IMG/VR virus record: IMGVR_UViG_3300037585_000579
Coordinates: 1 to 53,136 of that record
DNA from: a virus
Lineage: Duplodnaviria; Caudoviricetes
Direction: 5' to 3' (one strand)
Length of the DNA: 53,136 bases
Under the pieces are notes generated by a model. It saw only the letters and a program-made list of their open reading frames with translations. It did not search any database and was not told where the DNA came from. Made by a program: the position numbers and the translations under genes. Positions 1 through 53,136 of the stretch are shown in pieces (positions within the stretch are counted from its first letter, which is position 1; each line of letters opens with the position of its first letter).

Positions 1-2
1 GC

Positions 3-1496
3 TATGACTTATTTGAAGATGCTACAGCAGAGACAGATGCTGAAGAAAATAATGTGAAGCCTCACAATACTAAGATGGCTGTTGAAAAAAGATTTGAAGA
101 GTTTGCAAATCACATGGAGGTAACTAAAAATAAAAAGTTTACCTATGAATTACATAAAGGTAATGTCCGAGATACTCTGAAATCTAATTATGTAGATGAA
201 GTTGATCTTGCATTTATCGGTAGTGGTAACAGTGAACAAACAGTACGACATGAATATGATCGTCTAAAGAATGTTCCCATTGTAATCATGGATCACTTCT
301 TTACAAAAGAACGTGGGGACGAGGACAGCCCTGATCCAGATGCTATTCTTATACCTGATGAAAGGCATCAAGGAATTAAGAAAGTCTTTGACTCCGTACC
401 TACAAAAAAGGTACATGCAGAGAAAACTACAGATGATGGCTGGACAGAGTTTGATGAGAATGTTCCTACTCGTAAGTATGTCCTGCCCTCTACTGATAAA
501 GTTCTGCCAGCAGGGCATACACACCTTGCTATTTTGCTACATGACGAGACTTTGGAAGAGGTGCCGGAAGACTTGAAGCGTGTGCCAATAGTGGTACATC
601 CAAGAGATTCAGTATCAAAAGAATATATTGCCAACAACATTAAGTCTAATCTAAAAGAAATAGACAGTGATAGGTGGGTAAAGAAGCATCCACCTCATAA
701 AGAAGTTGGCGTGGTTGTTTCAGGTGGTCCTTACCTTGATTATAAAGAATTGAAAAAGTTTATCAAGGACAACCCCGGATGTAAAGTACTTACAGTTAAA
801 CATGCCCTTCCCGGTTTGATGAAAAACAATATTATACCGTGGGCATGTATTGTTCTTGATCCTCGACCAATCACTAAGAAAAGCACTCACAATATTGTAC
901 GTAAAGACTTGTTCAAAGATTTACATAAAGATACTAATTTCTTTGTAGCTTCCATGACTGATCCATCAGTGACTGAACATCTTAAAGAACGTGATGTTAG
1001 ACTGTGGGGATGGCACGCCTTCACTGATTCACTAAGAATAGAAGAAGAGCAGGGAGATCAGATAAAGAACCAGCAAGTTAAGCTGAACGAAGAGCTTGGT
1101 ATCCCGCAGGGAGCAACGCTTATTACTGGTGGTACATGTGCTGCGATGAGAGCTATCGGTCTGTTACATACGATGGGCTTCAGAGACTTACACTTGTTTG
1201 GATTTGACTGCTGCCGTGATGAGCCTTCTGACGAAGAGAAGACCGAAACCACTGGTGATCTTGAGGGTGGCGAGACTCCTAAACCTAAATATATACAAGT
1301 TAATGTTAAAGATCAAACTTATTGGACAACAGGTGAACTACTAGCTATGGCACAGGATTGTGAAAAAGTATTTAGCGATGCCGGTCTTGACGGTGTTCTC
1401 TGCTTTCACGGTGAAAATACTATGGTAGCTGATCTCTGGAAGATCAAAGAAGAACAAGATGCTAGAATTAAATTTAAAGGATACTACGATGTCTGA
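3..1496 (+). CDS. 5'-truncated fusion protein: SAM-methyltransferase-like N-part plus DUF115/Maf (MptE-like) domain
   Basis: The frame is open back to the window edge (YDLFEDATAETDAEENNVK), so the real start lies upstream. The C-half has VVSGGPYL, VLDPRP and GGTCAAMRAIGLLHTMGFRDLHLFGFDC motifs typical of DUF115/Maf proteins. Confidence 0.6.
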   Translation, partial: YDLFEDATAETDAEENNVKPHNTKMAVEKRFEEFANHMEVTKNKKFTYELHKGNVRDTLKSNYVDEVDLAFIGSGNSEQTVRHEYDRLKNVPIVIMDHFFTKERGDEDSPDPDAILIPDERHQGIKKVFDSVPTKKVHAEKTTDDGWTEFDENVPTRKYVLPSTDKVLPAGHTHLAILLHDETLEEVPEDLKRVPIVVHPRDSVSKEYIANNIKSNLKEIDSDRWVKKHPPHKEVGVVVSGGPYLDYKELKKFIKDNPGCKVLTVKHALPGLMKNNIIPWACIVLDPRPITKKSTHNIVRKDLFKDLHKDTNFFVASMTDPSVTEHLKERDVRLWGWHAFTDSLRIEEEQGDQIKNQQVKLNEELGIPQGATLITGGTCAAMRAIGLLHTMGFRDLHLFGFDCCRDEPSDEEKTETTGDLEGGETPKPKYIQVNVKDQTYWTTGELLAMAQDCEKVFSDAGLDGVLCFHGENTMVADLWKIKEEQDARIKFKGYYDV

Positions 1497-2175
1497 TATT
1501 AGTATAGATAATATTAACAGTAGACATAATCCATCAGATGATTATATCAATCTTGTTAAGATGTACGTGGAGAAGCACGATCAGGGAGAGGGTATGTTCA
1601 ATGGACGAAGCCTTCTTAAATTTGTAGACCTTATTAAACTATATTTGAAAAACAACGACTGTAAGTCTGTGCTTGACTATGGTTGTGGTAAGGGAGTGCT
1701 GTACACTGATAAGTTCTCAGAGATTACTGATGAGATTGACTGTCCTCTTCCTGAGTATTGGGAGTTGGATGAGTATGAACTCTTTGATCCCGGCTATAAA
1801 AAACACAGTAAGCTTCCCATACACAAAAAGGATGCTGTTATCTGTACAGATGTTCTTGAACATGTTGCAGAAGAAGACTTGGGCTGGGTAGTAGAAGAAA
1901 TATTTTCCTATGCAAAGAAGATTGTGTTTCTAAATGTAGCTTGCTTTGAAGCTCTAAAGGTTCTGCCTGATGGAAGGAATGCTCACATCTCTGTGTTCTC
2001 TCCTAATGATTGGATACAGATGTTAGCAGAAAAAAGTAGAAAGTTTAAACATCTAAAAATTTATCTCTTTGCTGATACAATGGAGAATCAAGATACTAAA
2101 ACTTTTTATACTGAAGGCTACAGGATAGATCAGTATCCCCGTGTTGTTAAACTTAAAAAAGAGGAGGAACAATAA
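1489..2175 (+). CDS. Class I SAM-dependent methyltransferase
   Basis: VLDYGCGKG SAM motif I and DAVICTDVLEHV; start moved to ATG 1489 (AAGGA SD). Confidence 0.85.
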   Translation: MSDISIDNINSRHNPSDDYINLVKMYVEKHDQGEGMFNGRSLLKFVDLIKLYLKNNDCKSVLDYGCGKGVLYTDKFSEITDEIDCPLPEYWELDEYELFDPGYKKHSKLPIHKKDAVICTDVLEHVAEEDLGWVVEEIFSYAKKIVFLNVACFEALKVLPDGRNAHISVFSPNDWIQMLAEKSRKFKHLKIYLFADTMENQDTKTFYTEGYRIDQYPRVVKLKKEEEQ

Positions 2176-2576
2176 TGTTAGGTATTGCAGAATCAGTTAT
2201 CGGTGTCGCCGGTAAAGTACTTGATAAGTTTGTAGAAGACAAAGACTTGAAGACTAAGTTAACGGCTGAACTTAATCAGCAGTTAGTATCACTGGACCTT
2301 GCTCAAGCACAGGCAAACATTGAACAAGCGAAACATCCCTCTATCTTTGTCAGTGGAGCAAGACCAGCTATCATGTGGGTGTGCTGCTTTGCTCTGGCAT
2401 GGCAGTTTATTTTTGCACCTGTTCTGTCTTGGGTTATTGTCACTTGGTATCCTATGATAACACTCCCTGTGTTAGAGACTAATGAATTGATCAGTCTGAT
2501 CATGGCACTTCTTGGGCTTGGCGGTATGCGTACAGCAGAGAAGTGGAAGGGTGTTGCCAGAAGTAATATGAAATAA
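2175..2576 (+). CDS. Holin (3TM / DUF3154-like family)
   Basis: GARPAIMWVC motif, hydrophobic helices, C-terminal LLGLGGMRTAEKWKGV. Confidence 0.75.
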   Translation: MLGIAESVIGVAGKVLDKFVEDKDLKTKLTAELNQQLVSLDLAQAQANIEQAKHPSIFVSGARPAIMWVCCFALAWQFIFAPVLSWVIVTWYPMITLPVLETNELISLIMALLGLGGMRTAEKWKGVARSNMK

Positions 2577-3055
2577 TGTTAAACGAAAAACAAGAAAACT
2601 TTGCCAAGGCTTACGTCTTACATCGTAATGCAACAGAAGCTGCCAAAGCCGCAGGATATTCAGACAAGTCAGCAGCTAATCAAGGTTATCGTTTACTACA
2701 AAATCAAGAAGTATTAGAGCGCATTGAAGATCTTGAGAAAGAACTTGAAACTAATATTAATGTTGTTGAAGAAATAGAAAATCAATATACCTTTGCAAAA
2801 GCAAACGGACATACCAACAGTGCTATTAAAGCTTTAGAACTTCTGTCTCGTATTCGAGGCGGTTCTGATGATGATCATATTAAAATTGATCAGGAAGGAT
2901 TAAAGACAGAGATTGCAAAAAATATAGATATTCTTGGTGAAGAAGAATTTTTACAAATTTTAAATCAAACTACTCTATTTAAAGACGTTATCCAAGAAGA
3001 AGAGGAAGAATACGAAAAAAATACTGACTTAGAAGAGGCTACAGTAGCCAACTAG
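2576..3055 (+). CDS. terS: Terminase small subunit
   Basis: N-terminal LNEKQENFAKAY...NATEAAKAAGYSDKSAANQGYRLL HTH signature. Confidence 0.8.
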   Translation: MLNEKQENFAKAYVLHRNATEAAKAAGYSDKSAANQGYRLLQNQEVLERIEDLEKELETNINVVEEIENQYTFAKANGHTNSAIKALELLSRIRGGSDDDHIKIDQEGLKTEIAKNIDILGEEEFLQILNQTTLFKDVIQEEEEEYEKNTDLEEATVAN

Positions 3056-3079
3056 ATACCTTCTGGTAGGGTACTATAT

Positions 3080-3110
3080 AAAAAAGGGAGCTACGAATGT
3101 AGCCCCCCTT
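3080..3110 (-). terminator. Intrinsic terminator ending the late (minus) arm at the convergence point
   Basis: Minus strand GGGGGCTAC-ATTC-GTAGCTCCC followed by TTTTTT. Confidence 0.75.
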
Positions 3111-3134
3111 GTAGCTCGTTACAGAGGATTTAAC

Positions 3135-3497
3135 TTATTTACCTCTTCTTTCGTTGGGAACAGGCGGATGTGATCCATTATGCATAGCATATAGTCTGTC
3201 ACAATCTTTTTGTAGTCTTTCAACATGCGTAACAATCTCTGCCAGTTGCATATGATCTCTTCTAAGATTTTCAGGACTTGCCATTTTAGCTAGGATGTTA
3301 ATCCTTTGTTCCTGAGTTTCATTAGAAGTGATTAACTTATCACTACGAGCATCCATCTTACGAAGACGTTGTTCAACATCATCCAGCTTTTCCACTAGCT
3401 GTCTAATCTGCATCTTGGCTACAGCACTGGCTCCTGCTACACTGAATAAGATACCAGCAATAGTTACGACCAGACGTATGTCGATTCCACCTTCCAT
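3135..3497 (-). CDS. Membrane-anchored coiled-coil protein (lysis-cassette associated)
   Basis: GGAGG SD before ATG 3497; one N-terminal TM helix followed by heptad repeats. Confidence 0.55.
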   Translation of the reverse strand: MEGGIDIRLVVTIAGILFSVAGASAVAKMQIRQLVEKLDDVEQRLRKMDARSDKLITSNETQEQRINILAKMASPENLRRDHMQLAEIVTHVERLQKDCDRLYAMHNGSHPPVPNERRGK

Positions 3498-3587
3498 ACT
3501 AACCTCCGTATTATACGTTAGCGGGGCCAACAATTATAGCTGTTAGTATTACTGCTATAAAAAATATAATAAATGGATGATATGTCA

Positions 3588-3878
3588 TTATTTAATTCTA
3601 TTCATTAGTGCTTCTTCAAGTTTAGGAAGAAGACGTATACCACAATACCCAACAATGAATGCTAAACCAATTGCAACCTGATGATTAAACTTAAAGTATC
3701 CCATAGCTGCTGGAATTAGAAATTCTGCTGCGATCCAACCCACAAGAACTGCAACTAAAATATCTTTAATAGCACCTAAGTTCCATTTCTTTTGTGTTAA
3801 TATATTTGCTACACCGCCACATCCCGAAGCGAAGATACAGCATAGCTTTCCACCGAATGTCATTATTGCCCATTCCAT
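3588..3878 (-). CDS. Small multi-TM protein, putative holin
   Basis: 2-3 hydrophobic segments, basic C-terminus, immediately downstream of the endolysin. Confidence 0.55.
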   Translation of the reverse strand: MEWAIMTFGGKLCCIFASGCGGVANILTQKKWNLGAIKDILVAVLVGWIAAEFLIPAAMGYFKFNHQVAIGLAFIVGYCGIRLLPKLEEALMNRIK

Positions 3879-3906
3879 AGTTTAGCCTCCTCAATAATGT
3901 TAAGTT

Positions 3907-4290
3907 TTACTTATAGCTCCAAAGCCACGGACGAGGATGGTGATCCCCATCTTCCATTGTATCAAGGTGCAGGAAGCGGCGTTCATACATGCCACGTTGA
4001 GACACACCTATACCCTTGAACTCATGTATGATAGCAAGACGTAGTAGTTTGAAAGCTTCGTGACCACCAATTACAATATCAGCAGCCCTGCCATAGATAT
4101 GTGCAGAGTTAGGTGAACCACCTATTGTAGTATTATATGCTATGTCCCTGTAGCCTGAAGATATGATCATTGGATTGTCATAGTCTCTTCTTAAACGAAT
4201 AAGCTTTTCCATAAACTCTTCGTCCATGTAGCACTCTCCAGTACCCTTGCAACGCATCTCATCTTCAGTAAAATGTTCCCAGTTAGTCAT
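3907..4290 (-). CDS. Peptidase M15 family endolysin
   Basis: SGYR, NSAHIYGRAADI (H-x6-D) and FLHLD Zn-binding motifs. Confidence 0.85.
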   Translation of the reverse strand: MTNWEHFTEDEMRCKGTGECYMDEEFMEKLIRLRRDYDNPMIISSGYRDIAYNTTIGGSPNSAHIYGRAADIVIGGHEAFKLLRLAIIHEFKGIGVSQRGMYERRFLHLDTMEDGDHHPRPWLWSYK

Positions 4291-4304
4291 TGTTACTCCT
4301 GTAC

Positions 4305-7300
4305 TTATTCTTTTAGATCTTCTTTGTTTAAATCAGCATACTTCCACATATTATGAAGGCTTCTTAAATCTTTAACGACATCTTGAAAGGGACGTTGAAA
4401 CTCGCTCCCAAAGTAATGCCCATCAGCATAAGCAATTCTTAATTTTTTAATAAACTCTTCGGACAATTCTTCAGGCATAAACTTATCTTTATTTATGTTT
4501 GAGATTTGTTTTAAGGATAAACTACCCCGAATTGGTTTACTTCTTATAATAGCTTGAAGTTGCTTCTGAGGTAATACCCTAGAATAAAGTCTAATTAACT
4601 TTGCAATGCCCTGTTGAGCTACAAACTGTTCTTCAAACAATTCGTTATATTCTTTAAGCATATCTTTTGAATCATAAGGCAAAGATGGATCACCAACTTT
4701 AGCAAGCACCTCTCTTTTAGTATCTGTTATATCTTTCAAGACATTTTTTTGTAGATTACGAGAGACATATGCAAATGTTTTTATTGGGTCCCATTCTTTT
4801 TCTCCTGAAGCAATTCCAAAAGTAGCAAGGACCGGACCATACTTTGTATTAACATTATGACGTGCTAAAAAAGAACTAAGATCTGCGGAATCTTTAAATC
4901 TTTTTCTTTGTTCACCATAATATAAAGGTCTGAAAGATCTTTCCATATCTGCTGTAAATGTAGAATGAGAGAATGCTCCGACATCCGCTGCTACTTCTGC
5001 GGTAGATTTTAAGGCTCCCGGAACCATTGTCTTTGCAATTTTAGTTAAGATTTTAGCTTGTTCTTCATCTGTGGGAGCTTTTGCATAGTCATAAAAGTAA
5101 CCCGCAACATCTGAAGCAAGAGAAGGTTCCATAAAACTACTAAGATAATTCCATACTGCTCTTGGAAATATTTCAGTTATAGCTTCTGTAGGATCTTCTC
5201 CTCTTGCAGCAGAGGCAAGATAAGGTGTAATGATATCAAGTACCGCAGCATCTGTATTAGAATAACTAAGATCACTATAGAAATACTTTCCATTCTTTCC
5301 TTTACGTACTGCAAGAGCATGGTCTTTTTGCCAAGGCATCAAACCTTCACGGATAGCATCTGCTGCTTCGGAAGTACCTTCTATTTGATTATAAGTATAA
5401 GCCATGGCAGCAGGTGCAGCGGCATAACCACTCTGTGCTAATATTCTTTTTGCTCCAGCCTTTACCATAGCCATGTTGCCTTTTTCAAAACCTTCTCTTA
5501 TTTCTGCACCGGCTGTCTTAAAGAGATAAAATTTATTACGTAAGTTCTCTGCTGGAAAAGCTGCAAAGTTACCAGCGATAGGAACGCCACGCATTTTTTC
5601 AATAATTTTAGGAATCCTGCTATAAATAGGAACAAGATCTAAGGTTTTACCTGCTGCTATTTCATAATTTAAATTATCATCAAACTCTTTAAGTAACTTG
5701 TTTTGACTAGGTGATAATTCTATATTCCTTGCTTTGTTATCTAATAGTATTCTAATGTTTTCCATCTGTTTAGAATTAAAAAATTCTTTTGCAAAGGAAT
5801 TATTAACATACTCATTACGTAAAGCCATCTTATCAACTTCACCCATTTCGTTCCAAATTCTTTTCTGTGTCATGGTTTCTCCAAACCACGTACCCAGTTT
5901 TCCAATATCATCAGTCATGCTATAAAGTTTAACTAAAAAATTATCTAGTTTAGTATTATCAAGAGCACCAAGCACCTGACCACTGGCAATACGGTGGGCA
6001 AGTTCCTTGCCAGTAACTTTTAAACCTACTTGTTTTTTTCCAACTCGATTTAATATTTGATTTAATTCAATCTGACTTCCTTTTAAACCAAGACGTTGAG
6101 CCATCTCAACTAACATTTTTTGTTCTTCTTTGGAAGCTGTTGTATAGAATTTAGCTAGGTGATAAAAACCAGAAATGTTACCAGAGTTAATCATATAACC
6201 ACCAGCACCTAAAGCATTACGTACTTCAGCAACAGGGTTATAAACAGTCTTACCTTTTTTCAAATATCCCTGCATTTGAGAAAAGAAATTTAATCCATAT
6301 CTTAAAAACTTTTGACCACCATCAACAGAATTACCTAATATATCTTCATTACTAAGCATTTCTTTATAGCGTTTAGCAAAGTCTTTTCTAATGTAATACC
6401 GTTGTGTGTTGATATCTGTAGGTAAAATTTTACCAGTAATATTATCTACTAAGTAACTTACAGGATTACCTTCGTTATCTCTCTTAATTATTTTCTGATT
6501 ATTCTCATCTAAGATAAACCTTTTATTAGCATCTGTTTCATAAACGTATCTTTTTATTCCTCTAGATCCTTCAAGATTAACTCCTAAATTAGCAGGTTCT
6601 ACTACACCTGAATCTAAGCCAAGATCTCTAGCTATTTGTTCAGGAACAAACTCACTTCTTTGTGGTAGTTGTATATCTCCACCAAGTTCTTCTGTAACAT
6701 AACGCCCCGGAATATTAAAAAGAGCGTCAGGATCTTCTATTACATCTACATCCAGACGATTACCATAATTATCAAAAACAGGTTCAGGAGATGGCTCTCT
6801 AGGATCAACTATTTTTTTAACTTCTCCATTTAAAGGAACCATCTCTTCGCCATTAGCTAGTAAACGTGCACCTTCAGCACTGTTTGCTGAGACAATTAAA
6901 GGATTTTCAGCAGTGCTTCTGGCTTGTAAGTTTTCCTTTAATGTTCCAGCCATTCTGACATCTTTAATAGTATTAATCATATCTCCTACTGTTTCAGCCA
7001 TACGTAAAGCAGGACTAAAGTTACGTCCCCATATTTGGTCTAAAACAGGATCTATATTTTTTTTCCTATACGTTATACCAAACTTAGCTTGCTGGTTTAG
7101 TTTAGGATCATATTCTTTTTTTATTTCTGAAAGTAATATTTTATCTACTTTCGCCTCGTCTAACTTACCATTTGTTAGAACCTCTTTATTATAATTTCTT
7201 TTATTATTAATATCTCTAGGAGTTTGGGAATTAAGTATACGTAATTTAATTAGCATAGAATCGTCTGGTACTACTGCTCCTTCGTTAGTCCTGTAAGAAT

Positions 7301-8642
7301 CAAAGGCTAACTTTTTATAATCCCCAAAGATATTAGAATTTTCAGGACGAGCCATAAACTTATCAAAGTCTTCCCGAAGAGTATAGAATTTTTCATGTAC
7401 ATCTCGCAGGTAGCTATCATTACCTTCAAAAATTTCTTTAAATTTATTACTTAGATAAGGAGTCTCTCCAACATCTTTTTGTAAAAACTTTACATCATTT
7501 CTAAAAGTTTCCATAGTATGCTCAACGTCAGGATTTATTTCTTTAAATTTTAAGTATAAAGAATTTTTAGCTTTAAGTTCTTTTAAACCTTTTTCAAGTA
7601 CAGGGATAGCTTGAGAATTTGTACCAGACCTAGCTTCTTCTATTCTAGCAAGTCTTAAAGCATCTTCTGCATCAGCTATTGCCCTAAGAGCATCTTCAGA
7701 CTTTCCTTCTATAATATCGTTTGTTATATTTCTTGCTGTAAGTTCATCAACTTCTTTAGCAAAGTTTGCTTCCGCTGCTAAAATTACTTGAGAATTCTGT
7801 TGTGTTCTATCATATACATTAGTATATCTTTCATCATTAAGTTCCATAAGACGTTGGGCTTGTCTATCTTGAGAAGCCGGTGGCAGGAAATTTCTTTTAA
7901 GCCATTCTTTTCCCCATCTTCCAGATTCTGTAGAGGAGACAGCAGCATTGACACCTTTTCCAATAGTAGCACCTGCCATATTTAAAGCAACACCTGCAAC
8001 AGGACTTAGAGTACCTTCAAGAAGACCTTGTAAAGCTATTGCTGAATAATCATAGTCTCCTTCTTTGCGACGACCTATATCCATATCAGTTTCTTGGCTT
8101 AAAGCAGCTTGAGTAACACCACCTGAACCAGCAATAGTACCTTCCAAAGCTAATGCTTTTAAAACAGGCTTACTAACAGAAGCTTTTAACTTAGCTTTTA
8201 ACATTTGCTTAACGCCTTGTTTAGCAACTTCTTTAGCACCCAAGACACCATAGGCACCAGCACCCCCAGCAGGAAGTGTAGCTGCTCCAGCAAGAACAGA
8301 TAGTAAATTAGTAGGATCTAAGAGGCCATAGTAACCATAATCAAGTATAGCTTTACCAGCAGGAGCGCCACCACTTTCATAAAAGTCTGGCATTTGATCT
8401 AGTTTATCTACTGCTCTTCTATAATACTTTTTAGTTTCATCTTGTGCTTTTTTAATATCAGACCCTTGGCTGTAAGTAGAAAAAACATTAACATCAAAGG
8501 CTCTACGTTTTTCTATAAAAGTATCAAGAATATCTTTCGGCTTTGTAGAAACAGATTCTCCAACGTCTTTAAGAAACCAGTAAGCATCAGCTATAAAATC
8601 ATCATCTTGCTGCAAACCCTCATATGTAACTTGTTCAGCCAT
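4305..8642 (-). CDS. Large internal virion (ejection) protein, 1445 aa
   Basis: Size, position at the distal end of the structural arm, Ala/Gly-rich amphipathic N-region; no catalytic motif recognised. Confidence 0.55.
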   Translation of the reverse strand: MAEQVTYEGLQQDDDFIADAYWFLKDVGESVSTKPKDILDTFIEKRRAFDVNVFSTYSQGSDIKKAQDETKKYYRRAVDKLDQMPDFYESGGAPAGKAILDYGYYGLLDPTNLLSVLAGAATLPAGGAGAYGVLGAKEVAKQGVKQMLKAKLKASVSKPVLKALALEGTIAGSGGVTQAALSQETDMDIGRRKEGDYDYSAIALQGLLEGTLSPVAGVALNMAGATIGKGVNAAVSSTESGRWGKEWLKRNFLPPASQDRQAQRLMELNDERYTNVYDRTQQNSQVILAAEANFAKEVDELTARNITNDIIEGKSEDALRAIADAEDALRLARIEEARSGTNSQAIPVLEKGLKELKAKNSLYLKFKEINPDVEHTMETFRNDVKFLQKDVGETPYLSNKFKEIFEGNDSYLRDVHEKFYTLREDFDKFMARPENSNIFGDYKKLAFDSYRTNEGAVVPDDSMLIKLRILNSQTPRDINNKRNYNKEVLTNGKLDEAKVDKILLSEIKKEYDPKLNQQAKFGITYRKKNIDPVLDQIWGRNFSPALRMAETVGDMINTIKDVRMAGTLKENLQARSTAENPLIVSANSAEGARLLANGEEMVPLNGEVKKIVDPREPSPEPVFDNYGNRLDVDVIEDPDALFNIPGRYVTEELGGDIQLPQRSEFVPEQIARDLGLDSGVVEPANLGVNLEGSRGIKRYVYETDANKRFILDENNQKIIKRDNEGNPVSYLVDNITGKILPTDINTQRYYIRKDFAKRYKEMLSNEDILGNSVDGGQKFLRYGLNFFSQMQGYLKKGKTVYNPVAEVRNALGAGGYMINSGNISGFYHLAKFYTTASKEEQKMLVEMAQRLGLKGSQIELNQILNRVGKKQVGLKVTGKELAHRIASGQVLGALDNTKLDNFLVKLYSMTDDIGKLGTWFGETMTQKRIWNEMGEVDKMALRNEYVNNSFAKEFFNSKQMENIRILLDNKARNIELSPSQNKLLKEFDDNLNYEIAAGKTLDLVPIYSRIPKIIEKMRGVPIAGNFAAFPAENLRNKFYLFKTAGAEIREGFEKGNMAMVKAGAKRILAQSGYAAAPAAMAYTYNQIEGTSEAADAIREGLMPWQKDHALAVRKGKNGKYFYSDLSYSNTDAAVLDIITPYLASAARGEDPTEAITEIFPRAVWNYLSSFMEPSLASDVAGYFYDYAKAPTDEEQAKILTKIAKTMVPGALKSTAEVAADVGAFSHSTFTADMERSFRPLYYGEQRKRFKDSADLSSFLARHNVNTKYGPVLATFGIASGEKEWDPIKTFAYVSRNLQKNVLKDITDTKREVLAKVGDPSLPYDSKDMLKEYNELFEEQFVAQQGIAKLIRLYSRVLPQKQLQAIIRSKPIRGSLSLKQISNINKDKFMPEELSEEFIKKLRIAYADGHYFGSEFQRPFQDVVKDLRSLHNMWKYADLNKEDLKE

Positions 8643-8677
8643 TTATTTATCCTATCTCCTTTGCTTCTTTAGTTCTG

Positions 8678-10795
8678 TTATGTTCGTCTTCTAGGCTCTG
8701 GGTTCATCGCCTGTCCAGCACTTTGAGTTATTCTCATTATCTCTTTAACATGGTTAGGAACAAGTCTTAATTGTTCAGGATCCTCTTCAAAGGCTGTCTC
8801 TAACATATCAGTGATTGCTTCTTTGTTGGATTTTCCTTCAGCTTGAAGAATTGCAGCTTTTTCTAATATCTTTGCTTGCTCGTTATTTAATTTGTTTCTC
8901 TCTATATACATATCAAAGCGAGCTTTGTTACTAGCACTCAAAGCTTTAGATATAGCCGCCTTTGCAGTTAGACCTTTTAGTCTTAGCTCTTCTGCATCGC
9001 TCTTTGCCTTAATAAGAGCAGTTAAGGCTGCTACATCCCCATCGGCAGCCGCTATTGCAATCTTAGCATTAAGATCATCTATAGTATCTCCAACCGCTGC
9101 CTGACGGTCTGCTTCTGCCTGTCTACTTGCAGCCATTTGGGTAGTTGTCTTACCAAAAGCAGATCCAATGTTTGATTCAGGATCTAAAATATTTTGAGAA
9201 AAACGACCTAATGTTTGAACTAGATCACTGATGCGAGCTTGTTCTTTTCTTTCTGCATTTCTTTCTGATTTACTCTTTTTTGCACCTTCTAAAGCAGATT
9301 TTCTATCCGCTGCCTGTTTAATAATTAAATCATATAACTTCTGGGCATCTGATACAGTAGGCTCTGGTGGCCTTACACTTGAGCCTTTAGGTAAAGTTCC
9401 ATACATATCCGCTTCGCCCATACCAGCAGAACCTGCTTGAATCCTATCATCTTTTAAGTTAAAGCCTGTGGGTGAGTTAGGATCACGCCTTAAACCGGGA
9501 TTAAGAACTTCTGCTGTTCTTATTGCTTCTAATGCTGGAATATCTTCGATATTTATACCACTATCAGGAGATCCCGGCTCTATTTCATTTGAAAACTGTT
9601 TCTCTAAAGGAAGAGATACAGAAGCTTGTGCAGGATTAGCTCCAAGACCTATTGCTCGAATTGCATCTGATAACGTAATTTTTCCACCTACTCTTTCTGA
9701 TATTTGTTCTCTAGTAGGAAGTCCACTAGGCATTCTTTGCCCTGAAACACCGCCTGAAAAAGCTCTAGTTACAGGCAGTCCTGCAAGACCACCGCCAGCA
9801 AGACGCCTTACTTGACCGCCAGCAGCCTTTGATTTTGGGCTAGTACCAGTAGGAGTATAGGCACTACCAAAACCACCGGGACTAAATCCACCAAAGGAAC
9901 CATATAAAGAACCAAGTCCTGAAGCAGTACTTAAAAACTGTTGCATTCCCGTTGGCTGTCTAGTACTTGTAGTTACAATCTCATTTTTAAGATTTGGAAA
10001 ACCTTGAATAGTACTTTGATATCTTTGTAGCTGCTCTTCAGGAAATCTTCTTTCTTCAAGAAAGTCTTTATAATTTTCATCTAAACTTGTCTGTACTCTT
10101 GCACGTTCATCTTCTCCAATAGCTGTTAAACCAGCTAACTCTTTAGCTTGAGTACCATACTCTTGTGCAGCTAGTGCAGGAAAACGCTCTGCTGTCATAC
10201 CCTCTCTTCTTTTTTGAGCTTCAAAAGCTGCCCGACCAGCATCAAAAGCTGCGGCACTTCCTTTTGTCTGGATGTCCGAAAGATTCTGCATAAAAGCTTC
10301 TCCCAAGCTCCCTACTTGTACACCTGCTCTAGTACCAAGTCCAGACATTCCTCCAGCGTCTGAAGCAAATTTTTCAAACTTGGGCATAACCCTTCTTGAA
10401 AAATCTTCTTCTGCTTTTCGTAAAGCTACATCAGTCACTGCCTGTTGATAAGGATTCAGATATTCTTGGGCAGTATCGGCAGTAAACTTTTCAGTCTGCA
10501 AACCATACAGACGCCTAGCTTCATCATAGTCAGCTTGTTGACTTCCTACTAAACCTCGTATACCTTCTCTTGCGGTAAGCTCGTCTTGCGTAAGATCAGC
10601 TACTGTTTGTCCTTGATAAGGTTGATATCCTGCTTCTATTCTTGAATCATGAAGAGCTTGACTTTTTTCTAAAAGATCTTTATAAAAAGGAGCTATCTCT
10701 GCTGAAAGACCTTCTTCAGTAATAACAGTACCAGTAGGAGCAACTCTTGGAGCAGACTCGCCTATGCCCAGAACAGATGAAAAAATACTAGCCAT
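8678..10795 (-). CDS. Internal virion / DNA-transfer protein
   Basis: YQPYQGQTVA and YLNPYQQAVTD motifs common in podophage injection proteins; Ala/Gln-rich helical composition; position. Confidence 0.6.
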   Translation of the reverse strand: MASIFSSVLGIGESAPRVAPTGTVITEEGLSAEIAPFYKDLLEKSQALHDSRIEAGYQPYQGQTVADLTQDELTAREGIRGLVGSQQADYDEARRLYGLQTEKFTADTAQEYLNPYQQAVTDVALRKAEEDFSRRVMPKFEKFASDAGGMSGLGTRAGVQVGSLGEAFMQNLSDIQTKGSAAAFDAGRAAFEAQKRREGMTAERFPALAAQEYGTQAKELAGLTAIGEDERARVQTSLDENYKDFLEERRFPEEQLQRYQSTIQGFPNLKNEIVTTSTRQPTGMQQFLSTASGLGSLYGSFGGFSPGGFGSAYTPTGTSPKSKAAGGQVRRLAGGGLAGLPVTRAFSGGVSGQRMPSGLPTREQISERVGGKITLSDAIRAIGLGANPAQASVSLPLEKQFSNEIEPGSPDSGINIEDIPALEAIRTAEVLNPGLRRDPNSPTGFNLKDDRIQAGSAGMGEADMYGTLPKGSSVRPPEPTVSDAQKLYDLIIKQAADRKSALEGAKKSKSERNAERKEQARISDLVQTLGRFSQNILDPESNIGSAFGKTTTQMAASRQAEADRQAAVGDTIDDLNAKIAIAAADGDVAALTALIKAKSDAEELRLKGLTAKAAISKALSASNKARFDMYIERNKLNNEQAKILEKAAILQAEGKSNKEAITDMLETAFEEDPEQLRLVPNHVKEIMRITQSAGQAMNPEPRRRT

Positions 10796-10799
10796 ATCA

Positions 10800-11921
10800 T
10801 TAACCTCTCAAATTACTATTAATTGTTCGAAAGCCATCTAATTCTTTTTGTTGATTAGGAGTACCATAGGCTTCCATTCTCACTTGTTTACTAAAACGAT
10901 CCATATCATCAGCCCCTGCATCAGGATTACCATTACCAAGAATAGCCATTACATCAGCAGGAACTACATATTCTTTTGGACTTACAGCAAGCAAACCTTC
11001 AACAGGACCACCAGCTTCTCTTATTGCATAATATTGATCATCTTCCATACCATCACTTCTTCCGGGGACACGACCTTCAAAATCTAGACCAGCTAAACCA
11101 CCACTTTTACTCCTTTTAGTATATGTAAACTTAGGAAGTTGTCTTCTTCTAGGTTGTCTTCCTCTACTCACATTAAATATTGCTTCTTGAGTTCGTTGCG
11201 GCTGCCTTGGGTCATAGTCTAAAGGATCGTCAGGATCACGGGCTACGGAAGCCAATTTCTGACTGTTAAAGCCTGAATAGGGATCAATAGCCTTTTTAGT
11301 TTCTGGTTTATCATCTGTTTCAGTACCTGTTTCAGATGTCAAACCTTCAACTAGTAGAGCATCTGCTCCTCGTTTTTTTAAGTTGTCTAATGTAAATTGA
11401 TTTTCTGCTGCGGTTATCAAACGGGAACCAAAGTCATCACCCGGTGTACGTCCAAAATCTGGATCGCTCTTTTGTGGGAAAAAGTTACGAGGCCCCTCGT
11501 TTCTTAAATAGCTCATTCCTGCCGGAATTACTCCTTGTGCAACATTTTTTGCTATGTTTGTTTTTTTACCTGTTATCTTATCCATAAGAATTGATGTAAG
11601 GAAGCCAGCACCAGCACCGATCCCTAGTCCAGCACCAGCATCTATAGCCACATTAGCTGCAAACGACGGTATAACATTTCCTAACACACTTGCGATACCT
11701 CCAAAACTTCGATTAGAAACAGGAAGAGAAACAAGTCCTCCTTGATTCATATACATTGTTGTTGGAGGAGGCTGCATAGCCATAGGCTGCATAGCCATAG
11801 GCTGTGCAGGTGCTTCTTGCATTTGCATAGCTTCTAAAGTATCACCCCTTTGAAAAGTATCTTGAAAATCTAATAAGTCTTGTACTTTATTAGATGATTC
11901 TAAAGGTTTAGGTCTGATCAT
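10800..11921 (-). CDS. Putative virion protein with repeated xxGGxV/A motifs
   Basis: GRVPGRSDGMEDD...VSPKEYVVPADV C-terminal domain; several GG motifs; position in the structural arm. Confidence 0.5.
   Translation of the reverse strand: MIRPKPLESSNKVQDLLDFQDTFQRGDTLEAMQMQEAPAQPMAMQPMAMQPPPTTMYMNQGGLVSLPVSNRSFGGIASVLGNVIPSFAANVAIDAGAGLGIGAGAGFLTSILMDKITGKKTNIAKNVAQGVIPAGMSYLRNEGPRNFFPQKSDPDFGRTPGDDFGSRLITAAENQFTLDNLKKRGADALLVEGLTSETGTETDDKPETKKAIDPYSGFNSQKLASVARDPDDPLDYDPRQPQRTQEAIFNVSRGRQPRRRQLPKFTYTKRSKSGGLAGLDFEGRVPGRSDGMEDDQYYAIREAGGPVEGLLAVSPKEYVVPADVMAILGNGNPDAGADDMDRFSKQVRMEAYGTPNQQKELDGFRTINSNLRG
11769..11804. repeat. In-frame 15-bp tandem repeat (QPMAM x2.4)
   Basis: AGGCTGCATAGCCAT twice plus AGGCTG. 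Confidence 0.9.
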
Positions 11922-12141
11922 TCTTTTTCCCCGGTGTTAGATAATTAGATGGAACTTTATAGGTATTTACATAACTATCATAAGCTTGTTGTATTTTTTT
12001 TATTGGCTCTAGTTTTTGCTGGGCAGTATACATATTAGGTGGAATAACTAATCCTTGATTAATTGCACTTATGAAAGTAATCCCCGGATCATTAATAAGT
12101 TTAATTTGATCATTAAGTTTATCTAGTTGAGATTTTGCCAT
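11908..12141 (-). CDS. Hypothetical protein
   Basis: Fills the gap and overlaps both neighbours. Confidence 0.55.
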   Translation of the reverse strand: MAKSQLDKLNDQIKLINDPGITFISAINQGLVIPPNMYTAQQKLEPIKKIQQAYDSYVNTYKVPSNYLTPGKKNDQT

Positions 12142-12398
12142 GATGTTTCCGATCCAAGACTGACATAGCCTTTAAATTTACCTGTACTTGCTGAGTATGC
12201 AATATCACCTTTTTGCGGTCTTCCTATATCTGTAATAGTCACAACTGTATATATATTTGTAGATGGTGTTGTATCTACTTGTATATCTCTGCTAGTCAAC
12301 TCATTAATTAAAATAGCTCCCCATCTTTGAATATCATTATACATCTTTTGCATGTCTTTCTGAGACATATTATAAGGGAGTGTGGGATATCTTGCCAT
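12123..12398 (-). CDS. Small tail-associated protein
   Basis: ATG 12398 coupled to the upstream TAA (TAATG); KGDIAYSASTGKFKGY...WQNL. Confidence 0.6.
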   Translation of the reverse strand: MARYPTLPYNMSQKDMQKMYNDIQRWGAILINELTSRDIQVDTTPSTNIYTVVTITDIGRPQKGDIAYSASTGKFKGYVSLGSETSWQNLN

Positions 12399-14236
12399 TA
12401 TCTTTGACCATCCCCCTGATATCCTATTCGAAGTGATCCCCATCGCCAACTAGCATTATTAGATCCACAAGACACCCTCACCTTTGCTTGGCGGCCTCTG
12501 ATTCTAAAGTCAACTTTTTGAGTAGCTTCTGTAATCTTAAATTCTTTTGTTATAGCTTCCGAACTTTCTGGATATTGTTTCGTAGTAAATTTCATTTTAA
12601 TTTCACCGCCAGATAAAGCATAGTCTGGAATTACCTTATCCATAAACATAATATCATTACCATCTGCAATATCAAAATCACCAGACTCAATAAAAGATAT
12701 TAATGTTTCGCCACTTCCTGTAAAGACATCTTTAGGTTCGTTGTTATAAATATTATTACCGGCTGCTGTGACACCTGTAGTAATAGTATTTCCAAATACT
12801 TCCTTATCTGTGAAAGTTGTAAAGATCATTTCACCATAGACCCAGTAATCATCCACAGGATTATAAATGACATACTTATTACATTCTGTATTAGCTTCCG
12901 AAGGATATAACCAGATAATTTCATTAAACTCAGAATTAATACCTGTATATACTTTATCGTAGTAGTCACGATTAATATCATCAAAAATATATCTACGAAC
13001 AGTAGCACCTAAAGTTTCAACTTGACCTGTAAATCTATAAAAATTACCAAATCCCATCCAGTAAGAAACACCATTAAAATCAATACCAGCATGAGGACCA
13101 ACCATGCCACAGTTTGTACCCGCCTGATTAAATCTAAATGTAAAAGGTGGTCCCGCATATTCCATTAACCAAAGAGCATTATCAGTCCAAATATTAATTG
13201 CATTCTTAGCACGCAGACCCCCTACAATTTTTGTACCATCTGTGAGAACAACTTCACCAGCCGTGGTATTTAAAGAAGGAACCCAATTACTACGATTATC
13301 TTGATCAGACCATCTAACGAGCATAGGATCAAAAACTCCGCTTACAGTAGCTGTAGCTGAATAGGAGTTCACGCCTAAAGCTATAAGATGTCTATCATTT
13401 GGAGATACGACAATAGAATTAACACTAATAGGAGAAGTCGTAATAGATGTAGCTCTTGTTGGTATTGTGGAAGCATCACTATCATAGTAAAATATATTAC
13501 CACCCCGGCGATTAGCCACAATATCCTCACCCCAGTTGTCCAGACTCCACTGAGTAATATCAAATACAATGCCAGATGATCCCGCAGATGCTGGTTGATT
13601 CCATGCTCTTGTTTGGGAGGCACATACAGTTGCTTGATACTTAGCAGCACCATAGCCTAGACCAGCCGCTGCAACAGAATAGCCGGTTGGAATATAATAT
13701 TTAAATGTTGCTGATCCTGCATCACTGCCCGTAGCGTTAGCAGCATCGGTAACTGATATAGTAAATACATTAGCACTTTCCACAGAGATAACAGGATATG
13801 TATTTCCCTGCAAACTTACAGCATTAAAAGCTGCTGAAGATGTAAACAATACATAATCACCTACAGCCCTGCCATGTCCAGCAGCAGAACAACAAACTCT
13901 TGTACTTCCAGATGATGTACCAAAAACATTAGCAAGAGTAACTGCTGTCGTTATTGGAGTAATATCATATAGCTGATCTCCATTATGTTCATATAGTTTA
14001 TCTGGTGTACCAAAGATTGCTCTTTTTATATTGTCTGTATCTGCCCATGCAATTAAAGCTCTGGCTGAACCATCAAAAGTTGCATTTAAAGCTCTTGTTT
14101 CGTAACCACGCATATTCTCTGGACGCCCTGCACGGAAGCGTACATAGTTACCACTAAACCAACGCTGTCCTTCCGCATATTGCGTAGTTTCTCTATGGAA
14201 GCCTTGCTGAAATTCAAACTTTGCTAGTTTTGTCAT
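12398..14236 (-). CDS. Tail tubular/nozzle (stabilisation) protein
   Basis: 612 aa, beta-rich; WSLDNWGEDIVA, VRWSDQDN and RGRQAKVRV motifs of podophage nozzle proteins. Confidence 0.7.
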   Translation of the reverse strand: MTKLAKFEFQQGFHRETTQYAEGQRWFSGNYVRFRAGRPENMRGYETRALNATFDGSARALIAWADTDNIKRAIFGTPDKLYEHNGDQLYDITPITTAVTLANVFGTSSGSTRVCCSAAGHGRAVGDYVLFTSSAAFNAVSLQGNTYPVISVESANVFTISVTDAANATGSDAGSATFKYYIPTGYSVAAAGLGYGAAKYQATVCASQTRAWNQPASAGSSGIVFDITQWSLDNWGEDIVANRRGGNIFYYDSDASTIPTRATSITTSPISVNSIVVSPNDRHLIALGVNSYSATATVSGVFDPMLVRWSDQDNRSNWVPSLNTTAGEVVLTDGTKIVGGLRAKNAINIWTDNALWLMEYAGPPFTFRFNQAGTNCGMVGPHAGIDFNGVSYWMGFGNFYRFTGQVETLGATVRRYIFDDINRDYYDKVYTGINSEFNEIIWLYPSEANTECNKYVIYNPVDDYWVYGEMIFTTFTDKEVFGNTITTGVTAAGNNIYNNEPKDVFTGSGETLISFIESGDFDIADGNDIMFMDKVIPDYALSGGEIKMKFTTKQYPESSEAITKEFKITEATQKVDFRIRGRQAKVRVSCGSNNASWRWGSLRIGYQGDGQR

Positions 14237-14262
14237 CTGAATATATTCCTACTTAAACTAAT

Positions 14263-15057
14263 CTAGACGTTGCTATCTTCGTAACCTGAATTAATATCTA
14301 GTAATTCAAGTGCTTTATTATGAGGCCGTCCTCTGTAGATATAAGTTTTAGGATTTGCTTTTGAACGCCATTTTCCATAACTACCATACTTAGCAAAAAT
14401 TGAGTCAAGTTCGGCACCGCTTAAATCAGTACGTTTCTCTATGACGCTTTCATAAAGACAAGACATACAACGATATGATATGTCATTTGGATCGTGACGA
14501 GGGTTACACTTACTGGGAATAAGTTTTACTAATTCAGAAGGCATTTTCTCCCACTGCTCAAAACGACCCATCAGATCAGCAGCAATCATATTATAATTAA
14601 AATCTTTGCCTTGAGCAATAGGTATTAACTCACGACTACCTGAAAAATAGTTATCTACACCAGCAGTTTCAAAAAGATATCTTAGTCTTTCATGGTTATC
14701 AGTTGCTGTGTTTTCCAAGCTTATACCTATAACAATACCATCTGGTTTTTTGTCATCAATCAATTTTTTGTATCCATGATATCGGGGTTTTATCATACCT
14801 ATATCTAATGTATTACTAAAACCAACTCTTATACTTTCTTGTTTTGGAATATAATTAACCGGCCATTGAATCTTTTCAAACTCAAAGTTTCGGATATTAT
14901 CTTTTAGCCAGACAACAACAGATTCTTCATTATTAGGAGTATCAGACCACTGTTCTTCAGCACAGATTGCAGTTATCTCATGATCAGTATCAGATAACCA
15001 ACGCCATAATGCATATGTTGAATTAACACCGGCTGAAAAAGGAATAAGAATTTTCAT
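14263..15057 (-). CDS. PP-loop (QueC/adenine-nucleotide alpha hydrolase)-like protein with degenerate motif
   Basis: N-terminal ILIPFSAGVNSTYAL (canonical SGGxDS); C-terminal C...CMSC. Confidence 0.5.
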   Translation of the reverse strand: MKILIPFSAGVNSTYALWRWLSDTDHEITAICAEEQWSDTPNNEESVVVWLKDNIRNFEFEKIQWPVNYIPKQESIRVGFSNTLDIGMIKPRYHGYKKLIDDKKPDGIVIGISLENTATDNHERLRYLFETAGVDNYFSGSRELIPIAQGKDFNYNMIAADLMGRFEQWEKMPSELVKLIPSKCNPRHDPNDISYRCMSCLYESVIEKRTDLSGAELDSIFAKYGSYGKWRSKANPKTYIYRGRPHNKALELLDINSGYEDSNV

Positions 15058-15696
15058 TTAACCGACCGTTCCTAAAAATGTTCCTGTGGTTGAGATAGTT
15101 AGCCCATTCTTTCTGACAGCATACCCGGCAGCACCGCCAGCACCAGCAGGAAAATTTATACAATCCGCAGACCCAGAGCCGGGATTACTACCGTCAGCGC
15201 CCGCTTCTCCCAAACCACCTGCCGCTCCTGCGCTTCCTATGTATGTTGGAGTGGAACAAGACCCCGGACCTTTGCCGCCGCCACCATAAAAAGTCGAACG
15301 GCTTGCACCACCGCCGCCTCCACCGCCGCCTCCACCCCATGTTCCATTATTTATAATAGACCACGTTGAACCGCTGGCGGTAAATTCAGCATAAAACGCA
15401 TCACCACCTACCGCACCATCCGCTCCCGCAGAACCAACATCTCCTGTATATCCAGAAACAGTTCCATTATTTGTTATCGTAACAATTGAATTAGCAGGAA
15501 AATTACCTGAACTAATTGCATTAGTTGTTGTTCCAGATAATGTTATTCCGCTATTAATAATAATATTTAATATACCACCGGCACTAGCATCAAAGCCAAC
15601 AGCCACAGCATCCGACAGGAGATTAACATTAGTAGCGTCTGCTGAATATGTTAGTGTAGCTTCTTGAAGAAACCAGAATGAAGAAAACATCGTCAT
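15058..15696 (-). CDS. Glycine-rich tail fibre tip/adhesin-like protein
   Basis: NNGT repeats, poly-Gly run, GAGGAAGYAV; follows a fibre gene. Confidence 0.6.
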   Translation of the reverse strand: MTMFSSFWFLQEATLTYSADATNVNLLSDAVAVGFDASAGGILNIIINSGITLSGTTTNAISSGNFPANSIVTITNNGTVSGYTGDVGSAGADGAVGGDAFYAEFTASGSTWSIINNGTWGGGGGGGGGGASRSTFYGGGGKGPGSCSTPTYIGSAGAAGGLGEAGADGSNPGSGSADCINFPAGAGGAAGYAVRKNGLTISTTGTFLGTVG

Positions 15697-16745
15697 TAAG
15701 AAAAAGCTTTCTGAACTGCTCCAAGAAGTATGTTATCAGCACTCTGTACAAAGTATGGGACTACATCGACAGCATCAGCAGCCGTACTCAAAGTAATACC
15801 AGCACCTGACGCTGTTTTATATTGTGATCCAAGTGTTAGTGTTCTGGAACCAGTACCGTCTTGAATAAATGTAATTACACCTGCCTGACCAACTTGTTCT
15901 GTTGTGGGGTTGGCAAGCGTTAGATTTCCGGTAAGTGTCAGTATAAAATTTTGATTAGCAGCAAAATCAAGTGTCACGCTTCCTGTATTAGATGTATCAG
16001 TATCTGTGGTGGCAAGAAAAGTACCTGTAACTTGAGCACCTGTGTTTGTTGTTGCAAGTTTTACTGCATTATCATAATAAATACCAACAGCACCGTCTTC
16101 AGTAGCGTTAATCATGGTTTCGGTTGCGGCTGCATTAGAAATAATAACATTAGAACCAGCCACATACAAACTACCAGTACCAGTTTCCTGAACATAACTA
16201 TGTGATCCAGTATGATAAACTTGAAGATCGCTGCCTGTGCCAAAATTAGCTTTGGCATTATCAACAAACATAGCAGAAGTAGATACTGTTAAAACACTTG
16301 TAATAATACTGTTAAAAATATTACTTGTAACTGGTAGGACAGTTGTACCATTAGTAACATAAAGAGCAGTACTTCCCTGCTCAAGCGTAGAACCAGAATT
16401 ACCAGCAACTTTCAATACTACAGAATCTGTACTATCATTATATGATACAGAATTTCTAACTATATAAGATTTAGAGTTGTTAGGAACAAGGACAACAATA
16501 TCATCGTGAGTGCCGCCAACTGTGCCTTTAAATTCAAGAATAGCAGAACGAGATTGATCGCCAGCACCCTGAACATTAGTTAAAGTTACAGTTGCAGCAC
16601 TACCAAGTGATACAGTAGTGTACCCAGCAATAGCATCATCAACAAGACTGATAACTCCATCATTAAGAATAGCTCCCCAACTGTTTGGGTTCTCTCCATC
16701 TGCTTGCTTTGTCAGACGGAGATTAGTTGTATATGTGCTTGCCAT
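15696..16745 (-). CDS. Tail fibre protein
   Basis: MASTYTTNLRL...GENPNSWG attachment N-terminus; C-terminal LTGNLTLANPT...IQDGTGSRTL domain. Confidence 0.75.
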   Translation of the reverse strand: MASTYTTNLRLTKQADGENPNSWGAILNDGVISLVDDAIAGYTTVSLGSAATVTLTNVQGAGDQSRSAILEFKGTVGGTHDDIVVLVPNNSKSYIVRNSVSYNDSTDSVVLKVAGNSGSTLEQGSTALYVTNGTTVLPVTSNIFNSIITSVLTVSTSAMFVDNAKANFGTGSDLQVYHTGSHSYVQETGTGSLYVAGSNVIISNAAATETMINATEDGAVGIYYDNAVKLATTNTGAQVTGTFLATTDTDTSNTGSVTLDFAANQNFILTLTGNLTLANPTTEQVGQAGVITFIQDGTGSRTLTLGSQYKTASGAGITLSTAADAVDVVPYFVQSADNILLGAVQKAFS

Positions 16746-16954
16746 TAACTTGCCTTTCCTTTTTCTTTATTTTTCTCTCTACACTCAGACTTAAATATTG
16801 TTGCAGATGGTACTTGTTTAATTATATTTTCAACATGTTCTTTATATACTTGACATGCTTCTAAGTTATTAAAACTACCTGTAATAGATCTTTCTATGAC
16901 ACCCTGATTAGAAGACAACACTAAGATTCCTATTACAGATAAGTAATAAAACAT
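16745..16954 (-). CDS. Small hypothetical protein with signal-like N-terminus
   Basis: Stop coupled to the next ATG; hydrophobic N-terminus; two Cys. Confidence 0.5.
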   Translation of the reverse strand: MFYYLSVIGILVLSSNQGVIERSITGSFNNLEACQVYKEHVENIIKQVPSATIFKSECREKNKEKGKAS

Positions 16955-16979
16955 ATTATCTATATTTTCCTATAAGTTT

Positions 16980-19844
16980 TTATTCATGGGTGCTTTTCAA
17001 AGTCTCAACGATTAATTTGCCATTATTATCCGCCCATTCAGATTCGATCATTTTAGCGTCTTTCCGTTCGCCAATAACCATCCAGCTAACCGTATCAGTG
17101 CAAGCATTATCCTGCGCCGTGATGGTGAGCACGTTGCCGGAAACAGAACCTTTCAGAGCGGTCCAGCCGTCTTCGTTCGAAGTGAAGCACTGCACGTCAC
17201 CGCAAAGAACCTCGAAAGTGCCGTCAGTCATGCCCGCCGCAGTATCAATGTTTACGTCCACTGTCCCGGCCACTAGATCGACACGGCCCCGGTAAATCAG
17301 GTCAGCTTGCGGACCTTCGATACTGCTGTGCAGCAGATAGTGCGTATCTGTCTTCGCTGGCAGCGGGTGGTCAATTCTAAAAGTCTTCGTGCCAGCAGTG
17401 AAAGTGCCAGCCACGTTGACTGTCCCGGCGGCGGCAATTGTCATGCGGCTGGTGTCGCCTTGCGTGCGGAAATACATAATCCCATCGGTATCTACAACAT
17501 CAAAAAACATGGATTTTCCACCCGTCGCACCAAGCTGAATAACTCCCATGTTGGTGCCGGAATTTCTGAAACGTACAACGCTTCCCGCATTAGTGCCTGT
17601 TGAATTAAGATTCATGTTCACAGTACCGGCTTCAACATCAACTGTACTTGCAAAGTGTGCTGCTCCTCCTACTGATAATGTAGAAGCAAGTGATACTGCT
17701 CCTGCCACAGTAAGCGTACTGTTAAGATCAACTGCACCCTCCAGTGATGTTGCTCCTGCAACTCTAAGTGTACCTCCAAGAACAGTATTACCACTTACCG
17801 AAACATCATCTTCAAACTCTGCCTTGCCTGTGGTTATAAGTGTACCACCAATAGAAGTATTACCAGCTATATTTACCGCACCTGATACTGATACTGCATC
17901 TTCAAAGATTGCTGCACCAGCTACTGTAACTGTGGATGCAAAGTGTGCTGCTCCTCCTACTGAAAGAGTTGATGCTAGTGATACCGCACCAGCTACTGTT
18001 ACAGTACTTCCAAAGTTTGCTGCACCTCCTACACTAAGAGTAGATGCAAGAGATACTGCACCACCTATCGTTACAGTTCCGCCTATATTAACATTACCTG
18101 ATACCGATACACTATCTTTAAACGTACCGGCACCTACTACAGTAACTGTGCTTGCTAGATTTGTTGCTCCTCCTACACTAAGAGTAGATGCAAGAGATAC
18201 TGCACCTGTAACACTGAGTGTACCACCAATAGAAGTATTACCGCCAACGGCTAAGTTACCACTGACAGATACATCTCCATCATAAGTAATTCCTCCAGCA
18301 GCAAAGAGTGTTCCACCAACTGAAACATTGCCACCGACATCCAGATTACCGCTTACAGACACGCTGTCTTCAAAAATGGCTTTCCCGGCCACTGTGACGG
18401 TACTGGCAAGATGGGTAGCCCCACCTACCGAGAGAGTAGAGTTAAGGCTCACAGCTCCTGCTATGGTCACTGTAGAGGCAAAGTTTGCTGCACCTCCCAC
18501 ACTAAGGGTTGATGCAAGGCTGACTGCCCCACCTACAGTTACTGTACCACCAAGATTTGTATTACCACTTACTGATACGTCATCATCAAATGTGGCGGCT
18601 CCTGTGGTCATCAGAGTTCCACCTACTGAGGTGTTACCTGCTATATCCACATTGCCTGATACTGATACACTGTCTTCAAATATTGCAGCCCCTGCTACCG
18701 TTACAGTACCACCTACAAATAAGTTACCACCTATCGTAGCATTATTTACAGAAATGTTGCCTTCTATTGATGCAGTAATTCCAGTAAGATTAGAACCATC
18801 ACCATAATATGCACTTGCACATACTCTTGCATTTGATGCCTGAATATTTGTACCAGCAATAGTTACTGTGCTTGCAAAATTAGCTGCTCCACCTACACTA
18901 AGGCTGGATGCCAGACTTACTGCGCCACCTACTGTAACTGTGCCGCCAAGATTAGTATTGCCGCTTACACTTACATCATCTTTAAATGTTGCTGCACCAA
19001 CAACATTGAAAGTACCGCTTACTGATACATTACCACCAGCATTTATATAACCTGATACAGAGATGTTTGTGGCAATACCAAGTTCAGCTTCCACATTTGT
19101 AAGATTAGAACCATCACCATAATAGTATGCAGCCGTTACATTACCAACTACATTTATATTTCCGCTTACTGATACATCATCAGCAAAGTTTGCAATGCCT
19201 CCTACACAAACAGAAGAAGCAATATCCAAACGTCCGCTAACTGATACATCATTATCAAACTCCGCTTTGGAGGTAAAGGTAGCTGCACCAGCCACTGCAA
19301 ATGTACCACCAACAGTTACATTATTTTTTAGGGCTGCTACATTCTCTACTGTAACTGTAGATTTAAAAGTAGCTGCACCAACAGCAGTTACTGTACTTTG
19401 TAGTTGTGTTGCACCTGACACAGTTACCGTACTGGCAAACTGTGCGGCCCCACCAACTGATAAAGTAGACTGTAGGTGTGCAGCACCAGCAACTGTGGCT
19501 GTACCGCCTACATAGAGATTACCGCCTACTGTGGCATTGCTTACTGATATATTACCAGCAATCGTTGCAGTTACACCACTAAGGTTTGAACCATCGCCAT
19601 AAAAAGAACTTGCACATACTTTATCATCTACATGAAGACTTCCATCCAAAGATACAGCACCACCGACACCCAACGCACCAGTGATCTGTACTGCATTAGT
19701 AGCTACCTTCAGAGCAGTGTTAGTTCCATCACCTGTCTGCACCGCTTTCAGGGAAGTATTTACACCAGTATTGCTAGTTGAAGAACTAACAAGTATAATC
19801 TGTTTATATGTATTTGATATTAGTTGACTTGTTAAATCGCTCAT
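16980..19844 (-). CDS. Long tail fibre with about 12-aa beta-repeats and a distinct C-terminal domain
   Basis: Dozens of VGGAVSLASTLS / FEDDVSVSGN repeats, three YGDGSNL(S/T) motifs, C-terminal KTFRIDHPL...HSSIEGP. Confidence 0.75.
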   Translation of the reverse strand: MSDLTSQLISNTYKQIILVSSSTSNTGVNTSLKAVQTGDGTNTALKVATNAVQITGALGVGGAVSLDGSLHVDDKVCASSFYGDGSNLSGVTATIAGNISVSNATVGGNLYVGGTATVAGAAHLQSTLSVGGAAQFASTVTVSGATQLQSTVTAVGAATFKSTVTVENVAALKNNVTVGGTFAVAGAATFTSKAEFDNDVSVSGRLDIASSVCVGGIANFADDVSVSGNINVVGNVTAAYYYGDGSNLTNVEAELGIATNISVSGYINAGGNVSVSGTFNVVGAATFKDDVSVSGNTNLGGTVTVGGAVSLASSLSVGGAANFASTVTIAGTNIQASNARVCASAYYGDGSNLTGITASIEGNISVNNATIGGNLFVGGTVTVAGAAIFEDSVSVSGNVDIAGNTSVGGTLMTTGAATFDDDVSVSGNTNLGGTVTVGGAVSLASTLSVGGAANFASTVTIAGAVSLNSTLSVGGATHLASTVTVAGKAIFEDSVSVSGNLDVGGNVSVGGTLFAAGGITYDGDVSVSGNLAVGGNTSIGGTLSVTGAVSLASTLSVGGATNLASTVTVVGAGTFKDSVSVSGNVNIGGTVTIGGAVSLASTLSVGGAANFGSTVTVAGAVSLASTLSVGGAAHFASTVTVAGAAIFEDAVSVSGAVNIAGNTSIGGTLITTGKAEFEDDVSVSGNTVLGGTLRVAGATSLEGAVDLNSTLTVAGAVSLASTLSVGGAAHFASTVDVEAGTVNMNLNSTGTNAGSVVRFRNSGTNMGVIQLGATGGKSMFFDVVDTDGIMYFRTQGDTSRMTIAAAGTVNVAGTFTAGTKTFRIDHPLPAKTDTHYLLHSSIEGPQADLIYRGRVDLVAGTVDVNIDTAAGMTDGTFEVLCGDVQCFTSNEDGWTALKGSVSGNVLTITAQDNACTDTVSWMVIGERKDAKMIESEWADNNGKLIVETLKSTHE

Positions 19845-20116
19845 ATTAGATTCCAATACTTATCTGTTGATCCCCATGCGGTACTGGCCTGACTCCATGT
19901 AATATTACGTCCACCTGTATCAGGACGAGGATTAAGAATAGCTGGATTATCTCTCACATCAGGCACATGATTTTGAGGATGGTTCTCCAAGTCAAACTGT
20001 CCTTCAAAATCTTGTGGGCATACCAACATCCCATAACTGTTCATTTTCATAATACGATGTGGATATACAAACCCACACGTATCGCACATAGCTAGTGCAT
20101 TTTTAGTACTTGCCAT
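19841..20116 (-). CDS. Conserved small Cys-containing virion-cluster protein
   Basis: CDTCGF...VCPQD..HPQ; translationally coupled. Confidence 0.6.
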   Translation of the reverse strand: MASTKNALAMCDTCGFVYPHRIMKMNSYGMLVCPQDFEGQFDLENHPQNHVPDVRDNPAILNPRPDTGGRNITWSQASTAWGSTDKYWNLI

Positions 20117-20790
20117 TAAACATACCGAAGTCTTGGTGTAACTTTCATCACTGCTGTTTCTCTATTCGCTAGTAAAGCTCTGGAAAGTTTTTCTTCATAA
20201 ATAGATTTTAACATTTGAATTCTTGGCATATCTATACCGGGTCTTTTTACTGCCATATTATAAGCAAGACCGCAGGTTAAACACGGTAGAAAACTTTTAT
20301 GTACATCAGCATTTTGTATTGCAGATTTATCTACATCTTGTAACTCACTGACAATTTCCATTTTAAGAACATCTGTAGAATTATCAGGTAAAGGCCAAAC
20401 AGATAATGTAGGATTATTTACTCCTCTACGAAGAGAATACTGGCTTGGTCTTCCTGTTTGTTTTTTATTAGGAATAAGCAAATACTCTTCAGGGGTAATG
20501 CGAGTTAATTGAAGATCTGTATTATCTCTATTTAAAACAACTTCAAGTGCATCTATAGTCGATGAATCTAAAGAATAAGATGTAGTACTTGCAACAACTG
20601 TAACTGAAGAGACAGAAGTACTCCAAAGAAGTACACCCATATTCTGCCAATCTTTAAGCATAAGATTTATAGAACGACGAGCAGACGCAGGTTCATGACC
20701 AAGGGTCTGTTCTCCCCCAATCATTTCTATTGCTTCTTGTATAACCTCATCTATATCAAGGTTAAAATCATATGTACCTGATACTGCCAT
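20116..20790 (-). CDS. Head-tail adaptor / tail tubular protein A-like
   Basis: SARRSINLMLKDWQN, GRPSQY and VWPLPD motifs; position. Confidence 0.65.
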   Translation of the reverse strand: MAVSGTYDFNLDIDEVIQEAIEMIGGEQTLGHEPASARRSINLMLKDWQNMGVLLWSTSVSSVTVVASTTSYSLDSSTIDALEVVLNRDNTDLQLTRITPEEYLLIPNKKQTGRPSQYSLRRGVNNPTLSVWPLPDNSTDVLKMEIVSELQDVDKSAIQNADVHKSFLPCLTCGLAYNMAVKRPGIDMPRIQMLKSIYEEKLSRALLANRETAVMKVTPRLRYV

Positions 20791-20915
20791 TATTCCATAT
20801 CCACCGTAGAGTCACCCCATGCAGAATGTTTACAAGATTCACACCTACATTCACAACTTTCTTTGTCACAATGACAACAACAATTACACTCTTGACATTT
20901 TATTATATTACTCAT
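20790..20915 (-). CDS. 41-aa Cys-rich metallothionein-like peptide (not in ORF track)
   Basis: MSNIIKCQECNCCCHCDKESCECRCESCKHSAWGDSTVDME; ATGA overlap with the upstream stop and TAATG overlap with the downstream start; AGGA SD. Confidence 0.75.
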   Translation of the reverse strand: MSNIIKCQECNCCCHCDKESCECRCESCKHSAWGDSTVDME

Positions 20916-21310
20916 GTCCTATACCTTTTTGTTTTAGCTGCTATTTTTTTTGGCTGCTTCACGAACTGCTTCCCGGCAGCAGTCCCTTTTCTCTTTGCTT
21001 TGGTGGTCGCTGCATATTCCTTTGACGACAGGGACTTGATTGCTTTTTCCGGTAGATAACGCTCTCCGGTTTTGCTGGAGGGTTTGCCTGACTTCGTGCG
21101 CCATTTTTGTTTGCTCCACTTTGAAAGTTTATTAGTAGACTTTTTCTTACCGCTGTATGATCCACCAGAATCTTTGTAATACTTAACAGCAAGCTGCATA
21201 GCTCTGGCAGAGTGCTTACCACCCATTTTACGCTTTGCTCTGGCCTTTGCCGCTGCCCATTTTTTAGGGTCACGTTTAGTAGCTGTGCCGCCTTTCTTAC
21301 GTAGAATCAT
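20912..21310 (-). CDS. Highly basic small protein
   Basis: Lys/Arg-rich; KWSKQKWRTKSGKPS..TGERYLP; coupled to neighbours. Confidence 0.75.
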   Translation of the reverse strand: MILRKKGGTATKRDPKKWAAAKARAKRKMGGKHSARAMQLAVKYYKDSGGSYSGKKKSTNKLSKWSKQKWRTKSGKPSSKTGERYLPEKAIKSLSSKEYAATTKAKRKGTAAGKQFVKQPKKIAAKTKRYRT

Positions 21311-21468
21311 TATCGACCTACTTTTTTCATGGCTTTCTTATGAGCAGCCCCAAAAGTTTTTCCTTTTCTCATTGCCGTTTTCATACTAGACATGTGTTTT
21401 TTAGTATGATGTTTAGAATGTTTTTTAAGTGTAGTCTTTTGTCTATTTGTAAGTTTTTTAGGTGCCAT
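21310..21468 (-). CDS. 52-aa Lys/His-rich protein (not in ORF track)
   Basis: MAPKKLTNRQKTTLKKHSKHHTKKHMSSMK...KKVGR; TAATG coupling at both ends. Confidence 0.75.
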   Translation of the reverse strand: MAPKKLTNRQKTTLKKHSKHHTKKHMSSMKTAMRKGKTFGAAHKKAMKKVGR

Positions 21469-21767
21469 TAACATCTCCATCTTTTACGAGCTTGTCTTAG
21501 TCTGCTATTAGGATTCTTAGCGGCCTTTGGAAACTTCTTCATTTGTCCAGCAGACCTTGCACAGTACGACTTACGTCTTGCTGCACGTTTGCCTGTAGGT
21601 TTCTTTTCAGTTACCGCAGTCTTTAGTTTAGAGCCGGGATTCTGCCTACGATATTTAGCCACACCCTTCTTAGTCATGCCAGCACCAGACTTGGTAGGAC
21701 GCTTCATGCCCCTGCCAATAGTCATGCCCTTCATGTTACTGGGCTTTCTTTTTTTCTTTACTGCCAT
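21468..21767 (-). CDS. Highly basic small protein
   Basis: RRKSYCARSAGQMKKFPKAAKNPNSRLRQARKRWRC; AGGA SD. Confidence 0.75.
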   Translation of the reverse strand: MAVKKKRKPSNMKGMTIGRGMKRPTKSGAGMTKKGVAKYRRQNPGSKLKTAVTEKKPTGKRAARRKSYCARSAGQMKKFPKAAKNPNSRLRQARKRWRC

Positions 21768-21775
21768 AACTATTC

Positions 21776-22429
21776 CTATGGTTTTATTCTAGCTTCAAGT
21801 AAGGACGTAAGACCAGATGTTCTCTGTTTAGCTGCCCCTCTCTGTGCAGTTTCTCTTTCTAAAGCAGAGGGCATTTCTTTAAGATTTTCTTTAGTTGCAA
21901 GTTCAGGCAACATACTTCTCATCTCTTTATCTGCTAACAAATCTAATATACTAAGACCTGCTATAACCGGACCTGATACAGCAAGTGTTGGGGGAAATGC
22001 TGCTCCTAGTCCTGCTGCTAAACCTGCTAGTCCCATGCGTTTAGCCCCAAATGTACCAAGCTGTCTTACAATAGCTTTAGTTGCTTGTTTATTTTTAGCT
22101 TTATCTAATGCTTGTTTTGCTTTCTTACGTCCTTTTGGTGTAAACTTACGACTAACATTAACAGCACCTTTACCACCCTGAAGAGCTAAAGATCCAAGTC
22201 CTGCAAGTTCTATAGCAGTTACAATATTTTTAACAGCTTCAGGACCAAGTTGCTCTCTACCATAGTCTCCCAAAGGATTTTCCATACCCACTGTAACACG
22301 GCCTACATCCAAAGCAGATTGTGTTACAGGAGAATAAGGATCTTGAAAAGCTGGATACATCAACTGAGATTGATTAACCGGACCTCTTTGATCTAGCAGT
22401 CCTCTATTATCTTCTGCAAACCTTTCCAT
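21776..22429 (-). CDS. Hypothetical virion-cluster protein
   Basis: 217-aa ORF with an Ala/Gly/Leu hydrophobic stretch. Confidence 0.65.
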   Translation of the reverse strand: MERFAEDNRGLLDQRGPVNQSQLMYPAFQDPYSPVTQSALDVGRVTVGMENPLGDYGREQLGPEAVKNIVTAIELAGLGSLALQGGKGAVNVSRKFTPKGRKKAKQALDKAKNKQATKAIVRQLGTFGAKRMGLAGLAAGLGAAFPPTLAVSGPVIAGLSILDLLADKEMRSMLPELATKENLKEMPSALERETAQRGAAKQRTSGLTSLLEARIKP

Positions 22430-22431
22430 AA

Positions 22432-23958
22432 TTAATCGTACATCATTGCTACAAGATCATTGCCACGTACTGATGTTTTAATCTTACGTTTAGGTTTACC
22501 TACTTGCCCACCGGCTTTCTTTTTATTTACTTTATATTCTGCACCTCTAATATCACCTAATTTATCAGTAACAAGTGTAGCAAGACCTTCTGTATCTGAT
22601 CGAGGTTGTCCTTTATCAATTGAGCGAGAAGGCTTAATATCATCCATTTCAATAGGAGAATCTACGGAACCTCTACCCATTTTATCTCTAAGTTGATCTA
22701 CTGTAAGCTCAGATAGTTTTTTTTCTTGAAGATCATTTCCTGCTCTTTTTCTAGCAGTTTTTAAATCATCGCCTTGATCAAGATAATCTTGAACTTTATC
22801 CATATAAAACTCTTGCTCTTCTTTATCAGGAAAGCCGGGATCAGCTCGAACATCTAATTTTATTACTGGAGAATTAGGATCTGATGCTTGTCCAACAATA
22901 TTAGGTAGCTGGCTTTCGTCATCTAATCCTTTAGCTGAATCTCTACTTGTTGTTCCTTTAGTAACTGTAACTTTACCAGTATCAGGATCACGTTTTTTTC
23001 TAGATGTTGGTCTTACTTTAACAGGCTCTCCTTTAGCAATTTTTTTTGTTTTAAATATTTCTCTTAATGCTTTTCTATCTTCTTTATTTGTTATTCTCTT
23101 AATTTTTTCTTCTATTGGTTCTTTAAGTGCCTCTGGAATTAAAACAAGTTTTCCATCTTTTGTACCAATTGGCTTTAGTCCAAGTTGTTTTCTTATTTTA
23201 GTTATTTCTTCTATATCTGTTCCTTTTAACTCAGCCTTTTCTAGTTTATTCATAAGTCTTACAAGTTCTTTTCCTTTAGCACTTTTTAAATCAACAGCTT
23301 TAGATCTTGTAAGAGTTGTAGGAGAAAGTTTAGCAATTTGACTAATTATATTTTTTCCTGATGTTGCTTCGGCAGGAACATCAGCTAAATTTTTTCTTGC
23401 TTCTTCTATAGACATGCCTGTTGGTATATCTATAACATCATCACCTGATTCTACTCGTTGACGTTTTATAGTAGCTAAAGGATTTTTTAAAATTTTATCT
23501 AATCTTTTTTCTTGTAGTATTCTATTTTCTTCAGGAGATCTAGTTGCTTTTGGTTTAGTTTTTTGTTTTTCAGATGTTTTAAAAATTAACTCACCATCTT
23601 TAGTTCGTTTTGGTTTTCCATCAGGAGTTAATTTAACCATGTCTTTAGTAATAATTTGAACATTGCCTCCATCATCACGGCGATATTGAATAATCTTTTT
23701 TGAATCAGAACTTTTTTCTGTTACAGGTTTCTTTATAACAGAGGGTTCTTTAGTTTTTGGTTTAATTTGTATGGGAAATTTAATATCTAAACGAGATGCT
23801 TCACCTCTTTTATATGGACCTCCCGGTATCATAGGTGCTAGGCCACGTCTAAGATCTTCCATTAAACGTGGATTAGAAACAGACATAGGTAATTCTTCTG
23901 GAGAATATCCAGCTTTAGCAGCTAATTTTTTTATAAGATATTTTTTAATAGCAGACAT
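22432..23958 (-). CDS. Lys-rich hypothetical protein
   Basis: 508-aa ORF, AGGAG SD, ends ...AGGQV...LVAMMYD. Confidence 0.75.
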   Translation of the reverse strand: MSAIKKYLIKKLAAKAGYSPEELPMSVSNPRLMEDLRRGLAPMIPGGPYKRGEASRLDIKFPIQIKPKTKEPSVIKKPVTEKSSDSKKIIQYRRDDGGNVQIITKDMVKLTPDGKPKRTKDGELIFKTSEKQKTKPKATRSPEENRILQEKRLDKILKNPLATIKRQRVESGDDVIDIPTGMSIEEARKNLADVPAEATSGKNIISQIAKLSPTTLTRSKAVDLKSAKGKELVRLMNKLEKAELKGTDIEEITKIRKQLGLKPIGTKDGKLVLIPEALKEPIEEKIKRITNKEDRKALREIFKTKKIAKGEPVKVRPTSRKKRDPDTGKVTVTKGTTSRDSAKGLDDESQLPNIVGQASDPNSPVIKLDVRADPGFPDKEEQEFYMDKVQDYLDQGDDLKTARKRAGNDLQEKKLSELTVDQLRDKMGRGSVDSPIEMDDIKPSRSIDKGQPRSDTEGLATLVTDKLGDIRGAEYKVNKKKAGGQVGKPKRKIKTSVRGNDLVAMMYD

Positions 23959-23978
23959 GTTTTATCTCCTAATAAAAA

Positions 23979-24155
23979 TTAGTCTTCTACTTTAAAAGAT
24001 TTGCCTTGTTCGTAGTCTTCATCAACTACAACATCCTGTGGCGGTCCCTGAACTTGCGGTCCTTTACGTGCAGCACCATAGCCTTGTCCAGTAGGACGAC
24101 CTACAATATCATCAAGATTGTGAGGACGTTTAATTAGTGTGTGAGGTCCAACCAT
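23979..24155 (-). CDS. 58-aa hypothetical protein (not in ORF track)
   Basis: MVGPHTLIKRPHNLDDIVGRPTGQGYGAARKGP...KVED; AGGAG SD. Confidence 0.7.
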   Translation of the reverse strand: MVGPHTLIKRPHNLDDIVGRPTGQGYGAARKGPQVQGPPQDVVVDEDYEQGKSFKVED

Positions 24156-24374
24156 TTAATTTCTCCTTTTACGGCCTTTAGCCGCCATTGCAGTCATTTT
24201 CTTTTTACCATACTTCTTGCGACCTATATAAGCTGCAAGAGCCTTTGGATTCTTAGCACCTTTCTTTTTAAGATCAGAACTAAGATTTTTAAATCGTTTA
24301 CCACTTCCAAGTTTAGGCTTACGCTTCTTGGGAGCTTTCATAACTTGTTGCCCAATACTGGAGCGATTAATCAT
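24156..24374 (-). CDS. Highly basic small protein
   Basis: KLGSGKRFK...ALAAYIGRKKYGKKKM. Confidence 0.75.
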   Translation of the reverse strand: MINRSSIGQQVMKAPKKRKPKLGSGKRFKNLSSDLKKKGAKNPKALAAYIGRKKYGKKKMTAMAAKGRKRRN

Positions 24375-24846
24375 AGCAACTTGCTACAACCTGTCCACCA
24401 GACATTCTATAAGTTACCTTACCTCCACCCATCTTTTTATACACAGGATGACCATAATTAACCGCTACACCAGAAGCATCTAGTTGTTCTTCCATGGTAG
24501 GACGGCGTTTCATTGATCCAGCCGTTGGTTTAATCGTTGGTACTTTAGGAACAGGAGGTTTACGTTTAGGTTTAGGAACAGAAGCCTTTTTAGCTGTTTT
24601 TTTTGCAAGAGAATTTACTCCACCAGTTCCAGTAATATAATTACCTAATTTAGTAAGAATATTATTATCTGGACGCATCGCTTTTTCTGAGCGTTTATTA
24701 GCTCGTCGTGCTGCTGCATCTACATTCTTTTTAAGAGTTGCTGTTCCAATACGACCTCTGGAAGAATGAAGTGGTGAACGCTTTCCTTTACGTTTATGTC
24801 TTTGTTTAACATCTGAGGTAGATGGATTTGCTGGCTTTGTTGGCAT
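24367..24846 (-). CDS. Basic hypothetical protein
   Basis: Lys/Arg/Pro-rich; ends MGGGKVTYRMSGGQVVASCYD. Confidence 0.7.
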   Translation of the reverse strand: MPTKPANPSTSDVKQRHKRKGKRSPLHSSRGRIGTATLKKNVDAAARRANKRSEKAMRPDNNILTKLGNYITGTGGVNSLAKKTAKKASVPKPKRKPPVPKVPTIKPTAGSMKRRPTMEEQLDASGVAVNYGHPVYKKMGGGKVTYRMSGGQVVASCYD

Positions 24847-25526
24847 TAGTTTGCTCCCTGTAATATAGTGTCAGGACCACCGGCAGGAGATCCCGGATTA
24901 GACATATCATCTTGTCTTGTGCGTCTTGCTTGATTGCGTAATCCATTAATACTTTCATTATATGTTTCCTGCCAGAATGGTACAGTATTCCAATCTTTTA
25001 TGTATATTGTAGCTTCAATCATACAAGCATTAAATAAAGCATTATAACAAAACTCACTAAAATAGTTAGTAGTCGTTACACTTGTTCCTGTGGCTGAAGC
25101 CAAGGCTAAAGGTTTTGACTGTGTTTGAATTTCTGTGGTAATTACTGAAACTGGTGTTGGTACTATTTTAATACTGGAGTTATTAACCCTTGCATAGTAA
25201 CGAGGGTTTCCTGTGGAAACACTTACGGGCCAATAATCGTTTGTATATTCTAGTGTTCTTTGCAGTAAATTTGTTTTTTCCGTACCTGTGCTTACAACGT
25301 AATTTACATTACGAACAATTCTTATTCTATCATTTAAAGATACAGTTGCTGCATTACCGGAAGATACTGAGACAGTATGGAATTCATCTAAACCAAAATC
25401 ATCTAACGAATAAGATAGACGTTGTTCTGCTTTCGTTATAAAGACAGACGTTTGAGTAGCAAATTCTGTTGAATCGTTCTCAGTTGTATTAATAAGGTCA
25501 GCTTTTAGATATGCGTAATTAGGCAT
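24846..25526 (-). CDS. Head-tail connector/adaptor protein
   Basis: FITKAEQR, GNPRYYA, IVPTP motifs; ATG 25526 follows the upstream stop. Confidence 0.65.
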   Translation of the reverse strand: MPNYAYLKADLINTTENDSTEFATQTSVFITKAEQRLSYSLDDFGLDEFHTVSVSSGNAATVSLNDRIRIVRNVNYVVSTGTEKTNLLQRTLEYTNDYWPVSVSTGNPRYYARVNNSSIKIVPTPVSVITTEIQTQSKPLALASATGTSVTTTNYFSEFCYNALFNACMIEATIYIKDWNTVPFWQETYNESINGLRNQARRTRQDDMSNPGSPAGGPDTILQGAN

Positions 25527-25528
25527 GA

Positions 25529-25870
25529 CTAGCCAAGCATAGCAGTTAGAACACAACCATCCGTAGGACCAGAAACACTGACCACACCGTATATTGCAAC
25601 ACCCATGTCTCCGATATAAATATCAGAAGCTTCGTTGGCTGCTACTTGAAACTTAATAGCTGTACCTTCAGCCGTTTTGTTTGTAATCTGACGTTGACCT
25701 TTAATAGAATAAGAGCCAGCCGCTGTTGCCAAAGCATGAATAGCCATGATACGAGTAGTACTGGGAATGTTACTATCAGCAGTACCATTGCTTCCTACGG
25801 TCGTATCATCTTCTACATATTTAAGAACAGCATCACCAGTAGCTATTCCAACTTTAATATTTGTAGTCAT
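25529..25870 (-). CDS. Small structural protein downstream of capsid
   Basis: GGGAG SD before ATG 25870; beta-rich. Confidence 0.65.
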   Translation of the reverse strand: MTTNIKVGIATGDAVLKYVEDDTTVGSNGTADSNIPSTTRIMAIHALATAAGSYSIKGQRQITNKTAEGTAIKFQVAANEASDIYIGDMGVAIYGVVSVSGPTDGCVLTAMLG

Positions 25871-25884
25871 ATTATTCTCCCTTG

Positions 25885-25920
25885 AGAATGAAGAGAGAGT
25901 GGCCGAAGCCACCCTCCCTT
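25885..25920 (-). terminator. Terminator/attenuator hairpin after the major capsid gene
   Basis: Minus strand AAGGGAGGGTGGC-TTCG-GCCACTCTCTCTT followed by a weak pyrimidine tail. Confidence 0.7.
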
Positions 25921-25929
25921 ACTATAGTA

Positions 25930-26847
25930 TTAACCAGCACTACCGTACCAGCCACGCCAATCCGAAACACCGAAGCTATAACGCTCCCGTGCTTTGAACC
26001 GAAGATTGCCAGTATCGAAGTCCGGCTCCATCTTGGTCTGAAGCGGAGTACGAACAAACATCTTCGTGCCGTTCGGAACATCCGTTTTAACAAACCATGC
26101 GTCCGTGTCAGTAAAGCGACGGTTAATGAAGAAACCTTCAGGAACCATGCCCATGTGACGGGTAGCATTGATGGCGTTCGTATTCGGATTAGCCTGTGCA
26201 GCACTCGTCTGAGTGTTACCGGGGCTAGAAAGAACACGATCCGCAACCGCCCAGTAATCAACCGGGATATGTAGCGAAACAGCACTCGCACCAATCAGAA
26301 TACCTCGGTCATCCTTGGTTTTCTGAATAGCAGTAAGTGCAGTCTCAAGAGTTGCTTCTGACAGATCAGCCGCACCAAGAAGGTTAGACTGATTACCGTC
26401 AGAAATCGTCGGGTGAGCAGCAGAGAAGAAAGCAGCACCATCACCAATGGTATCAGCAAAACCATTGTTATAGATGTTAGCAGCTTTTACCTGCTTGGTA
26501 TTTGCCATCGCACGGGCAAGGCCCTTTGCACGAAGTTTGGCAAACGTGTCGTAAAGATTATCTTCCATCGCTTCTTCAGTGACAGCAAAGGCAAGAGCAA
26601 CGGTTTCCGCAGTATAACGGGCCGTATAGCTTTCCTGTGCGTCATCATAAGAAACAGCAGAGCCTTCACCTTTGGTGGGGGCAGTGCCGAAACCAGTGAA
26701 GAGGACTTCTTCTTCAAAGGCACGATCAGAATTTTCTACTTCATAAAGAGGTTCATGCTCATTATTGACCTCTCCATACTCCATTCCGAAAACGGCGTTA
26801 AGACCGGGAAGGAGTTCTTTGCTAATACTAGCTCTATTAATAGCCAT
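25930..26847 (-). CDS. Major capsid protein (Mu gpT-like HK97 fold)
   Basis: KELLPGLNAVFGMEY, SDRAFEEEV and DFDTGNLRFKARERYSFGVSDWRG; strong SD; codon bias distinct from flanks; followed by a hairpin. Confidence 0.9.
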   Translation of the reverse strand: MAINRASISKELLPGLNAVFGMEYGEVNNEHEPLYEVENSDRAFEEEVLFTGFGTAPTKGEGSAVSYDDAQESYTARYTAETVALAFAVTEEAMEDNLYDTFAKLRAKGLARAMANTKQVKAANIYNNGFADTIGDGAAFFSAAHPTISDGNQSNLLGAADLSEATLETALTAIQKTKDDRGILIGASAVSLHIPVDYWAVADRVLSSPGNTQTSAAQANPNTNAINATRHMGMVPEGFFINRRFTDTDAWFVKTDVPNGTKMFVRTPLQTKMEPDFDTGNLRFKARERYSFGVSDWRGWYGSAG

Positions 26848-26862
26848 AATAAATCCTCCCTA

Positions 26863-27477
26863 TTAAGCCGTTGACGCCGTAGCCGTTACATAACGGTCAC
26901 GATGTTGATTGAGCCATACTTCCACAATCGGATAAGCATCGGAATCCTTTTCATCAGGATACTGAGCTTTACCAATAACACGTACAGCAGCAGTAGCTTC
27001 CGTACCGGACGCACCATCAAGGTAGTAACTGGACTGACCCGTGGTCGTGCTACCGGAAGAAGCAGTAGAGCTTACGGTTACATTGTAGTTTTTGACAATA
27101 GCCAACTCAGCCGCCGAAAGCGACAGAGAAGCCTGAATGTAATACGTCTGATCGGGATCAGTGATTACAAAGAATTTAATGTCCGTGGCTGACACTCCAC
27201 CCGGCCAATACCGGGAGAATTTCTGTTCGCCATTTTCAACATACTGACAACCCATGAAAACACCGGAGGATTTCAGGGTAGCAGCAATGTAAGGTGAGAT
27301 CGTTGCAAAGTTTGCACCCGGAAGAACAACCGGATCACCAGTGAAAATGCTATTGGACGGTGACTGCGCCTGACCCGTTGAGGTAAGCGTAATCATGTCC
27401 GTGACGGCTTCGTTATTGTAGCCACCGCCTTTTTTGCGAGCAGGAATGAAACCACGAAATGCTTTAGTAGTAGACAT
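26863..27477 (-). CDS. Capsid decoration/minor capsid protein
   Basis: IFTGDPV, GVFMGCQY and TDPDQTYYIQ motifs; directly upstream of the MCP. Confidence 0.6.
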   Translation of the reverse strand: MSTTKAFRGFIPARKKGGGYNNEAVTDMITLTSTGQAQSPSNSIFTGDPVVLPGANFATISPYIAATLKSSGVFMGCQYVENGEQKFSRYWPGGVSATDIKFFVITDPDQTYYIQASLSLSAAELAIVKNYNVTVSSTASSGSTTTGQSSYYLDGASGTEATAAVRVIGKAQYPDEKDSDAYPIVEVWLNQHRDRYVTATASTA

Positions 27478-27503
27478 GTTTCATCTCCTTAATTATGAGA
27501 AAG

Positions 27504-27992
27504 CTAGTCCTGAAAGGACGGTTGTCTCCCTCTGGTTGTTACTGAACGGCTCGAATTAGTAATAGGCATACGAGAGTCAGAGCTTTTCATCAACTGTGCA
27601 TTAACTGCATCCATCTGATCATTAGCCTTATTCTCGTAAAACTTTCTACGAGCCGTAACTTTTCCAGCAGGCATTTTAACCAAGGCCACGTCCCCACGAC
27701 AAACTGCACCTTGATACCGGCCTTCGTCCCTCACGAAGGATGTTAGAGCCATTTCAGGAACTTCTTCTGGAGAAACAAAAACCCATCCCGCTTGTAGCTT
27801 CTTGCCAACATTTGTGATGTCATCTTTACCTTGAAGGGAGTAACGTATCCAACGTAATGCCATACCTTCGTTATCAAAACGTGCTTGTACGTTTTCTGGA
27901 ATAGTAAGGGCATTAGGCTCTTCAAAGGTCCATTCTTCTTCTCTAGTCGTCTGTTCTCTCAATTGTTCTGTACGTGATTCATTTCGTGTCAT
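27504..27992 (-). CDS. Conserved head-module protein
   Basis: GGAGG SD; LRWIR, AGWVFV and ARRKFY motifs. Confidence 0.65.
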   Translation of the reverse strand: MTRNESRTEQLREQTTREEEWTFEEPNALTIPENVQARFDNEGMALRWIRYSLQGKDDITNVGKKLQAGWVFVSPEEVPEMALTSFVRDEGRYQGAVCRGDVALVKMPAGKVTARRKFYENKANDQMDAVNAQLMKSSDSRMPITNSSRSVTTRGRQPSFQD

Positions 27993-28011
27993 ATTTCTTT
28001 CCTCCACGACT

Positions 28012-28947
28012 CTATGTTACAGCAGTATATTCGCCTTCAGCTTGACTTACTTTAAGCTTTTCGGCGGCATACTGTTCAAGCGGAATATTCCATTTCTGAG
28101 CTAATCTTATATCGTCTTGCGAAAGCTTAACTTTTTTACTAGAACTCGGAGACGAGCGTGAAGCCCCCGATACCACTTGAGCAGGTTTGTTCGTGTTTTC
28201 CTGCACACGTTCCGTAGCTTCTCCAAAATTTTGCGGAAAAGCCCTTTTAATCCTTTTATTGACTTCGTTATAAAAATCATCTTCATTAGGATCATATCCT
28301 TCTTCTTTTAACTCTGCATCTACAGCTAAAGCAGCAGCAGTCATAATTGAATCTTGACCAAACCATTCGTTATCACTTGCCCATTCCCGTGCTTTGGCAG
28401 ACGGTGGTTCTTTTCTGGAAGCTTGCTGTTGAACAACAGGCTCTGGCTGTTGATTAAAATATTGTTTTTTTTGAGAAATATTTTTTAAATCTGCCTGTGC
28501 ATCATTTAAAATTTCTTGAGCTTGCAGCACTTTTTCTTTATCACCATCCTCAAAAGCTTCCATATAAGCAAGTCGAGCTAAATGAACTTTATCATTAAGT
28601 TGTTTCTCAGATATATCCAAACTAGATTTTGATATACGAGTAACTTCCGAAGCTTTAGAAGTCAGTTCTTCCTGAAGTTTTTGATTCTCTTCGGCAAGAC
28701 TTTCAATCTGTTCTTCACGTTCTTTGCGCTGCTTTATAAGCTGTCTAATTCTTTTTTCTGCACCCTTAGTTTCAATTCCATCAAGTTCTTTAGGAGTATC
28801 TTCTTCTAGGTCTTCTCTATTTTCTTCTTTTTCTTCTTTTTCTTCTTCTGGAGAAACCTCTATAAGCTCTTCAGTTTCTTCAATTTCATATTCAATTTCT
28901 TCATTGTCGGTGGAATCAACTGTATCCCATCCATTATCGTTATTCAT
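28012..28947 (-). CDS. Scaffolding protein
   Basis: Acidic N-terminus, coiled coil, AREWASDNEWFG, C-terminal VKLSQDDIRLAQKWNIPLEQYA; between portal and capsid. Confidence 0.7.
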   Translation of the reverse strand: MNNDNGWDTVDSTDNEEIEYEIEETEELIEVSPEEEKEEKEENREDLEEDTPKELDGIETKGAEKRIRQLIKQRKEREEQIESLAEENQKLQEELTSKASEVTRISKSSLDISEKQLNDKVHLARLAYMEAFEDGDKEKVLQAQEILNDAQADLKNISQKKQYFNQQPEPVVQQQASRKEPPSAKAREWASDNEWFGQDSIMTAAALAVDAELKEEGYDPNEDDFYNEVNKRIKRAFPQNFGEATERVQENTNKPAQVVSGASRSSPSSSKKVKLSQDDIRLAQKWNIPLEQYAAEKLKVSQAEGEYTAVT

Positions 28948-28990
28948 AATTACCTCCGTTGTGTACGAAACAAACGCTTTAACGTACTGC

Positions 28991-29004
28991 TATTATAACA
29001 TACT
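28991..29004 (-). promoter_or_regulatory. Late-arm extended -10 promoter motif
   Basis: AGTATGTTATAATA; one of three near-identical copies. Confidence 0.7.
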
Positions 29005-29007
29005 ATT

Positions 29008-29433
29008 TTAATAAGAACCTATTCCAAGGTTAAAAGTTGGATCAAGATCTTTAGGATCTTCTACTTTCATGATAATTTGATCATCAAAGAGAAGGATAAG
29101 TCTTGTTCCTTTGTAAAATAATTTAGTTCCTGCATGCTTACCGTAACATACATAATCACCTACACTACACCAAGCACCGCTTGGAAATTTATCTTTATCC
29201 ATATAAGCCAAGTTTCCCAGAGAAAGTACCTGTGCTACGGTTGTTAAGTAAGACATATCCTCTCTTGTGGAGTCTGGTATAAAAATACCACCCTTAGTTA
29301 CACTTTTTACAGAAATAGGTCTTACTAAGACATGAAATCCCGGTAGATCGGGAAGTGGTGATGGATTAGGCGTTTCTTCTTCTGTGATCCATAAATCATT
29401 TTTTACGGAAGCACCTAAGTTTACCTGTTGCAT
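29008..29433 (-). CDS. groES: Co-chaperonin GroES-like protein
   Basis: PGFHVLVRP, TKGGIFIPD, VGDYVCYGKHAG and LLFDDQI. Confidence 0.85.
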   Translation of the reverse strand: MQQVNLGASVKNDLWITEEETPNPSPLPDLPGFHVLVRPISVKSVTKGGIFIPDSTREDMSYLTTVAQVLSLGNLAYMDKDKFPSGAWCSVGDYVCYGKHAGTKLFYKGTRLILLFDDQIIMKVEDPKDLDPTFNLGIGSY

Positions 29434-29631
29434 TTAATCGTCGTCCTCTCTATATAGTCGATTTTTTAAAATATTTGATAAATTATCTCTTGCCCATTCT
29501 ATACCAGATATGGAGCCTACAATTTGCCGATAATGTGAATAGTCTTCTGCAAGACCCTGTGATAAAGAAAGTCTTAAACGATTCGTTTCTTCACCATACT
29601 CAGCAATAACTTCATCCCATATATCAGGCAC
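29434..29631 (-). CDS. Hypothetical protein
   Basis: Likely GTG start overlapping the upstream TAG; EDYSHYRQIVGSISGI motif. Confidence 0.6.
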   Translation of the reverse strand: MPDIWDEVIAEYGEETNRLRLSLSQGLAEDYSHYRQIVGSISGIEWARDNLSNILKNRLYREDDD

Positions 29632-29795
29632 TACTTTTCTGAACTCTTTTCGTCTGCTTTCCAAGAGTAATCATCCCACTCATTAAGCGCACTGCGAACA
29701 TTACGACCACCCGTAATATCCTGTGCGTATGCATCGCCAAAACTTTTGTTAGTATCCTTTACATGTTCAGGATAACCTTTACCTTTATTCATCAT
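29631..29795 (-). CDS. 54-aa hypothetical protein (not in ORF track)
   Basis: MMNKGKGYPEHVKDTNKSFGDAYAQDITGGRNVRSALNEWDDYSWK...; AGGAG SD in the end of the portal gene. Confidence 0.65.
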   Translation of the reverse strand: MMNKGKGYPEHVKDTNKSFGDAYAQDITGGRNVRSALNEWDDYSWKADEKSSEK

Positions 29796-32394
29796 CGTCT
29801 TCTCCTTCTACTAATTTTGCTAAAAGTGTTTCAGCATGTCTTTGATTTGTGTTTTCTTCTTTTGTATTAAGTTCCATTAATTTCGAAAGGTTCTTCATTT
29901 CAGTTAGTTTAAGTTCTTTTTCAGTAACCTGCTGTTCTTTTAAAACCTTATGTAAAAGTTCTTGAGCTTTCTGGCTGTCCGTAGTTTCACTTTTATTTTG
30001 TTCTAAAAGAAGTTTTGCCAACAGATCAAGAGACTTCATTGTTTCTTTACTAAGCCGGTCTGCTTCAGACTTCTCTCTCTTAAAGTCTATATTAGACATA
30101 TTTTTATTCATGTCAAGTAGCTGAGCATTTTCTTTAAGATCCATTTCTTTTACTTTCAAACTAAACTCGGCATTCTGTACAGCAGCATCTATTTTTATTT
30201 TTTCCTTTTGAAGTTCAACCTTTGTAGTTTCTAAAGCTACTAGCTGTTGTTCAGGAGACTCTACTTTACCCATTGCTTGATTAGCATTAAGTATTTGTTG
30301 TGCAGCTTCTCCCATAATCATTTCTAATGAACTAGGGTTCTGAGCAACTTCTGGTCCCATTTGTTCCATACCTGCTCTAGTTATGCCATTAATCTGTTCT
30401 TGATATTTCATTATAGAATGTTCTTGTATGTTCGATTCCAAGACAGGTTTTAATCTATTCATTATTGGATTGGCACCGTTCATGGGATCTTGCATATAAG
30501 ACATCTTAACTTGAATATGTGCATCATGATTCTGTCCGGGGAATGCGGCAATGGGCATTCCTTTTGTAGCTGCCATAATATCAGAGACAGGATCTAAAGG
30601 CTGCGGTTCCAGTTTTGGTGGTAAGATTTCTTCAAGATTTGGCATGTTAGCTGCATGTAGAATAGTACGGTTTAATGCTTCCAGATTAAACATGCCGGGA
30701 GGAGACTGTTGTGCCATCTGTAATGCCATATTTGCCAGCATCATACGATGAGCATTACTTGGAATATTGGGATCACTGACAGGAATAATATCTATACGGC
30801 CATCAAAGTCCTTTTTAAGGATACTACGACTTTCATAAGGAACATCATATGGATATTCATCAGGAAGGTAATCATAATCAATACGAGCAAGAATCCTGAA
30901 TTCATCTTTCTGAGATTTATGCAGACGTTTATGAATAGCTGAGAAGAACTTACTACTAGCCTCAAGAAGTGCCATAGTAGTCCCAACAGGTCCATAGGAG
31001 GCAGCATCGGAAATAACCTGTTCTGTGCTGTCCGCAAACTTCTGTCCAGCAGTAGCTACAAAATTCAACATCTGGAAGAGAGTTTGGGAAGGCTCTTTAT
31101 AGGGAAGGGGAACAATAGCCTTTGACAAATCTACTCCAATTGCCTCAACCTCCTTGAACTCGCCGGGGGCGATTGGCGCATTATCGCCAACCATCCTTAC
31201 GCCTTTAGCCTTAAACCCTCCCGGTAAATTTGCAAATTGCCCTGCGTCTACTAAAGATCTCATTGCGGCAGTGGCAGTCATAGTCAAATTACCAAGGAAG
31301 TGTATAAGACCTAACCCGTAGAAACCAAAGCCCGGAACGAACTTGTAATGTACAAAATGATTTTGTTTTACTTTCGTTGGGTCGTCCTGTTTGTAATTTC
31401 TACGAATACTTAATACTTGTCGGCTTTTTTCTTCAACCGTAACAATATATGGAAGTGCTTCATCATCGTCTTCCAGATTTAAATAACAATGTTGTTCCAG
31501 CAGGACATACTGAGGATCAGTATCATAGCTGGGAGTCAGTCCTAGAATATTATCCAGCTTCTCAGTAAATGTTGAAACATTAAACTGTGAGGGGGACTCA
31601 ATATCTAAATCTCTATAAACACCAGCAAATATATCTTTTTGAAACTCTACCGGACTTTTATAAATTATATGGGTCGCTCTCTCAGCGCCCCGCAAATCTG
31701 AAGCAAAATAAGAAACATAAAACTGATCAATAGGTATAAATTCTGAAACAGGTCGTTTAAGAACTGAACTATAATAAACCTTTTTAAAAGCAGAACCGAT
31801 TAACGGGAGATGAAACAACATCCTTTCAAACTCATCAAAGTATTCAGGCATCTGTTCCGTAAGTTGATAGTTCATAAAGTTTTGAACACGATTGGCTTGC
31901 TGTTCTTTTTCGGGAGTGCCTTTTCCTAGAACATTAGCTTTGACAGGACCACTGGAAGGAAAGAGTTCGGCTGTGGCCTTTGCTTGAAACTTAACAGCAG
32001 ATTCTATTAAAAGAGGATGTACAGCAGTACAGGCTCCCTGAAAAGGATCACTACCTTCTTCTACTTTTAAACCAAGCAGATCAAAGCCACGTTCAAACAT
32101 GGACTCCCAATCTGCACGGGAATCTTTGTCGGCTGTAAAGTTATCTATAACATCATTACCAATTTCTCTAAGAACATCTTCTTCGACATCCTCTGCAAGA
32201 TTAGCATACCACTCTTCAATTTCTTTATCAGGAGACATCTCAATTTCTTGAGAAAAATCTACCATAACACCACCATCATCAGGATCAATTTCAAAAGTTG
32301 CTCCCATAGAAGCCTGTTGTTCAACATTTGGAAGAGTTACTACATTATCTGTATTATTACCCAGCGCTTCAAAAGGATTTTGTTCAATTGCCAT
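29785..32394 (-). CDS. Portal protein
   Basis: 869 aa; VHPLLIESAVKFQA, GSAFKKVYY, PGFGFYGLGLIH and PYKEPSQTL; C-terminal coiled coil (P22-like barrel). Confidence 0.9.
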   Translation of the reverse strand: MAIEQNPFEALGNNTDNVVTLPNVEQQASMGATFEIDPDDGGVMVDFSQEIEMSPDKEIEEWYANLAEDVEEDVLREIGNDVIDNFTADKDSRADWESMFERGFDLLGLKVEEGSDPFQGACTAVHPLLIESAVKFQAKATAELFPSSGPVKANVLGKGTPEKEQQANRVQNFMNYQLTEQMPEYFDEFERMLFHLPLIGSAFKKVYYSSVLKRPVSEFIPIDQFYVSYFASDLRGAERATHIIYKSPVEFQKDIFAGVYRDLDIESPSQFNVSTFTEKLDNILGLTPSYDTDPQYVLLEQHCYLNLEDDDEALPYIVTVEEKSRQVLSIRRNYKQDDPTKVKQNHFVHYKFVPGFGFYGLGLIHFLGNLTMTATAAMRSLVDAGQFANLPGGFKAKGVRMVGDNAPIAPGEFKEVEAIGVDLSKAIVPLPYKEPSQTLFQMLNFVATAGQKFADSTEQVISDAASYGPVGTTMALLEASSKFFSAIHKRLHKSQKDEFRILARIDYDYLPDEYPYDVPYESRSILKKDFDGRIDIIPVSDPNIPSNAHRMMLANMALQMAQQSPPGMFNLEALNRTILHAANMPNLEEILPPKLEPQPLDPVSDIMAATKGMPIAAFPGQNHDAHIQVKMSYMQDPMNGANPIMNRLKPVLESNIQEHSIMKYQEQINGITRAGMEQMGPEVAQNPSSLEMIMGEAAQQILNANQAMGKVESPEQQLVALETTKVELQKEKIKIDAAVQNAEFSLKVKEMDLKENAQLLDMNKNMSNIDFKREKSEADRLSKETMKSLDLLAKLLLEQNKSETTDSQKAQELLHKVLKEQQVTEKELKLTEMKNLSKLMELNTKEENTNQRHAETLLAKLVEGEDDDE

Positions 32395-32416
32395 TTATTT
32401 AATTTCCTATTTTATT

Positions 32417-34375
32417 TTATAAAGTTGGCGGTATTTCACTAAGCATTATAGCTTCATCTAGTGTAAGAGGTTCTTCAGCTAATGAACTAGAAATAGGATC
32501 ACGTAACATTTCAAGTGTAGGATCAGACCTTGGTGTTCTATAATTTTTAAATGCTGCCTCCGCTGTTGCAACAGGACCGCTTTGTTTATCTTTATCCATA
32601 ACTGTTTGAACAGCTTCTATAAACTCTTCTTCTGTTGTTGCATTTTGAATTGCTAAATAATCTGTTGTAGTAATTGTACTTCCCGGCTGTTGTATCATAT
32701 TTGCTACTGTGTTTAAAGTATTATTTATAATATCTGGAGATATATTAGTAGACCTAGTTAATGTATCAGAAGGAGGTACTGTATTATAAGCATCTAAGCC
32801 CACATTCATCATGGACATAAGTTTATTTGTATCTGCATCTGATAGCGGTCTTTGGCTAGGAACAAGCTGTATTTCAACATCTCTTCTTACATCTTCTGGT
32901 ACAGCAGGATCTAAATAATCTTCTGCAGGAAGGCCACCAATATCTGTTATATTTTCCGGTCCGGTAGTATCAGGCAAGTTAGGATTAAAACTAATTCCCG
33001 GCAGACCAGCGATATTAGGATCAGCCATTGCTATTGCAGGATCATAAAGGGCTGATGCTTCAATCATATTTTCTGGAACTAAGTCGTCAACTGTTGGTTC
33101 AGGTGTATTATAAAAACCCTTTTCATTAAAATACTCTTGATTTGGAATACCAAAAAGTTCTGAAATTCTTTCTGCAATATCTTTGTTTTCTGGAATGACT
33201 GACGTTAAATCGTCTTTAACGTCCTTTAACACTTTCTGAGCAGCATTGGCTGGGTCTTCTATAGGTGTGCCAACAATATTTTCATTTACTTCAGTGATTA
33301 TATCTTTAATAGCGTCCGAACCAAATATGTTACTTATCATCATTGGATTAGACAGACTCATCGCCATCGGAAAGCCCTGTACAATACCCTCCATTGCCTT
33401 CATGTCCATGTAATCTGAAACACGATTTGCATTCATATTTTTATCTAAACCATAAATTCCGGGATCAATATTTTCTTTTTCAAAAATACTTCCAACTGTT
33501 TTTGAAGAGTCTTTTTCAACTTCATCCAAGGCCATCCTTAATTTTCCTGCCTGAGTCCCATCATGAGCCATAAATAAGTCTATATAGTTATTATATTGCT
33601 CTTTGGTCATGCCTTCTGGAGCTTGTACTTCAAAATCTCCTCTAATACCAAGACCCCATGTACGATCAAAACCCCCTCTTTCCAAAGAGGAAATATAACC
33701 AGTGCCATCTCTAATACCATTTTGTTGCATTGTACCAAGGATTTGATTAGAGGACATGCTTTGAGCAGCCCCTCTAATCGCATCGTCATACATTTTTTTA
33801 TATTCAGGATTTGTTTTAGCAGCCAAAAGAACAGGATCTGATAACATCTCCAACGGTCTGAACGGTTCTTTATATTTTTTAGTTGCGGTAAACGGGTCTA
33901 TTGGAGTCTCAGGAACAAATAAACCTCGAGGATCGAACTGTGCCTCACTTGGGTTTGGATTACTGAGCGCATCAAAGCTGGCCTGTTCTACATCCATTTC
34001 ATCTTGCGTTCGAGCGCCACCAAATTCCGCCCAACCTGCTTGTTGCGCAGCGAGGTCAGCTAGGCCTTGGATGTCAATTGCACCATAACCACCAATACTA
34101 TCCTCGTCCTCCCCACCCGGTCCGGGACCGGGGCCACCGGGTACTCCAGAATCACCTATACCTCCACTACCTTCGCCCTTCCCGGCAGCTCCACTACCTT
34201 TGCCCGCCCCGGCAGCCGCTTCCATACCAGCAAACCCGCCCGTGGACTCACCTTCAGCACCCTCACCACTACCGGCACCCTCAAAACAAAAATGTCTCTG
34301 CTCGTAAGGATTTAGACCTAGATAGTCTAGCTGTTCATAAAGATTATGTCTAGATTTTCTATAACAATGTAGCAT
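32417..34375 (-). CDS. Acidic Gly-rich protein, candidate acyltransferase substrate / virion protein
   Basis: ATG 34375 with AAGGA SD overlaps the end of the acyltransferase; short leader ending HFCF, then a Gly-rich segment with two GKG. Confidence 0.7.
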   Translation of the reverse strand: MLHCYRKSRHNLYEQLDYLGLNPYEQRHFCFEGAGSGEGAEGESTGGFAGMEAAAGAGKGSGAAGKGEGSGGIGDSGVPGGPGPGPGGEDEDSIGGYGAIDIQGLADLAAQQAGWAEFGGARTQDEMDVEQASFDALSNPNPSEAQFDPRGLFVPETPIDPFTATKKYKEPFRPLEMLSDPVLLAAKTNPEYKKMYDDAIRGAAQSMSSNQILGTMQQNGIRDGTGYISSLERGGFDRTWGLGIRGDFEVQAPEGMTKEQYNNYIDLFMAHDGTQAGKLRMALDEVEKDSSKTVGSIFEKENIDPGIYGLDKNMNANRVSDYMDMKAMEGIVQGFPMAMSLSNPMMISNIFGSDAIKDIITEVNENIVGTPIEDPANAAQKVLKDVKDDLTSVIPENKDIAERISELFGIPNQEYFNEKGFYNTPEPTVDDLVPENMIEASALYDPAIAMADPNIAGLPGISFNPNLPDTTGPENITDIGGLPAEDYLDPAVPEDVRRDVEIQLVPSQRPLSDADTNKLMSMMNVGLDAYNTVPPSDTLTRSTNISPDIINNTLNTVANMIQQPGSTITTTDYLAIQNATTEEEFIEAVQTVMDKDKQSGPVATAEAAFKNYRTPRSDPTLEMLRDPISSSLAEEPLTLDEAIMLSEIPPTL

Positions 34376-34769
34376 ATTGCAATGTCCTTCTTTTCCCCTT
34401 CTGCCTAAAGTACTGTACTTTTCCCGTAACACCAGCAGATTTAAGTCTATTTATTAACTGTGAGTCTTTACTTCTCATCTCTGCAAATACTCCGCCATAA
34501 GGAGCTATACAGTCTACTATCCAAGGTATAACTCCACTATTCCAATCTTCTGCTTGTAATTTTTTTCTTTGTGATGCATATTCATCAGAAATGTTTTGAG
34601 ATAGAAATGTCCACGTTGCAAAAAATAAAGGAGTTTTCTTATTAGATACAATAACATATTGATTAGATTTTACAGCAGGTAAAATTGTATTTACCATATT
34701 ATATATTGTATATTTTCTGTAGAGCGGTACTGTATTTAAAATATATATTATTCTTTCAAGATCAGTCAT
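34359..34769 (-). CDS. Toxin-activating lysine acyltransferase (HlyC/CyaC/RtxC family)
   Basis: ILPAVKSNQY, PLFFATWTFLS and L.AEDWNSG..WIVDCIAPYG align with HlyC-family motifs. Confidence 0.85.
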   Translation of the reverse strand: MTDLERIIYILNTVPLYRKYTIYNMVNTILPAVKSNQYVIVSNKKTPLFFATWTFLSQNISDEYASQRKKLQAEDWNSGVIPWIVDCIAPYGGVFAEMRSKDSQLINRLKSAGVTGKVQYFRQKGKRRTLQYATLL

Positions 34770-34774
34770 TCTAC

Positions 34775-34788
34775 TATTATAACACACT
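34775..34788 (-). promoter_or_regulatory. Late-arm extended -10 promoter motif (leaderless)
   Basis: AGTGTGTTATAATA; TATAAT ends 7 nt before ATG 34769. Confidence 0.7.
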
Positions 34789-36332
34789 TATGCTGCGAAG
34801 TTCCAATAAGTTGAATTCTTTTTCTTTGGCTCGTCTTCCCATTCAGGATCTTCAGGATGTGACAGATGCCATGAGTCCCGTAAATAATGTACAGCCATAA
34901 CCATAGCATCTACCTGATCATCGTGTGCAGCATTGGGAAACTTTAATAACTCGTCTATTAGAGTATCTCCCCACTTCTTCCCCTTGGGTATCCACAGTCT
35001 TCCAGCCTCTATCAAAGGACTTGCAGAATAAACTCTGGATACCTTATCCCTGTCAGGCATATACTCTCGGACAGGCAAACCAGACCTTCGCATATCCTGT
35101 ATCAGAGACTGTCCACTTGCTTTCTTTTCTATAATACAAATATCGGGATGGTGTCTATTATAGAGTTCATGTGCTTTACGCCGTAACTCTGGATACTCAA
35201 ACCTTTCTCTTACATTTCCCAGAAGAATCAGATTAGAAACATAGTCTTCATAACCATCCTCTTCTTCCTGAAACATAGAAAAGATACCCCATGTTTGTAT
35301 AACACTATAATCAGCCGTAGTTTTAGTAGAGAAAGCAGTATCATATGTTTGTATTACAAAGTCACAGGCCGGAGGATCATCATTTTTCCATTCCTGTAAC
35401 CATTGTTTTTTTATTAAACCTCCCTCTTCCGGGGTAGGATCTTGCATATACAATGAGTTCCAATAACGACTACCATTGCTTGCCTTGATCTCATTCTCAT
35501 CTACTCGTAATAGTTTATCTGACTTCCATTCAGGAAAGTAACTTCCTCCCGGTTCCATATCAAGTAATTCAGCCGCTTCTTCATCTAACCATGCAGGTAT
35601 ACGAATAACTTCCCAAGGGAGTGTCTCATACTCATCCATCTCCTGCTGTTGTTTTAGTAACCAACCACACAGATCATCATAATGATAACGAGTATTAATA
35701 ATAACTATAGAACCATTAGGCATAATACGTGTGCGTAAGCCCGCAGGATACCACTCTTTAACATAACGGCGTCCCGCCTCAGAGTAAGAATCCTCCTCAG
35801 ACATCACATCGTCAAGGATAGCTACGTGAGCACCACGTCCTGCAATCTGGGATCTAACACCAGCAGCGTAATACATACCACCATGATTTGTCTTCCACTT
35901 ACCAGCAGCCCGGACATCACTTCGAAGGGAGACACCCTTGAAGATGTTCGTAAACTGTTCTGTATTTACAATATCTCTGACACTACGTCCGAAATCACTG
36001 GATAACTGATCACTATGGGAGACAGTAAGTATCTCATGTTCAGGATTACGTCCAATATACCATGCTGGAAAGAGCTTTGAACATATCACAGACTTGGAAG
36101 AACGTGGTGGCAGAAAGACCATAAGTCTTTTTATTTCACCAGATTCTAACTTTTTTAATTTATTTGATATCACTTCAATATGTTTGCCCATACGCCAATC
36201 AGACACAAGAGTAGGGGCCACTAAACGCACAAAGGTCAGAAAATCATTTTTACTATTTTCTAAAACTTGTGTGGCTAGTAAACTATTAAGTTTTACAAGC
36301 GATACTAGGGAGTCTTTATCATTTTCTATCAT
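34788..36332 (-). CDS. terL: Terminase large subunit
   Basis: LPPRSSKS Walker A, AILDD Walker B, TRYHYDDL, QTYDTAF..ADYS and HDDQVDA nuclease motifs. Confidence 0.95.
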   Translation of the reverse strand: MIENDKDSLVSLVKLNSLLATQVLENSKNDFLTFVRLVAPTLVSDWRMGKHIEVISNKLKKLESGEIKRLMVFLPPRSSKSVICSKLFPAWYIGRNPEHEILTVSHSDQLSSDFGRSVRDIVNTEQFTNIFKGVSLRSDVRAAGKWKTNHGGMYYAAGVRSQIAGRGAHVAILDDVMSEEDSYSEAGRRYVKEWYPAGLRTRIMPNGSIVIINTRYHYDDLCGWLLKQQQEMDEYETLPWEVIRIPAWLDEEAAELLDMEPGGSYFPEWKSDKLLRVDENEIKASNGSRYWNSLYMQDPTPEEGGLIKKQWLQEWKNDDPPACDFVIQTYDTAFSTKTTADYSVIQTWGIFSMFQEEEDGYEDYVSNLILLGNVRERFEYPELRRKAHELYNRHHPDICIIEKKASGQSLIQDMRRSGLPVREYMPDRDKVSRVYSASPLIEAGRLWIPKGKKWGDTLIDELLKFPNAAHDDQVDAMVMAVHYLRDSWHLSHPEDPEWEDEPKKKNSTYWNFAA

Positions 36333-36341
36333 TCTATGTAG

Positions 36342-36355
36342 TATTATAACATACT
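36342..36355 (-). promoter_or_regulatory. Late-arm extended -10 promoter motif upstream of terL
   Basis: AGTATGTTATAATA, identical to the copy at 28991-29004. Confidence 0.7.
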
Positions 36356-36372
36356 TTTTAGAGACATCAAGT

Positions 36373-36409
36373 AAGATTAAGAAAGATTAAGAAAGATAAT
36401 GATAATAAG
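36373..36409. repeat. Short 10-bp tandem repeat in the AT-rich switch region
   Basis: AAGATTAAGA AAGATTAAGA AAGATAATGA. Confidence 0.7.
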
Positions 36410-36595
36410 TTATAAAGATCTTTAGAGACACCTGTAAAATTTAATTATTTTGACCCTTGTATTTTTGGTAAATATGTCTCAGGGGTGATATATATATAAA
36501 AGAAGACACCCAGTTTTTGGCAGGGGGTATATTATTATTATGTATGTGCCTTAGTTTGGCAGATTAAAGGATACCTTACGGTACGCTTCGCTAGA

Positions 36596-36658
36596 CCAAC
36601 GTATGCCGTTGGATCGCACCAACATCGCTGTTGGATCACGCCAGCGAGACACCGCTGG
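36596..36658. repeat. Array of three tandem 6-bp inverted repeats
   Basis: CCAACG-tatgc-CGTTGG, CCAACA-tcgc-TGTTGG and CCAGCG-agacac-CGCTGG, separated by 6-nt linkers. Confidence 0.85.
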
Positions 36659-36695
36659 ACCGTGTTCTAAGAGAGACCTTCCTTGTTGATAGAGC

Positions 36696-36735
36696 GAGGG
36701 ACTGCGCCCCCTCTATTGAGGGGCTACGTTCCCTC
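36696..36735 (+). promoter_or_regulatory. Early-arm hairpin element E1
   Basis: GAGGGA...GC-CCCCTC-TATT-GAGGGG-C...TCCCTC upstream of the first early gene. Confidence 0.7.
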
Positions 36736-36764
36736 TTTTACTTAACCTTCTAGGAGACTACACT

Positions 36765-37148
36765 ATGACTACATCTAACACTGCTACCCAGCTTCAGGGC
36801 TTGGATCTTAACTCGGTTGACCCCAAGACTTTGGTGGGAGTCATCATGGAGCTAAAGGCTAAAGTTGAGGAACTTGAGTCTAAAGGCAAGGCTGACCCCG
36901 GCACTGCTTGGCTCAACACTCCCGGTCCTAACTTCAGGATCTCGGAAGCACAGAAAGCCAACGGCTTCTGGACGGTGACAGACATGATCATGGACCAAGA
37001 CTATAAGAAGGGAGACGTCATGACTGTAACTCTTTGGAAACCATCAGAGAAAGCTCCCAATACTGCCATTGGGCGCTTGACTACTCAGCCCAAATGGACG
37101 GGAGAGGAACCTGTGGCTACTGACGACGACGATCTGTCAGTACTTTGA
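36765..37148 (+). CDS. First early gene, hypothetical with acidic C-terminal tail
   Basis: AGGAG SD; short coiled coil; ends DDDDLSVL. Confidence 0.8.
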   Translation: MTTSNTATQLQGLDLNSVDPKTLVGVIMELKAKVEELESKGKADPGTAWLNTPGPNFRISEAQKANGFWTVTDMIMDQDYKKGDVMTVTLWKPSEKAPNTAIGRLTTQPKWTGEEPVATDDDDLSVL

Positions 37149-37155
37149 TCTAACT

Positions 37156-37177
37156 GGGAGGGGCTTCGGTCCCTCCC
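37156..37177 (+). terminator. Stable cUUCGg hairpin (terminator or stabiliser)
   Basis: GGGAGGGGC-TTCG-GTCCCTCCC; poor U-tract. Confidence 0.55.
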
Positions 37178-37196
37178 TAACCTTTAGGAGTTTAAC

Positions 37197-37376
37197 ATGA
37201 GAGCAATATTCGCAGTATTTCTAGTTTTGGTTGGTGTGTTCCTTGTTGTAAGTGGGATGCACTTATACGATCCTGCTAACCTGCCGGGATACGTTGGGTA
37301 TGTAGTAGGAGCAATGCTTTCAATCATGGGCATATGCTCTGCACTGGCAGGTACTTTGCTGCTAAGTAACAACTGA
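37197..37376 (+). CDS. 59-aa two-TM membrane protein (not in ORF track)
   Basis: AGGAG SD; MRAIFAVFLVLVGVFLVVSG...YVVGAMLSIMGICSALAGTLLL. Confidence 0.75.
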   Translation: MRAIFAVFLVLVGVFLVVSGMHLYDPANLPGYVGYVVGAMLSIMGICSALAGTLLLSNN

Positions 37377-37382
37377 AGAGAC

Positions 37383-37410
37383 AGGAGGAGCTTCGGCTCT
37401 TCCTTTCTTT
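37383..37410 (+). terminator. Intrinsic terminator
   Basis: AGGAGGAGC-TTCG-GCTCTTCCT-TTCTTT. Confidence 0.8.
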
Positions 37411-37703
37411 AAAGTTTGTATCCTAACCTATAAAAAAAATACATTTAATTGTATTTAACACTCAATTATATATCTTAACCGTTAAAAAAGACGCACTAAT
37501 CTGTGTAATTCGTCCCCTTTACGTGTGTGTTGCATAATAAACCACCACCGTAATAATCTAACCAATCTATAAAGACTAACAAATACAAGGGACTAATAGC
37601 TGTTGTATATATATCACACTATCAAACTGATTTATATATTCTCATCATCTATGTGTAGCCTGAAGAGTATCATGATGATAGCTTTGACGAACTCTCTCGC
37701 TTT

Positions 37704-37733
37704 TGAAACACCCACTTCGTTGAGGGCGTTTCA
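37704..37733 (+). promoter_or_regulatory. Early-arm hairpin element E2
   Basis: TGAAAC-A-CCC-ACTTCGTTGA-GGG-C-GTTTCA. Confidence 0.6.
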
Positions 37734-37765
37734 TCCGCTTACTGTCTATCTATAGGAGATATAAT

Positions 37766-38125
37766 ATGTCATTTGATTTAGTTGTTGCTGGCAGTAGAGA
37801 CTTTATGCATTATGCTTTGTTAGAGAAGACATTGGATAAACTGTTAGTGAACAGGGTTGATGAAGGTGTAAGAATAATAAGTGGAACAGCTAGAGGGGCT
37901 GATGAGTTAGGACAAATGTATGCAGATAATAAAGGCTATGATGTAATACTAAAGCCAGCTAAATGGAATCTGCATGGTAGGTCAGCAGGATATAAAAGAA
38001 ATGTAGAGATGGCAGACATAGCTGATGCTGTTATATGTTTCTGGGATGGTAGATCCAGAGGCACTAAGCATATGATAGATATTAGTGAGTCAAAGGATAT
38101 ACCATTACGTGTAATAAGATTTTAA
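37766..38125 (+). CDS. SLOG-family protein (YspA/DUF2493-like)
   Basis: VAGSRDF, ISGTARGADELG, AGYKRNVEM and FWDGRSRGTKHMI. Confidence 0.85.
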   Translation: MSFDLVVAGSRDFMHYALLEKTLDKLLVNRVDEGVRIISGTARGADELGQMYADNKGYDVILKPAKWNLHGRSAGYKRNVEMADIADAVICFWDGRSRGTKHMIDISESKDIPLRVIRF

Positions 38126-38134
38126 TAATCGCTC

Positions 38135-38161
38135 CAACACCCCCCTCTTCGAGGGGCGTTG
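38135..38161 (+). promoter_or_regulatory. Early-arm hairpin element E3
   Basis: CAAC-ACC-CCCCTC-TTC-GAGGGG-C-GTTG. Confidence 0.7.
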
Positions 38162-38216
38162 TCGCTTCTCATACTTACTTTATCTTAAGGTTCGTAGTCA
38201 AGACATGACCTCTTGT

Positions 38217-38384
38217 GGAGAGTCTGGTTGAGTTTATGTTGAAATTCCATGCACTGTTTCAACAGGGTAGTCTTAAAACAGATGAGTGCGAGACAGACAT
38301 CTGGCTGCATCTGGATCGTGGTCGTTCCAAGCTTTGCAGTATTAATCAACTACCTAACAGAGGGTTCAATTCCCTCTCTCTCCA
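38217..38384 (+). ncRNA. tRNA-like ncRNA A (168 nt)
   Basis: GGAGAG/CTCTCC-A acceptor, AGAGGG-TTCAATT-CCCTCT T-arm, internal helices TGTTGAAA/TTTCAACA and GGGTAG/CTACCT. Confidence 0.7.
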
Positions 38385-38400
38385 TCTTACTTTATCTTAT

Positions 38401-38522
38401 GGAAAGTCTGGTTGAGTGAATGTTGTAAACCTATGAAGGCATGACTATCATGTTGGAGGTCTGTACAATGCAACAAGGTGAGTACAGTCACCTAACAGAG
38501 GGTTCGATTCCTTCTCTTTCCA
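38401..38522 (+). ncRNA. tRNA-like ncRNA B (122 nt)
   Basis: GGAAAG/CTTTCC-A acceptor (compensatory change relative to A), AGAGGG-TTCGATT-CCTTCT T-arm, helices TGTTGTA/TGCAACA and AGGTGA/TCACCT. Confidence 0.7.
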
Positions 38523-38545
38523 GCTTACTTATAAGGATATACAAG

Positions 38546-38746
38546 ATGAACAACTTTTATACTGGATACATGTCCGCTGATAAAGATCTCAGAGAAGCAA
38601 TTCAAAATAATCAAATAGGTTGGCTCAATAAAGCATTAAAAAGTTTCGATAACGATCCCCCAAATAGTTCTTTTCAGGAAGGATATAAACAACTACTCAT
38701 TGAAGAATTTAAAATGAAAGGATTAAAAGATGAGTTTAGATTATAG
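38546..38746 (+). CDS. Hypothetical early protein
   Basis: TAAGGA SD before ATG 38546; FDNDPPNSSFQEGY. Confidence 0.65.
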   Translation: MNNFYTGYMSADKDLREAIQNNQIGWLNKALKSFDNDPPNSSFQEGYKQLLIEEFKMKGLKDEFRL

Positions 38747-38885
38747 AATTGAAAATGCCAGAGAAGATATGTTCTGGAGTTTCTTTGATGAGATTCGAAA
38801 AGAATTAATAGCTGATGGCATGGCTGAACTAGAAGCAGACATACATGCAAAAGAGATGGCCGAGGAGAAGTTAGATGGAATATGA
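38730..38885 (+). CDS. 51-aa acidic early protein (not in ORF track)
   Basis: AAGGA SD; MSLDYRIENAREDMFWSFFDEIRKELI... Confidence 0.6.
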   Translation: MSLDYRIENAREDMFWSFFDEIRKELIADGMAELEADIHAKEMAEEKLDGI

Positions 38886-39051
38886 TTTTAAATCAATGGC
38901 TCAACCTATCTTAACTATTAAAGAGTTTAAAGAGCTACAAGAAATGAAAGGTATAGAACTATCTCAAACTGATTTGTTCTTAACATATAATAAATATATA
39001 ACACATGCAAAAAAATTCAATAAAGCTTATGGAGATATAGAAAATGTCTGA
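38875..39051 (+). CDS. 58-aa early protein (not in ORF track)
   Basis: GAGGAG SD; MEYDFKSMAQPILTIKEFKELQEM... Confidence 0.6.
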   Translation: MEYDFKSMAQPILTIKEFKELQEMKGIELSQTDLFLTYNKYITHAKKFNKAYGDIENV

Positions 39052-39241
39052 CTATGCACAGAACGAAAAAGATTTTCAAGAGAGAGTATTTGATTATCTT
39101 GATGAACTAAGAGAGCTTGGAGTAACTAATATGTTTAGTGCTACTCCATATATTACTTCTGTTTTTAGTGTTGATAAATTTGAAGCAGGTAATCTTTTAG
39201 AAAATTGGATGAAGACATATCCAAGAAAGAGGAACCAATGA
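39044..39241 (+). CDS. Hypothetical early protein
   Basis: GGAG SD; FDYLDELRELGVTNMFSATPY motif. Confidence 0.7.
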   Translation: MSDYAQNEKDFQERVFDYLDELRELGVTNMFSATPYITSVFSVDKFEAGNLLENWMKTYPRKRNQ

Positions 39242-39738
39242 AATGGGTAGTACTGCTGATAGTTGGTTTAGCTATAGCAGTTTATTTTAATCCTGTAAAA
39301 GCAAGCAAAGGATTAACAGATGAAGAGTATGAAGAAAGACGATGCTTAGTAGAAGCTATATACTTTGAAGCTAGATCAGAGTCAATACTAGCACAGCTTG
39401 CAATAGCTAATGTAATACTTGAACGAGTTAAGTTAGCAAACTTTCCCAACACAGTATGTAAAGTAGTAAAACAAGGACGGTATTATAAAGGCCATCCAAT
39501 ACGACATAAGTGTGCGTTCTCTTACTGGTGTGATGGTAAGTCAGAGAAAATGTACAACAATAAAGCTAAACAAAATGCTATAAAGGTAGCAGCTATGGCA
39601 GCCAGTGGTATTTTTGTAGATCAAACGCTTTATTCTACACACTATCATGCTACTTATGTTAATCCTTACTGGGCATCTAACGAAAGGTTTAAAATTGTTG
39701 CACAAATAGACTCACATATATTCTATATACAACATTGA
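39238..39738 (+). CDS. Cell wall hydrolase (SleB/Hydrolase_2 family)
   Basis: CLVEAIYFEARSE, FPNTVCKVV, AFSYWCDG and HYHATYVNPYWA; N-terminal signal/TM. Confidence 0.9.
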   Translation: MKWVVLLIVGLAIAVYFNPVKASKGLTDEEYEERRCLVEAIYFEARSESILAQLAIANVILERVKLANFPNTVCKVVKQGRYYKGHPIRHKCAFSYWCDGKSEKMYNNKAKQNAIKVAAMAASGIFVDQTLYSTHYHATYVNPYWASNERFKIVAQIDSHIFYIQH

Positions 39739-39765
39739 AGACCGTGATTGGTCAAAGGATAAATT

Positions 39766-39972
39766 ATGTCTGAATTAACACAAGAAGAATGGGCTAAACG
39801 TCGTACAAAAGATTACAATTATCATGTTGAAAAGTGCAAGACCCATAACCTGCCACCAATGGATTGGGAAACATATAAACATTGGTTCGATAGTAGGGAT
39901 ACGACTGAAACAAACCATCAACGGGTTGAGGAACTATTATTTAAACATAATTTACGCAACATGAAAAGGTAA
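39766..39972 (+). CDS. Hypothetical early protein
   Basis: AAGGA SD, 68-aa ORF. Confidence 0.55.
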   Translation: MSELTQEEWAKRRTKDYNYHVEKCKTHNLPPMDWETYKHWFDSRDTTETNHQRVEELLFKHNLRNMKR

Positions 39973-39978
39973 ATAAGT

Positions 39979-40179
39979 ATGAAATTAACTAGAGAACAAA
40001 GGATAGCATTAAAAAAAGTTTATGATAGAGAATGGAATAAACCTGATAGCTACCTAACTTTTCGTCGGACAGTAATACCGGAAATATGTGGTGATGCAGT
40101 CATGGTTCCTTTTGTTAATATGTGGTTATATATAGAACTTAATGGGTATACACTGCAATATGAAAAGGTAATACAATGA
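39979..40179 (+). CDS. Hypothetical early protein
   Basis: AAGGT SD; LTREQRIALKKVYDR...SYLTFRRTV. Confidence 0.65.
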   Translation: MKLTREQRIALKKVYDREWNKPDSYLTFRRTVIPEICGDAVMVPFVNMWLYIELNGYTLQYEKVIQ

Positions 40180-40391
40180 AAACCTATAGAGTATCATGGC
40201 TAAAGGGTAGACGTGCAGGAGCGCAGGGTAAACACTATCCTGATAGTGTGGTAGTACAGGCAGAGAATGAAAAAGCTGCACACTTAAAAGCATATGAGAC
40301 ACACGAACATCTAATGTGTGTAGACATAACAGAAATAGACAAGCCAAGGACAGTTGAAAACAATATAGATCGACAACGCCCCCTCTCTTGA
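40176..40391 (+). CDS. Hypothetical early protein
   Basis: ATGA coupling; stop lies inside hairpin E4. Confidence 0.6.
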   Translation: MKTYRVSWLKGRRAGAQGKHYPDSVVVQAENEKAAHLKAYETHEHLMCVDITEIDKPRTVENNIDRQRPLS

Positions 40392-40402
40392 GGGGCGCTG
40401 TC
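40372..40402 (+). promoter_or_regulatory. Early-arm hairpin element E4
   Basis: GACA-A-CG-C-CCCCTC-TCTT-GAGGGG-CG-C-TGTC. Confidence 0.7.
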
Positions 40403-40435
40403 TCTCTCTGAAATCTTAACCTATGGAGATATGAT

Positions 40436-41209
40436 ATGTTTGCTACTGATTTATTAAAAGAACTAAAGACAGAACGTCAAGTATATTTAGTAACACCAGA
40501 AGATAAATTATATTATGCCCTTGAAATAATTCATTGTAATAGAGAAGTACCCCAAAGCAATATTAATGCCTTGAAAAAATCTATTGAAAAAAATAACGCA
40601 CTGTATCTAAAACCAATAACAATAGATAATAAATACAATATCATTGATGGTCAGACAAGATACAGAGCTTGTCAAGAACTTAATATGCCTTTCTATGTGG
40701 ACATTGTAGACTCAATGGAATGGTCTAATGAAGATCTTATATCTATTAATACAACACAACGTAACTGGAAGCTGGTAGATTACTTACATTATTATGTAAA
40801 ATTTGCTATGAACCCTTATGTAGTTTTTCAAACATTCCTTGATTCACATAAACATATTACAATACAAATGTTAATTGCTATATTTAATAATACAAGTCAC
40901 AGAAATTGTTTAAATAGTAAAGCATTTAAAAGCGGTGAACTAAAATATGATAATAGAAATAAAACTAATATATTGAAATGGCTTGCTTGGTTGGAAGAAA
41001 TAAATACAGCTCCAATTTATCCATCATTGGATAACAGGACAAAAAGAAACCAAGAGTTTCAAACATCATTGCTTAAAAAGTTTCAATCTCCTAATTGGGA
41101 TAACTGTAAATTTATTAGACTGTTATCTGAATATCCTCATCAATTAAATAAACTAAAAAGAATAACTGACTTTGATCAGGAAATAGAAAATATTTATATG
41201 AGTGCCTGA
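40436..41209 (+). CDS. ParB/Srx N-terminal domain protein
   Basis: NREV...ALKKSI, PITID and IIDGQTRYRAC. Confidence 0.75.
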   Translation: MFATDLLKELKTERQVYLVTPEDKLYYALEIIHCNREVPQSNINALKKSIEKNNALYLKPITIDNKYNIIDGQTRYRACQELNMPFYVDIVDSMEWSNEDLISINTTQRNWKLVDYLHYYVKFAMNPYVVFQTFLDSHKHITIQMLIAIFNNTSHRNCLNSKAFKSGELKYDNRNKTNILKWLAWLEEINTAPIYPSLDNRTKRNQEFQTSLLKKFQSPNWDNCKFIRLLSEYPHQLNKLKRITDFDQEIENIYMSA

Positions 41210-41211
41210 TC

Positions 41212-41243
41212 GGTAAAGACCCCTTCTTGTGAGGGGTCTTTCC
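41212..41243 (+). promoter_or_regulatory. Early-arm hairpin element E5
   Basis: GG-T-AAAGACCCCTT-CTTGT-GAGGGGTCTTT-CC. Confidence 0.7.
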
Positions 41244-41262
41244 CTCTCTATGGAGAAAAATA

Positions 41263-41388
41263 ATGTGCGATGATGACGATAAAACTTTATATAAAGAAGC
41301 TATTGATGATCTTTTCGGTGCCCACATTACAGGTGCAGAGTTAGAAATCTTAGCAGCTTATCTTGCAAAGTTAAGAGAGGAAAAATAA
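41263..41388 (+). CDS. 41-aa protein (not in ORF track)
   Basis: GGAG SD; MCDDDDKTLYKEAIDDLFG... Confidence 0.55.
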   Translation: MCDDDDKTLYKEAIDDLFGAHITGAELEILAAYLAKLREEK

Positions 41389-41610
41389 ATGGAATACCGA
41401 GTAACGAAAAAAAGTCTTCAGAAAAAAGTAGATCTTTTAAATAAAAAAATAAGAATAAATGCTTTAAAGGTTGAGCTAGATCATGCCGCATGTTATGGTG
41501 GCTATGCTTTAATAGACTATGATGGATCGCATCACCTTACACCCCGTATGGCACCAAGAGAAATGAATCAGTATCTTGAAGGTGCATTAGATTGGATAAC
41601 AGCAGAATGA
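41389..41610 (+). CDS. Hypothetical protein
   Basis: GAGG SD; abuts neighbours. Confidence 0.6.
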   Translation: MEYRVTKKSLQKKVDLLNKKIRINALKVELDHAACYGGYALIDYDGSHHLTPRMAPREMNQYLEGALDWITAE

Positions 41611-41643
41611 ATGCTTGGTGGGATATTCTTGATGGAGATGACA

Positions 41644-41868
41644 ATGGTTCAAACTAAGGTACATGTAAATCAACATGTAATTAAAGCTAATCGTAAATCA
41701 GGAAAAAAAGATCCTGTATTAACTGTAAAAACTTATAAGAGTAATACATATGCAAAAGAAGTTTATATAACAGGACCATGTACAGTAAAATATAGTCCTG
41801 ATAAACCACTCTCTTGTGGTGCACAGGTCTGGATACATACCGAATCTGAAGTGGAGATCATAGAATGA
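41644..41868 (+). CDS. Conserved phage hypothetical protein
   Basis: VHVNQHVIKAN...YSPDKPLSCGAQVWI; GGAG SD before ATG 41644. Confidence 0.7.
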   Translation: MVQTKVHVNQHVIKANRKSGKKDPVLTVKTYKSNTYAKEVYITGPCTVKYSPDKPLSCGAQVWIHTESEVEIIE

Positions 41869-41877
41869 AAGATAAAG

Positions 41878-42057
41878 ATGTCTAAGATAATGAACTGGAT
41901 GATGAGCGTGGAAGATTTTGTAAATGGGTACTCTTATGGTGGTATGAATGATTACACTGTTGATGAAGTAGTAGAAGATGTTGACATGTATTTTAAGTCT
42001 GGTGAAGCAGTGAAGTATGCTCGACGGTATATGGAAAAACAAATGGAAGAAAGATAA
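41878..42057 (+). CDS. 59-aa acidic protein (not in ORF track)
   Basis: MSKIMNWMMSVEDFV...; TAATG coupling to the next gene. Confidence 0.6.
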   Translation: MSKIMNWMMSVEDFVNGYSYGGMNDYTVDEVVEDVDMYFKSGEAVKYARRYMEKQMEER

Positions 42058-42470
42058 TGAACTCAGATAAATTTAAAAGATTTGTATTAGAATCATGGTA
42101 TGCTGGTATGGCTGCAAGAGATATAGCAAACAGCCCAACAGCTAAACAACTATACGCTGAAAATTCATCAAGAAATTTAACAAGAAATGCTATCATTGGT
42201 ATCATTAATCGTAATGGTGGAGCATTTAAAAAAGGTATGCAATCTGAAATTTATCAAAATGAAAATAAAGAAAAAATTTCTTTAGCTAAACAAATAGAAG
42301 AAGCACGATTAAAAATAAGAATGAAAAAAGGAAAGAATAAATATAGAGAACGTAAGTGTTTAACCTGTCAAGAAAAAAGTATAATGGAAAAGAATATGTT
42401 TATATGTAGAAGATGTAAAGAAAATAATATAAGATATGGAAGTGTAGATAGCTACAAAGTTCACATATAA
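42057..42470 (+). CDS. GcrA-like transcription regulator with C-terminal Cys4 zinc finger
   Basis: SWYAGMAARDIA...LTRNAIIGIINR resembles the GcrA N-terminal HTH (W.EG.SA..IA...TRNAVIG..HR); CLTC...CRRC. Confidence 0.7.
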   Translation: MNSDKFKRFVLESWYAGMAARDIANSPTAKQLYAENSSRNLTRNAIIGIINRNGGAFKKGMQSEIYQNENKEKISLAKQIEEARLKIRMKKGKNKYRERKCLTCQEKSIMEKNMFICRRCKENNIRYGSVDSYKVHI

Positions 42471-42476
42471 TAGTTC

Positions 42477-42506
42477 GGTAAAGCCCCTTTCAACGAGGGG
42501 CTTTCC
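42477..42506 (+). promoter_or_regulatory. Early-arm hairpin element E6
   Basis: GG-T-AAAGCCCCTT-TCAAC-GAGGGGCTTT-CC. Confidence 0.7.
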
Positions 42507-42527
42507 CTCACTTCAATGGAGATTGAT

Positions 42528-42731
42528 ATGGCTATACCTAAGTTTAAAACAAAACAAGAAATTCTTGACTATGCTTTTAATGGTTCTGATCATTGGATTG
42601 TACCTATGATAAGACATAAGATTGAGCAAAGTGGTGCTTCTTTAAGTGTAGTTGATGTTAATAATTACATTGACAGAGAACTTAAATCTTTTCAAAACGA
42701 CTATGACGAGTGGTTAGATAATCATGGCTAA
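42528..42731 (+). CDS. Hypothetical protein
   Basis: GGAG SD before ATG 42528. Confidence 0.6.
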   Translation: MAIPKFKTKQEILDYAFNGSDHWIVPMIRHKIEQSGASLSVVDVNNYIDRELKSFQNDYDEWLDNHG

Positions 42732-42867
42732 AAAATCTACAAGCACATACGATCCTAATTTAAATCGGATTAAAAAAAGAACATCAATAGGATATAGTGT
42801 CAGATCCAAACCTAATAATAAAAGTAAAAGACTATCTTGGAAAAAATATAGAGGACAAGGTAGATGA
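42724..42867 (+). CDS. 47-aa basic protein (not in ORF track)
   Basis: MAKKSTSTYDPNLNRIKKRTSIG...KKYRGQGR; ATGA coupling to the next gene. Confidence 0.65.
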   Translation: MAKKSTSTYDPNLNRIKKRTSIGYSVRSKPNNKSKRLSWKKYRGQGR

Positions 42868-43091
42868 TTGAAGATACTACATGGTTAGTAGAAAACTATT
42901 GTAACGAATGTGAAGATGGTAAAGTATATAATAATATGGTAACATCTACAGGTCGAGACTGCTCTGAGTGTGATGGTACTGGTCACATAGAAAGAACAGT
43001 GACAATGTATGAAACAGAATATGAGGTGAAAGAAGATTATCCTGAAGCAATTAAAGTTATAAAGATCCATTCGGCTCGTCCCCTCTTTTGA
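42864..43091 (+). CDS. Small zinc-finger protein (DnaJ-type CxxCxGxG-like)
   Basis: CNECEDG...CSECDGTG. Confidence 0.65.
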   Translation: MIEDTTWLVENYCNECEDGKVYNNMVTSTGRDCSECDGTGHIERTVTMYETEYEVKEDYPEAIKVIKIHSARPLF

Positions 43092-43101
43092 GGGACGATC
43101 C
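43073..43101 (+). promoter_or_regulatory. Early-arm hairpin element E7
   Basis: GGC-TCGT-C-CCCTC-TTTT-GAGGG-ACGA-TCC. Confidence 0.7.
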
Positions 43102-43127
43102 TCATTCATAACTTAAAGGTAAAGACA

Positions 43128-44102
43128 ATGCAAATGTTTGATCACAGTCAAATTGAATTTAACGTAGATACTTTTAATATTCCTGATGTACCTGAAGAAC
43201 TTGGTAAAGTTCTTAAACGTACTGATACAGGACAACCTCTTGCTATAGTATCTAAAGACTACACACCAGTTCAATATATAGATATTGTTCAAAACATTGA
43301 AGAAGCTTTAACGATAGCATCTCAAGATGAATCTACAAAACTTGATCTAACTGACACAGAATTTACTATTGATGTACTAAATGAAGGACAACAGCTAGAA
43401 CTTAAAGCTAAGTTTCACGGACAAGAAACTTTTCTTGATGGTGGTGAAGGCTTTTTAGGAAAAGGTAAAAGTGAATTGATTATTCCTGAGTTTGTTTTTC
43501 GTACATCACATAACAGAACATGGGCTAACAATGGTATGATGGGTGTATGGCGTTCTAAATGCTGGAACACTCTGGTAGCTGGTAACAAGCTTGCCCATGT
43601 ATATGGAAGACACAGTAAGAACTTTGATCTTGTTGGCTTTGCAGGAAAAATTGGTACAGCTACTAAATTTATTAGTGGTGATGGTATTAATCAAATGAAA
43701 AGATGGTATAATACACCTGTACATCGTGAATCAGTTATTAGTTTATTTAAAAATACAATAGCTAAACGTTTTGATAATGTTGAAAGAAAGAACGTTGGCA
43801 ATAAGGTTATGCTCTCTAATCTTATGAAGATTTTCGATGAAGAAAGCAGACACATTACTGGTCGTGGTGCTTATCAAAAGTACGGTACAAATAATGGAGG
43901 AACGTTATATAATGTGTACAATGCTGCTACTTATTGGTCTTCTCATCCTAGTTTAATGTCACATAAAAGTGGTGGTACTTTTTATCAAGGTAAGGATACC
44001 AAAGACATTAAAGAAAATCGTAACACTGTGAAGCTTAGAGAAGACAGAGTATCAGATATGCTTATCTCTAACCAATGGAAAGAATTAGAAATGATTACAT
44101 AA
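43128..44102 (+). CDS. DUF932/DUF945-like protein
   Basis: RTDTGQPLAIVSKDYTPVQ, RSKCWNTL and TLYNVYNAATYWSSH. Confidence 0.7.
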   Translation: MQMFDHSQIEFNVDTFNIPDVPEELGKVLKRTDTGQPLAIVSKDYTPVQYIDIVQNIEEALTIASQDESTKLDLTDTEFTIDVLNEGQQLELKAKFHGQETFLDGGEGFLGKGKSELIIPEFVFRTSHNRTWANNGMMGVWRSKCWNTLVAGNKLAHVYGRHSKNFDLVGFAGKIGTATKFISGDGINQMKRWYNTPVHRESVISLFKNTIAKRFDNVERKNVGNKVMLSNLMKIFDEESRHITGRGAYQKYGTNNGGTLYNVYNAATYWSSHPSLMSHKSGGTFYQGKDTKDIKENRNTVKLREDRVSDMLISNQWKELEMIT

Positions 44103-44112
44103 AGGATGCAGA

Positions 44113-44316
44113 ATGTCATATATTTTAGTAGAGTGTTGTCCAGATGAGATTGGTTCCGGTGTCCTTGACACTATTAATCCAATGACCAACGATGCCGGAA
44201 CCAAGGTTGAAATTTTTAAAACAGAACAAGATGCTCTTAAAGTTTTATACAATCTTCGATCATTCGTTTGTGAAGATACTTGGGATATGGATATAATTAT
44301 TGAACGTATCCATTGA
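44113..44316 (+). CDS. Hypothetical protein
   Basis: AAGGA SD, 67 aa. Confidence 0.6.
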   Translation: MSYILVECCPDEIGSGVLDTINPMTNDAGTKVEIFKTEQDALKVLYNLRSFVCEDTWDMDIIIERIH

Positions 44317-44340
44317 CTTTTTTGTTGACAGTGCTATATA
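44313..44340 (+). promoter_or_regulatory. Putative sigma70 promoter for the replication module
   Basis: TTGACT-N16-TATATA with TGn extension; a second TTGACA at 44325. Confidence 0.5.
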
Positions 44341-44385
44341 GAGTATGTTAGAACTTGTTAGTCATTATAACTTGAAAGGAATACG

Positions 44386-44841
44386 ATGACTGTAATATCA
44401 GGTACTGCTTATTGGGCTTCTATCTCGCAGCCCAACACCACATTTGAACCATGCTGGACTATCGATGTAAGTCTGGATGCTGAAAACCTTGCTAAAGTTA
44501 AAGACGATGGGTTGTCAGTAAAAAACAAAGGCGATGAACGTGGTGATTTTGTAACTATTAAGCGTAAAGTAGAAGGAAAGAATGGTACTAATCAGGCACC
44601 AGAACTTGTAGATTCTATGCGTCAAGCAATGTTTAATACATTAATTGGTAATGGATCTAAAGTTAATGTTCTTTATCGTCCTTATGATTGGACTTGGAAG
44701 AATAAAGAAGGCAAGTCTGCCGATCTACAGAAGATACAGGTTACTGAACTTGTACCTTATGCATCAGAAGATAGTGAGGATTTCGATGTAGTCGAGTCTG
44801 GTTACACATCTGATGATGATGATATTCCTTTTGCATCATAA
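44386..44841 (+). CDS. ssb: Single-stranded DNA-binding protein (T7 gp2.5-like)
   Basis: IGNGSKVNV, LQKIQVTELVPY and acidic tail DDDDIPF. Confidence 0.8.
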   Translation: MTVISGTAYWASISQPNTTFEPCWTIDVSLDAENLAKVKDDGLSVKNKGDERGDFVTIKRKVEGKNGTNQAPELVDSMRQAMFNTLIGNGSKVNVLYRPYDWTWKNKEGKSADLQKIQVTELVPYASEDSEDFDVVESGYTSDDDDIPFAS

Positions 44842-44849
44842 CCTGAAAG

Positions 44850-44879
44850 GGGGGGTCACGTTCTGTGACTCCCCATTTT
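44850..44879 (+). terminator. Hairpin/attenuator after ssb
   Basis: GGGGGGTCAC-GTTCT-GTGACTCCCC-ATTTT. Confidence 0.6.
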
Positions 44880-44882
44880 CCC

Positions 44883-45749
44883 ATGCCTAAAAAAAATATT
44901 AATAATCTAGTCAAAGATATCTATAGTCTTTTTGATGATGGTAGTTTAAATAAAAAACAACTTGAAGAACTACCAAAACATTTAAATAAATTTACTGAAG
45001 AAGTTTCTAGTCAGATTGCATTATCTCTTTGTGAAGATAGAAAAGATGATAATAAATTAAGATTGTCTGCTATAGGAAAACCTAATCGACAGCTATGGTA
45101 TAGGTCTAATCTAAAACAAAAAAGAAATCCTTTACCTCCTTCCACAAAAATTAAATTCTTATATGGTCATATCCTTGAAGAGCTTCTTCTTCTCCTTACC
45201 CGTGTTGCAGGTCATACTGTAAAAGAAACTCAAAAAGAATTAGATATACAAGGTATTAAAGGACATCAAGATGCTGTAATAGATGGTGTCTTAGTTGATT
45301 GTAAAAGTGCTTCAGGAAAAAGCTTTGAAAAGTTTAAACAAAACAAGCTTTATGAAGACGATCCCTTTGGATATATTTCTCAGATATCTGCATATGCTCA
45401 AGCAAATGAAGTAGATGAGGCTGCATTTCTTGCTATAGATAAATCAACTGGTGAAATATGTTTAACTCCAGTACATTCAATGGAAATGATTAATGCTACA
45501 GAACGTGTGCAATACCTTAAAAGAATGGTGTCAGCTAATAGTGTACCTGATCGGTGCTATTCTGATATACCTGATGGTAAGTCTGGCAACTATAAGCTTC
45601 CTATTGGTTGTATTTATTGTGACTATAAGCGAGAGTGCTGGTCAGATGCTAATGATGGTCAAGGACTTCGTGTGTTTAATTATGCACAAAATAAAAGATA
45701 TCTTACAAAAATAGGACGACAGCCAGAGGTTGAAGAGCTAACAGAATAA
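44883..45749 (+). CDS. Cas4/RecB-like PD-(D/E)XK exonuclease
   Basis: LRLSAIGK, GHQDAVIDGVLVDCKSAS, YISQISAY and CIYCDYKREC. Confidence 0.8.
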   Translation: MPKKNINNLVKDIYSLFDDGSLNKKQLEELPKHLNKFTEEVSSQIALSLCEDRKDDNKLRLSAIGKPNRQLWYRSNLKQKRNPLPPSTKIKFLYGHILEELLLLLTRVAGHTVKETQKELDIQGIKGHQDAVIDGVLVDCKSASGKSFEKFKQNKLYEDDPFGYISQISAYAQANEVDEAAFLAIDKSTGEICLTPVHSMEMINATERVQYLKRMVSANSVPDRCYSDIPDGKSGNYKLPIGCIYCDYKRECWSDANDGQGLRVFNYAQNKRYLTKIGRQPEVEELTE

Positions 45750-46468
45750 TGCATTGGACTTACAATAAAAAAGTAAAACCAAATCCTGATAAGTATTTTG
45801 GTTTTGTCTATAAGATTACTAATAAAAAAACAAAGCAAGCTTATATAGGATGTAAACAATACTTTGTAAAAAGAAATGGAAAGACTGTTGTTTCTAACTG
45901 GAAAGAATACATGGGGTCTTCTAAAGCTTTGCTTGAAGATATTAAAAAGATAGGAAAGAAAAATTTTACATTCGTATTAATAGATCAGTACGAAAATAAA
46001 AGAACAATGAAATACTATGAACTTCATTATCAAATTAAGCTTGGAGTTCTTATAAAAATACTTGACGGTACAGATAAATATGCCTACTATAATAATTATG
46101 TTGGAGGAAGGTTTACCCGACCAATTAAAGGAGCAGAAGAAATGGTAGAAATTGATAAAGAAAAACAACTTCTTACCAAGCAAGTTAATTCATTGAAAAG
46201 ACAGCTAAACCGTTATAAAAAAAGGATTGATATGTTGACTAAAGATTTAGAAAAAGTTAATGGAATTTCTGTTGATAAATCATGGAAAGTTGAAAAACAA
46301 AATGAAAATGTAATAGACTTTGAAGCTTACAGAAAAAAAGTAAATACAAGCAAAGAAGAATACAATGCACTAAATGAATTTATGATTGAGTGTGGTTATG
46401 ATCCTTATGATGTTGAAGATACAGCAAAGTTTTGGAATGATCTTGAAGAAGGTAGCGAATTTAGTTAG
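45749..46468 (+). CDS. GIY-YIG (Seg-like) endonuclease fused in frame to a coiled-coil C-part
   Basis: FGFVYKITN...AYIGCKQ, WKEYMGSS and YYNNYVGGRF; internal AAGGAG-N8-ATG at 46142. Confidence 0.7.
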   Translation: MHWTYNKKVKPNPDKYFGFVYKITNKKTKQAYIGCKQYFVKRNGKTVVSNWKEYMGSSKALLEDIKKIGKKNFTFVLIDQYENKRTMKYYELHYQIKLGVLIKILDGTDKYAYYNNYVGGRFTRPIKGAEEMVEIDKEKQLLTKQVNSLKRQLNRYKKRIDMLTKDLEKVNGISVDKSWKVEKQNENVIDFEAYRKKVNTSKEEYNALNEFMIECGYDPYDVEDTAKFWNDLEEGSEFS

Positions 46469-46654
46469 ATGTCTAAAAATATTTGGCAAAAAGAAAGAAA
46501 ACAAATTTTTAAAGAACTTACTTCTCAATATAAGAACGAGGGGTATGACTCTAAAACTGCAAAGAAACTTGCCAAAGAAGAACTACAAGATATGGTAGCT
46601 GATCAAAATGAATTTCTACAAAATATTCAAAATGATATTGATGAGTATAGTTAG
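46469..46654 (+). CDS. Hypothetical protein
   Basis: 61-aa ORF, EGYDSKTAKKLAKEE. Confidence 0.6.
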   Translation: MSKNIWQKERKQIFKELTSQYKNEGYDSKTAKKLAKEELQDMVADQNEFLQNIQNDIDEYS

Positions 46655-46655
46655 T

Positions 46656-46694
46656 TCGGTCAACACCCCCCCTCTGTGCGGGGGCGTTGCCCGA
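46656..46694 (+). promoter_or_regulatory. Early-arm hairpin element E8
   Basis: TCGG-T-CAAC-ACC-CCCCC-TCTGTGC-GGGGG-C-GTTG-C-CCGA. Confidence 0.65.
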
Positions 46695-46891
46695 TGAAAA
46701 ATATTTGGAATATGCATCTTAAATATGATAAAAAAGAAAAAATAATAGAATCTTTTAATACTTATAAAGATGCTAAAGAAGCTCTTGATTCTCGATATCT
46801 ACTTTGGTATCATTTAGGATCTGATCCAAAGTTTAAATACACTATTAAAAAGGCTAAGACTAATGACGGAAACACTAATTACTGTTTATAA
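46694..46891 (+). CDS. Hypothetical protein
   Basis: ATG directly at the end of hairpin E8. Confidence 0.55.
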   Translation: MKNIWNMHLKYDKKEKIIESFNTYKDAKEALDSRYLLWYHLGSDPKFKYTIKKAKTNDGNTNYCL

Positions 46892-47054
46892 AAGAGAAGG
46901 AAGACAAAGCCCGATAGTTACTTTTGAAGAAAACTTTAATAAGCTTGAGAGAGTTGATCAAATTGAATTTTTAATATCTATGGAAAAAGAGGTAGTAGCT
47001 AAAAGAAAAAACATCACTGATGAAATGTTTAAATACAGCAAAGGAAAATGGTAA
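46863..47054 (+). CDS. Hypothetical protein
   Basis: 63-aa ORF overlapping the primase start. Confidence 0.55.
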   Translation: MTETLITVYKREGRQSPIVTFEENFNKLERVDQIEFLISMEKEVVAKRKNITDEMFKYSKGKW

Positions 47055-48700
47055 TGGCCGAAGGCTGGTTATCAAGAGGTCCATGTCTTGACTGTGGATC
47101 AAGTAACGGGAATGTCCAACATAGCGATGGGCATTCCTTTTGTTTTGTTTGCAATACACGTTTTTCTAATAATGAGGATTCTTACATGCAATCTAATACT
47201 ACAACACCAGCGTCACCTTCATCACTTAAAAGTGCAGGGTATTTAGCAGCACTTACTGATCGGAAAATTTCAGAGAACTCTGCTAAAGTTTATAATACAT
47301 TTGTAAATGATAATGGAGGCACGGATCAAAGCCATCATATCTATAAATACTTTGATAAAGATGGTGAGCATATAGCATCTAAGGTTAGAAAAACAGAAAG
47401 CAAAGACTTCTGGGTTGAAGGTGATTTATCTAAAGCTGTTCTGTTTGGTGAGAACTTATTCGGTAAAGGCGGAAAGTATGTCACCGTAGTAGAAGGTGAG
47501 CTTGATGCTATGAGTGCTTATGAATTGCTTGGATCAAAGTGGCCTGTAGTATCTGTAAAGAATGGTGCACAGGCAGCAGCTAATAACTGTAAAAAATCTT
47601 TTGATTTTCTTAATAGCTTTGAAAATATTGTTATATGTTTTGATAACGATAAGCAAGGTAAAGATGCAGCCGAAGATGTAGCCAAGTTATTCGAGCCTAA
47701 CAAATGTCGTATTGTTAATCTTGATCTTAAAGATGCCAATGAATATCTTCAAGTAAATCAACGAGAAAGATTTACAAAGTCATGGTGGAATGCTGAACCA
47801 TATACTCCTGCTGGTATTATTAACCTTGGCTCTTTTGGTGACGAACTCTTTGAAGAAGATTACTGTGATACTTGTCTATATCCTTGGGAAGGCTTGAATA
47901 AGAAAACATATGGTATCCGTACTGGAGAGCTTGTATGCTTTACATCTGGCGCTGGTATGGGTAAGTCAAGTATTATCAGGGAGCTTGCTCACCATCTATT
48001 AAAGAATACTAAAGATAATATTGGCTTCTTTGCTTTAGAAGAGAGTGTGAGGAATACAATATTTCATCTAATGTCTGTTGAAGCTAATGCTAGACTTTAT
48101 ATTAAAGAGATTAGAGATCAACATAGTTTAAATGATTTAAGAGAATGGCGTGATAAGACCACAGGAACTAATAGGTTTTTTGCTTTTGATCACTTTGGTA
48201 GTGTTAGTAACGATGAAATCTTAAATCGTGTTCGCTTCATGGCTAAAGCTATGGATACAAAGTGGGTGATATTAGATCACCTATCTATCTTAGTATCTGG
48301 TCAGGAAGATAACGGAGATGAACGTAAGTCCATTGATATATTAATGACTAAGCTAAGATCTTTAGTTGAAGAAACAGGTATATCTTTATTGTTGGTAAGC
48401 CATCTGAGAAGGCCAATGGGTGATCGTGGTCATGAAGATGGTAGAGAAGTATCTCTGTCTCATCTACGTGGTTCAGCAGCTATTGCACATCTATCTGATT
48501 CGGTAATAGCTTTAGAACGTAATCAGCAAGCCGATGATCCTATCGAAGCAAACACAACTGTATTACGTGTATTGAAGAATAGGTATACTGGAGATACTGG
48601 TGTAGCTGCCTACTTGCATTATGATAGTGAAACTGGTAGGATGACTGAGATAGATCGCACCGAACAAGAAGAGGACGATGAATATGATCAAACCCTTTGA
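47048..48700 (+). CDS. T7 gp4-like DNA primase-helicase
   Basis: Zn finger CLDC...CFVC, TOPRIM EGELDAMS and CFDND, Walker A SGAGMGKS, ILDHLS, LRGS and KNRYTG. Confidence 0.95.
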   Translation: MVMAEGWLSRGPCLDCGSSNGNVQHSDGHSFCFVCNTRFSNNEDSYMQSNTTTPASPSSLKSAGYLAALTDRKISENSAKVYNTFVNDNGGTDQSHHIYKYFDKDGEHIASKVRKTESKDFWVEGDLSKAVLFGENLFGKGGKYVTVVEGELDAMSAYELLGSKWPVVSVKNGAQAAANNCKKSFDFLNSFENIVICFDNDKQGKDAAEDVAKLFEPNKCRIVNLDLKDANEYLQVNQRERFTKSWWNAEPYTPAGIINLGSFGDELFEEDYCDTCLYPWEGLNKKTYGIRTGELVCFTSGAGMGKSSIIRELAHHLLKNTKDNIGFFALEESVRNTIFHLMSVEANARLYIKEIRDQHSLNDLREWRDKTTGTNRFFAFDHFGSVSNDEILNRVRFMAKAMDTKWVILDHLSILVSGQEDNGDERKSIDILMTKLRSLVEETGISLLLVSHLRRPMGDRGHEDGREVSLSHLRGSAAIAHLSDSVIALERNQQADDPIEANTTVLRVLKNRYTGDTGVAAYLHYDSETGRMTEIDRTEQEEDDEYDQTL

Positions 48701-49148
48701 TAAAGACTTATATGATAAGTCAGATCCCCCTGCTAAAAAAGCAATGATAAAATGGTTGAATCTGAATGGTTATATAAATATAGATGATAAAGAAACAATG
48801 TCGTTTGATTTAGTTTGTAATAAGATTGATCATGATATTTCTAAGATTAAGCCCAAAGAATATTTTTATGAAGTTGAAATAAAATATTCTTGGAAAGGTG
48901 AATGGCCTGATAATTGGAAAGATGTACGTATACCGTTTAGAAAAGAAAGGTTGATTAAGCGTTGGCAAAAAGAGTTTCCAAATGATAAGTTAACATTTGT
49001 TGTATTTAGAAATGATTGTAAGCAAGCTTGGCATATTTCAGGACAAACTGTAGCAGAAAGCAAAGTTAAAAAAGCTTATGGTCGTAACACAAGAAATGAA
49101 GATTATTTTCATATTAATGTAGAGGATGCAGAGCTAGTAGATATGTGA
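48678..49148 (+). CDS. PD-(D/E)XK nuclease-like protein
   Basis: FDLV...YEVEIK; VRIPFRKERL. Confidence 0.55.
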   Translation: MNMIKPFDKDLYDKSDPPAKKAMIKWLNLNGYINIDDKETMSFDLVCNKIDHDISKIKPKEYFYEVEIKYSWKGEWPDNWKDVRIPFRKERLIKRWQKEFPNDKLTFVVFRNDCKQAWHISGQTVAESKVKKAYGRNTRNEDYFHINVEDAELVDM

Positions 49149-50779
49149 TGAAAGCAATCATAGATATTGAAACTGATTCGTTAAATGCAACAAAGATACA
49201 TTGCATTGTTTCAAAAGATTATGATACAGGAGAAATAAAAACATGGTCGCTTGATGAATGTAAGAAGTTTCCCGAATGGTCTAAAAAAATAGATCAATTT
49301 ATTATGCACAATGGGGTATCTTTTGATGCCCCTATTCTTAATAGACTTCTAGGCTGTAACATAAAAGTATCTCAAGTCAGGGATACTTTAATAGAGTCAC
49401 AGCTTTTTAATTCTATTAGAGAAGATGGTCACTCCTTAGAATCTTGGGGTAATCGTTTGAACTATAACAAAGGAGACTTTAATGAGTTTGCTTCCTACAG
49501 TAAAGACATGCTGGAATATTGTATCCGTGATGCGGAACTTACTTGGAGAGTTGCACATTACTTGGAGAAAGAGGGTAAAGATTTTTCACAAAAATCTATA
49601 AGACTAGAACATAACATACGAACTATAATAGATCAGCAGCAGAAGAATGGCTTTGCATTTAAATTAAGAGAAGCTATAATTCTGCTTTCTCAACTACAGC
49701 AGGAAGAAAGAAAGCTTGAAGGAGAGGCTCAAGAAATATTTCCTCCAACGGAGATACAATTAAAAACTAAAGTTAAATACATACCTTTTAATATAGCAAG
49801 CAGAAAACAAATAGCAGAACGTCTACAACAAAAAGGATGGAAGCCAAAACAATATACTGATAAAGGTAACGTCATTGTTAATGAAAAGATTTTAAATGGA
49901 ATTAACATGCCGGAAGCTAAAATGTTTAGTCGTTTTTTTCTATTGCAAAAAAGAACTGGATTATTAAAAGCATGGATAAAACAATGTGAAGAAGATGAAA
50001 GAGTCCGAGGTAGAGTTCTTACATTAAAAACTATTACAGGAAGAATGGCACATCATAGCCCTAATATGGCGCAAGTACCTGCTGTTTATAGCCCCTATGG
50101 AAAAGAATGTAGAGATCTCTGGACAATAAAAGATCCTGATAACTATTCTTTAGTAGGCACAGATGCTTCTGGTCTGGAACTAAGATGTCTTGCTCATTAC
50201 ATGGGAAACAAAAGATATATAGAAGAAGTCTTGGAAGGAGACATACACACAGCTAATATGAAGTTAGCAGGTCTTAAAGATAGGGACCAAGCAAAAACTT
50301 TTATATATGCTTTTCTTTATGGAGCAGGAGCAGCCAAGATAGGTAAGATCGTAGGAGGAAATGCAGCTAAAGGACAAAGACTAGTAGATACATTTTTAAA
50401 TAACTTACCGGATCTAAAAGAGTTAAGAACTAAAATACAAACAGAAGCCGAGATTGGTAAGATAAAAGGTTTGGATGGTAGGTATTTAAAAATAAGATCT
50501 GAACATGCTGCCCTTAATACTTTACTGCAAGGAGCAGGAGCTATTGTATGTAAGAAATGGTTGATACATATTATAAAGAAGATTAATATGTCCGGTATAG
50601 ATGCAAAACTTGTAGCATCGATACACGACGAGTATCAATTTGAAGTATTAAATAAAGATGTTAATCGTTTTTGTGCGATTACAAAAGAAGCTATTGACTT
50701 AACAACACAGACATTAAATATGAAATGTAAATTAGATTGTGACTACAAAGTAGGAAAAACATGGGCGATGACGCACTAG
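49148..50779 (+). CDS. polA: DNA polymerase family A (T7-like)
   Basis: Exonuclease DIETD, HNGVSFD and YCIRD; polymerase DASGLELR, RDQAKTFIYAFLYG and IHDEYQF. Confidence 0.95.
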   Translation: MKAIIDIETDSLNATKIHCIVSKDYDTGEIKTWSLDECKKFPEWSKKIDQFIMHNGVSFDAPILNRLLGCNIKVSQVRDTLIESQLFNSIREDGHSLESWGNRLNYNKGDFNEFASYSKDMLEYCIRDAELTWRVAHYLEKEGKDFSQKSIRLEHNIRTIIDQQQKNGFAFKLREAIILLSQLQQEERKLEGEAQEIFPPTEIQLKTKVKYIPFNIASRKQIAERLQQKGWKPKQYTDKGNVIVNEKILNGINMPEAKMFSRFFLLQKRTGLLKAWIKQCEEDERVRGRVLTLKTITGRMAHHSPNMAQVPAVYSPYGKECRDLWTIKDPDNYSLVGTDASGLELRCLAHYMGNKRYIEEVLEGDIHTANMKLAGLKDRDQAKTFIYAFLYGAGAAKIGKIVGGNAAKGQRLVDTFLNNLPDLKELRTKIQTEAEIGKIKGLDGRYLKIRSEHAALNTLLQGAGAIVCKKWLIHIIKKINMSGIDAKLVASIHDEYQFEVLNKDVNRFCAITKEAIDLTTQTLNMKCKLDCDYKVGKTWAMTH

Positions 50780-51060
50780 AAAAAAAGTATCGTAAATTAT
50801 ATACATCAGTTATTGTTCAAGCTTTGATGGATCTTACAAAGCTTAATACATCTGTAACTGATACAAGTATCTCAATCACTAGAGATAATGCACACGCTTG
50901 GTTTTTTTCTACACAAGAAGAAACAGAAAAAGATTTTGAAGAGATCTGTGATAATGCAGGAGTAAATCCTTCTTTTGTCCGTGTCTTTGCTTCTTCTGTT
51001 GTCAATCAAAAAGGAAATAAAAATGTTAGAAAAAGAATTATCAGATTCTTTGACGAATGA
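50761..51060 (+). CDS. Conserved hypothetical protein
   Basis: SVIVQALMD...AHAWF...DFEEICDNAGVNP. Confidence 0.65.
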   Translation: MGDDALEKKYRKLYTSVIVQALMDLTKLNTSVTDTSISITRDNAHAWFFSTQEETEKDFEEICDNAGVNPSFVRVFASSVVNQKGNKNVRKRIIRFFDE

Positions 51061-51088
51061 AAGTAATTATAAATACTATCTTAGACGC

Positions 51089-51316
51089 ATGAAAGAAGAA
51101 AGAGCTTCAACAAAACAGATAGGTGGAGAACATTACAAAGATTGTAAGATACAACCTGTTGAATATATTCACAAAAATAAACTAGATTACTTTGAAGGAA
51201 ATGTAGTTAAGTATATTACTAGGCATAGAAAAAAAGGAGAAGGTCGCAAAGATATTGAAAAAGTAATACACTATGCACAGTTAATATTAGAATTAGATTA
51301 TGGAGAAGGGGAATAG
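51089..51316 (+). CDS. DUF3310 / T7 gp1.7-like (putative nucleotide kinase) protein; start uncertain
   Basis: QIGGEHYK..IQPVEYI, EGNVVKYITR and DIEKVIHY. Confidence 0.75.
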   Translation: MKEERASTKQIGGEHYKDCKIQPVEYIHKNKLDYFEGNVVKYITRHRKKGEGRKDIEKVIHYAQLILELDYGEGE

Positions 51317-51317
51317 T

Positions 51318-53003
51318 ATGGCACAGTTTAGATCAAACGAGAATCCTATGTTTCGCTCTAAGTTTAGCGAAGACATTTTTAAACACAAATATGCCCATCA
51401 TGGGTGCGAGACATGGGATGCATTGTCATCTACTCTGGTAGACGATGTGTGTCAGGACTACCTAAGTAAGGACGACAAGGACGAACTGAAACGTATGATC
51501 ACTGACCTGAAGTTTATTCCCGGTGGTCGTTATCTTTATTATGCAGGACGTGATAATAAGTTTTTTAACAACTGTTATTTGCTTAAAGCAGAAGAGGATA
51601 GTAGAGAAGATTGGGCTGATATCTCTTGGAAGTCTGAGTCCTGTCTTATGACAGGCGGTGGTATCGGAGTGGACTACTCTGTGTACCGTGAGGAAGGACG
51701 TATCCTTAACGGCACAGGTGGCCTTGCCTCTGGTCCTATACCAAAGATGCAGATGATCAATGAAATTGGCAGAAGGGTTATGCAGGGTGGTAGTCGCAGG
51801 TCTGCTATCTATGCCAGCCTAAACTGGAAACATGCTGATGTAGATAAGTTTCTTGCCAGTAAGAACTGGTATAATATGCCTGTAGGAGATACAGGTTTCT
51901 CTATTGGTCAGGTAAAGGAACAGGACTTTAACTTTATTGCACCTCTGGACATGACAAATATCAGCGTCAACTATGACACAGAATGGTTGCTTAATTATTG
52001 GAAGACAGGAGATACAGGAGATGTTTTCAAAACAAATGTTAGACAAGCACTATCAACAGCGGAACCGGGCTTCTCGTTTAACTTTTTTGACAAGGAAAAT
52101 GAGACGCTGCGTAATGCTTGCACGGAGGTTACATCTGAAGATGATTCTGATGTTTGTAATCTTGGTTCTATTAATATGGGGCGTATTGACGATCTGAAAG
52201 AGTTTGCAGATTGCGTAGAACTTGCTACTAAGTTTCTTCTATGCGGCACACTCAGAGCCAAGCTTCCTTATGATAAGGTATATAAAACCAGAGAGAAAAA
52301 TCGTAGGCTTGGGCTTGGTCTTATGGGTATGCATGAATGGCTTATCAAGGGAGGAGAGAAGTATGAAGTTACGGAAGGTCTTCACAAGTGGCTATCGGTT
52401 TATAAAGGGGTTAGTGATCACGTTAGTACCAGCTTTGCTAGTGTTCTTGGTTGTAGTGCTCCTGTCGCTAATCGTGCCATTGCTCCAACTGGATCAATAG
52501 GTATTCTTGCAGGAACATCCACAGGTGTAGAGCCTATCTTTGCTGTTGCTTACAAACGCAGGTATCTGAAGGGTGGTAATCGTTGGCACTATCAATACGT
52601 GGTGGACAGTGCAGCACAGGAAATTATTGACTTGTATGGCGTTGATCCAAAAGGCATTGAGTCAGCACTTGATCTTGCAGAAGAATACAAGAGGCGTATA
52701 AAGTTTCAAGCAGATGTACAGGACTATGTTGATATGTCTATCAGCAGTACAATCAATCTGCCCAAGTGGGGGAGTAAGCTTAACAATGAAGATACAGTTG
52801 AAGAGTTTACTGATACTCTTGCTTCTTATGCTCACAGGTTGCGAGGTTTCACGGTGTACCCTGATGGATGTAGGGGAGGACAGCCTCTATCTTCGGTGCC
52901 GTATTCTGAAGCTGTAGAAAAGCTTGGTGAGGAGTTTGAAGAAGGTCTGGAGACACATGACATTTGCGACATTACAGGACATGGTGGTTCGTGCGGTGTA
53001 TAA
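51318..53003 (+). CDS. nrdJ: Ribonucleotide reductase, probably class II (B12-dependent)
   Basis: NNCY, GGSRRSA, NACTE catalytic loop, CNLGS, IAPTGSI and a C-terminal Cys pair; no ATP cone; no small subunit in the window. Confidence 0.8.
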   Translation: MAQFRSNENPMFRSKFSEDIFKHKYAHHGCETWDALSSTLVDDVCQDYLSKDDKDELKRMITDLKFIPGGRYLYYAGRDNKFFNNCYLLKAEEDSREDWADISWKSESCLMTGGGIGVDYSVYREEGRILNGTGGLASGPIPKMQMINEIGRRVMQGGSRRSAIYASLNWKHADVDKFLASKNWYNMPVGDTGFSIGQVKEQDFNFIAPLDMTNISVNYDTEWLLNYWKTGDTGDVFKTNVRQALSTAEPGFSFNFFDKENETLRNACTEVTSEDDSDVCNLGSINMGRIDDLKEFADCVELATKFLLCGTLRAKLPYDKVYKTREKNRRLGLGLMGMHEWLIKGGEKYEVTEGLHKWLSVYKGVSDHVSTSFASVLGCSAPVANRAIAPTGSIGILAGTSTGVEPIFAVAYKRRYLKGGNRWHYQYVVDSAAQEIIDLYGVDPKGIESALDLAEEYKRRIKFQADVQDYVDMSISSTINLPKWGSKLNNEDTVEEFTDTLASYAHRLRGFTVYPDGCRGGQPLSSVPYSEAVEKLGEEFEEGLETHDICDITGHGGSCGV

Positions 53004-53009
53004 CTAACG

Positions 53010-53086
53010 GCACTTGTAGTTCAACTGGATAGAACAACAGACTTCTAATCTGTAGGTTGCAGGTTCGAGTCCTGCCAAGTGCGCCA
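53010..53086 (+). tRNA. trnR: tRNA-Arg(TCT)
   Basis: GCACTTG/CAAGTGC acceptor, GTTC/GAAC D-stem, ACAGA-CTTCTAA-TCTGT anticodon arm, GCAGG-TTCGAGT-CCTGC T-arm, encoded CCA. Confidence 0.97.
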
Positions 53087-53095
53087 AAAAAGTCC

Positions 53096-53124
53096 TTGAC
53101 AAATCATATAAGAGGTAGTATAAT
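53096..53124 (+). promoter_or_regulatory. Consensus sigma70 promoter
   Basis: TTGACA-N17-TATAAT. Confidence 0.85.
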
Positions 53125-53136
53125 ATATGTGTGATG

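Follow-up and report, generated by a model that had tools for sequence, protein, structure and literature searches.

What is a homologue of the toxin acyltransferase HlyC doing in a tailed phage, between the genes for the terminase and the portal, and on what would it act? The window studied here, by which we mean the whole 53,136-nt stretch of viral DNA, is an HTVC023P-like marine podophage, whose TerL is 41% identical to that of Pelagibacter phage HTVC027P. A preliminary description of its sequence noted the HlyC-family gene, overlapping the gene for a large acidic protein (here called X), and proposed that the phage uses host acyl-ACP to lipidate this neighbour. No phage, to our knowledge, has been described as covalently lipidating a protein of its own particle with an enzyme that it encodes, and our literature searches returned no report of one. 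The only mention of HlyC in phages that was found is an abbreviation in a figure legend of a 2019 preprint (bioRxiv 10.1101/2019.12.14.876532), and the main text of PMC9599517, which covers 80 HTVC023P-type genomes, has no occurrence of HlyC, acyltransferase, hemolysin, RTX, lipid or portal.

In this paper we describe the enzyme, its partner protein and the distribution of the pair among viral contigs. On balance, we consider it probable that the enzyme modifies the N-terminal leader module of X, a putative virion or ejection protein, with Cys30 and Lys7 as the candidate residues, and that the modification is probably fatty acylation from host acyl-ACP.

The acyltransferase gene and its surroundings

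Coordinates of the locus are collected in Table 1. The enzyme is a genuine member of the TAAT family by profile, by sequence and by predicted fold. The HlyC profile search that had been suggested for this gene gave PF02794 at 76.7 bits, above the cut-off of 25 (E 1.9e-21, profile positions 4-97 of 127), and a search of the genome with the same profile recovered the same enzyme at 76.3 bits. The enzyme also matches phrog_20210 (E 3.9e-17) and the sequence of ApxC (PDB 4whn; E 1.9e-14). With its AF2 model (pLDDT 93) as query, the top three Foldseek matches are 4whn chains (E 1.2e-8 to 1.4e-7, TMq 0.69); the next PDB match comes only at E 0.12, and weak matches at E 0.1-1 include N-terminal acetyltransferases. 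The open reading frame (34787..34359, minus strand) begins at an upstream GTG at 34787 and encodes 142 aa, and the ATG at 34769 is the start used by all eight full-length homologues, which gives a protein of 136 aa with a pI of 9.83. A tblastn search against a phage collection matched neither the enzyme nor X.

Table 1. Features of the enzyme-partner locus, in window coordinates
Feature	Position	Strand	Basis or remark
Portal protein (flank)	29785..32394	-	phrog_1216, E 5e-33
Partner gene X, 652 aa	32417..34375	-	No Pfam or PHROG family; mostly disordered or helical
Gly/acidic flexible tract of X, residues 32-100	34076..34282	-	41% Gly
Leader module of X, residues 1-31 (MLHCYRKSRHNLYEQLDYLGLNPYEQRHFCF)	34283..34375	-	Conserved in 31/31 database homologues
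Cys30-Phe31 codons, invariant leader core	34283..34288	-	31/31 diverse leaders
Lys7 codon	34355..34357	-	Only Lys invariant over whole X in the close family (23 sequences)
Overlap of 17 nt, end of enzyme gene and start of X gene	34359..34375	-	Same overlap in 48/79 viral loci
HlyC/TAAT-family acyltransferase gene, 136 aa + stop	34359..34769	-	PF02794, phrog_20210, ApxC, fold
Arg122 codon, conserved C-terminal Arg	34404..34406	-	Invariant in close family (R128 in 142-aa form)
Asp86 codon, catalytic Asp (equivalent to ApxC Asp93, CdiC Asp107)	34512..34514	-	ApxC alignment; close homologues
Tyr17 codon (136-aa numbering), catalytic His position (ApxC His24)	34719..34721	-	ApxC alignment
Extended -10-like 14-mer TGTTATAATAGTAG	34771..34784	-	Ends 1 nt before ATG; TATAAT hexamer ends 6 nt before
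Terminase large subunit terL (flank)	34788..36332	-	phrog_38, E 2.4e-110

Both flanking genes were matched to their families, which bears out the placement of the enzyme gene between terL and portal. The RTX repeat (PF00353) had zero matches across the whole 53136-nt record, in line with the reported absence of an RTX toxin, and a carrier protein (PF00550, PP-binding) was absent from the same record. Among the ORFs scanned, all of which lie within 4305-36332, no T1SS family and no family of protease able to cut the leader was recognised. An extra gene of ~210 aa sits between terL and the enzyme gene in 13 loci; the sole Pfam match of one copy, from locus L012, is to the cupin-type DMSP_lyase family and is sub-threshold (E 0.012, 15.8 bits against a cut-off of 27), which leaves a cupin identity unconfirmed.

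The enzyme gene had also been credited with its own promoter motif. An extended -10 type motif, TGTTATAAT, is present at 34784-34776, 6 nt upstream of the enzyme ATG, and its TATAAT is conserved in relatives such as L003-5. Allowing up to two mismatches, the 14-mer occurs three times in the window, always on the minus strand, twice immediately upstream of the starts of terL and the enzyme and once ~40 nt before the next ATG. Nine of 100 shuffled sequences also yielded at least three matches, however, and a generic promoter scan of the window was at background (25 found, 23.3 expected), so that the motif stands as a conserved element and is not statistically established as a promoter.

The active site

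The reading of SPLH as VPLY, with the Asp of WIVD kept, is visible in the alignment with ApxC, where SSPLHRKW aligns with TVPLYRKY of the enzyme and FIDWIAP with IVDCIAP (within WIVDCIAP). The catalytic His of the family (HlyC His23, ApxC His24, CdiC His37), half of the dyad that defines it, is absent from the window enzyme and Tyr17 stands in its place. Tyr17 is invariant in all 11 close homologues, Asp86 and Arg122 are likewise invariant in the close family, and the counterpart of Arg122 in ApxC is presumably Arg121. Across 151 aligned family representatives the His column holds H in 121 and Y in 18, and every one of these 18 keeps Asp in its displayed motif; the Asp column holds D in 129, E in 14, N in 7 and S in 1, and the Arg column holds R in 103. 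Among 29 representative phage enzymes, His is found in 23 and Tyr in six (group A, L074 and L090), and both group A and L090 have His-bearing enzymes as their nearest relatives. The Asp and Arg columns are each at least 90% conserved across these phage enzymes, with Glu replacing Asp in L074.

This distribution indicates that Tyr has replaced His repeatedly and is tolerated there. Because sister clades with near-identical leaders keep His, the altered chemistry considered in the preliminary description would be a property of one clade and not of the system. Passages of PMC8510554 set out a direct-attack model in which the Lys loses a proton to Asp and the ACP thiolate receives one from His, and give ApxC H24A and CdiC H37A as retaining partial activity. 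In the window enzyme, Tyr17 may act instead of His as proton donor to the leaving thiolate, with Asp86 remaining the base.

The partner protein and its pairing with the enzyme

X is acidic, as had been noted, with a pI of 4.22, and its ATG at 34375 lies ahead of the enzyme stop, which accounts for the overlap of the two genes. The AF2 model of the whole protein is poor (mean pLDDT 43.8). The most hydrophobic 19-residue stretch of X averages 0.83 on the Kyte-Doolittle scale, so that X lacks a hydrophobic segment, and the protein contains just two Cys. A look-up in a protein atlas gave best scores of 0.76 and 0.75, both to unnamed viral clusters and both below the meaningful level, and a short-form search for X gave seven matches, all on contigs of at most 5.1 kb that are probably cut. 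Two variants of X, P0019 (E 7.7e-12) and P0020, end in an SLT lytic transglycosylase domain, which is typical of ejected particle proteins such as T7 gp16. These domains, the location of X in the structural module and its ejection-annotated neighbours in other phages fit the virion or ejection role that had been suggested for it.

Seventy-nine viral loci, all on viral contigs of one collection, carry such an enzyme. Three end at a contig edge and the other 76 have a closely following or overlapping downstream gene, with overlaps of 17 nt (48 loci), 1 nt (11), 4 nt (7), 26 nt (5) and 74 nt (1); in the remaining four loci the two genes are separated, by 9 nt in two and by 11 and 60 nt in one each. 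Cys-Phe occurs at residue 19-33 in 61 of the 76 downstream products (one at 52, from an earlier ATG), and the 40 residues that follow it in relatives are 75-97% G/D/E/S/A/P/T/N; many of the 79 loci are near-duplicates, with 39 distinct Cys-Phe N-termini, and all genes share the history of the phages that carry them, so that fewer independent cases lie behind the counts than the numbers suggest. The survey of downstream genes that had been called for thus upheld the Cys-Phe leader and failed to find conserved Gly-Lys N-termini. Nine of the 15 partners without a Cys-Phe leader start MG, four start MS and two otherwise; one MS-starting partner, in L079, is a true RTX protein. The Met-Gly starts of the nine, all in other phage groups, recall N-myristoylation sites.

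The pairing was also followed in the reverse direction. A DNA scan with the group A leader found nine contigs, with the enzyme just upstream in nine of nine. A broader leader scan found 30 stretches, 26 of which have an upstream enzyme (E <= 1.5e-30); two others are cut within 10 nt of a contig end and two are chance matches outside any ORF, so that the enzyme directly precedes the leader-bearing gene in 26 of 26 evaluable cases. Both enzyme and leader are absent at gp41/gp42 of HTVC027P and at the protein in the same position of DSL-LC04, and in the annotation of HTVC023P and 023Pt_psg01 no small gene of this kind follows terL. The pair is not fixed in one place. X adjoins the portal gene in groups A-D (49 of 79 loci), and elsewhere the pair lies among tail genes (L086), beside a 'DNA ejection protein' (phrog_4287) and an endolysin-domain protein (L074), or between the portal and capsid genes (L073), a location that would equally suit a scaffolding protein. 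Judged from gene order, the constant neighbour of X is the enzyme and not the portal. Failure of the gene pair to be conserved in related phages had been named beforehand as one outcome that would refute the proposal, and this outcome was not observed: the pair is kept both ways among enzymes down to ~21% identity.

The leader and the candidate acceptor residues

The description of a leader ending in HFCF ahead of a Gly-rich tract was confirmed, and a database search with X residues 1-60 supplied the 31 homologues of Table 1. An invariant Glu stands five residues before the Cys in the 31 diverse leaders, and across phage partners the invariant core reads N-x-[Y/M]-E-x4-Cys-Phe-x-Gly, with a Gly/acidic tract after it. 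When the window is compared with L003-5, five of the six differences in codons 1-39 of X are synonymous while the body of X beyond the leader diverges beyond recognition, which argues that the leader is under selection at the protein level.

The lysines vary more. K59 and K66, which lie in GAGKGSGAAGKGEG within the flexible tract, had been put forward as Gly-Lys acylation sites; both are already lost in P0024, which is 83% identical, and are missing at this place in L003-5 and every other homologue, and we reject them as conserved sites. The leaders of groups A-D have a dibasic pair at residues 6-7 that includes at least one Lys; the invariant lysines are K7 in groups A and B and, in groups C/D, K6 and K16. 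Class E, which has four sequences, has no invariant Lys, Lys7 included, and in most of its members both the leader and the 40 residues after it are free of Lys. Since no single Lys is common to all leader classes, acylation of Lys, the known chemistry of the TAAT family, cannot explain all of them. For acylation of Cys we know of no precedent in that family. Hedgehog- or intein-like self-cleavage at Phe-Cys and an internal thioester domain in X were both set aside because the tract after the Cys is Gly-rich and disordered (AF2), with no folded domain.

Comparison with known systems

The phage enzyme belongs with HlyC, CyaC and ApxC (PF02794; 4whn) by profile, by ApxC sequence and by predicted fold; like them it keeps the catalytic Asp and the C-terminal Arg, and its gene lies beside that of its presumed substrate. 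It differs from them in size (136 aa, compared with 168-170 residues for the ApxC chains that were crystallised), in leaving the last quarter of the Pfam profile unmatched, in the change from His to Tyr and in coming from a genome with no RTX repeat protein. Unlike the RTX toxins, its neighbour is an acidic, disordered protein of the structural module with a Cys-Phe leader, Gly-Lys sites are not conserved in X, and the phage system is viral.

CdiC, as described in passages of PMC8510554, is the TAAT of class IV contact-dependent inhibition loci and transfers 3-hydroxydecanoate onto Lys1467 of CdiA, where the lipid is proposed to help this delivery protein engage the outer membrane of the target cell. 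There, too, a TAAT has been taken over for a non-RTX substrate encoded by the adjacent gene, the substrate region is largely unstructured, and the modified Lys is preceded by a Lys, much as the leaders of phage groups A-D have a dibasic pair at 6-7. The same passages have CdiC keeping the His/Asp dyad and acylating an internal Lys of a very large secreted protein, whereas the phage system has an N-terminal leader with an invariant Cys-Phe, includes one class without a conserved Lys and is viral. Set against the CdiC type, enzyme and partner accompany each other in both directions, and phages that lack the enzyme lack the leader too; of the candidate residues, Cys30 is invariant together with Phe31, and Lys7 is invariant only in groups A and B.

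Gp6.7 of T7, a small core protein that is ejected, does begin MCF in its sequence, as had been stated; it has Gly- and acid-rich stretches, and three genes separate its gene from the portal gene downstream. According to passages of PMC11784390, gp6.7 is ejected together with gp14, and this builds the entry channel's outer-membrane portion; neither 'acyl' nor 'Cys' occurs in this paper on T7 entry. A cut of the leader before Cys30 would make X begin Cys-Phe too. Gp6.7 has no detectable homology to X, however, the resemblance being one of two residues, and a TAAT gene is absent from the T7 18800-22300 stretch, so we take the parallel as a lead only.

Non-enveloped animal viruses have N-terminally lipidated penetration proteins, in which the lipid sits at the flexible N-terminus of a particle protein set free at entry, and Hedgehog is N-palmitoylated on an N-terminal Cys that is followed by a Gly-rich stretch. 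The enzymes concerned (NMT, MBOAT) are unrelated to the phage TAAT, and the hosts are unrelated as well. The parallel would be an analogy of mechanism only, with an exposed N-terminal Cys or Gly as its hypothetical element in the phage.

Discussion

We propose that a TAAT-fold enzyme has been turned by the phage onto a protein of its own structural module. Enzyme and X would be made from overlapping, translationally coupled genes, and the enzyme would recognise the leader of X through the core N-x-Y-E-x4-Cys-Phe-x-Gly. It would then move an acyl group onto a residue of the leader module, most likely a fatty acyl group from host acyl-ACP because the phage is without a carrier protein. Of two candidate acceptors, Lys7 of the leader would be canonical chemistry. 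The other, the invariant Cys30, could form a thioester or could be acylated as an N-terminal Cys once the leader is removed. Placed at the tip of a long and flexible Gly/acidic tether, the lipid would provide a membrane anchor for the very soluble, acidic X, during assembly or, more likely, during entry, when X would act as an ejected particle protein. A complex prediction for the enzyme with X(1-60), both given as alignments, scored 0.02 (mark 0.32) and carries no weight either way.

A bolder form of this proposal, which we hold tentatively and think rather doubtful, is that a large group of abundant marine podophages possesses a lipidation system of its own, in which a TAAT acylates the N-terminal module of an ejected protein at a residue other than Lys. 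The acceptor would be the Cys of the Cys-Phe core, as a thioester or as an N-terminal Cys exposed by removal of the leader, and in other phage groups the N-terminal Gly of Met-Gly-Ser-Glu-type proteins. The product would correspond, in phages, to the lipidated proteins with which non-enveloped animal viruses penetrate membranes.

Other explanations of the pair can be weighed against the same evidence. The enzyme may modify the N-terminal module of X without a long fatty acid from acyl-ACP, using a short acyl or aminoacyl group or a Cys-dependent reaction, for example one in which the Phe-Cys bond is cleaved or cross-linked by way of a thioester. What is universal is Cys-Phe and not Lys, the fold lies within the wider GNAT-like acyl-CoA transferases by its weak Foldseek matches (E 0.1-1), and nine of the 15 partners without Cys-Phe start Met-Gly, which recalls N-terminal rather than Lys modification. 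We nevertheless consider this unlikely: the only strong relatives in structure and sequence are acyl-ACP-dependent TAATs, the conserved Arg and the pI of 9.83 would suit binding of the acidic ACP, and no domain that could support self-cleavage follows the Cys, where the tract is Gly-rich and disordered. A little less likely still is that the leader is a capsid-targeting or processing signal, read by the portal, the procapsid or a protease, while the enzyme merely shares the operon and acts elsewhere, for example on a host envelope protein or another phage protein. T4 internal proteins carry capsid-targeting and proteolytic-processing signals of a similar kind, and a short conserved N-terminus on a hypervariable body, an invariant Glu five residues before the Cys and a gene that adjoins portal in groups A-D would all suit such a signal. 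Yet every leader is accompanied by the enzyme (26 of 26 evaluable cases and nine of nine), relatives without the enzyme have no leader, the pair relocates together within the structural module away from the portal gene, and no protease family was found among the window ORFs scanned. Nor is the signal exclusive of modification, as a targeting leader could double as the docking site of the enzyme.

To our minds the least likely reading is that the TAAT homologue is a pseudoenzyme or chaperone, which would bind the leader, hold the disordered X and pass it to the portal or procapsid. Translational coupling suits a chaperone and its client as well as an enzyme and its substrate, X is disordered by AF2, and the catalytic His is replaced in the window clade. 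That replacement is the exception, however, since His is kept in 23 of 29 phage enzymes and the Asp and Arg columns are conserved to at least 90%, and the Tyr clade itself keeps Asp86 and Arg122 invariant. The site moreover takes Tyr (18 of 151) and not random residues, which looks like a functional replacement, and the His-to-Ala mutants of ApxC and CdiC are partly active according to passages of PMC8510554.

Modification of the leader of X by an active TAAT is therefore the reading that we carry forward. New here are the set of 79 enzyme loci, the Cys-Phe leader in 61 of 76 partners and the reverse pairing in 26 of 26. The module is common, with 79 viral contigs, many of them from 53-61-kb HTVC023P-like genomes infecting SAR11-type bacteria, and it is small, with an enzyme of 136 aa and a tag of 31 residues. 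A lipidation tag of such short length, encoded genetically, could find use as a tool. Tyr and His clades with the same leader offer a natural experiment on the role of the catalytic His. If the proposal is true, the substrates of TAATs would widen beyond RTX toxins and CdiA, and a non-Lys acceptor, if that too is true, would extend TAAT chemistry beyond Lys. To the question of how short-tailed phages bring proteins and DNA across the Gram-negative envelope, anchoring by a lipid on a flexible tether would be a simple answer, and a new one.

Results

Genome setting and assignment of the enzyme

The 53136-nt IMG/VR virus record is estimated to be 90% complete, and its TerL shares 41% identity with that of Pelagibacter phage HTVC027P and 39-41% with those of HTVC023P, 023Pt_psg01 and DSL-LC04. 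On the minus strand terL is followed by the acyltransferase gene, the gene of its partner protein (X), portal, two small genes, a GroES-like gene and three genes of unknown function, after which come the major capsid gene and then the tail and fibre genes. The GroES-like co-chaperonin gene (phrog_3188, E 1.8e-14) lies shortly 3' of portal, as it does in HTVC023P and DSL-LC04. A search of the whole record found neither a carrier protein nor an RTX-repeat protein. The window holds three copies of the motif TGTTATAAT-A-x-TA-x, two immediately 5' of the terL and enzyme starts and one some 40 nt ahead of the following ATG, that of a 311-aa gene; at the enzyme gene its spacing would place the transcript start at or beside the ATG. 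Three copies are not above chance, this count being reached in 9 of 100 shuffles.

Coordinates of features in the window and in two other viral loci
Feature	Record	Position	Strand	Remark
Motif	window	36338-36351	minus	at terL
terL	window	36332..34788	minus	ahead of the enzyme gene
Motif	window	34771-34784	minus	at enzyme gene
Enzyme	window	34359..34769	minus	136 aa
X	window	32417..34375	minus	652 aa
C-terminal end of X	window	32417-32500	minus	
portal	window	32394..29785	minus	directly after X in gene order
GroES-like gene	window	29008-29433	minus	
Motif	window	28987-29000	minus	before 311-aa gene
Extra ~210-aa gene	L012	3427-4059	minus	
HlyC homologue and RTX-repeat protein	L079	4761-10193		

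The open reading frame of the enzyme runs from a GTG at 34787 (142 aa), and the Met at 34769 is the start of every full-length homologue. The product is basic (pI 9.83), matches PHROG 20210 (function unknown) and ApxC (PDB 4whn, E 1.9e-14), and scores 76.7 bits against Pfam HlyC, for which the cut-off is 25 bits; the HlyC-family gene and partner reported in the preliminary description are confirmed. Modelled with AlphaFold2 from 29 phage homologues (pLDDT 93), the enzyme had ApxC chains as its sole strong PDB matches (E 1.2e-8, TMq 0.69); next came weak hits to GNAT-type acetyltransferases (E 0.1 or worse). In the ApxC alignment the catalytic Asp is retained as Asp86, and Tyr17 stands opposite the catalytic His (PLY versus PLH). 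By profile, fold and Asp the enzyme is a toxin-activating acyltransferase (TAAT), without the His and without an RTX substrate. One family representative, P0047 (412 aa), carries two tandem TAAT domains in a single protein.

The partner protein X

The gene of X starts at ATG 34375, 17 nt ahead of the enzyme stop codon and with a GAAGGA box 5' of it, and this start is used by gene callers and by all homologues. X (70 kDa, pI 4.22) has two Cys, C4 and C30, no hydrophobic segment, and no Pfam or PHROG family match; its AlphaFold2 model has scattered helices and a mean pLDDT of 43.8. Residues 1-31 form a leader ending in Cys30-Phe31, and residues 32-100 are 41% Gly. Between the window and the related loci L003-5, codons 1-39 of X show six differences, of which five are synonymous and one changes Arg to Lys, which indicates that the leader is translated and under strong purifying selection.

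Homologues of X in close-relative contigs (426-794 aa) can be aligned over no more than the first ~60 residues and, in some cases, parts of the body, and a database search with residues 1-60 returned 31 proteins of 376-845 aa, all 31 with the leader. Two leader-bearing variants, P0019 and P0020, have an SLT lytic transglycosylase domain at the C-terminus (residues ~733-825; E 7.7e-12 in P0019). Many variants (P0016-P0045, e.g. P0036, P0029 and P0026) share a C-terminal motif, IYG-x6-8-LL-x3-5; the C-terminal end of the window's X and of its closest kin is unlike it. X gives the impression of a mosaic in which interchangeable bodies are set between a constant leader and, in many cases, a constant tail.

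Pairing of enzyme and leader

Relatives of the enzyme in viral contigs, from 85% down to 55% identity, all lie in the order terL, enzyme, X, portal. An alignment of diverse phage enzymes served to collect viral loci, and the downstream gene of every locus was then determined by script. Such an enzyme is carried by 79 loci, three of which end at the contig edge; in 76 of the 79 the downstream gene begins inside the 3' end of the enzyme gene or no more than 60 nt past its stop. An overlap of 17 nt is the commonest (48 loci); others are of 1 nt (11 loci), 4 nt (seven) and 26 nt (five), with one of 74 nt in L033, where the script chose an earlier ATG; the gaps are 9 nt (L074, L075), 11 nt (L090) and 60 nt (L079).

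Cys-Phe occurs at residue 19-33 in 61 of the 76 downstream products (at 52 in a single product, counted from an upstream ATG), which represent 39 distinct N-termini, and the 40 residues that follow it are 75-97% G/D/E/S/A/P/T/N. When 31 diverse Cys-Phe leaders were aligned, M1, E25, C30 and F31 alone were invariant and N22 nearly so, giving the core motif N-x-[Y/M]-E-x4-C-F-x-G. The 15 products without this leader begin with Met-Gly (nine: L068, L072-L078 and L090, e.g. MGSES and MGAAAGPGG), with Met-Ser (four) or otherwise (two). One Met-Ser case, L079, has a true RTX-repeat protein as partner in the classical arrangement. This locus, classed as viral, encodes a 206-aa HlyC homologue and then a protein of 1584 aa that contains a Big_9 domain and 10 stretches of RTX nonapeptides; given this toxin-type pair, the contig may come from a bacterium, or its RTX protein may be phage-borne.

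The pairing also holds from leader to enzyme. A DNA scan for window-type leaders found nine contigs, with the enzyme upstream in all nine. A broader leader pattern matched 30 DNA stretches. Of these, 26 are directly preceded by the enzyme gene (hmmsearch E <= 1.5e-30), two are truncated by a contig end no more than 10 nt away, and two are chance DNA matches outside any ORF. In enzyme-less relatives the terL-portal interval holds quite different proteins with no leader (HTVC027P gp41 and gp42; an 825-aa protein in DSL-LC04), and the annotations of HTVC023P and 023Pt_psg01 list no small gene of the enzyme kind.

Of the 79 loci, 52 have a terL homologue upstream, and in 49 a portal homologue begins 0-5 nt past X. 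More distant phages carry the pair elsewhere in the structural module: between portal and capsid genes (L073), among tail genes (L086), or adjoining a member of the 'DNA ejection protein' family and an endolysin-domain protein (L074). Thus the one neighbour that the leader-bearing gene keeps throughout is the enzyme. A 654-657-nt gap between terL and the enzyme holds an extra gene of ~210 aa in 13 loci (L026-28, L032, L034, L035, L037, L039-42, L044, L045), and this gene could encode a further modifying enzyme belonging to the module; the copy in L012, the one that was scanned, gave no more than a sub-threshold cupin-type Pfam match (DMSP_lyase, E 0.012).

Discussion

The preliminary description proposed that the enzyme lipidates X at Gly-Lys lysines or at a processed Cys. 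This putative lipidation is supported in part: the pairing is strong in both directions, and the Gly-Lys site does not survive comparison, K59 and K66 being unique to the window genome. Among the 23 sequences of the close family, K7 alone of all Lys in X is invariant; group B (14 sequences) has K6 and K7 as its invariant Lys, groups C and D (11 sequences) have K6 and K16, and leader class E (four sequences) has no invariant Lys, five of its seven loci being without any Lys in the leader or the following 40 residues. Cys-Phe is present in all 61 leader-bearing partners. From this conservation, Cys30 and Lys7 are about equally good candidate acceptors. The N-terminal amine is a third possibility, since Met-Gly starts are found with at least three unrelated enzyme groups; the starts of these partners resemble N-terminal Gly acylation sites.

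The replacement of His by Tyr might be read as decay of the enzyme, and the conservation pattern suggests that it is probably not. Tyr17, Asp86 and Arg122 are all invariant among 11 close homologues. At a threshold of E <= 1e-3, an exhaustive HMMER search retrieved 659 relatives. When the best 150 of these were aligned with the query, the His column held His in 121 sequences, Tyr in 18, a gap in five, Arg and Glu in two each and Phe, Trp and Lys in one each, and the Asp column held Asp in 129, Glu in 14, Asn in seven and Ser in one. Tyr occupies the His site in six of 29 representative phage enzymes, namely the four of the window's group, L074 and L090; as the closest kin of both the window's group and L090 have His, the replacement has arisen several times. 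The His-type enzymes of group B are paired with a leader almost the same as that of the window. A Tyr hydroxyl is the proton donor in many GNAT enzymes. In the direct-attack model, as outlined in PMC8510554, Asp deprotonates the acceptor and His does no more than protonate the leaving ACP thiolate; the same paper reports that ApxC and CdiC remain partly active when this His is changed to Ala. The Tyr hydroxyl could take the role of proton donor to the leaving ACP thiolate.

Literature searches found no study of a phage TAAT. The label 'HlyC, toxin-activating lysine-acyltransferase' is one of those listed for a genome map of HTVC023P-type phages, undiscussed in the accessible text of that preprint (bioRxiv 10.1101/2019.12.14.876532), and one database source names an enzyme homologue 'hemolysin-activating ACP:hemolysin acyltransferase'. 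T7 gp6.7 does begin Met-Cys-Phe, as the preliminary description stated and as its sequence confirms; it is an ejected core protein that helps to form the outer-membrane channel (PMC11784390). Its likeness to X amounts to two residues, and that paper makes no mention of acylation. In function the closest precedent is CdiC, a TAAT recruited to attach a lipid to CdiA; this lipid is proposed to help CdiA engage the target outer membrane (PMC8510554).

What the first reader, a model, noticed from the sequence alone, without database searches (positions are those of the whole stretch)
36696..46694. Family of eight CCCCTC-loop-GAGGGG hairpins punctuating the early arm
Seen: hairpins at 36696, 37704, 38135, 40372, 41212, 42477, 43073 and 46656. 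Most sit at or just after a stop codon and shortly before the next SD or ncRNA. They share an apical C-run/GAGGGG stem, often with a 5' bulged C or an A-C mismatch, while the lower stems vary freely but stay paired. Several are preceded by TCGG and followed by a pyrimidine tract. They lack U-tails, differ from the cUUCGg terminators in this genome, and I saw none in the late arm. Known analogues: RNase III sites separating T7 early genes, and hairpin promoters of N4 virion RNAP. Inference: a dedicated structure-plus-sequence signal for processing, antitermination or initiation, or recombination joints that shuffle early gene cassettes.
Basis: partly seen in the sequence, partly recalled or inferred. 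Interest (0 to 1): 0.75.

Follow-up and report, generated by a model that had tools for sequence, protein, structure and literature searches.

The report
Strand-biased hairpins heading early phage genes
An uncultured marine phage carries eight related GC-rich hairpins in front of its early gene blocks; they swap pieces with one another, and their base pairing is kept on the DNA strand opposite the mRNA, so they do not look like ordinary mRNA signals.

Summary
Eight imperfect GC-clamped hairpins lie at the stated coordinates, all in one orientation. A covariance model finds these eight in the window and nothing else (next + hit 12.7 bits). It finds 73 more, all gene-sense, in 17 related marine contigs, and none in 63 + 65 more distant ones. 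Stems covary.

Three results change the reading.
1. The hairpins go with the downstream gene start (0-29 nt). Two of eight have no upstream gene.
2. Pairing is kept on the minus (template) strand. Of 61 distinct members, 49 fold better there with RNA parameters and 58 with DNA parameters, with 62 versus 8 non-apical G.U pairs. Other hairpins in the same arm lean the other way, and neighbouring substitutions are strand-symmetric.
3. Copies exchange sequence: a chimeric hairpin, core swaps, parallel compensatory changes, and mosaic block ends at 6 of 8 sites.

No phage RNA polymerase, integrase, Y1 transposase or RNase III gene was found.

Best reading (0.4): PeSL-like junction repeats that serve as crossover points and fold as bottom-strand DNA. 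The mRNA processing and terminator readings are weakened but not excluded. The mechanism is still inferred.

The parts
36696..36735 (+). Hairpin #1, in the leader of the first early gene (ATG 36765); no gene upstream
   Evidence: 37.6 bits; DNA fold -9.6 on + / -10.0 on -
37699..37738 (+). Hairpin #2, after a 300-nt AT-rich non-coding stretch and before the SLOG gene (ATG 37766); A.C mismatch
   Evidence: 32 bits; -5.6 / -8.1
38131..38165 (+). Hairpin #3, just after the SLOG gene stop; two A.C-type mismatches that become G.U on the minus strand
   Evidence: RNA -15.5 / -25.7; 45.4 bits; -5.5 / -9.1
40367..40407 (+). Hairpin #4, before the ParB-like nuclease gene (ATG 40436); the upstream ORF stops at the TGA in the apex
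   Evidence: 51.2 bits; -10.4 / -12.2; block ends at 40364-40368
41212..41244 (+). Hairpin #5, after the ParB-like gene stop and before ATG 41263
   Evidence: 39.9 bits; -9.8 / -11.9; block ends at 41203, 41241, 41251
42472..42512 (+). Hairpin #6, after the 137-aa gene stop (42470) and before ATG 42528
   Evidence: 50.2 bits; -9.3 / -11.5; insertion point at 42510-42522 in L104/L218
43069..43105 (+). Hairpin #7, before the DUF932 gene (ATG 43128); the upstream ORF stops at the TGA in the apex
   Evidence: 46.8 bits; -8.0 / -10.1; insertion point at 43063-43066 in L013/L093
46656..46694 (+). Hairpin #8, after the stop at 46654; the next ORF starts at 46694 or 46712; T.C and A.C mismatches
   Evidence: RNA -22.6 / -28.2; 43.4 bits; -9.8 / -17.1

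Best explanation
The eight hairpins are one lineage-specific family of orientation-fixed, imperfect GC-clamped palindromes. One sits at the head of each early-gene block of an HTVC103P/HMO-2011-like marine podovirus. Shown: they are repeats that evolve in concert, and their conserved 16-20-nt apex (about CCCCTC-TYTT-GAGGGG) has served as a crossover point where early gene cassettes are exchanged, as described for the PeSL elements of T4-type phages. Also shown: the stem is kept pairable on the bottom (template, minus) strand, not on the mRNA strand. Inferred: the selected folded form is therefore single-stranded bottom-strand DNA, exposed during replication or recombination. The phage encodes a Gp2.5-like annealing protein and a Cas4-like exonuclease, which could anneal such short repeats. 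Whether the fold also serves early gene expression is open.
For: Family and structure. There are 8 of 8 window hits and 73 of 73 strong hits in relatives on the gene-sense orientation. The family is present in 17 loci (L218-L234) and in L199. It is absent from 63 loci with DUF932 identity of 53% or less, and from all 65 of the ~65% primase relatives L019-L083.

Position: the gap from hairpin end to the next start is 0-29 nt, and #1 and #2 have no upstream gene.

Strand bias: of 61 distinct members, 49 are more stable on the minus strand, 6 tie and 6 favour plus (RNA parameters). With DNA parameters the split is 58/1/2. Non-apical G.U pairs number 62 in minus folds against 8 in plus folds. All 8 window hairpins favour minus with DNA parameters, while two G-first controls favour plus.

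Controls: of 77 other local hairpins in the same arm, 55 favour plus and 19 favour minus. A sister hairpin family shows no minus bias. Polarised substitutions in flanking genes are strand-symmetric: G>A plus T>C gives 63/47/133, and C>T plus A>G gives 62/50/125.

Exchange: the L230 chimera has the 5' flank and arm of the #3 type joined, within the apex, to the 3' arm and flank of another member, bracketing a novel 225-nt stretch. The #3 and #8 copies both read CAAC/GTTG in the window lineage and both read CAGC/GCTG in the L199/L229/L232 lineage. The #8 site carries a #4-type core in L011/L226. Homology block ends or strain joints lie within 12 nt of 6 of 8 hairpins.

Recombination genes.
Against: Block ends are not enriched at hairpins relative to other gene junctions: 9 of the 26 junction-associated end clusters lie at family hairpins, which occupy 8 of 28 junction slots. 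In 4 of 6 indels examined, genes are gained or lost beside a hairpin without any change in hairpin number, so crossover may be a by-product of repetition rather than the function. Family members are related to each other. By my hand tally, independent origins of A.C-type against G.T-type pairs are only about 12 against 5. A few members favour the plus strand (L004 838, L228 262). Energy models for mismatches and loops are approximate. No enzyme that would read a bottom-strand hairpin was identified. There are no transcript or DNA-structure data: only assembled contigs were available.
Confidence: 0.4

Rival explanations
1. Sense-mRNA punctuation. The hairpins fold in the polycistronic early transcript and act as processing sites (RNase III or RNase E-dependent), as 3'/5' stabilisers, or as leaky attenuators, as in the T7 early region.
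For: They are intergenic, one per gap, and followed by a C/U tract, an SD and a start. Plus-strand RNA folds are still -12.6 to -23.2 kcal/mol. In T7, as recalled, the first RNase III site also lies in the leader of the first gene, which matches #1 and #2. Some mismatches are conserved while neighbours covary, as expected for a required internal loop.
Against: The wobble asymmetry is the reverse of what an mRNA structure should show: 62 against 8. It runs against the arm's background and is not explained by mutation bias. Stems are 11-16 bp, shorter than the roughly two helical turns recalled for RNase III sites. Mismatches are lost in several lineages, which have perfect stems (L004 1-27, L221 2, L222 1558, L234 6841). 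There is no U-tract at 7 of 8. No Rfam family matches.
Confidence: 0.22
2. Polar insulators. The strong minus-strand RNA hairpin stops or destabilises leftward antisense transcripts that would otherwise run into the late operon. The mismatch-weakened plus-strand version, with its C/U tail, lets early transcription pass.
For: Hairpin strength and tails are asymmetric in the same direction: A/U-rich after the stem on the minus strand, C/U-rich on the plus strand. The late operon starts about 340 nt beyond #1 on the minus strand. One member (#4) is scored terminator-like on the minus strand.
Against: There is no real U-tract on the minus strand at 7 of 8. Minus-strand promoter-like sites are at chance level: 64 found against 66.4 expected on both strands. 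The late promoter motif has no minus-strand copy in the early arm. Antisense RNA was not observed.
Confidence: 0.1
3. Template-strand hairpin promoters, or another single-strand-DNA signal such as attC-like recombination sites, read by a phage or host enzyme that has not been recognised.
For: The fold is favoured on the template or bottom strand. There is one orientation, the hairpins sit 0-29 nt before gene starts including leader positions, and they occur in the early arm only. The apex is conserved and the lower stem is variable. Each lineage has its own family.
Against: There is no RNA polymerase signature. PHROGs and Pfam give nothing on the large late proteins, none has a DxDxD motif, PF00940 gives nothing although its control was uninformative, and the 1445-aa protein looks like a polyvalent LPD-type protein with a P-loop-like motif and has no PDB match by profile. 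No tyrosine recombinase or Y1 transposase was found. The stems are much longer than the N4 hairpins (recalled). There is no conserved start-site motif. Indels mostly do not add or remove a hairpin with the gene. About 10% of the genome is missing.
Confidence: 0.1
4. Selfish or neutral palindromic repeats (REP/MITE-like) that spread by gene conversion in the only non-coding space available and have no function for the phage.
For: Lineage-specific turnover of families. Concerted evolution and chimeras. A conserved 5' TCGG at 4 of 8.
Against: Strict single orientation (81 of 81 strong hits) and a fixed distance to the next start codon. Compensatory changes and a strand-specific wobble pattern imply selection on the fold. 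There is no transposase.
Confidence: 0.1

Closest known systems
PeSLs (promoter-early stem-loops) of T4-type phages (PMC2839356: abstract and section 13 read; PMC4122927: abstract read)
   Same: Repeated small intergenic elements concentrated in the variable early/ORFan region. Each is laid out as upstream stop codon, stem-loop with G/C tracts, SD and start. Indels and replacements between close relatives end at the elements, and recombination between copies shuffles genes.
   Different: No sigma-70 promoter is part of the element here. Only 3 of 8 have a hexamer matching 5 of 6 positions of the -10 consensus within 10 nt, and none has a -35 (my reading; one search is at chance level). The order is poly-C then poly-G. 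The fold is favoured on the bottom strand. Terminator activity was not tested. The host and phage family are unrelated.
RNase III processing sites of the T7 early region
   Same: A family of related irregular hairpins between early cistrons and in the leader of the first gene, just upstream of SD sequences. The replication genes here are T7-like.
   Different: Shorter helices (11-16 bp). Pairing is better on the antisense strand. Cleavage was not tested.
N4 virion-RNA-polymerase hairpin promoters (recalled)
   Same: Hairpins upstream of early genes in one orientation, functional on the template strand, with strand asymmetry built into the sequence.
   Different: N4 hairpins are recalled as having 5-7 bp stems and 3-nt loops, and they need a giant virion polymerase. 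No polymerase gene was found here.
Integron attC sites and REP elements (recalled)
   Same: Imperfect hairpins with extrahelical bases that work as one specific DNA strand at cassette or gene 3' boundaries, with lineage-specific homogeneous families.
   Different: No IntI or RAYT gene. The hairpins are much shorter than attC. Cassettes do not each carry their own hairpin. AAC...GTT is present in only 3-4 of 8.

Membership tests
PeSL (T4-type phages) | Sigma-70-like early promoter inside the element | tested here: not met
   The promoter scan gives 64 sites against 66.4 expected. By eye, 3 of 8 have a hexamer matching 5 of 6 positions of the -10 consensus within 10 nt upstream, with no matching -35.
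PeSL (T4-type phages) | Intergenic stem-loop with G/C tracts, concentrated in the hyperplastic early region upstream of ORFans | tested here: met
   8 of 8 lie in 36.7-46.7 kb; none in the replication or late modules.
PeSL (T4-type phages) | Indels or replacements between relatives bounded by the elements; recombination between copies | tested here: met
   Block ends at 6 of 8 hairpins; chimeric hairpin in L230.
RNase III processing site | Helix of about two turns, paired on the mRNA strand (criterion recalled) | tested here: not met
   Stems are 11-16 bp. G.U pairs number 8 on plus against 62 on minus.
RNase III processing site | Cleavage by RNase III | not testable with these tools
   Needs an in vitro assay or end mapping.
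Intrinsic terminator | U-tract directly after a GC-rich stem | tested here: not met
   Only #1 on the plus strand and #4 on the minus strand pass the scan; the other tails are C/U- or A/U-mixed.
N4-type hairpin promoter | Hairpin favoured on the template strand, upstream of early genes, in one orientation | tested here: met
N4-type hairpin promoter | Phage-encoded (virion) RNA polymerase | tested here: not met
   No hit. The record is ~90% complete, and the PF00940 control rang nowhere, so absence is not proven.
Integron attC | Adjacent IntI tyrosine recombinase | tested here: not met
   PF00589 has no match in the record, while the control rang in 14 of 14 genomes.
Integron attC | One site gained or lost with each cassette | tested here: not met
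   4 of 6 indels examined change genes without changing hairpin number.
REP/RAYT | Y1 (RAYT) transposase and a conserved flanking tetranucleotide | tested here: inconclusive
   PF01797 is absent from the phage. TCGG is present at 4 of 8. The host genome is unknown.
Any Rfam family | Match to a curated covariance model | tested here: not met
   No hairpin is matched at gathering score or at E<=1 over 36400-47100.

The most novel reading that the evidence does not exclude
The hairpins are single-strand-DNA signals on the template (bottom) strand, read by an enzyme not yet recognisable from sequence. This would be either an N4-like hairpin promoter logic for early transcription or an attC-like single-strand recombination logic for capturing early gene cassettes, in a podovirus group related to some of the most abundant ocean phages.
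Probability: 0.12. Interest if true: 0.85.

Novelty: new variant of a known kind. Interest (0 to 1): 0.55.

Why it matters
The phage belongs to the HTVC103P/HMO-2011-like marine podoviruses. [quoted passage not shown] Nothing is known about how these phages organise early expression or acquire their many ORFan genes.

The hairpin family heads every early gene block. It demonstrably exchanges sequence between copies, and its pairing is kept on the non-mRNA strand. Those three properties give concrete, testable sites for cassette shuffling in uncultured phages. They also raise the possibility of a strand-specific DNA signal outside the few known systems (N4 promoters, attC, REP).

The wobble-asymmetry test, with background and mutation-bias controls, is a general way to ask which strand of an intergenic palindrome is under selection.

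Tried and rejected
1. Megablast of 36000-46800 against GenBank phages found no match. The closest cultured relatives by primase are Pelagibacter phages HTVC115P, 103P and 104P at 45-47% aa. The HTVC115P early region has no comparable hairpin family.
2. A pattern scan of IMG/VR with a CAAC..GGGG core returned mostly unrelated GC-rich palindromes.
3. Public runs gave only assembled contigs, including one low-share oligo-dT RNA run. No read ends, no strand and no expression level could be read. Parts without cover, and contig ends near hairpins, are not evidence.
4. Sigma-70 promoter association was not above chance.
5. SD sequestration by the C/U tract: folds of hairpin-to-start regions show partly open SD regions and nothing decisive.
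7. A search for a hidden RNA polymerase in the 1445-aa virion protein used a homologue search, an alignment, a profile against PDB, the protein atlas and Pfam at E<=10. Nothing polymerase-like was found. I read a Walker-A-like motif from the alignment consensus. I did not fold it.
8. Literature: 'HTVC103P', 'PeSL/T4-type/stem-loop' and 'pelagiphage/stem-loop/intergenic'. No listed paper combined pelagiphage with stem-loop. This is a limited search, and supplementary files were not consulted.
9. In a fixed-register count on alignment A2, A.C and G.T cells were nearly balanced (42 against 30), because two apex columns are register artefacts of the bulged C. The fold-based counts replace it.

Full report
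CONTEXT. The window is an entire IMG/VR viral record of 53,136 bp, estimated ~90% complete.
- A late arm runs on the minus strand, from terminase large subunit (34788-36332) and portal (29785-32394) down to about 3135.
- An early and replication arm runs on the plus strand from 36765 onward. It holds a T7-like primase-helicase at 47048, family A DNA polymerase at 49145, ribonucleotide reductase at 51300 and tRNA-Arg at 53010.
- The closest cultured relatives by primase are Pelagibacter phages HTVC115P, 103P and 104P at 45-47% aa identity.
- The preprint describing them reports only a replication module and an HMO-2011-like structural module (10.1101/2019.12.14.876532, passages read).

- The literal CCCCTC-loop-GAGGGG occurs at 3 of 8, against 0 expected in 100 shuffles. 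The others are close variants.
- An unbiased local-fold scan of both strands picks them out as compact intergenic stems.
- I aligned the 8 with 26 relatives' copies (A2) and built a covariance model with a 14-bp stem.
- With filters off, the model finds the eight in the window (32-51 bits, all plus orientation). Nothing else approaches them: the best other plus-strand hit is 12.7 bits, on a cUUCGg terminator, and the late arm has no hit. The eight were in the training set, so the informative result is the absence of further hits.
- Pair counts support a conserved stem. 72.2% of cells are paired against 61.6% in shuffles. The covariation score is 0.256 against 0.134, reached by 0 of 500 shuffles. 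11 of 15 pairs change on both sides. Slid registers score lower.
- No Rfam family matches the hairpins.

DISTRIBUTION. The family is confined to one clade.
- It is present in contigs whose primase is at least 90% identical, and in the more divergent L199.
- It is absent from all 65 loci whose primase is about 63-70% identical (L019-L083).
- A metagenome scan with the DUF932 protein (43128-44102) gave 80 loci. The model hits 73 times on the gene-sense strand in the 17 loci with DUF932 identity of 66% or more (L218-L234). Five weak reverse hits each overlap a stronger forward hit. There are no hits in the 63 loci with identity of 53% or less.
- Every strong hit, 81 of 81, has the same orientation as the genes.
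- HTVC115P has no comparable family.
- Some sister lineages carry a different, equally orientation-fixed family with apex GTTCT[TA]ACGAAC.

POSITION.
- A simple gene map shows the arm as blocks of tightly packed genes separated by gaps.
- Eight gaps hold a family hairpin and three hold a G-first hairpin (37156, 37383, 44845).
- The constant relation is to the downstream gene. The hairpin ends 0-29 nt before the next start and is followed by a C/U tract and an SD.
- #3 is the exception. It is followed by about 300 nt without a convincing ORF.
- #1 and #2 have no gene upstream. #1 heads the arm, and #2 follows a terminator and a 300-nt AT-rich stretch.
- A role as a 3' element of the upstream gene therefore fits only 6 of 8.

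STRAND BIAS.
- On the plus strand they are A.C or C.A and pyrimidine-pyrimidine. On the minus strand these become G.U (G.T) and purine-purine.
- In the window, with RNA parameters, #2, #3, #4 and #8 are 4.3-10.2 kcal/mol more stable as minus strand. The other four differ by at most 1.2 kcal/mol either way.
- With DNA parameters all 8 favour the minus strand, by 0.4-7.3 kcal/mol. Two G-first hairpins of the same arm favour the plus strand.
- Over 61 distinct family sequences (window plus metagenome relatives), the minus strand is more stable in 49, tied in 6 and less stable in 6 with RNA parameters. With DNA parameters the split is 58/1/2. Non-apical G.U pairs number 62 in minus-strand folds and 8 in plus-strand folds.
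- This runs against the local background. Of 77 other local hairpins in the plus arm, 55 favour plus and 19 favour minus. The sister family shows no minus bias.
- It is not a mutation bias. Parsimony-polarised substitutions in 3.6-3.9 kb of adjacent coding DNA are strand-symmetric in three triplets: G>A plus T>C gives 63, 47 and 133, and C>T plus A>G gives 62, 50 and 125.
- At single positions the states interchange as expected for a minus-strand helix passing through a G.U intermediate: A.C with A-T at the #4 site, and A.C with G-C at the #8 site.

Caveats on the strand bias.
- Members are related to each other.
- By my hand tally, independent origins are roughly 12 of the A.C type against 5 of the G.T type.
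- A few members go the other way (L004 838, L228 262).
- Several lineages have perfect stems.
- Mismatch and loop energies are approximate.

EXCHANGE BETWEEN COPIES.
1. In the L199/L229/L232 lineage, both the #3 and the #8 orthologue read CAGC...GCTG. In the window lineage both read CAAC...GTTG. The A.C and T.C mismatches are kept in all of them. Two identical double changes 8.5 kb apart point to gene conversion.
2. In L011, L226 and their relatives, the #8 site carries a core that differs from the window's #4 core by one loop base. The apex CCCCCTCTCTTGAGGGG recurs at the #4, #6 (L104/L218) and #7 (L004/L199) sites.
3. L230 has a chimeric hairpin. The 5' flank, 5' arm and loop are of the #3 type. 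Within the apex they join the 3' arm and flank of the hairpin that follows the SLOG gene in L232. Together with a complete #3 copy, the chimera brackets a novel 225-nt stretch.
4. Homology blocks against relatives, and strain joints seen in metagenome contigs, end within 12 nt of 6 of 8 hairpins. An example is the block 40366-41251, which runs from hairpin #4 through the ParB-like gene to hairpin #5.

That is 9 of 67 end clusters on 4.8% of the bases. Relative to gene junctions in general there is no excess: 9 of the 26 junction-associated clusters lie at family hairpins, which occupy 8 of 28 junction slots. In 4 of 6 indels, genes come or go beside a hairpin without any change in hairpin number.

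The arm encodes a Gp2.5-like annealing protein, a Cas4-like exonuclease, a GIY-YIG endonuclease and a ParB-like nuclease.

WHAT IT IS NOT.
- Not a canonical terminator. Only #1 (plus strand) and #4 (minus strand) pass the hairpin-plus-T scan.
- No sigma-70 promoter is associated with it.
- The record has no integrase, Y1 transposase or RNase III gene.
- No RNA polymerase was found. The 1445-aa virion protein resembles polyvalent LPD-type proteins and carries a P-loop-like motif. Its profile matches nothing in the PDB.
- Absence of a polymerase is not proven. About 10% of the genome is missing and the PF00940 control was uninformative.

READING.
- Shown: a real, lineage-specific, orientation-fixed hairpin family at the heads of early gene blocks. 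Its copies recombine at the conserved apex, and its pairing is maintained on the bottom strand.
- Inferred: the selected fold is bottom-strand DNA (or antisense RNA) rather than mRNA. The elements work like PeSLs as junction and crossover modules.
- I put 0.4 on this reading.
It is weakened by the strand bias.
- Polar insulators against antisense transcription, an unrecognised single-strand-DNA reader (N4-like or attC-like), and selfish repeats get about 0.1 each.
- Transcript-end mapping and orientation-swap reporters would decide among them.

Noticed in passing
L040 149, 425, 1623, 1886, 2981; L038 3464, 13713; L035 9436; L049 4450: A different hairpin family in sister lineages (primase ~65% identical). 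Lower stems of 12-14 bp vary around a conserved apex GTTCT[TA]ACGAAC. All 9 listed copies are in gene-sense orientation, and several sit directly after TATAAT-like boxes. This family shows no minus-strand bias.
   Followed up: partly
window 44845-44880: A G-first hairpin between the Gp2.5-like gene and the Cas4-like exonuclease gene. It is conserved in relatives (L196 6090, L093 2209) with G.U pairs on the plus strand, which is the pattern expected of a sense-RNA element and the opposite of the family.
   Followed up: partly
L230 3304-3640: Two hairpins 283 nt apart share an identical 5' flank and 5' arm. The second is a chimera with the 3' half of another family member. They bracket a novel 225-nt stretch, and the SLOG gene and hairpin #2 are absent from this genome.
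   Followed up: yes
window 4305-8642 (-): A 1445-aa virion-arm protein with no Pfam or PHROG family. Its nearest atlas clusters carry LPD38/LPD3 polyvalent-protein domains. The alignment of 24 homologues shows a conserved Walker-A-like GYLKKGKT and a TDD motif.
   Followed up: partly
window 53096-53124: A perfect sigma-70 consensus (TTGACA-17-TATAAT) directly after tRNA-Arg at the end of the record.
   Followed up: no
window 28991, 34775, 36342 (-): The 14-nt motif AGTRTGTTATAATA occurs exactly three times, all on the minus strand of the late arm. The only near match in the early arm is on the plus strand, with 2 mismatches.
   Followed up: partly
window 37648-38121, 39735-40364, 41203-41848: Strain variants in metagenome contigs lack hairpin #2 plus the SLOG gene, or three small genes upstream of hairpin #4, or hairpin #5 plus downstream small genes. 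The early arm is highly plastic.
   Followed up: partly
window 38342-38384: Weak sub-threshold Rfam hits (tmRNA 3' end, E 0.022; a plastid 3'UTR model, E 0.035) lie in the roughly 300-nt ORF-poor stretch after hairpin #3. ARAGORN finds no tRNA there.
   Followed up: no
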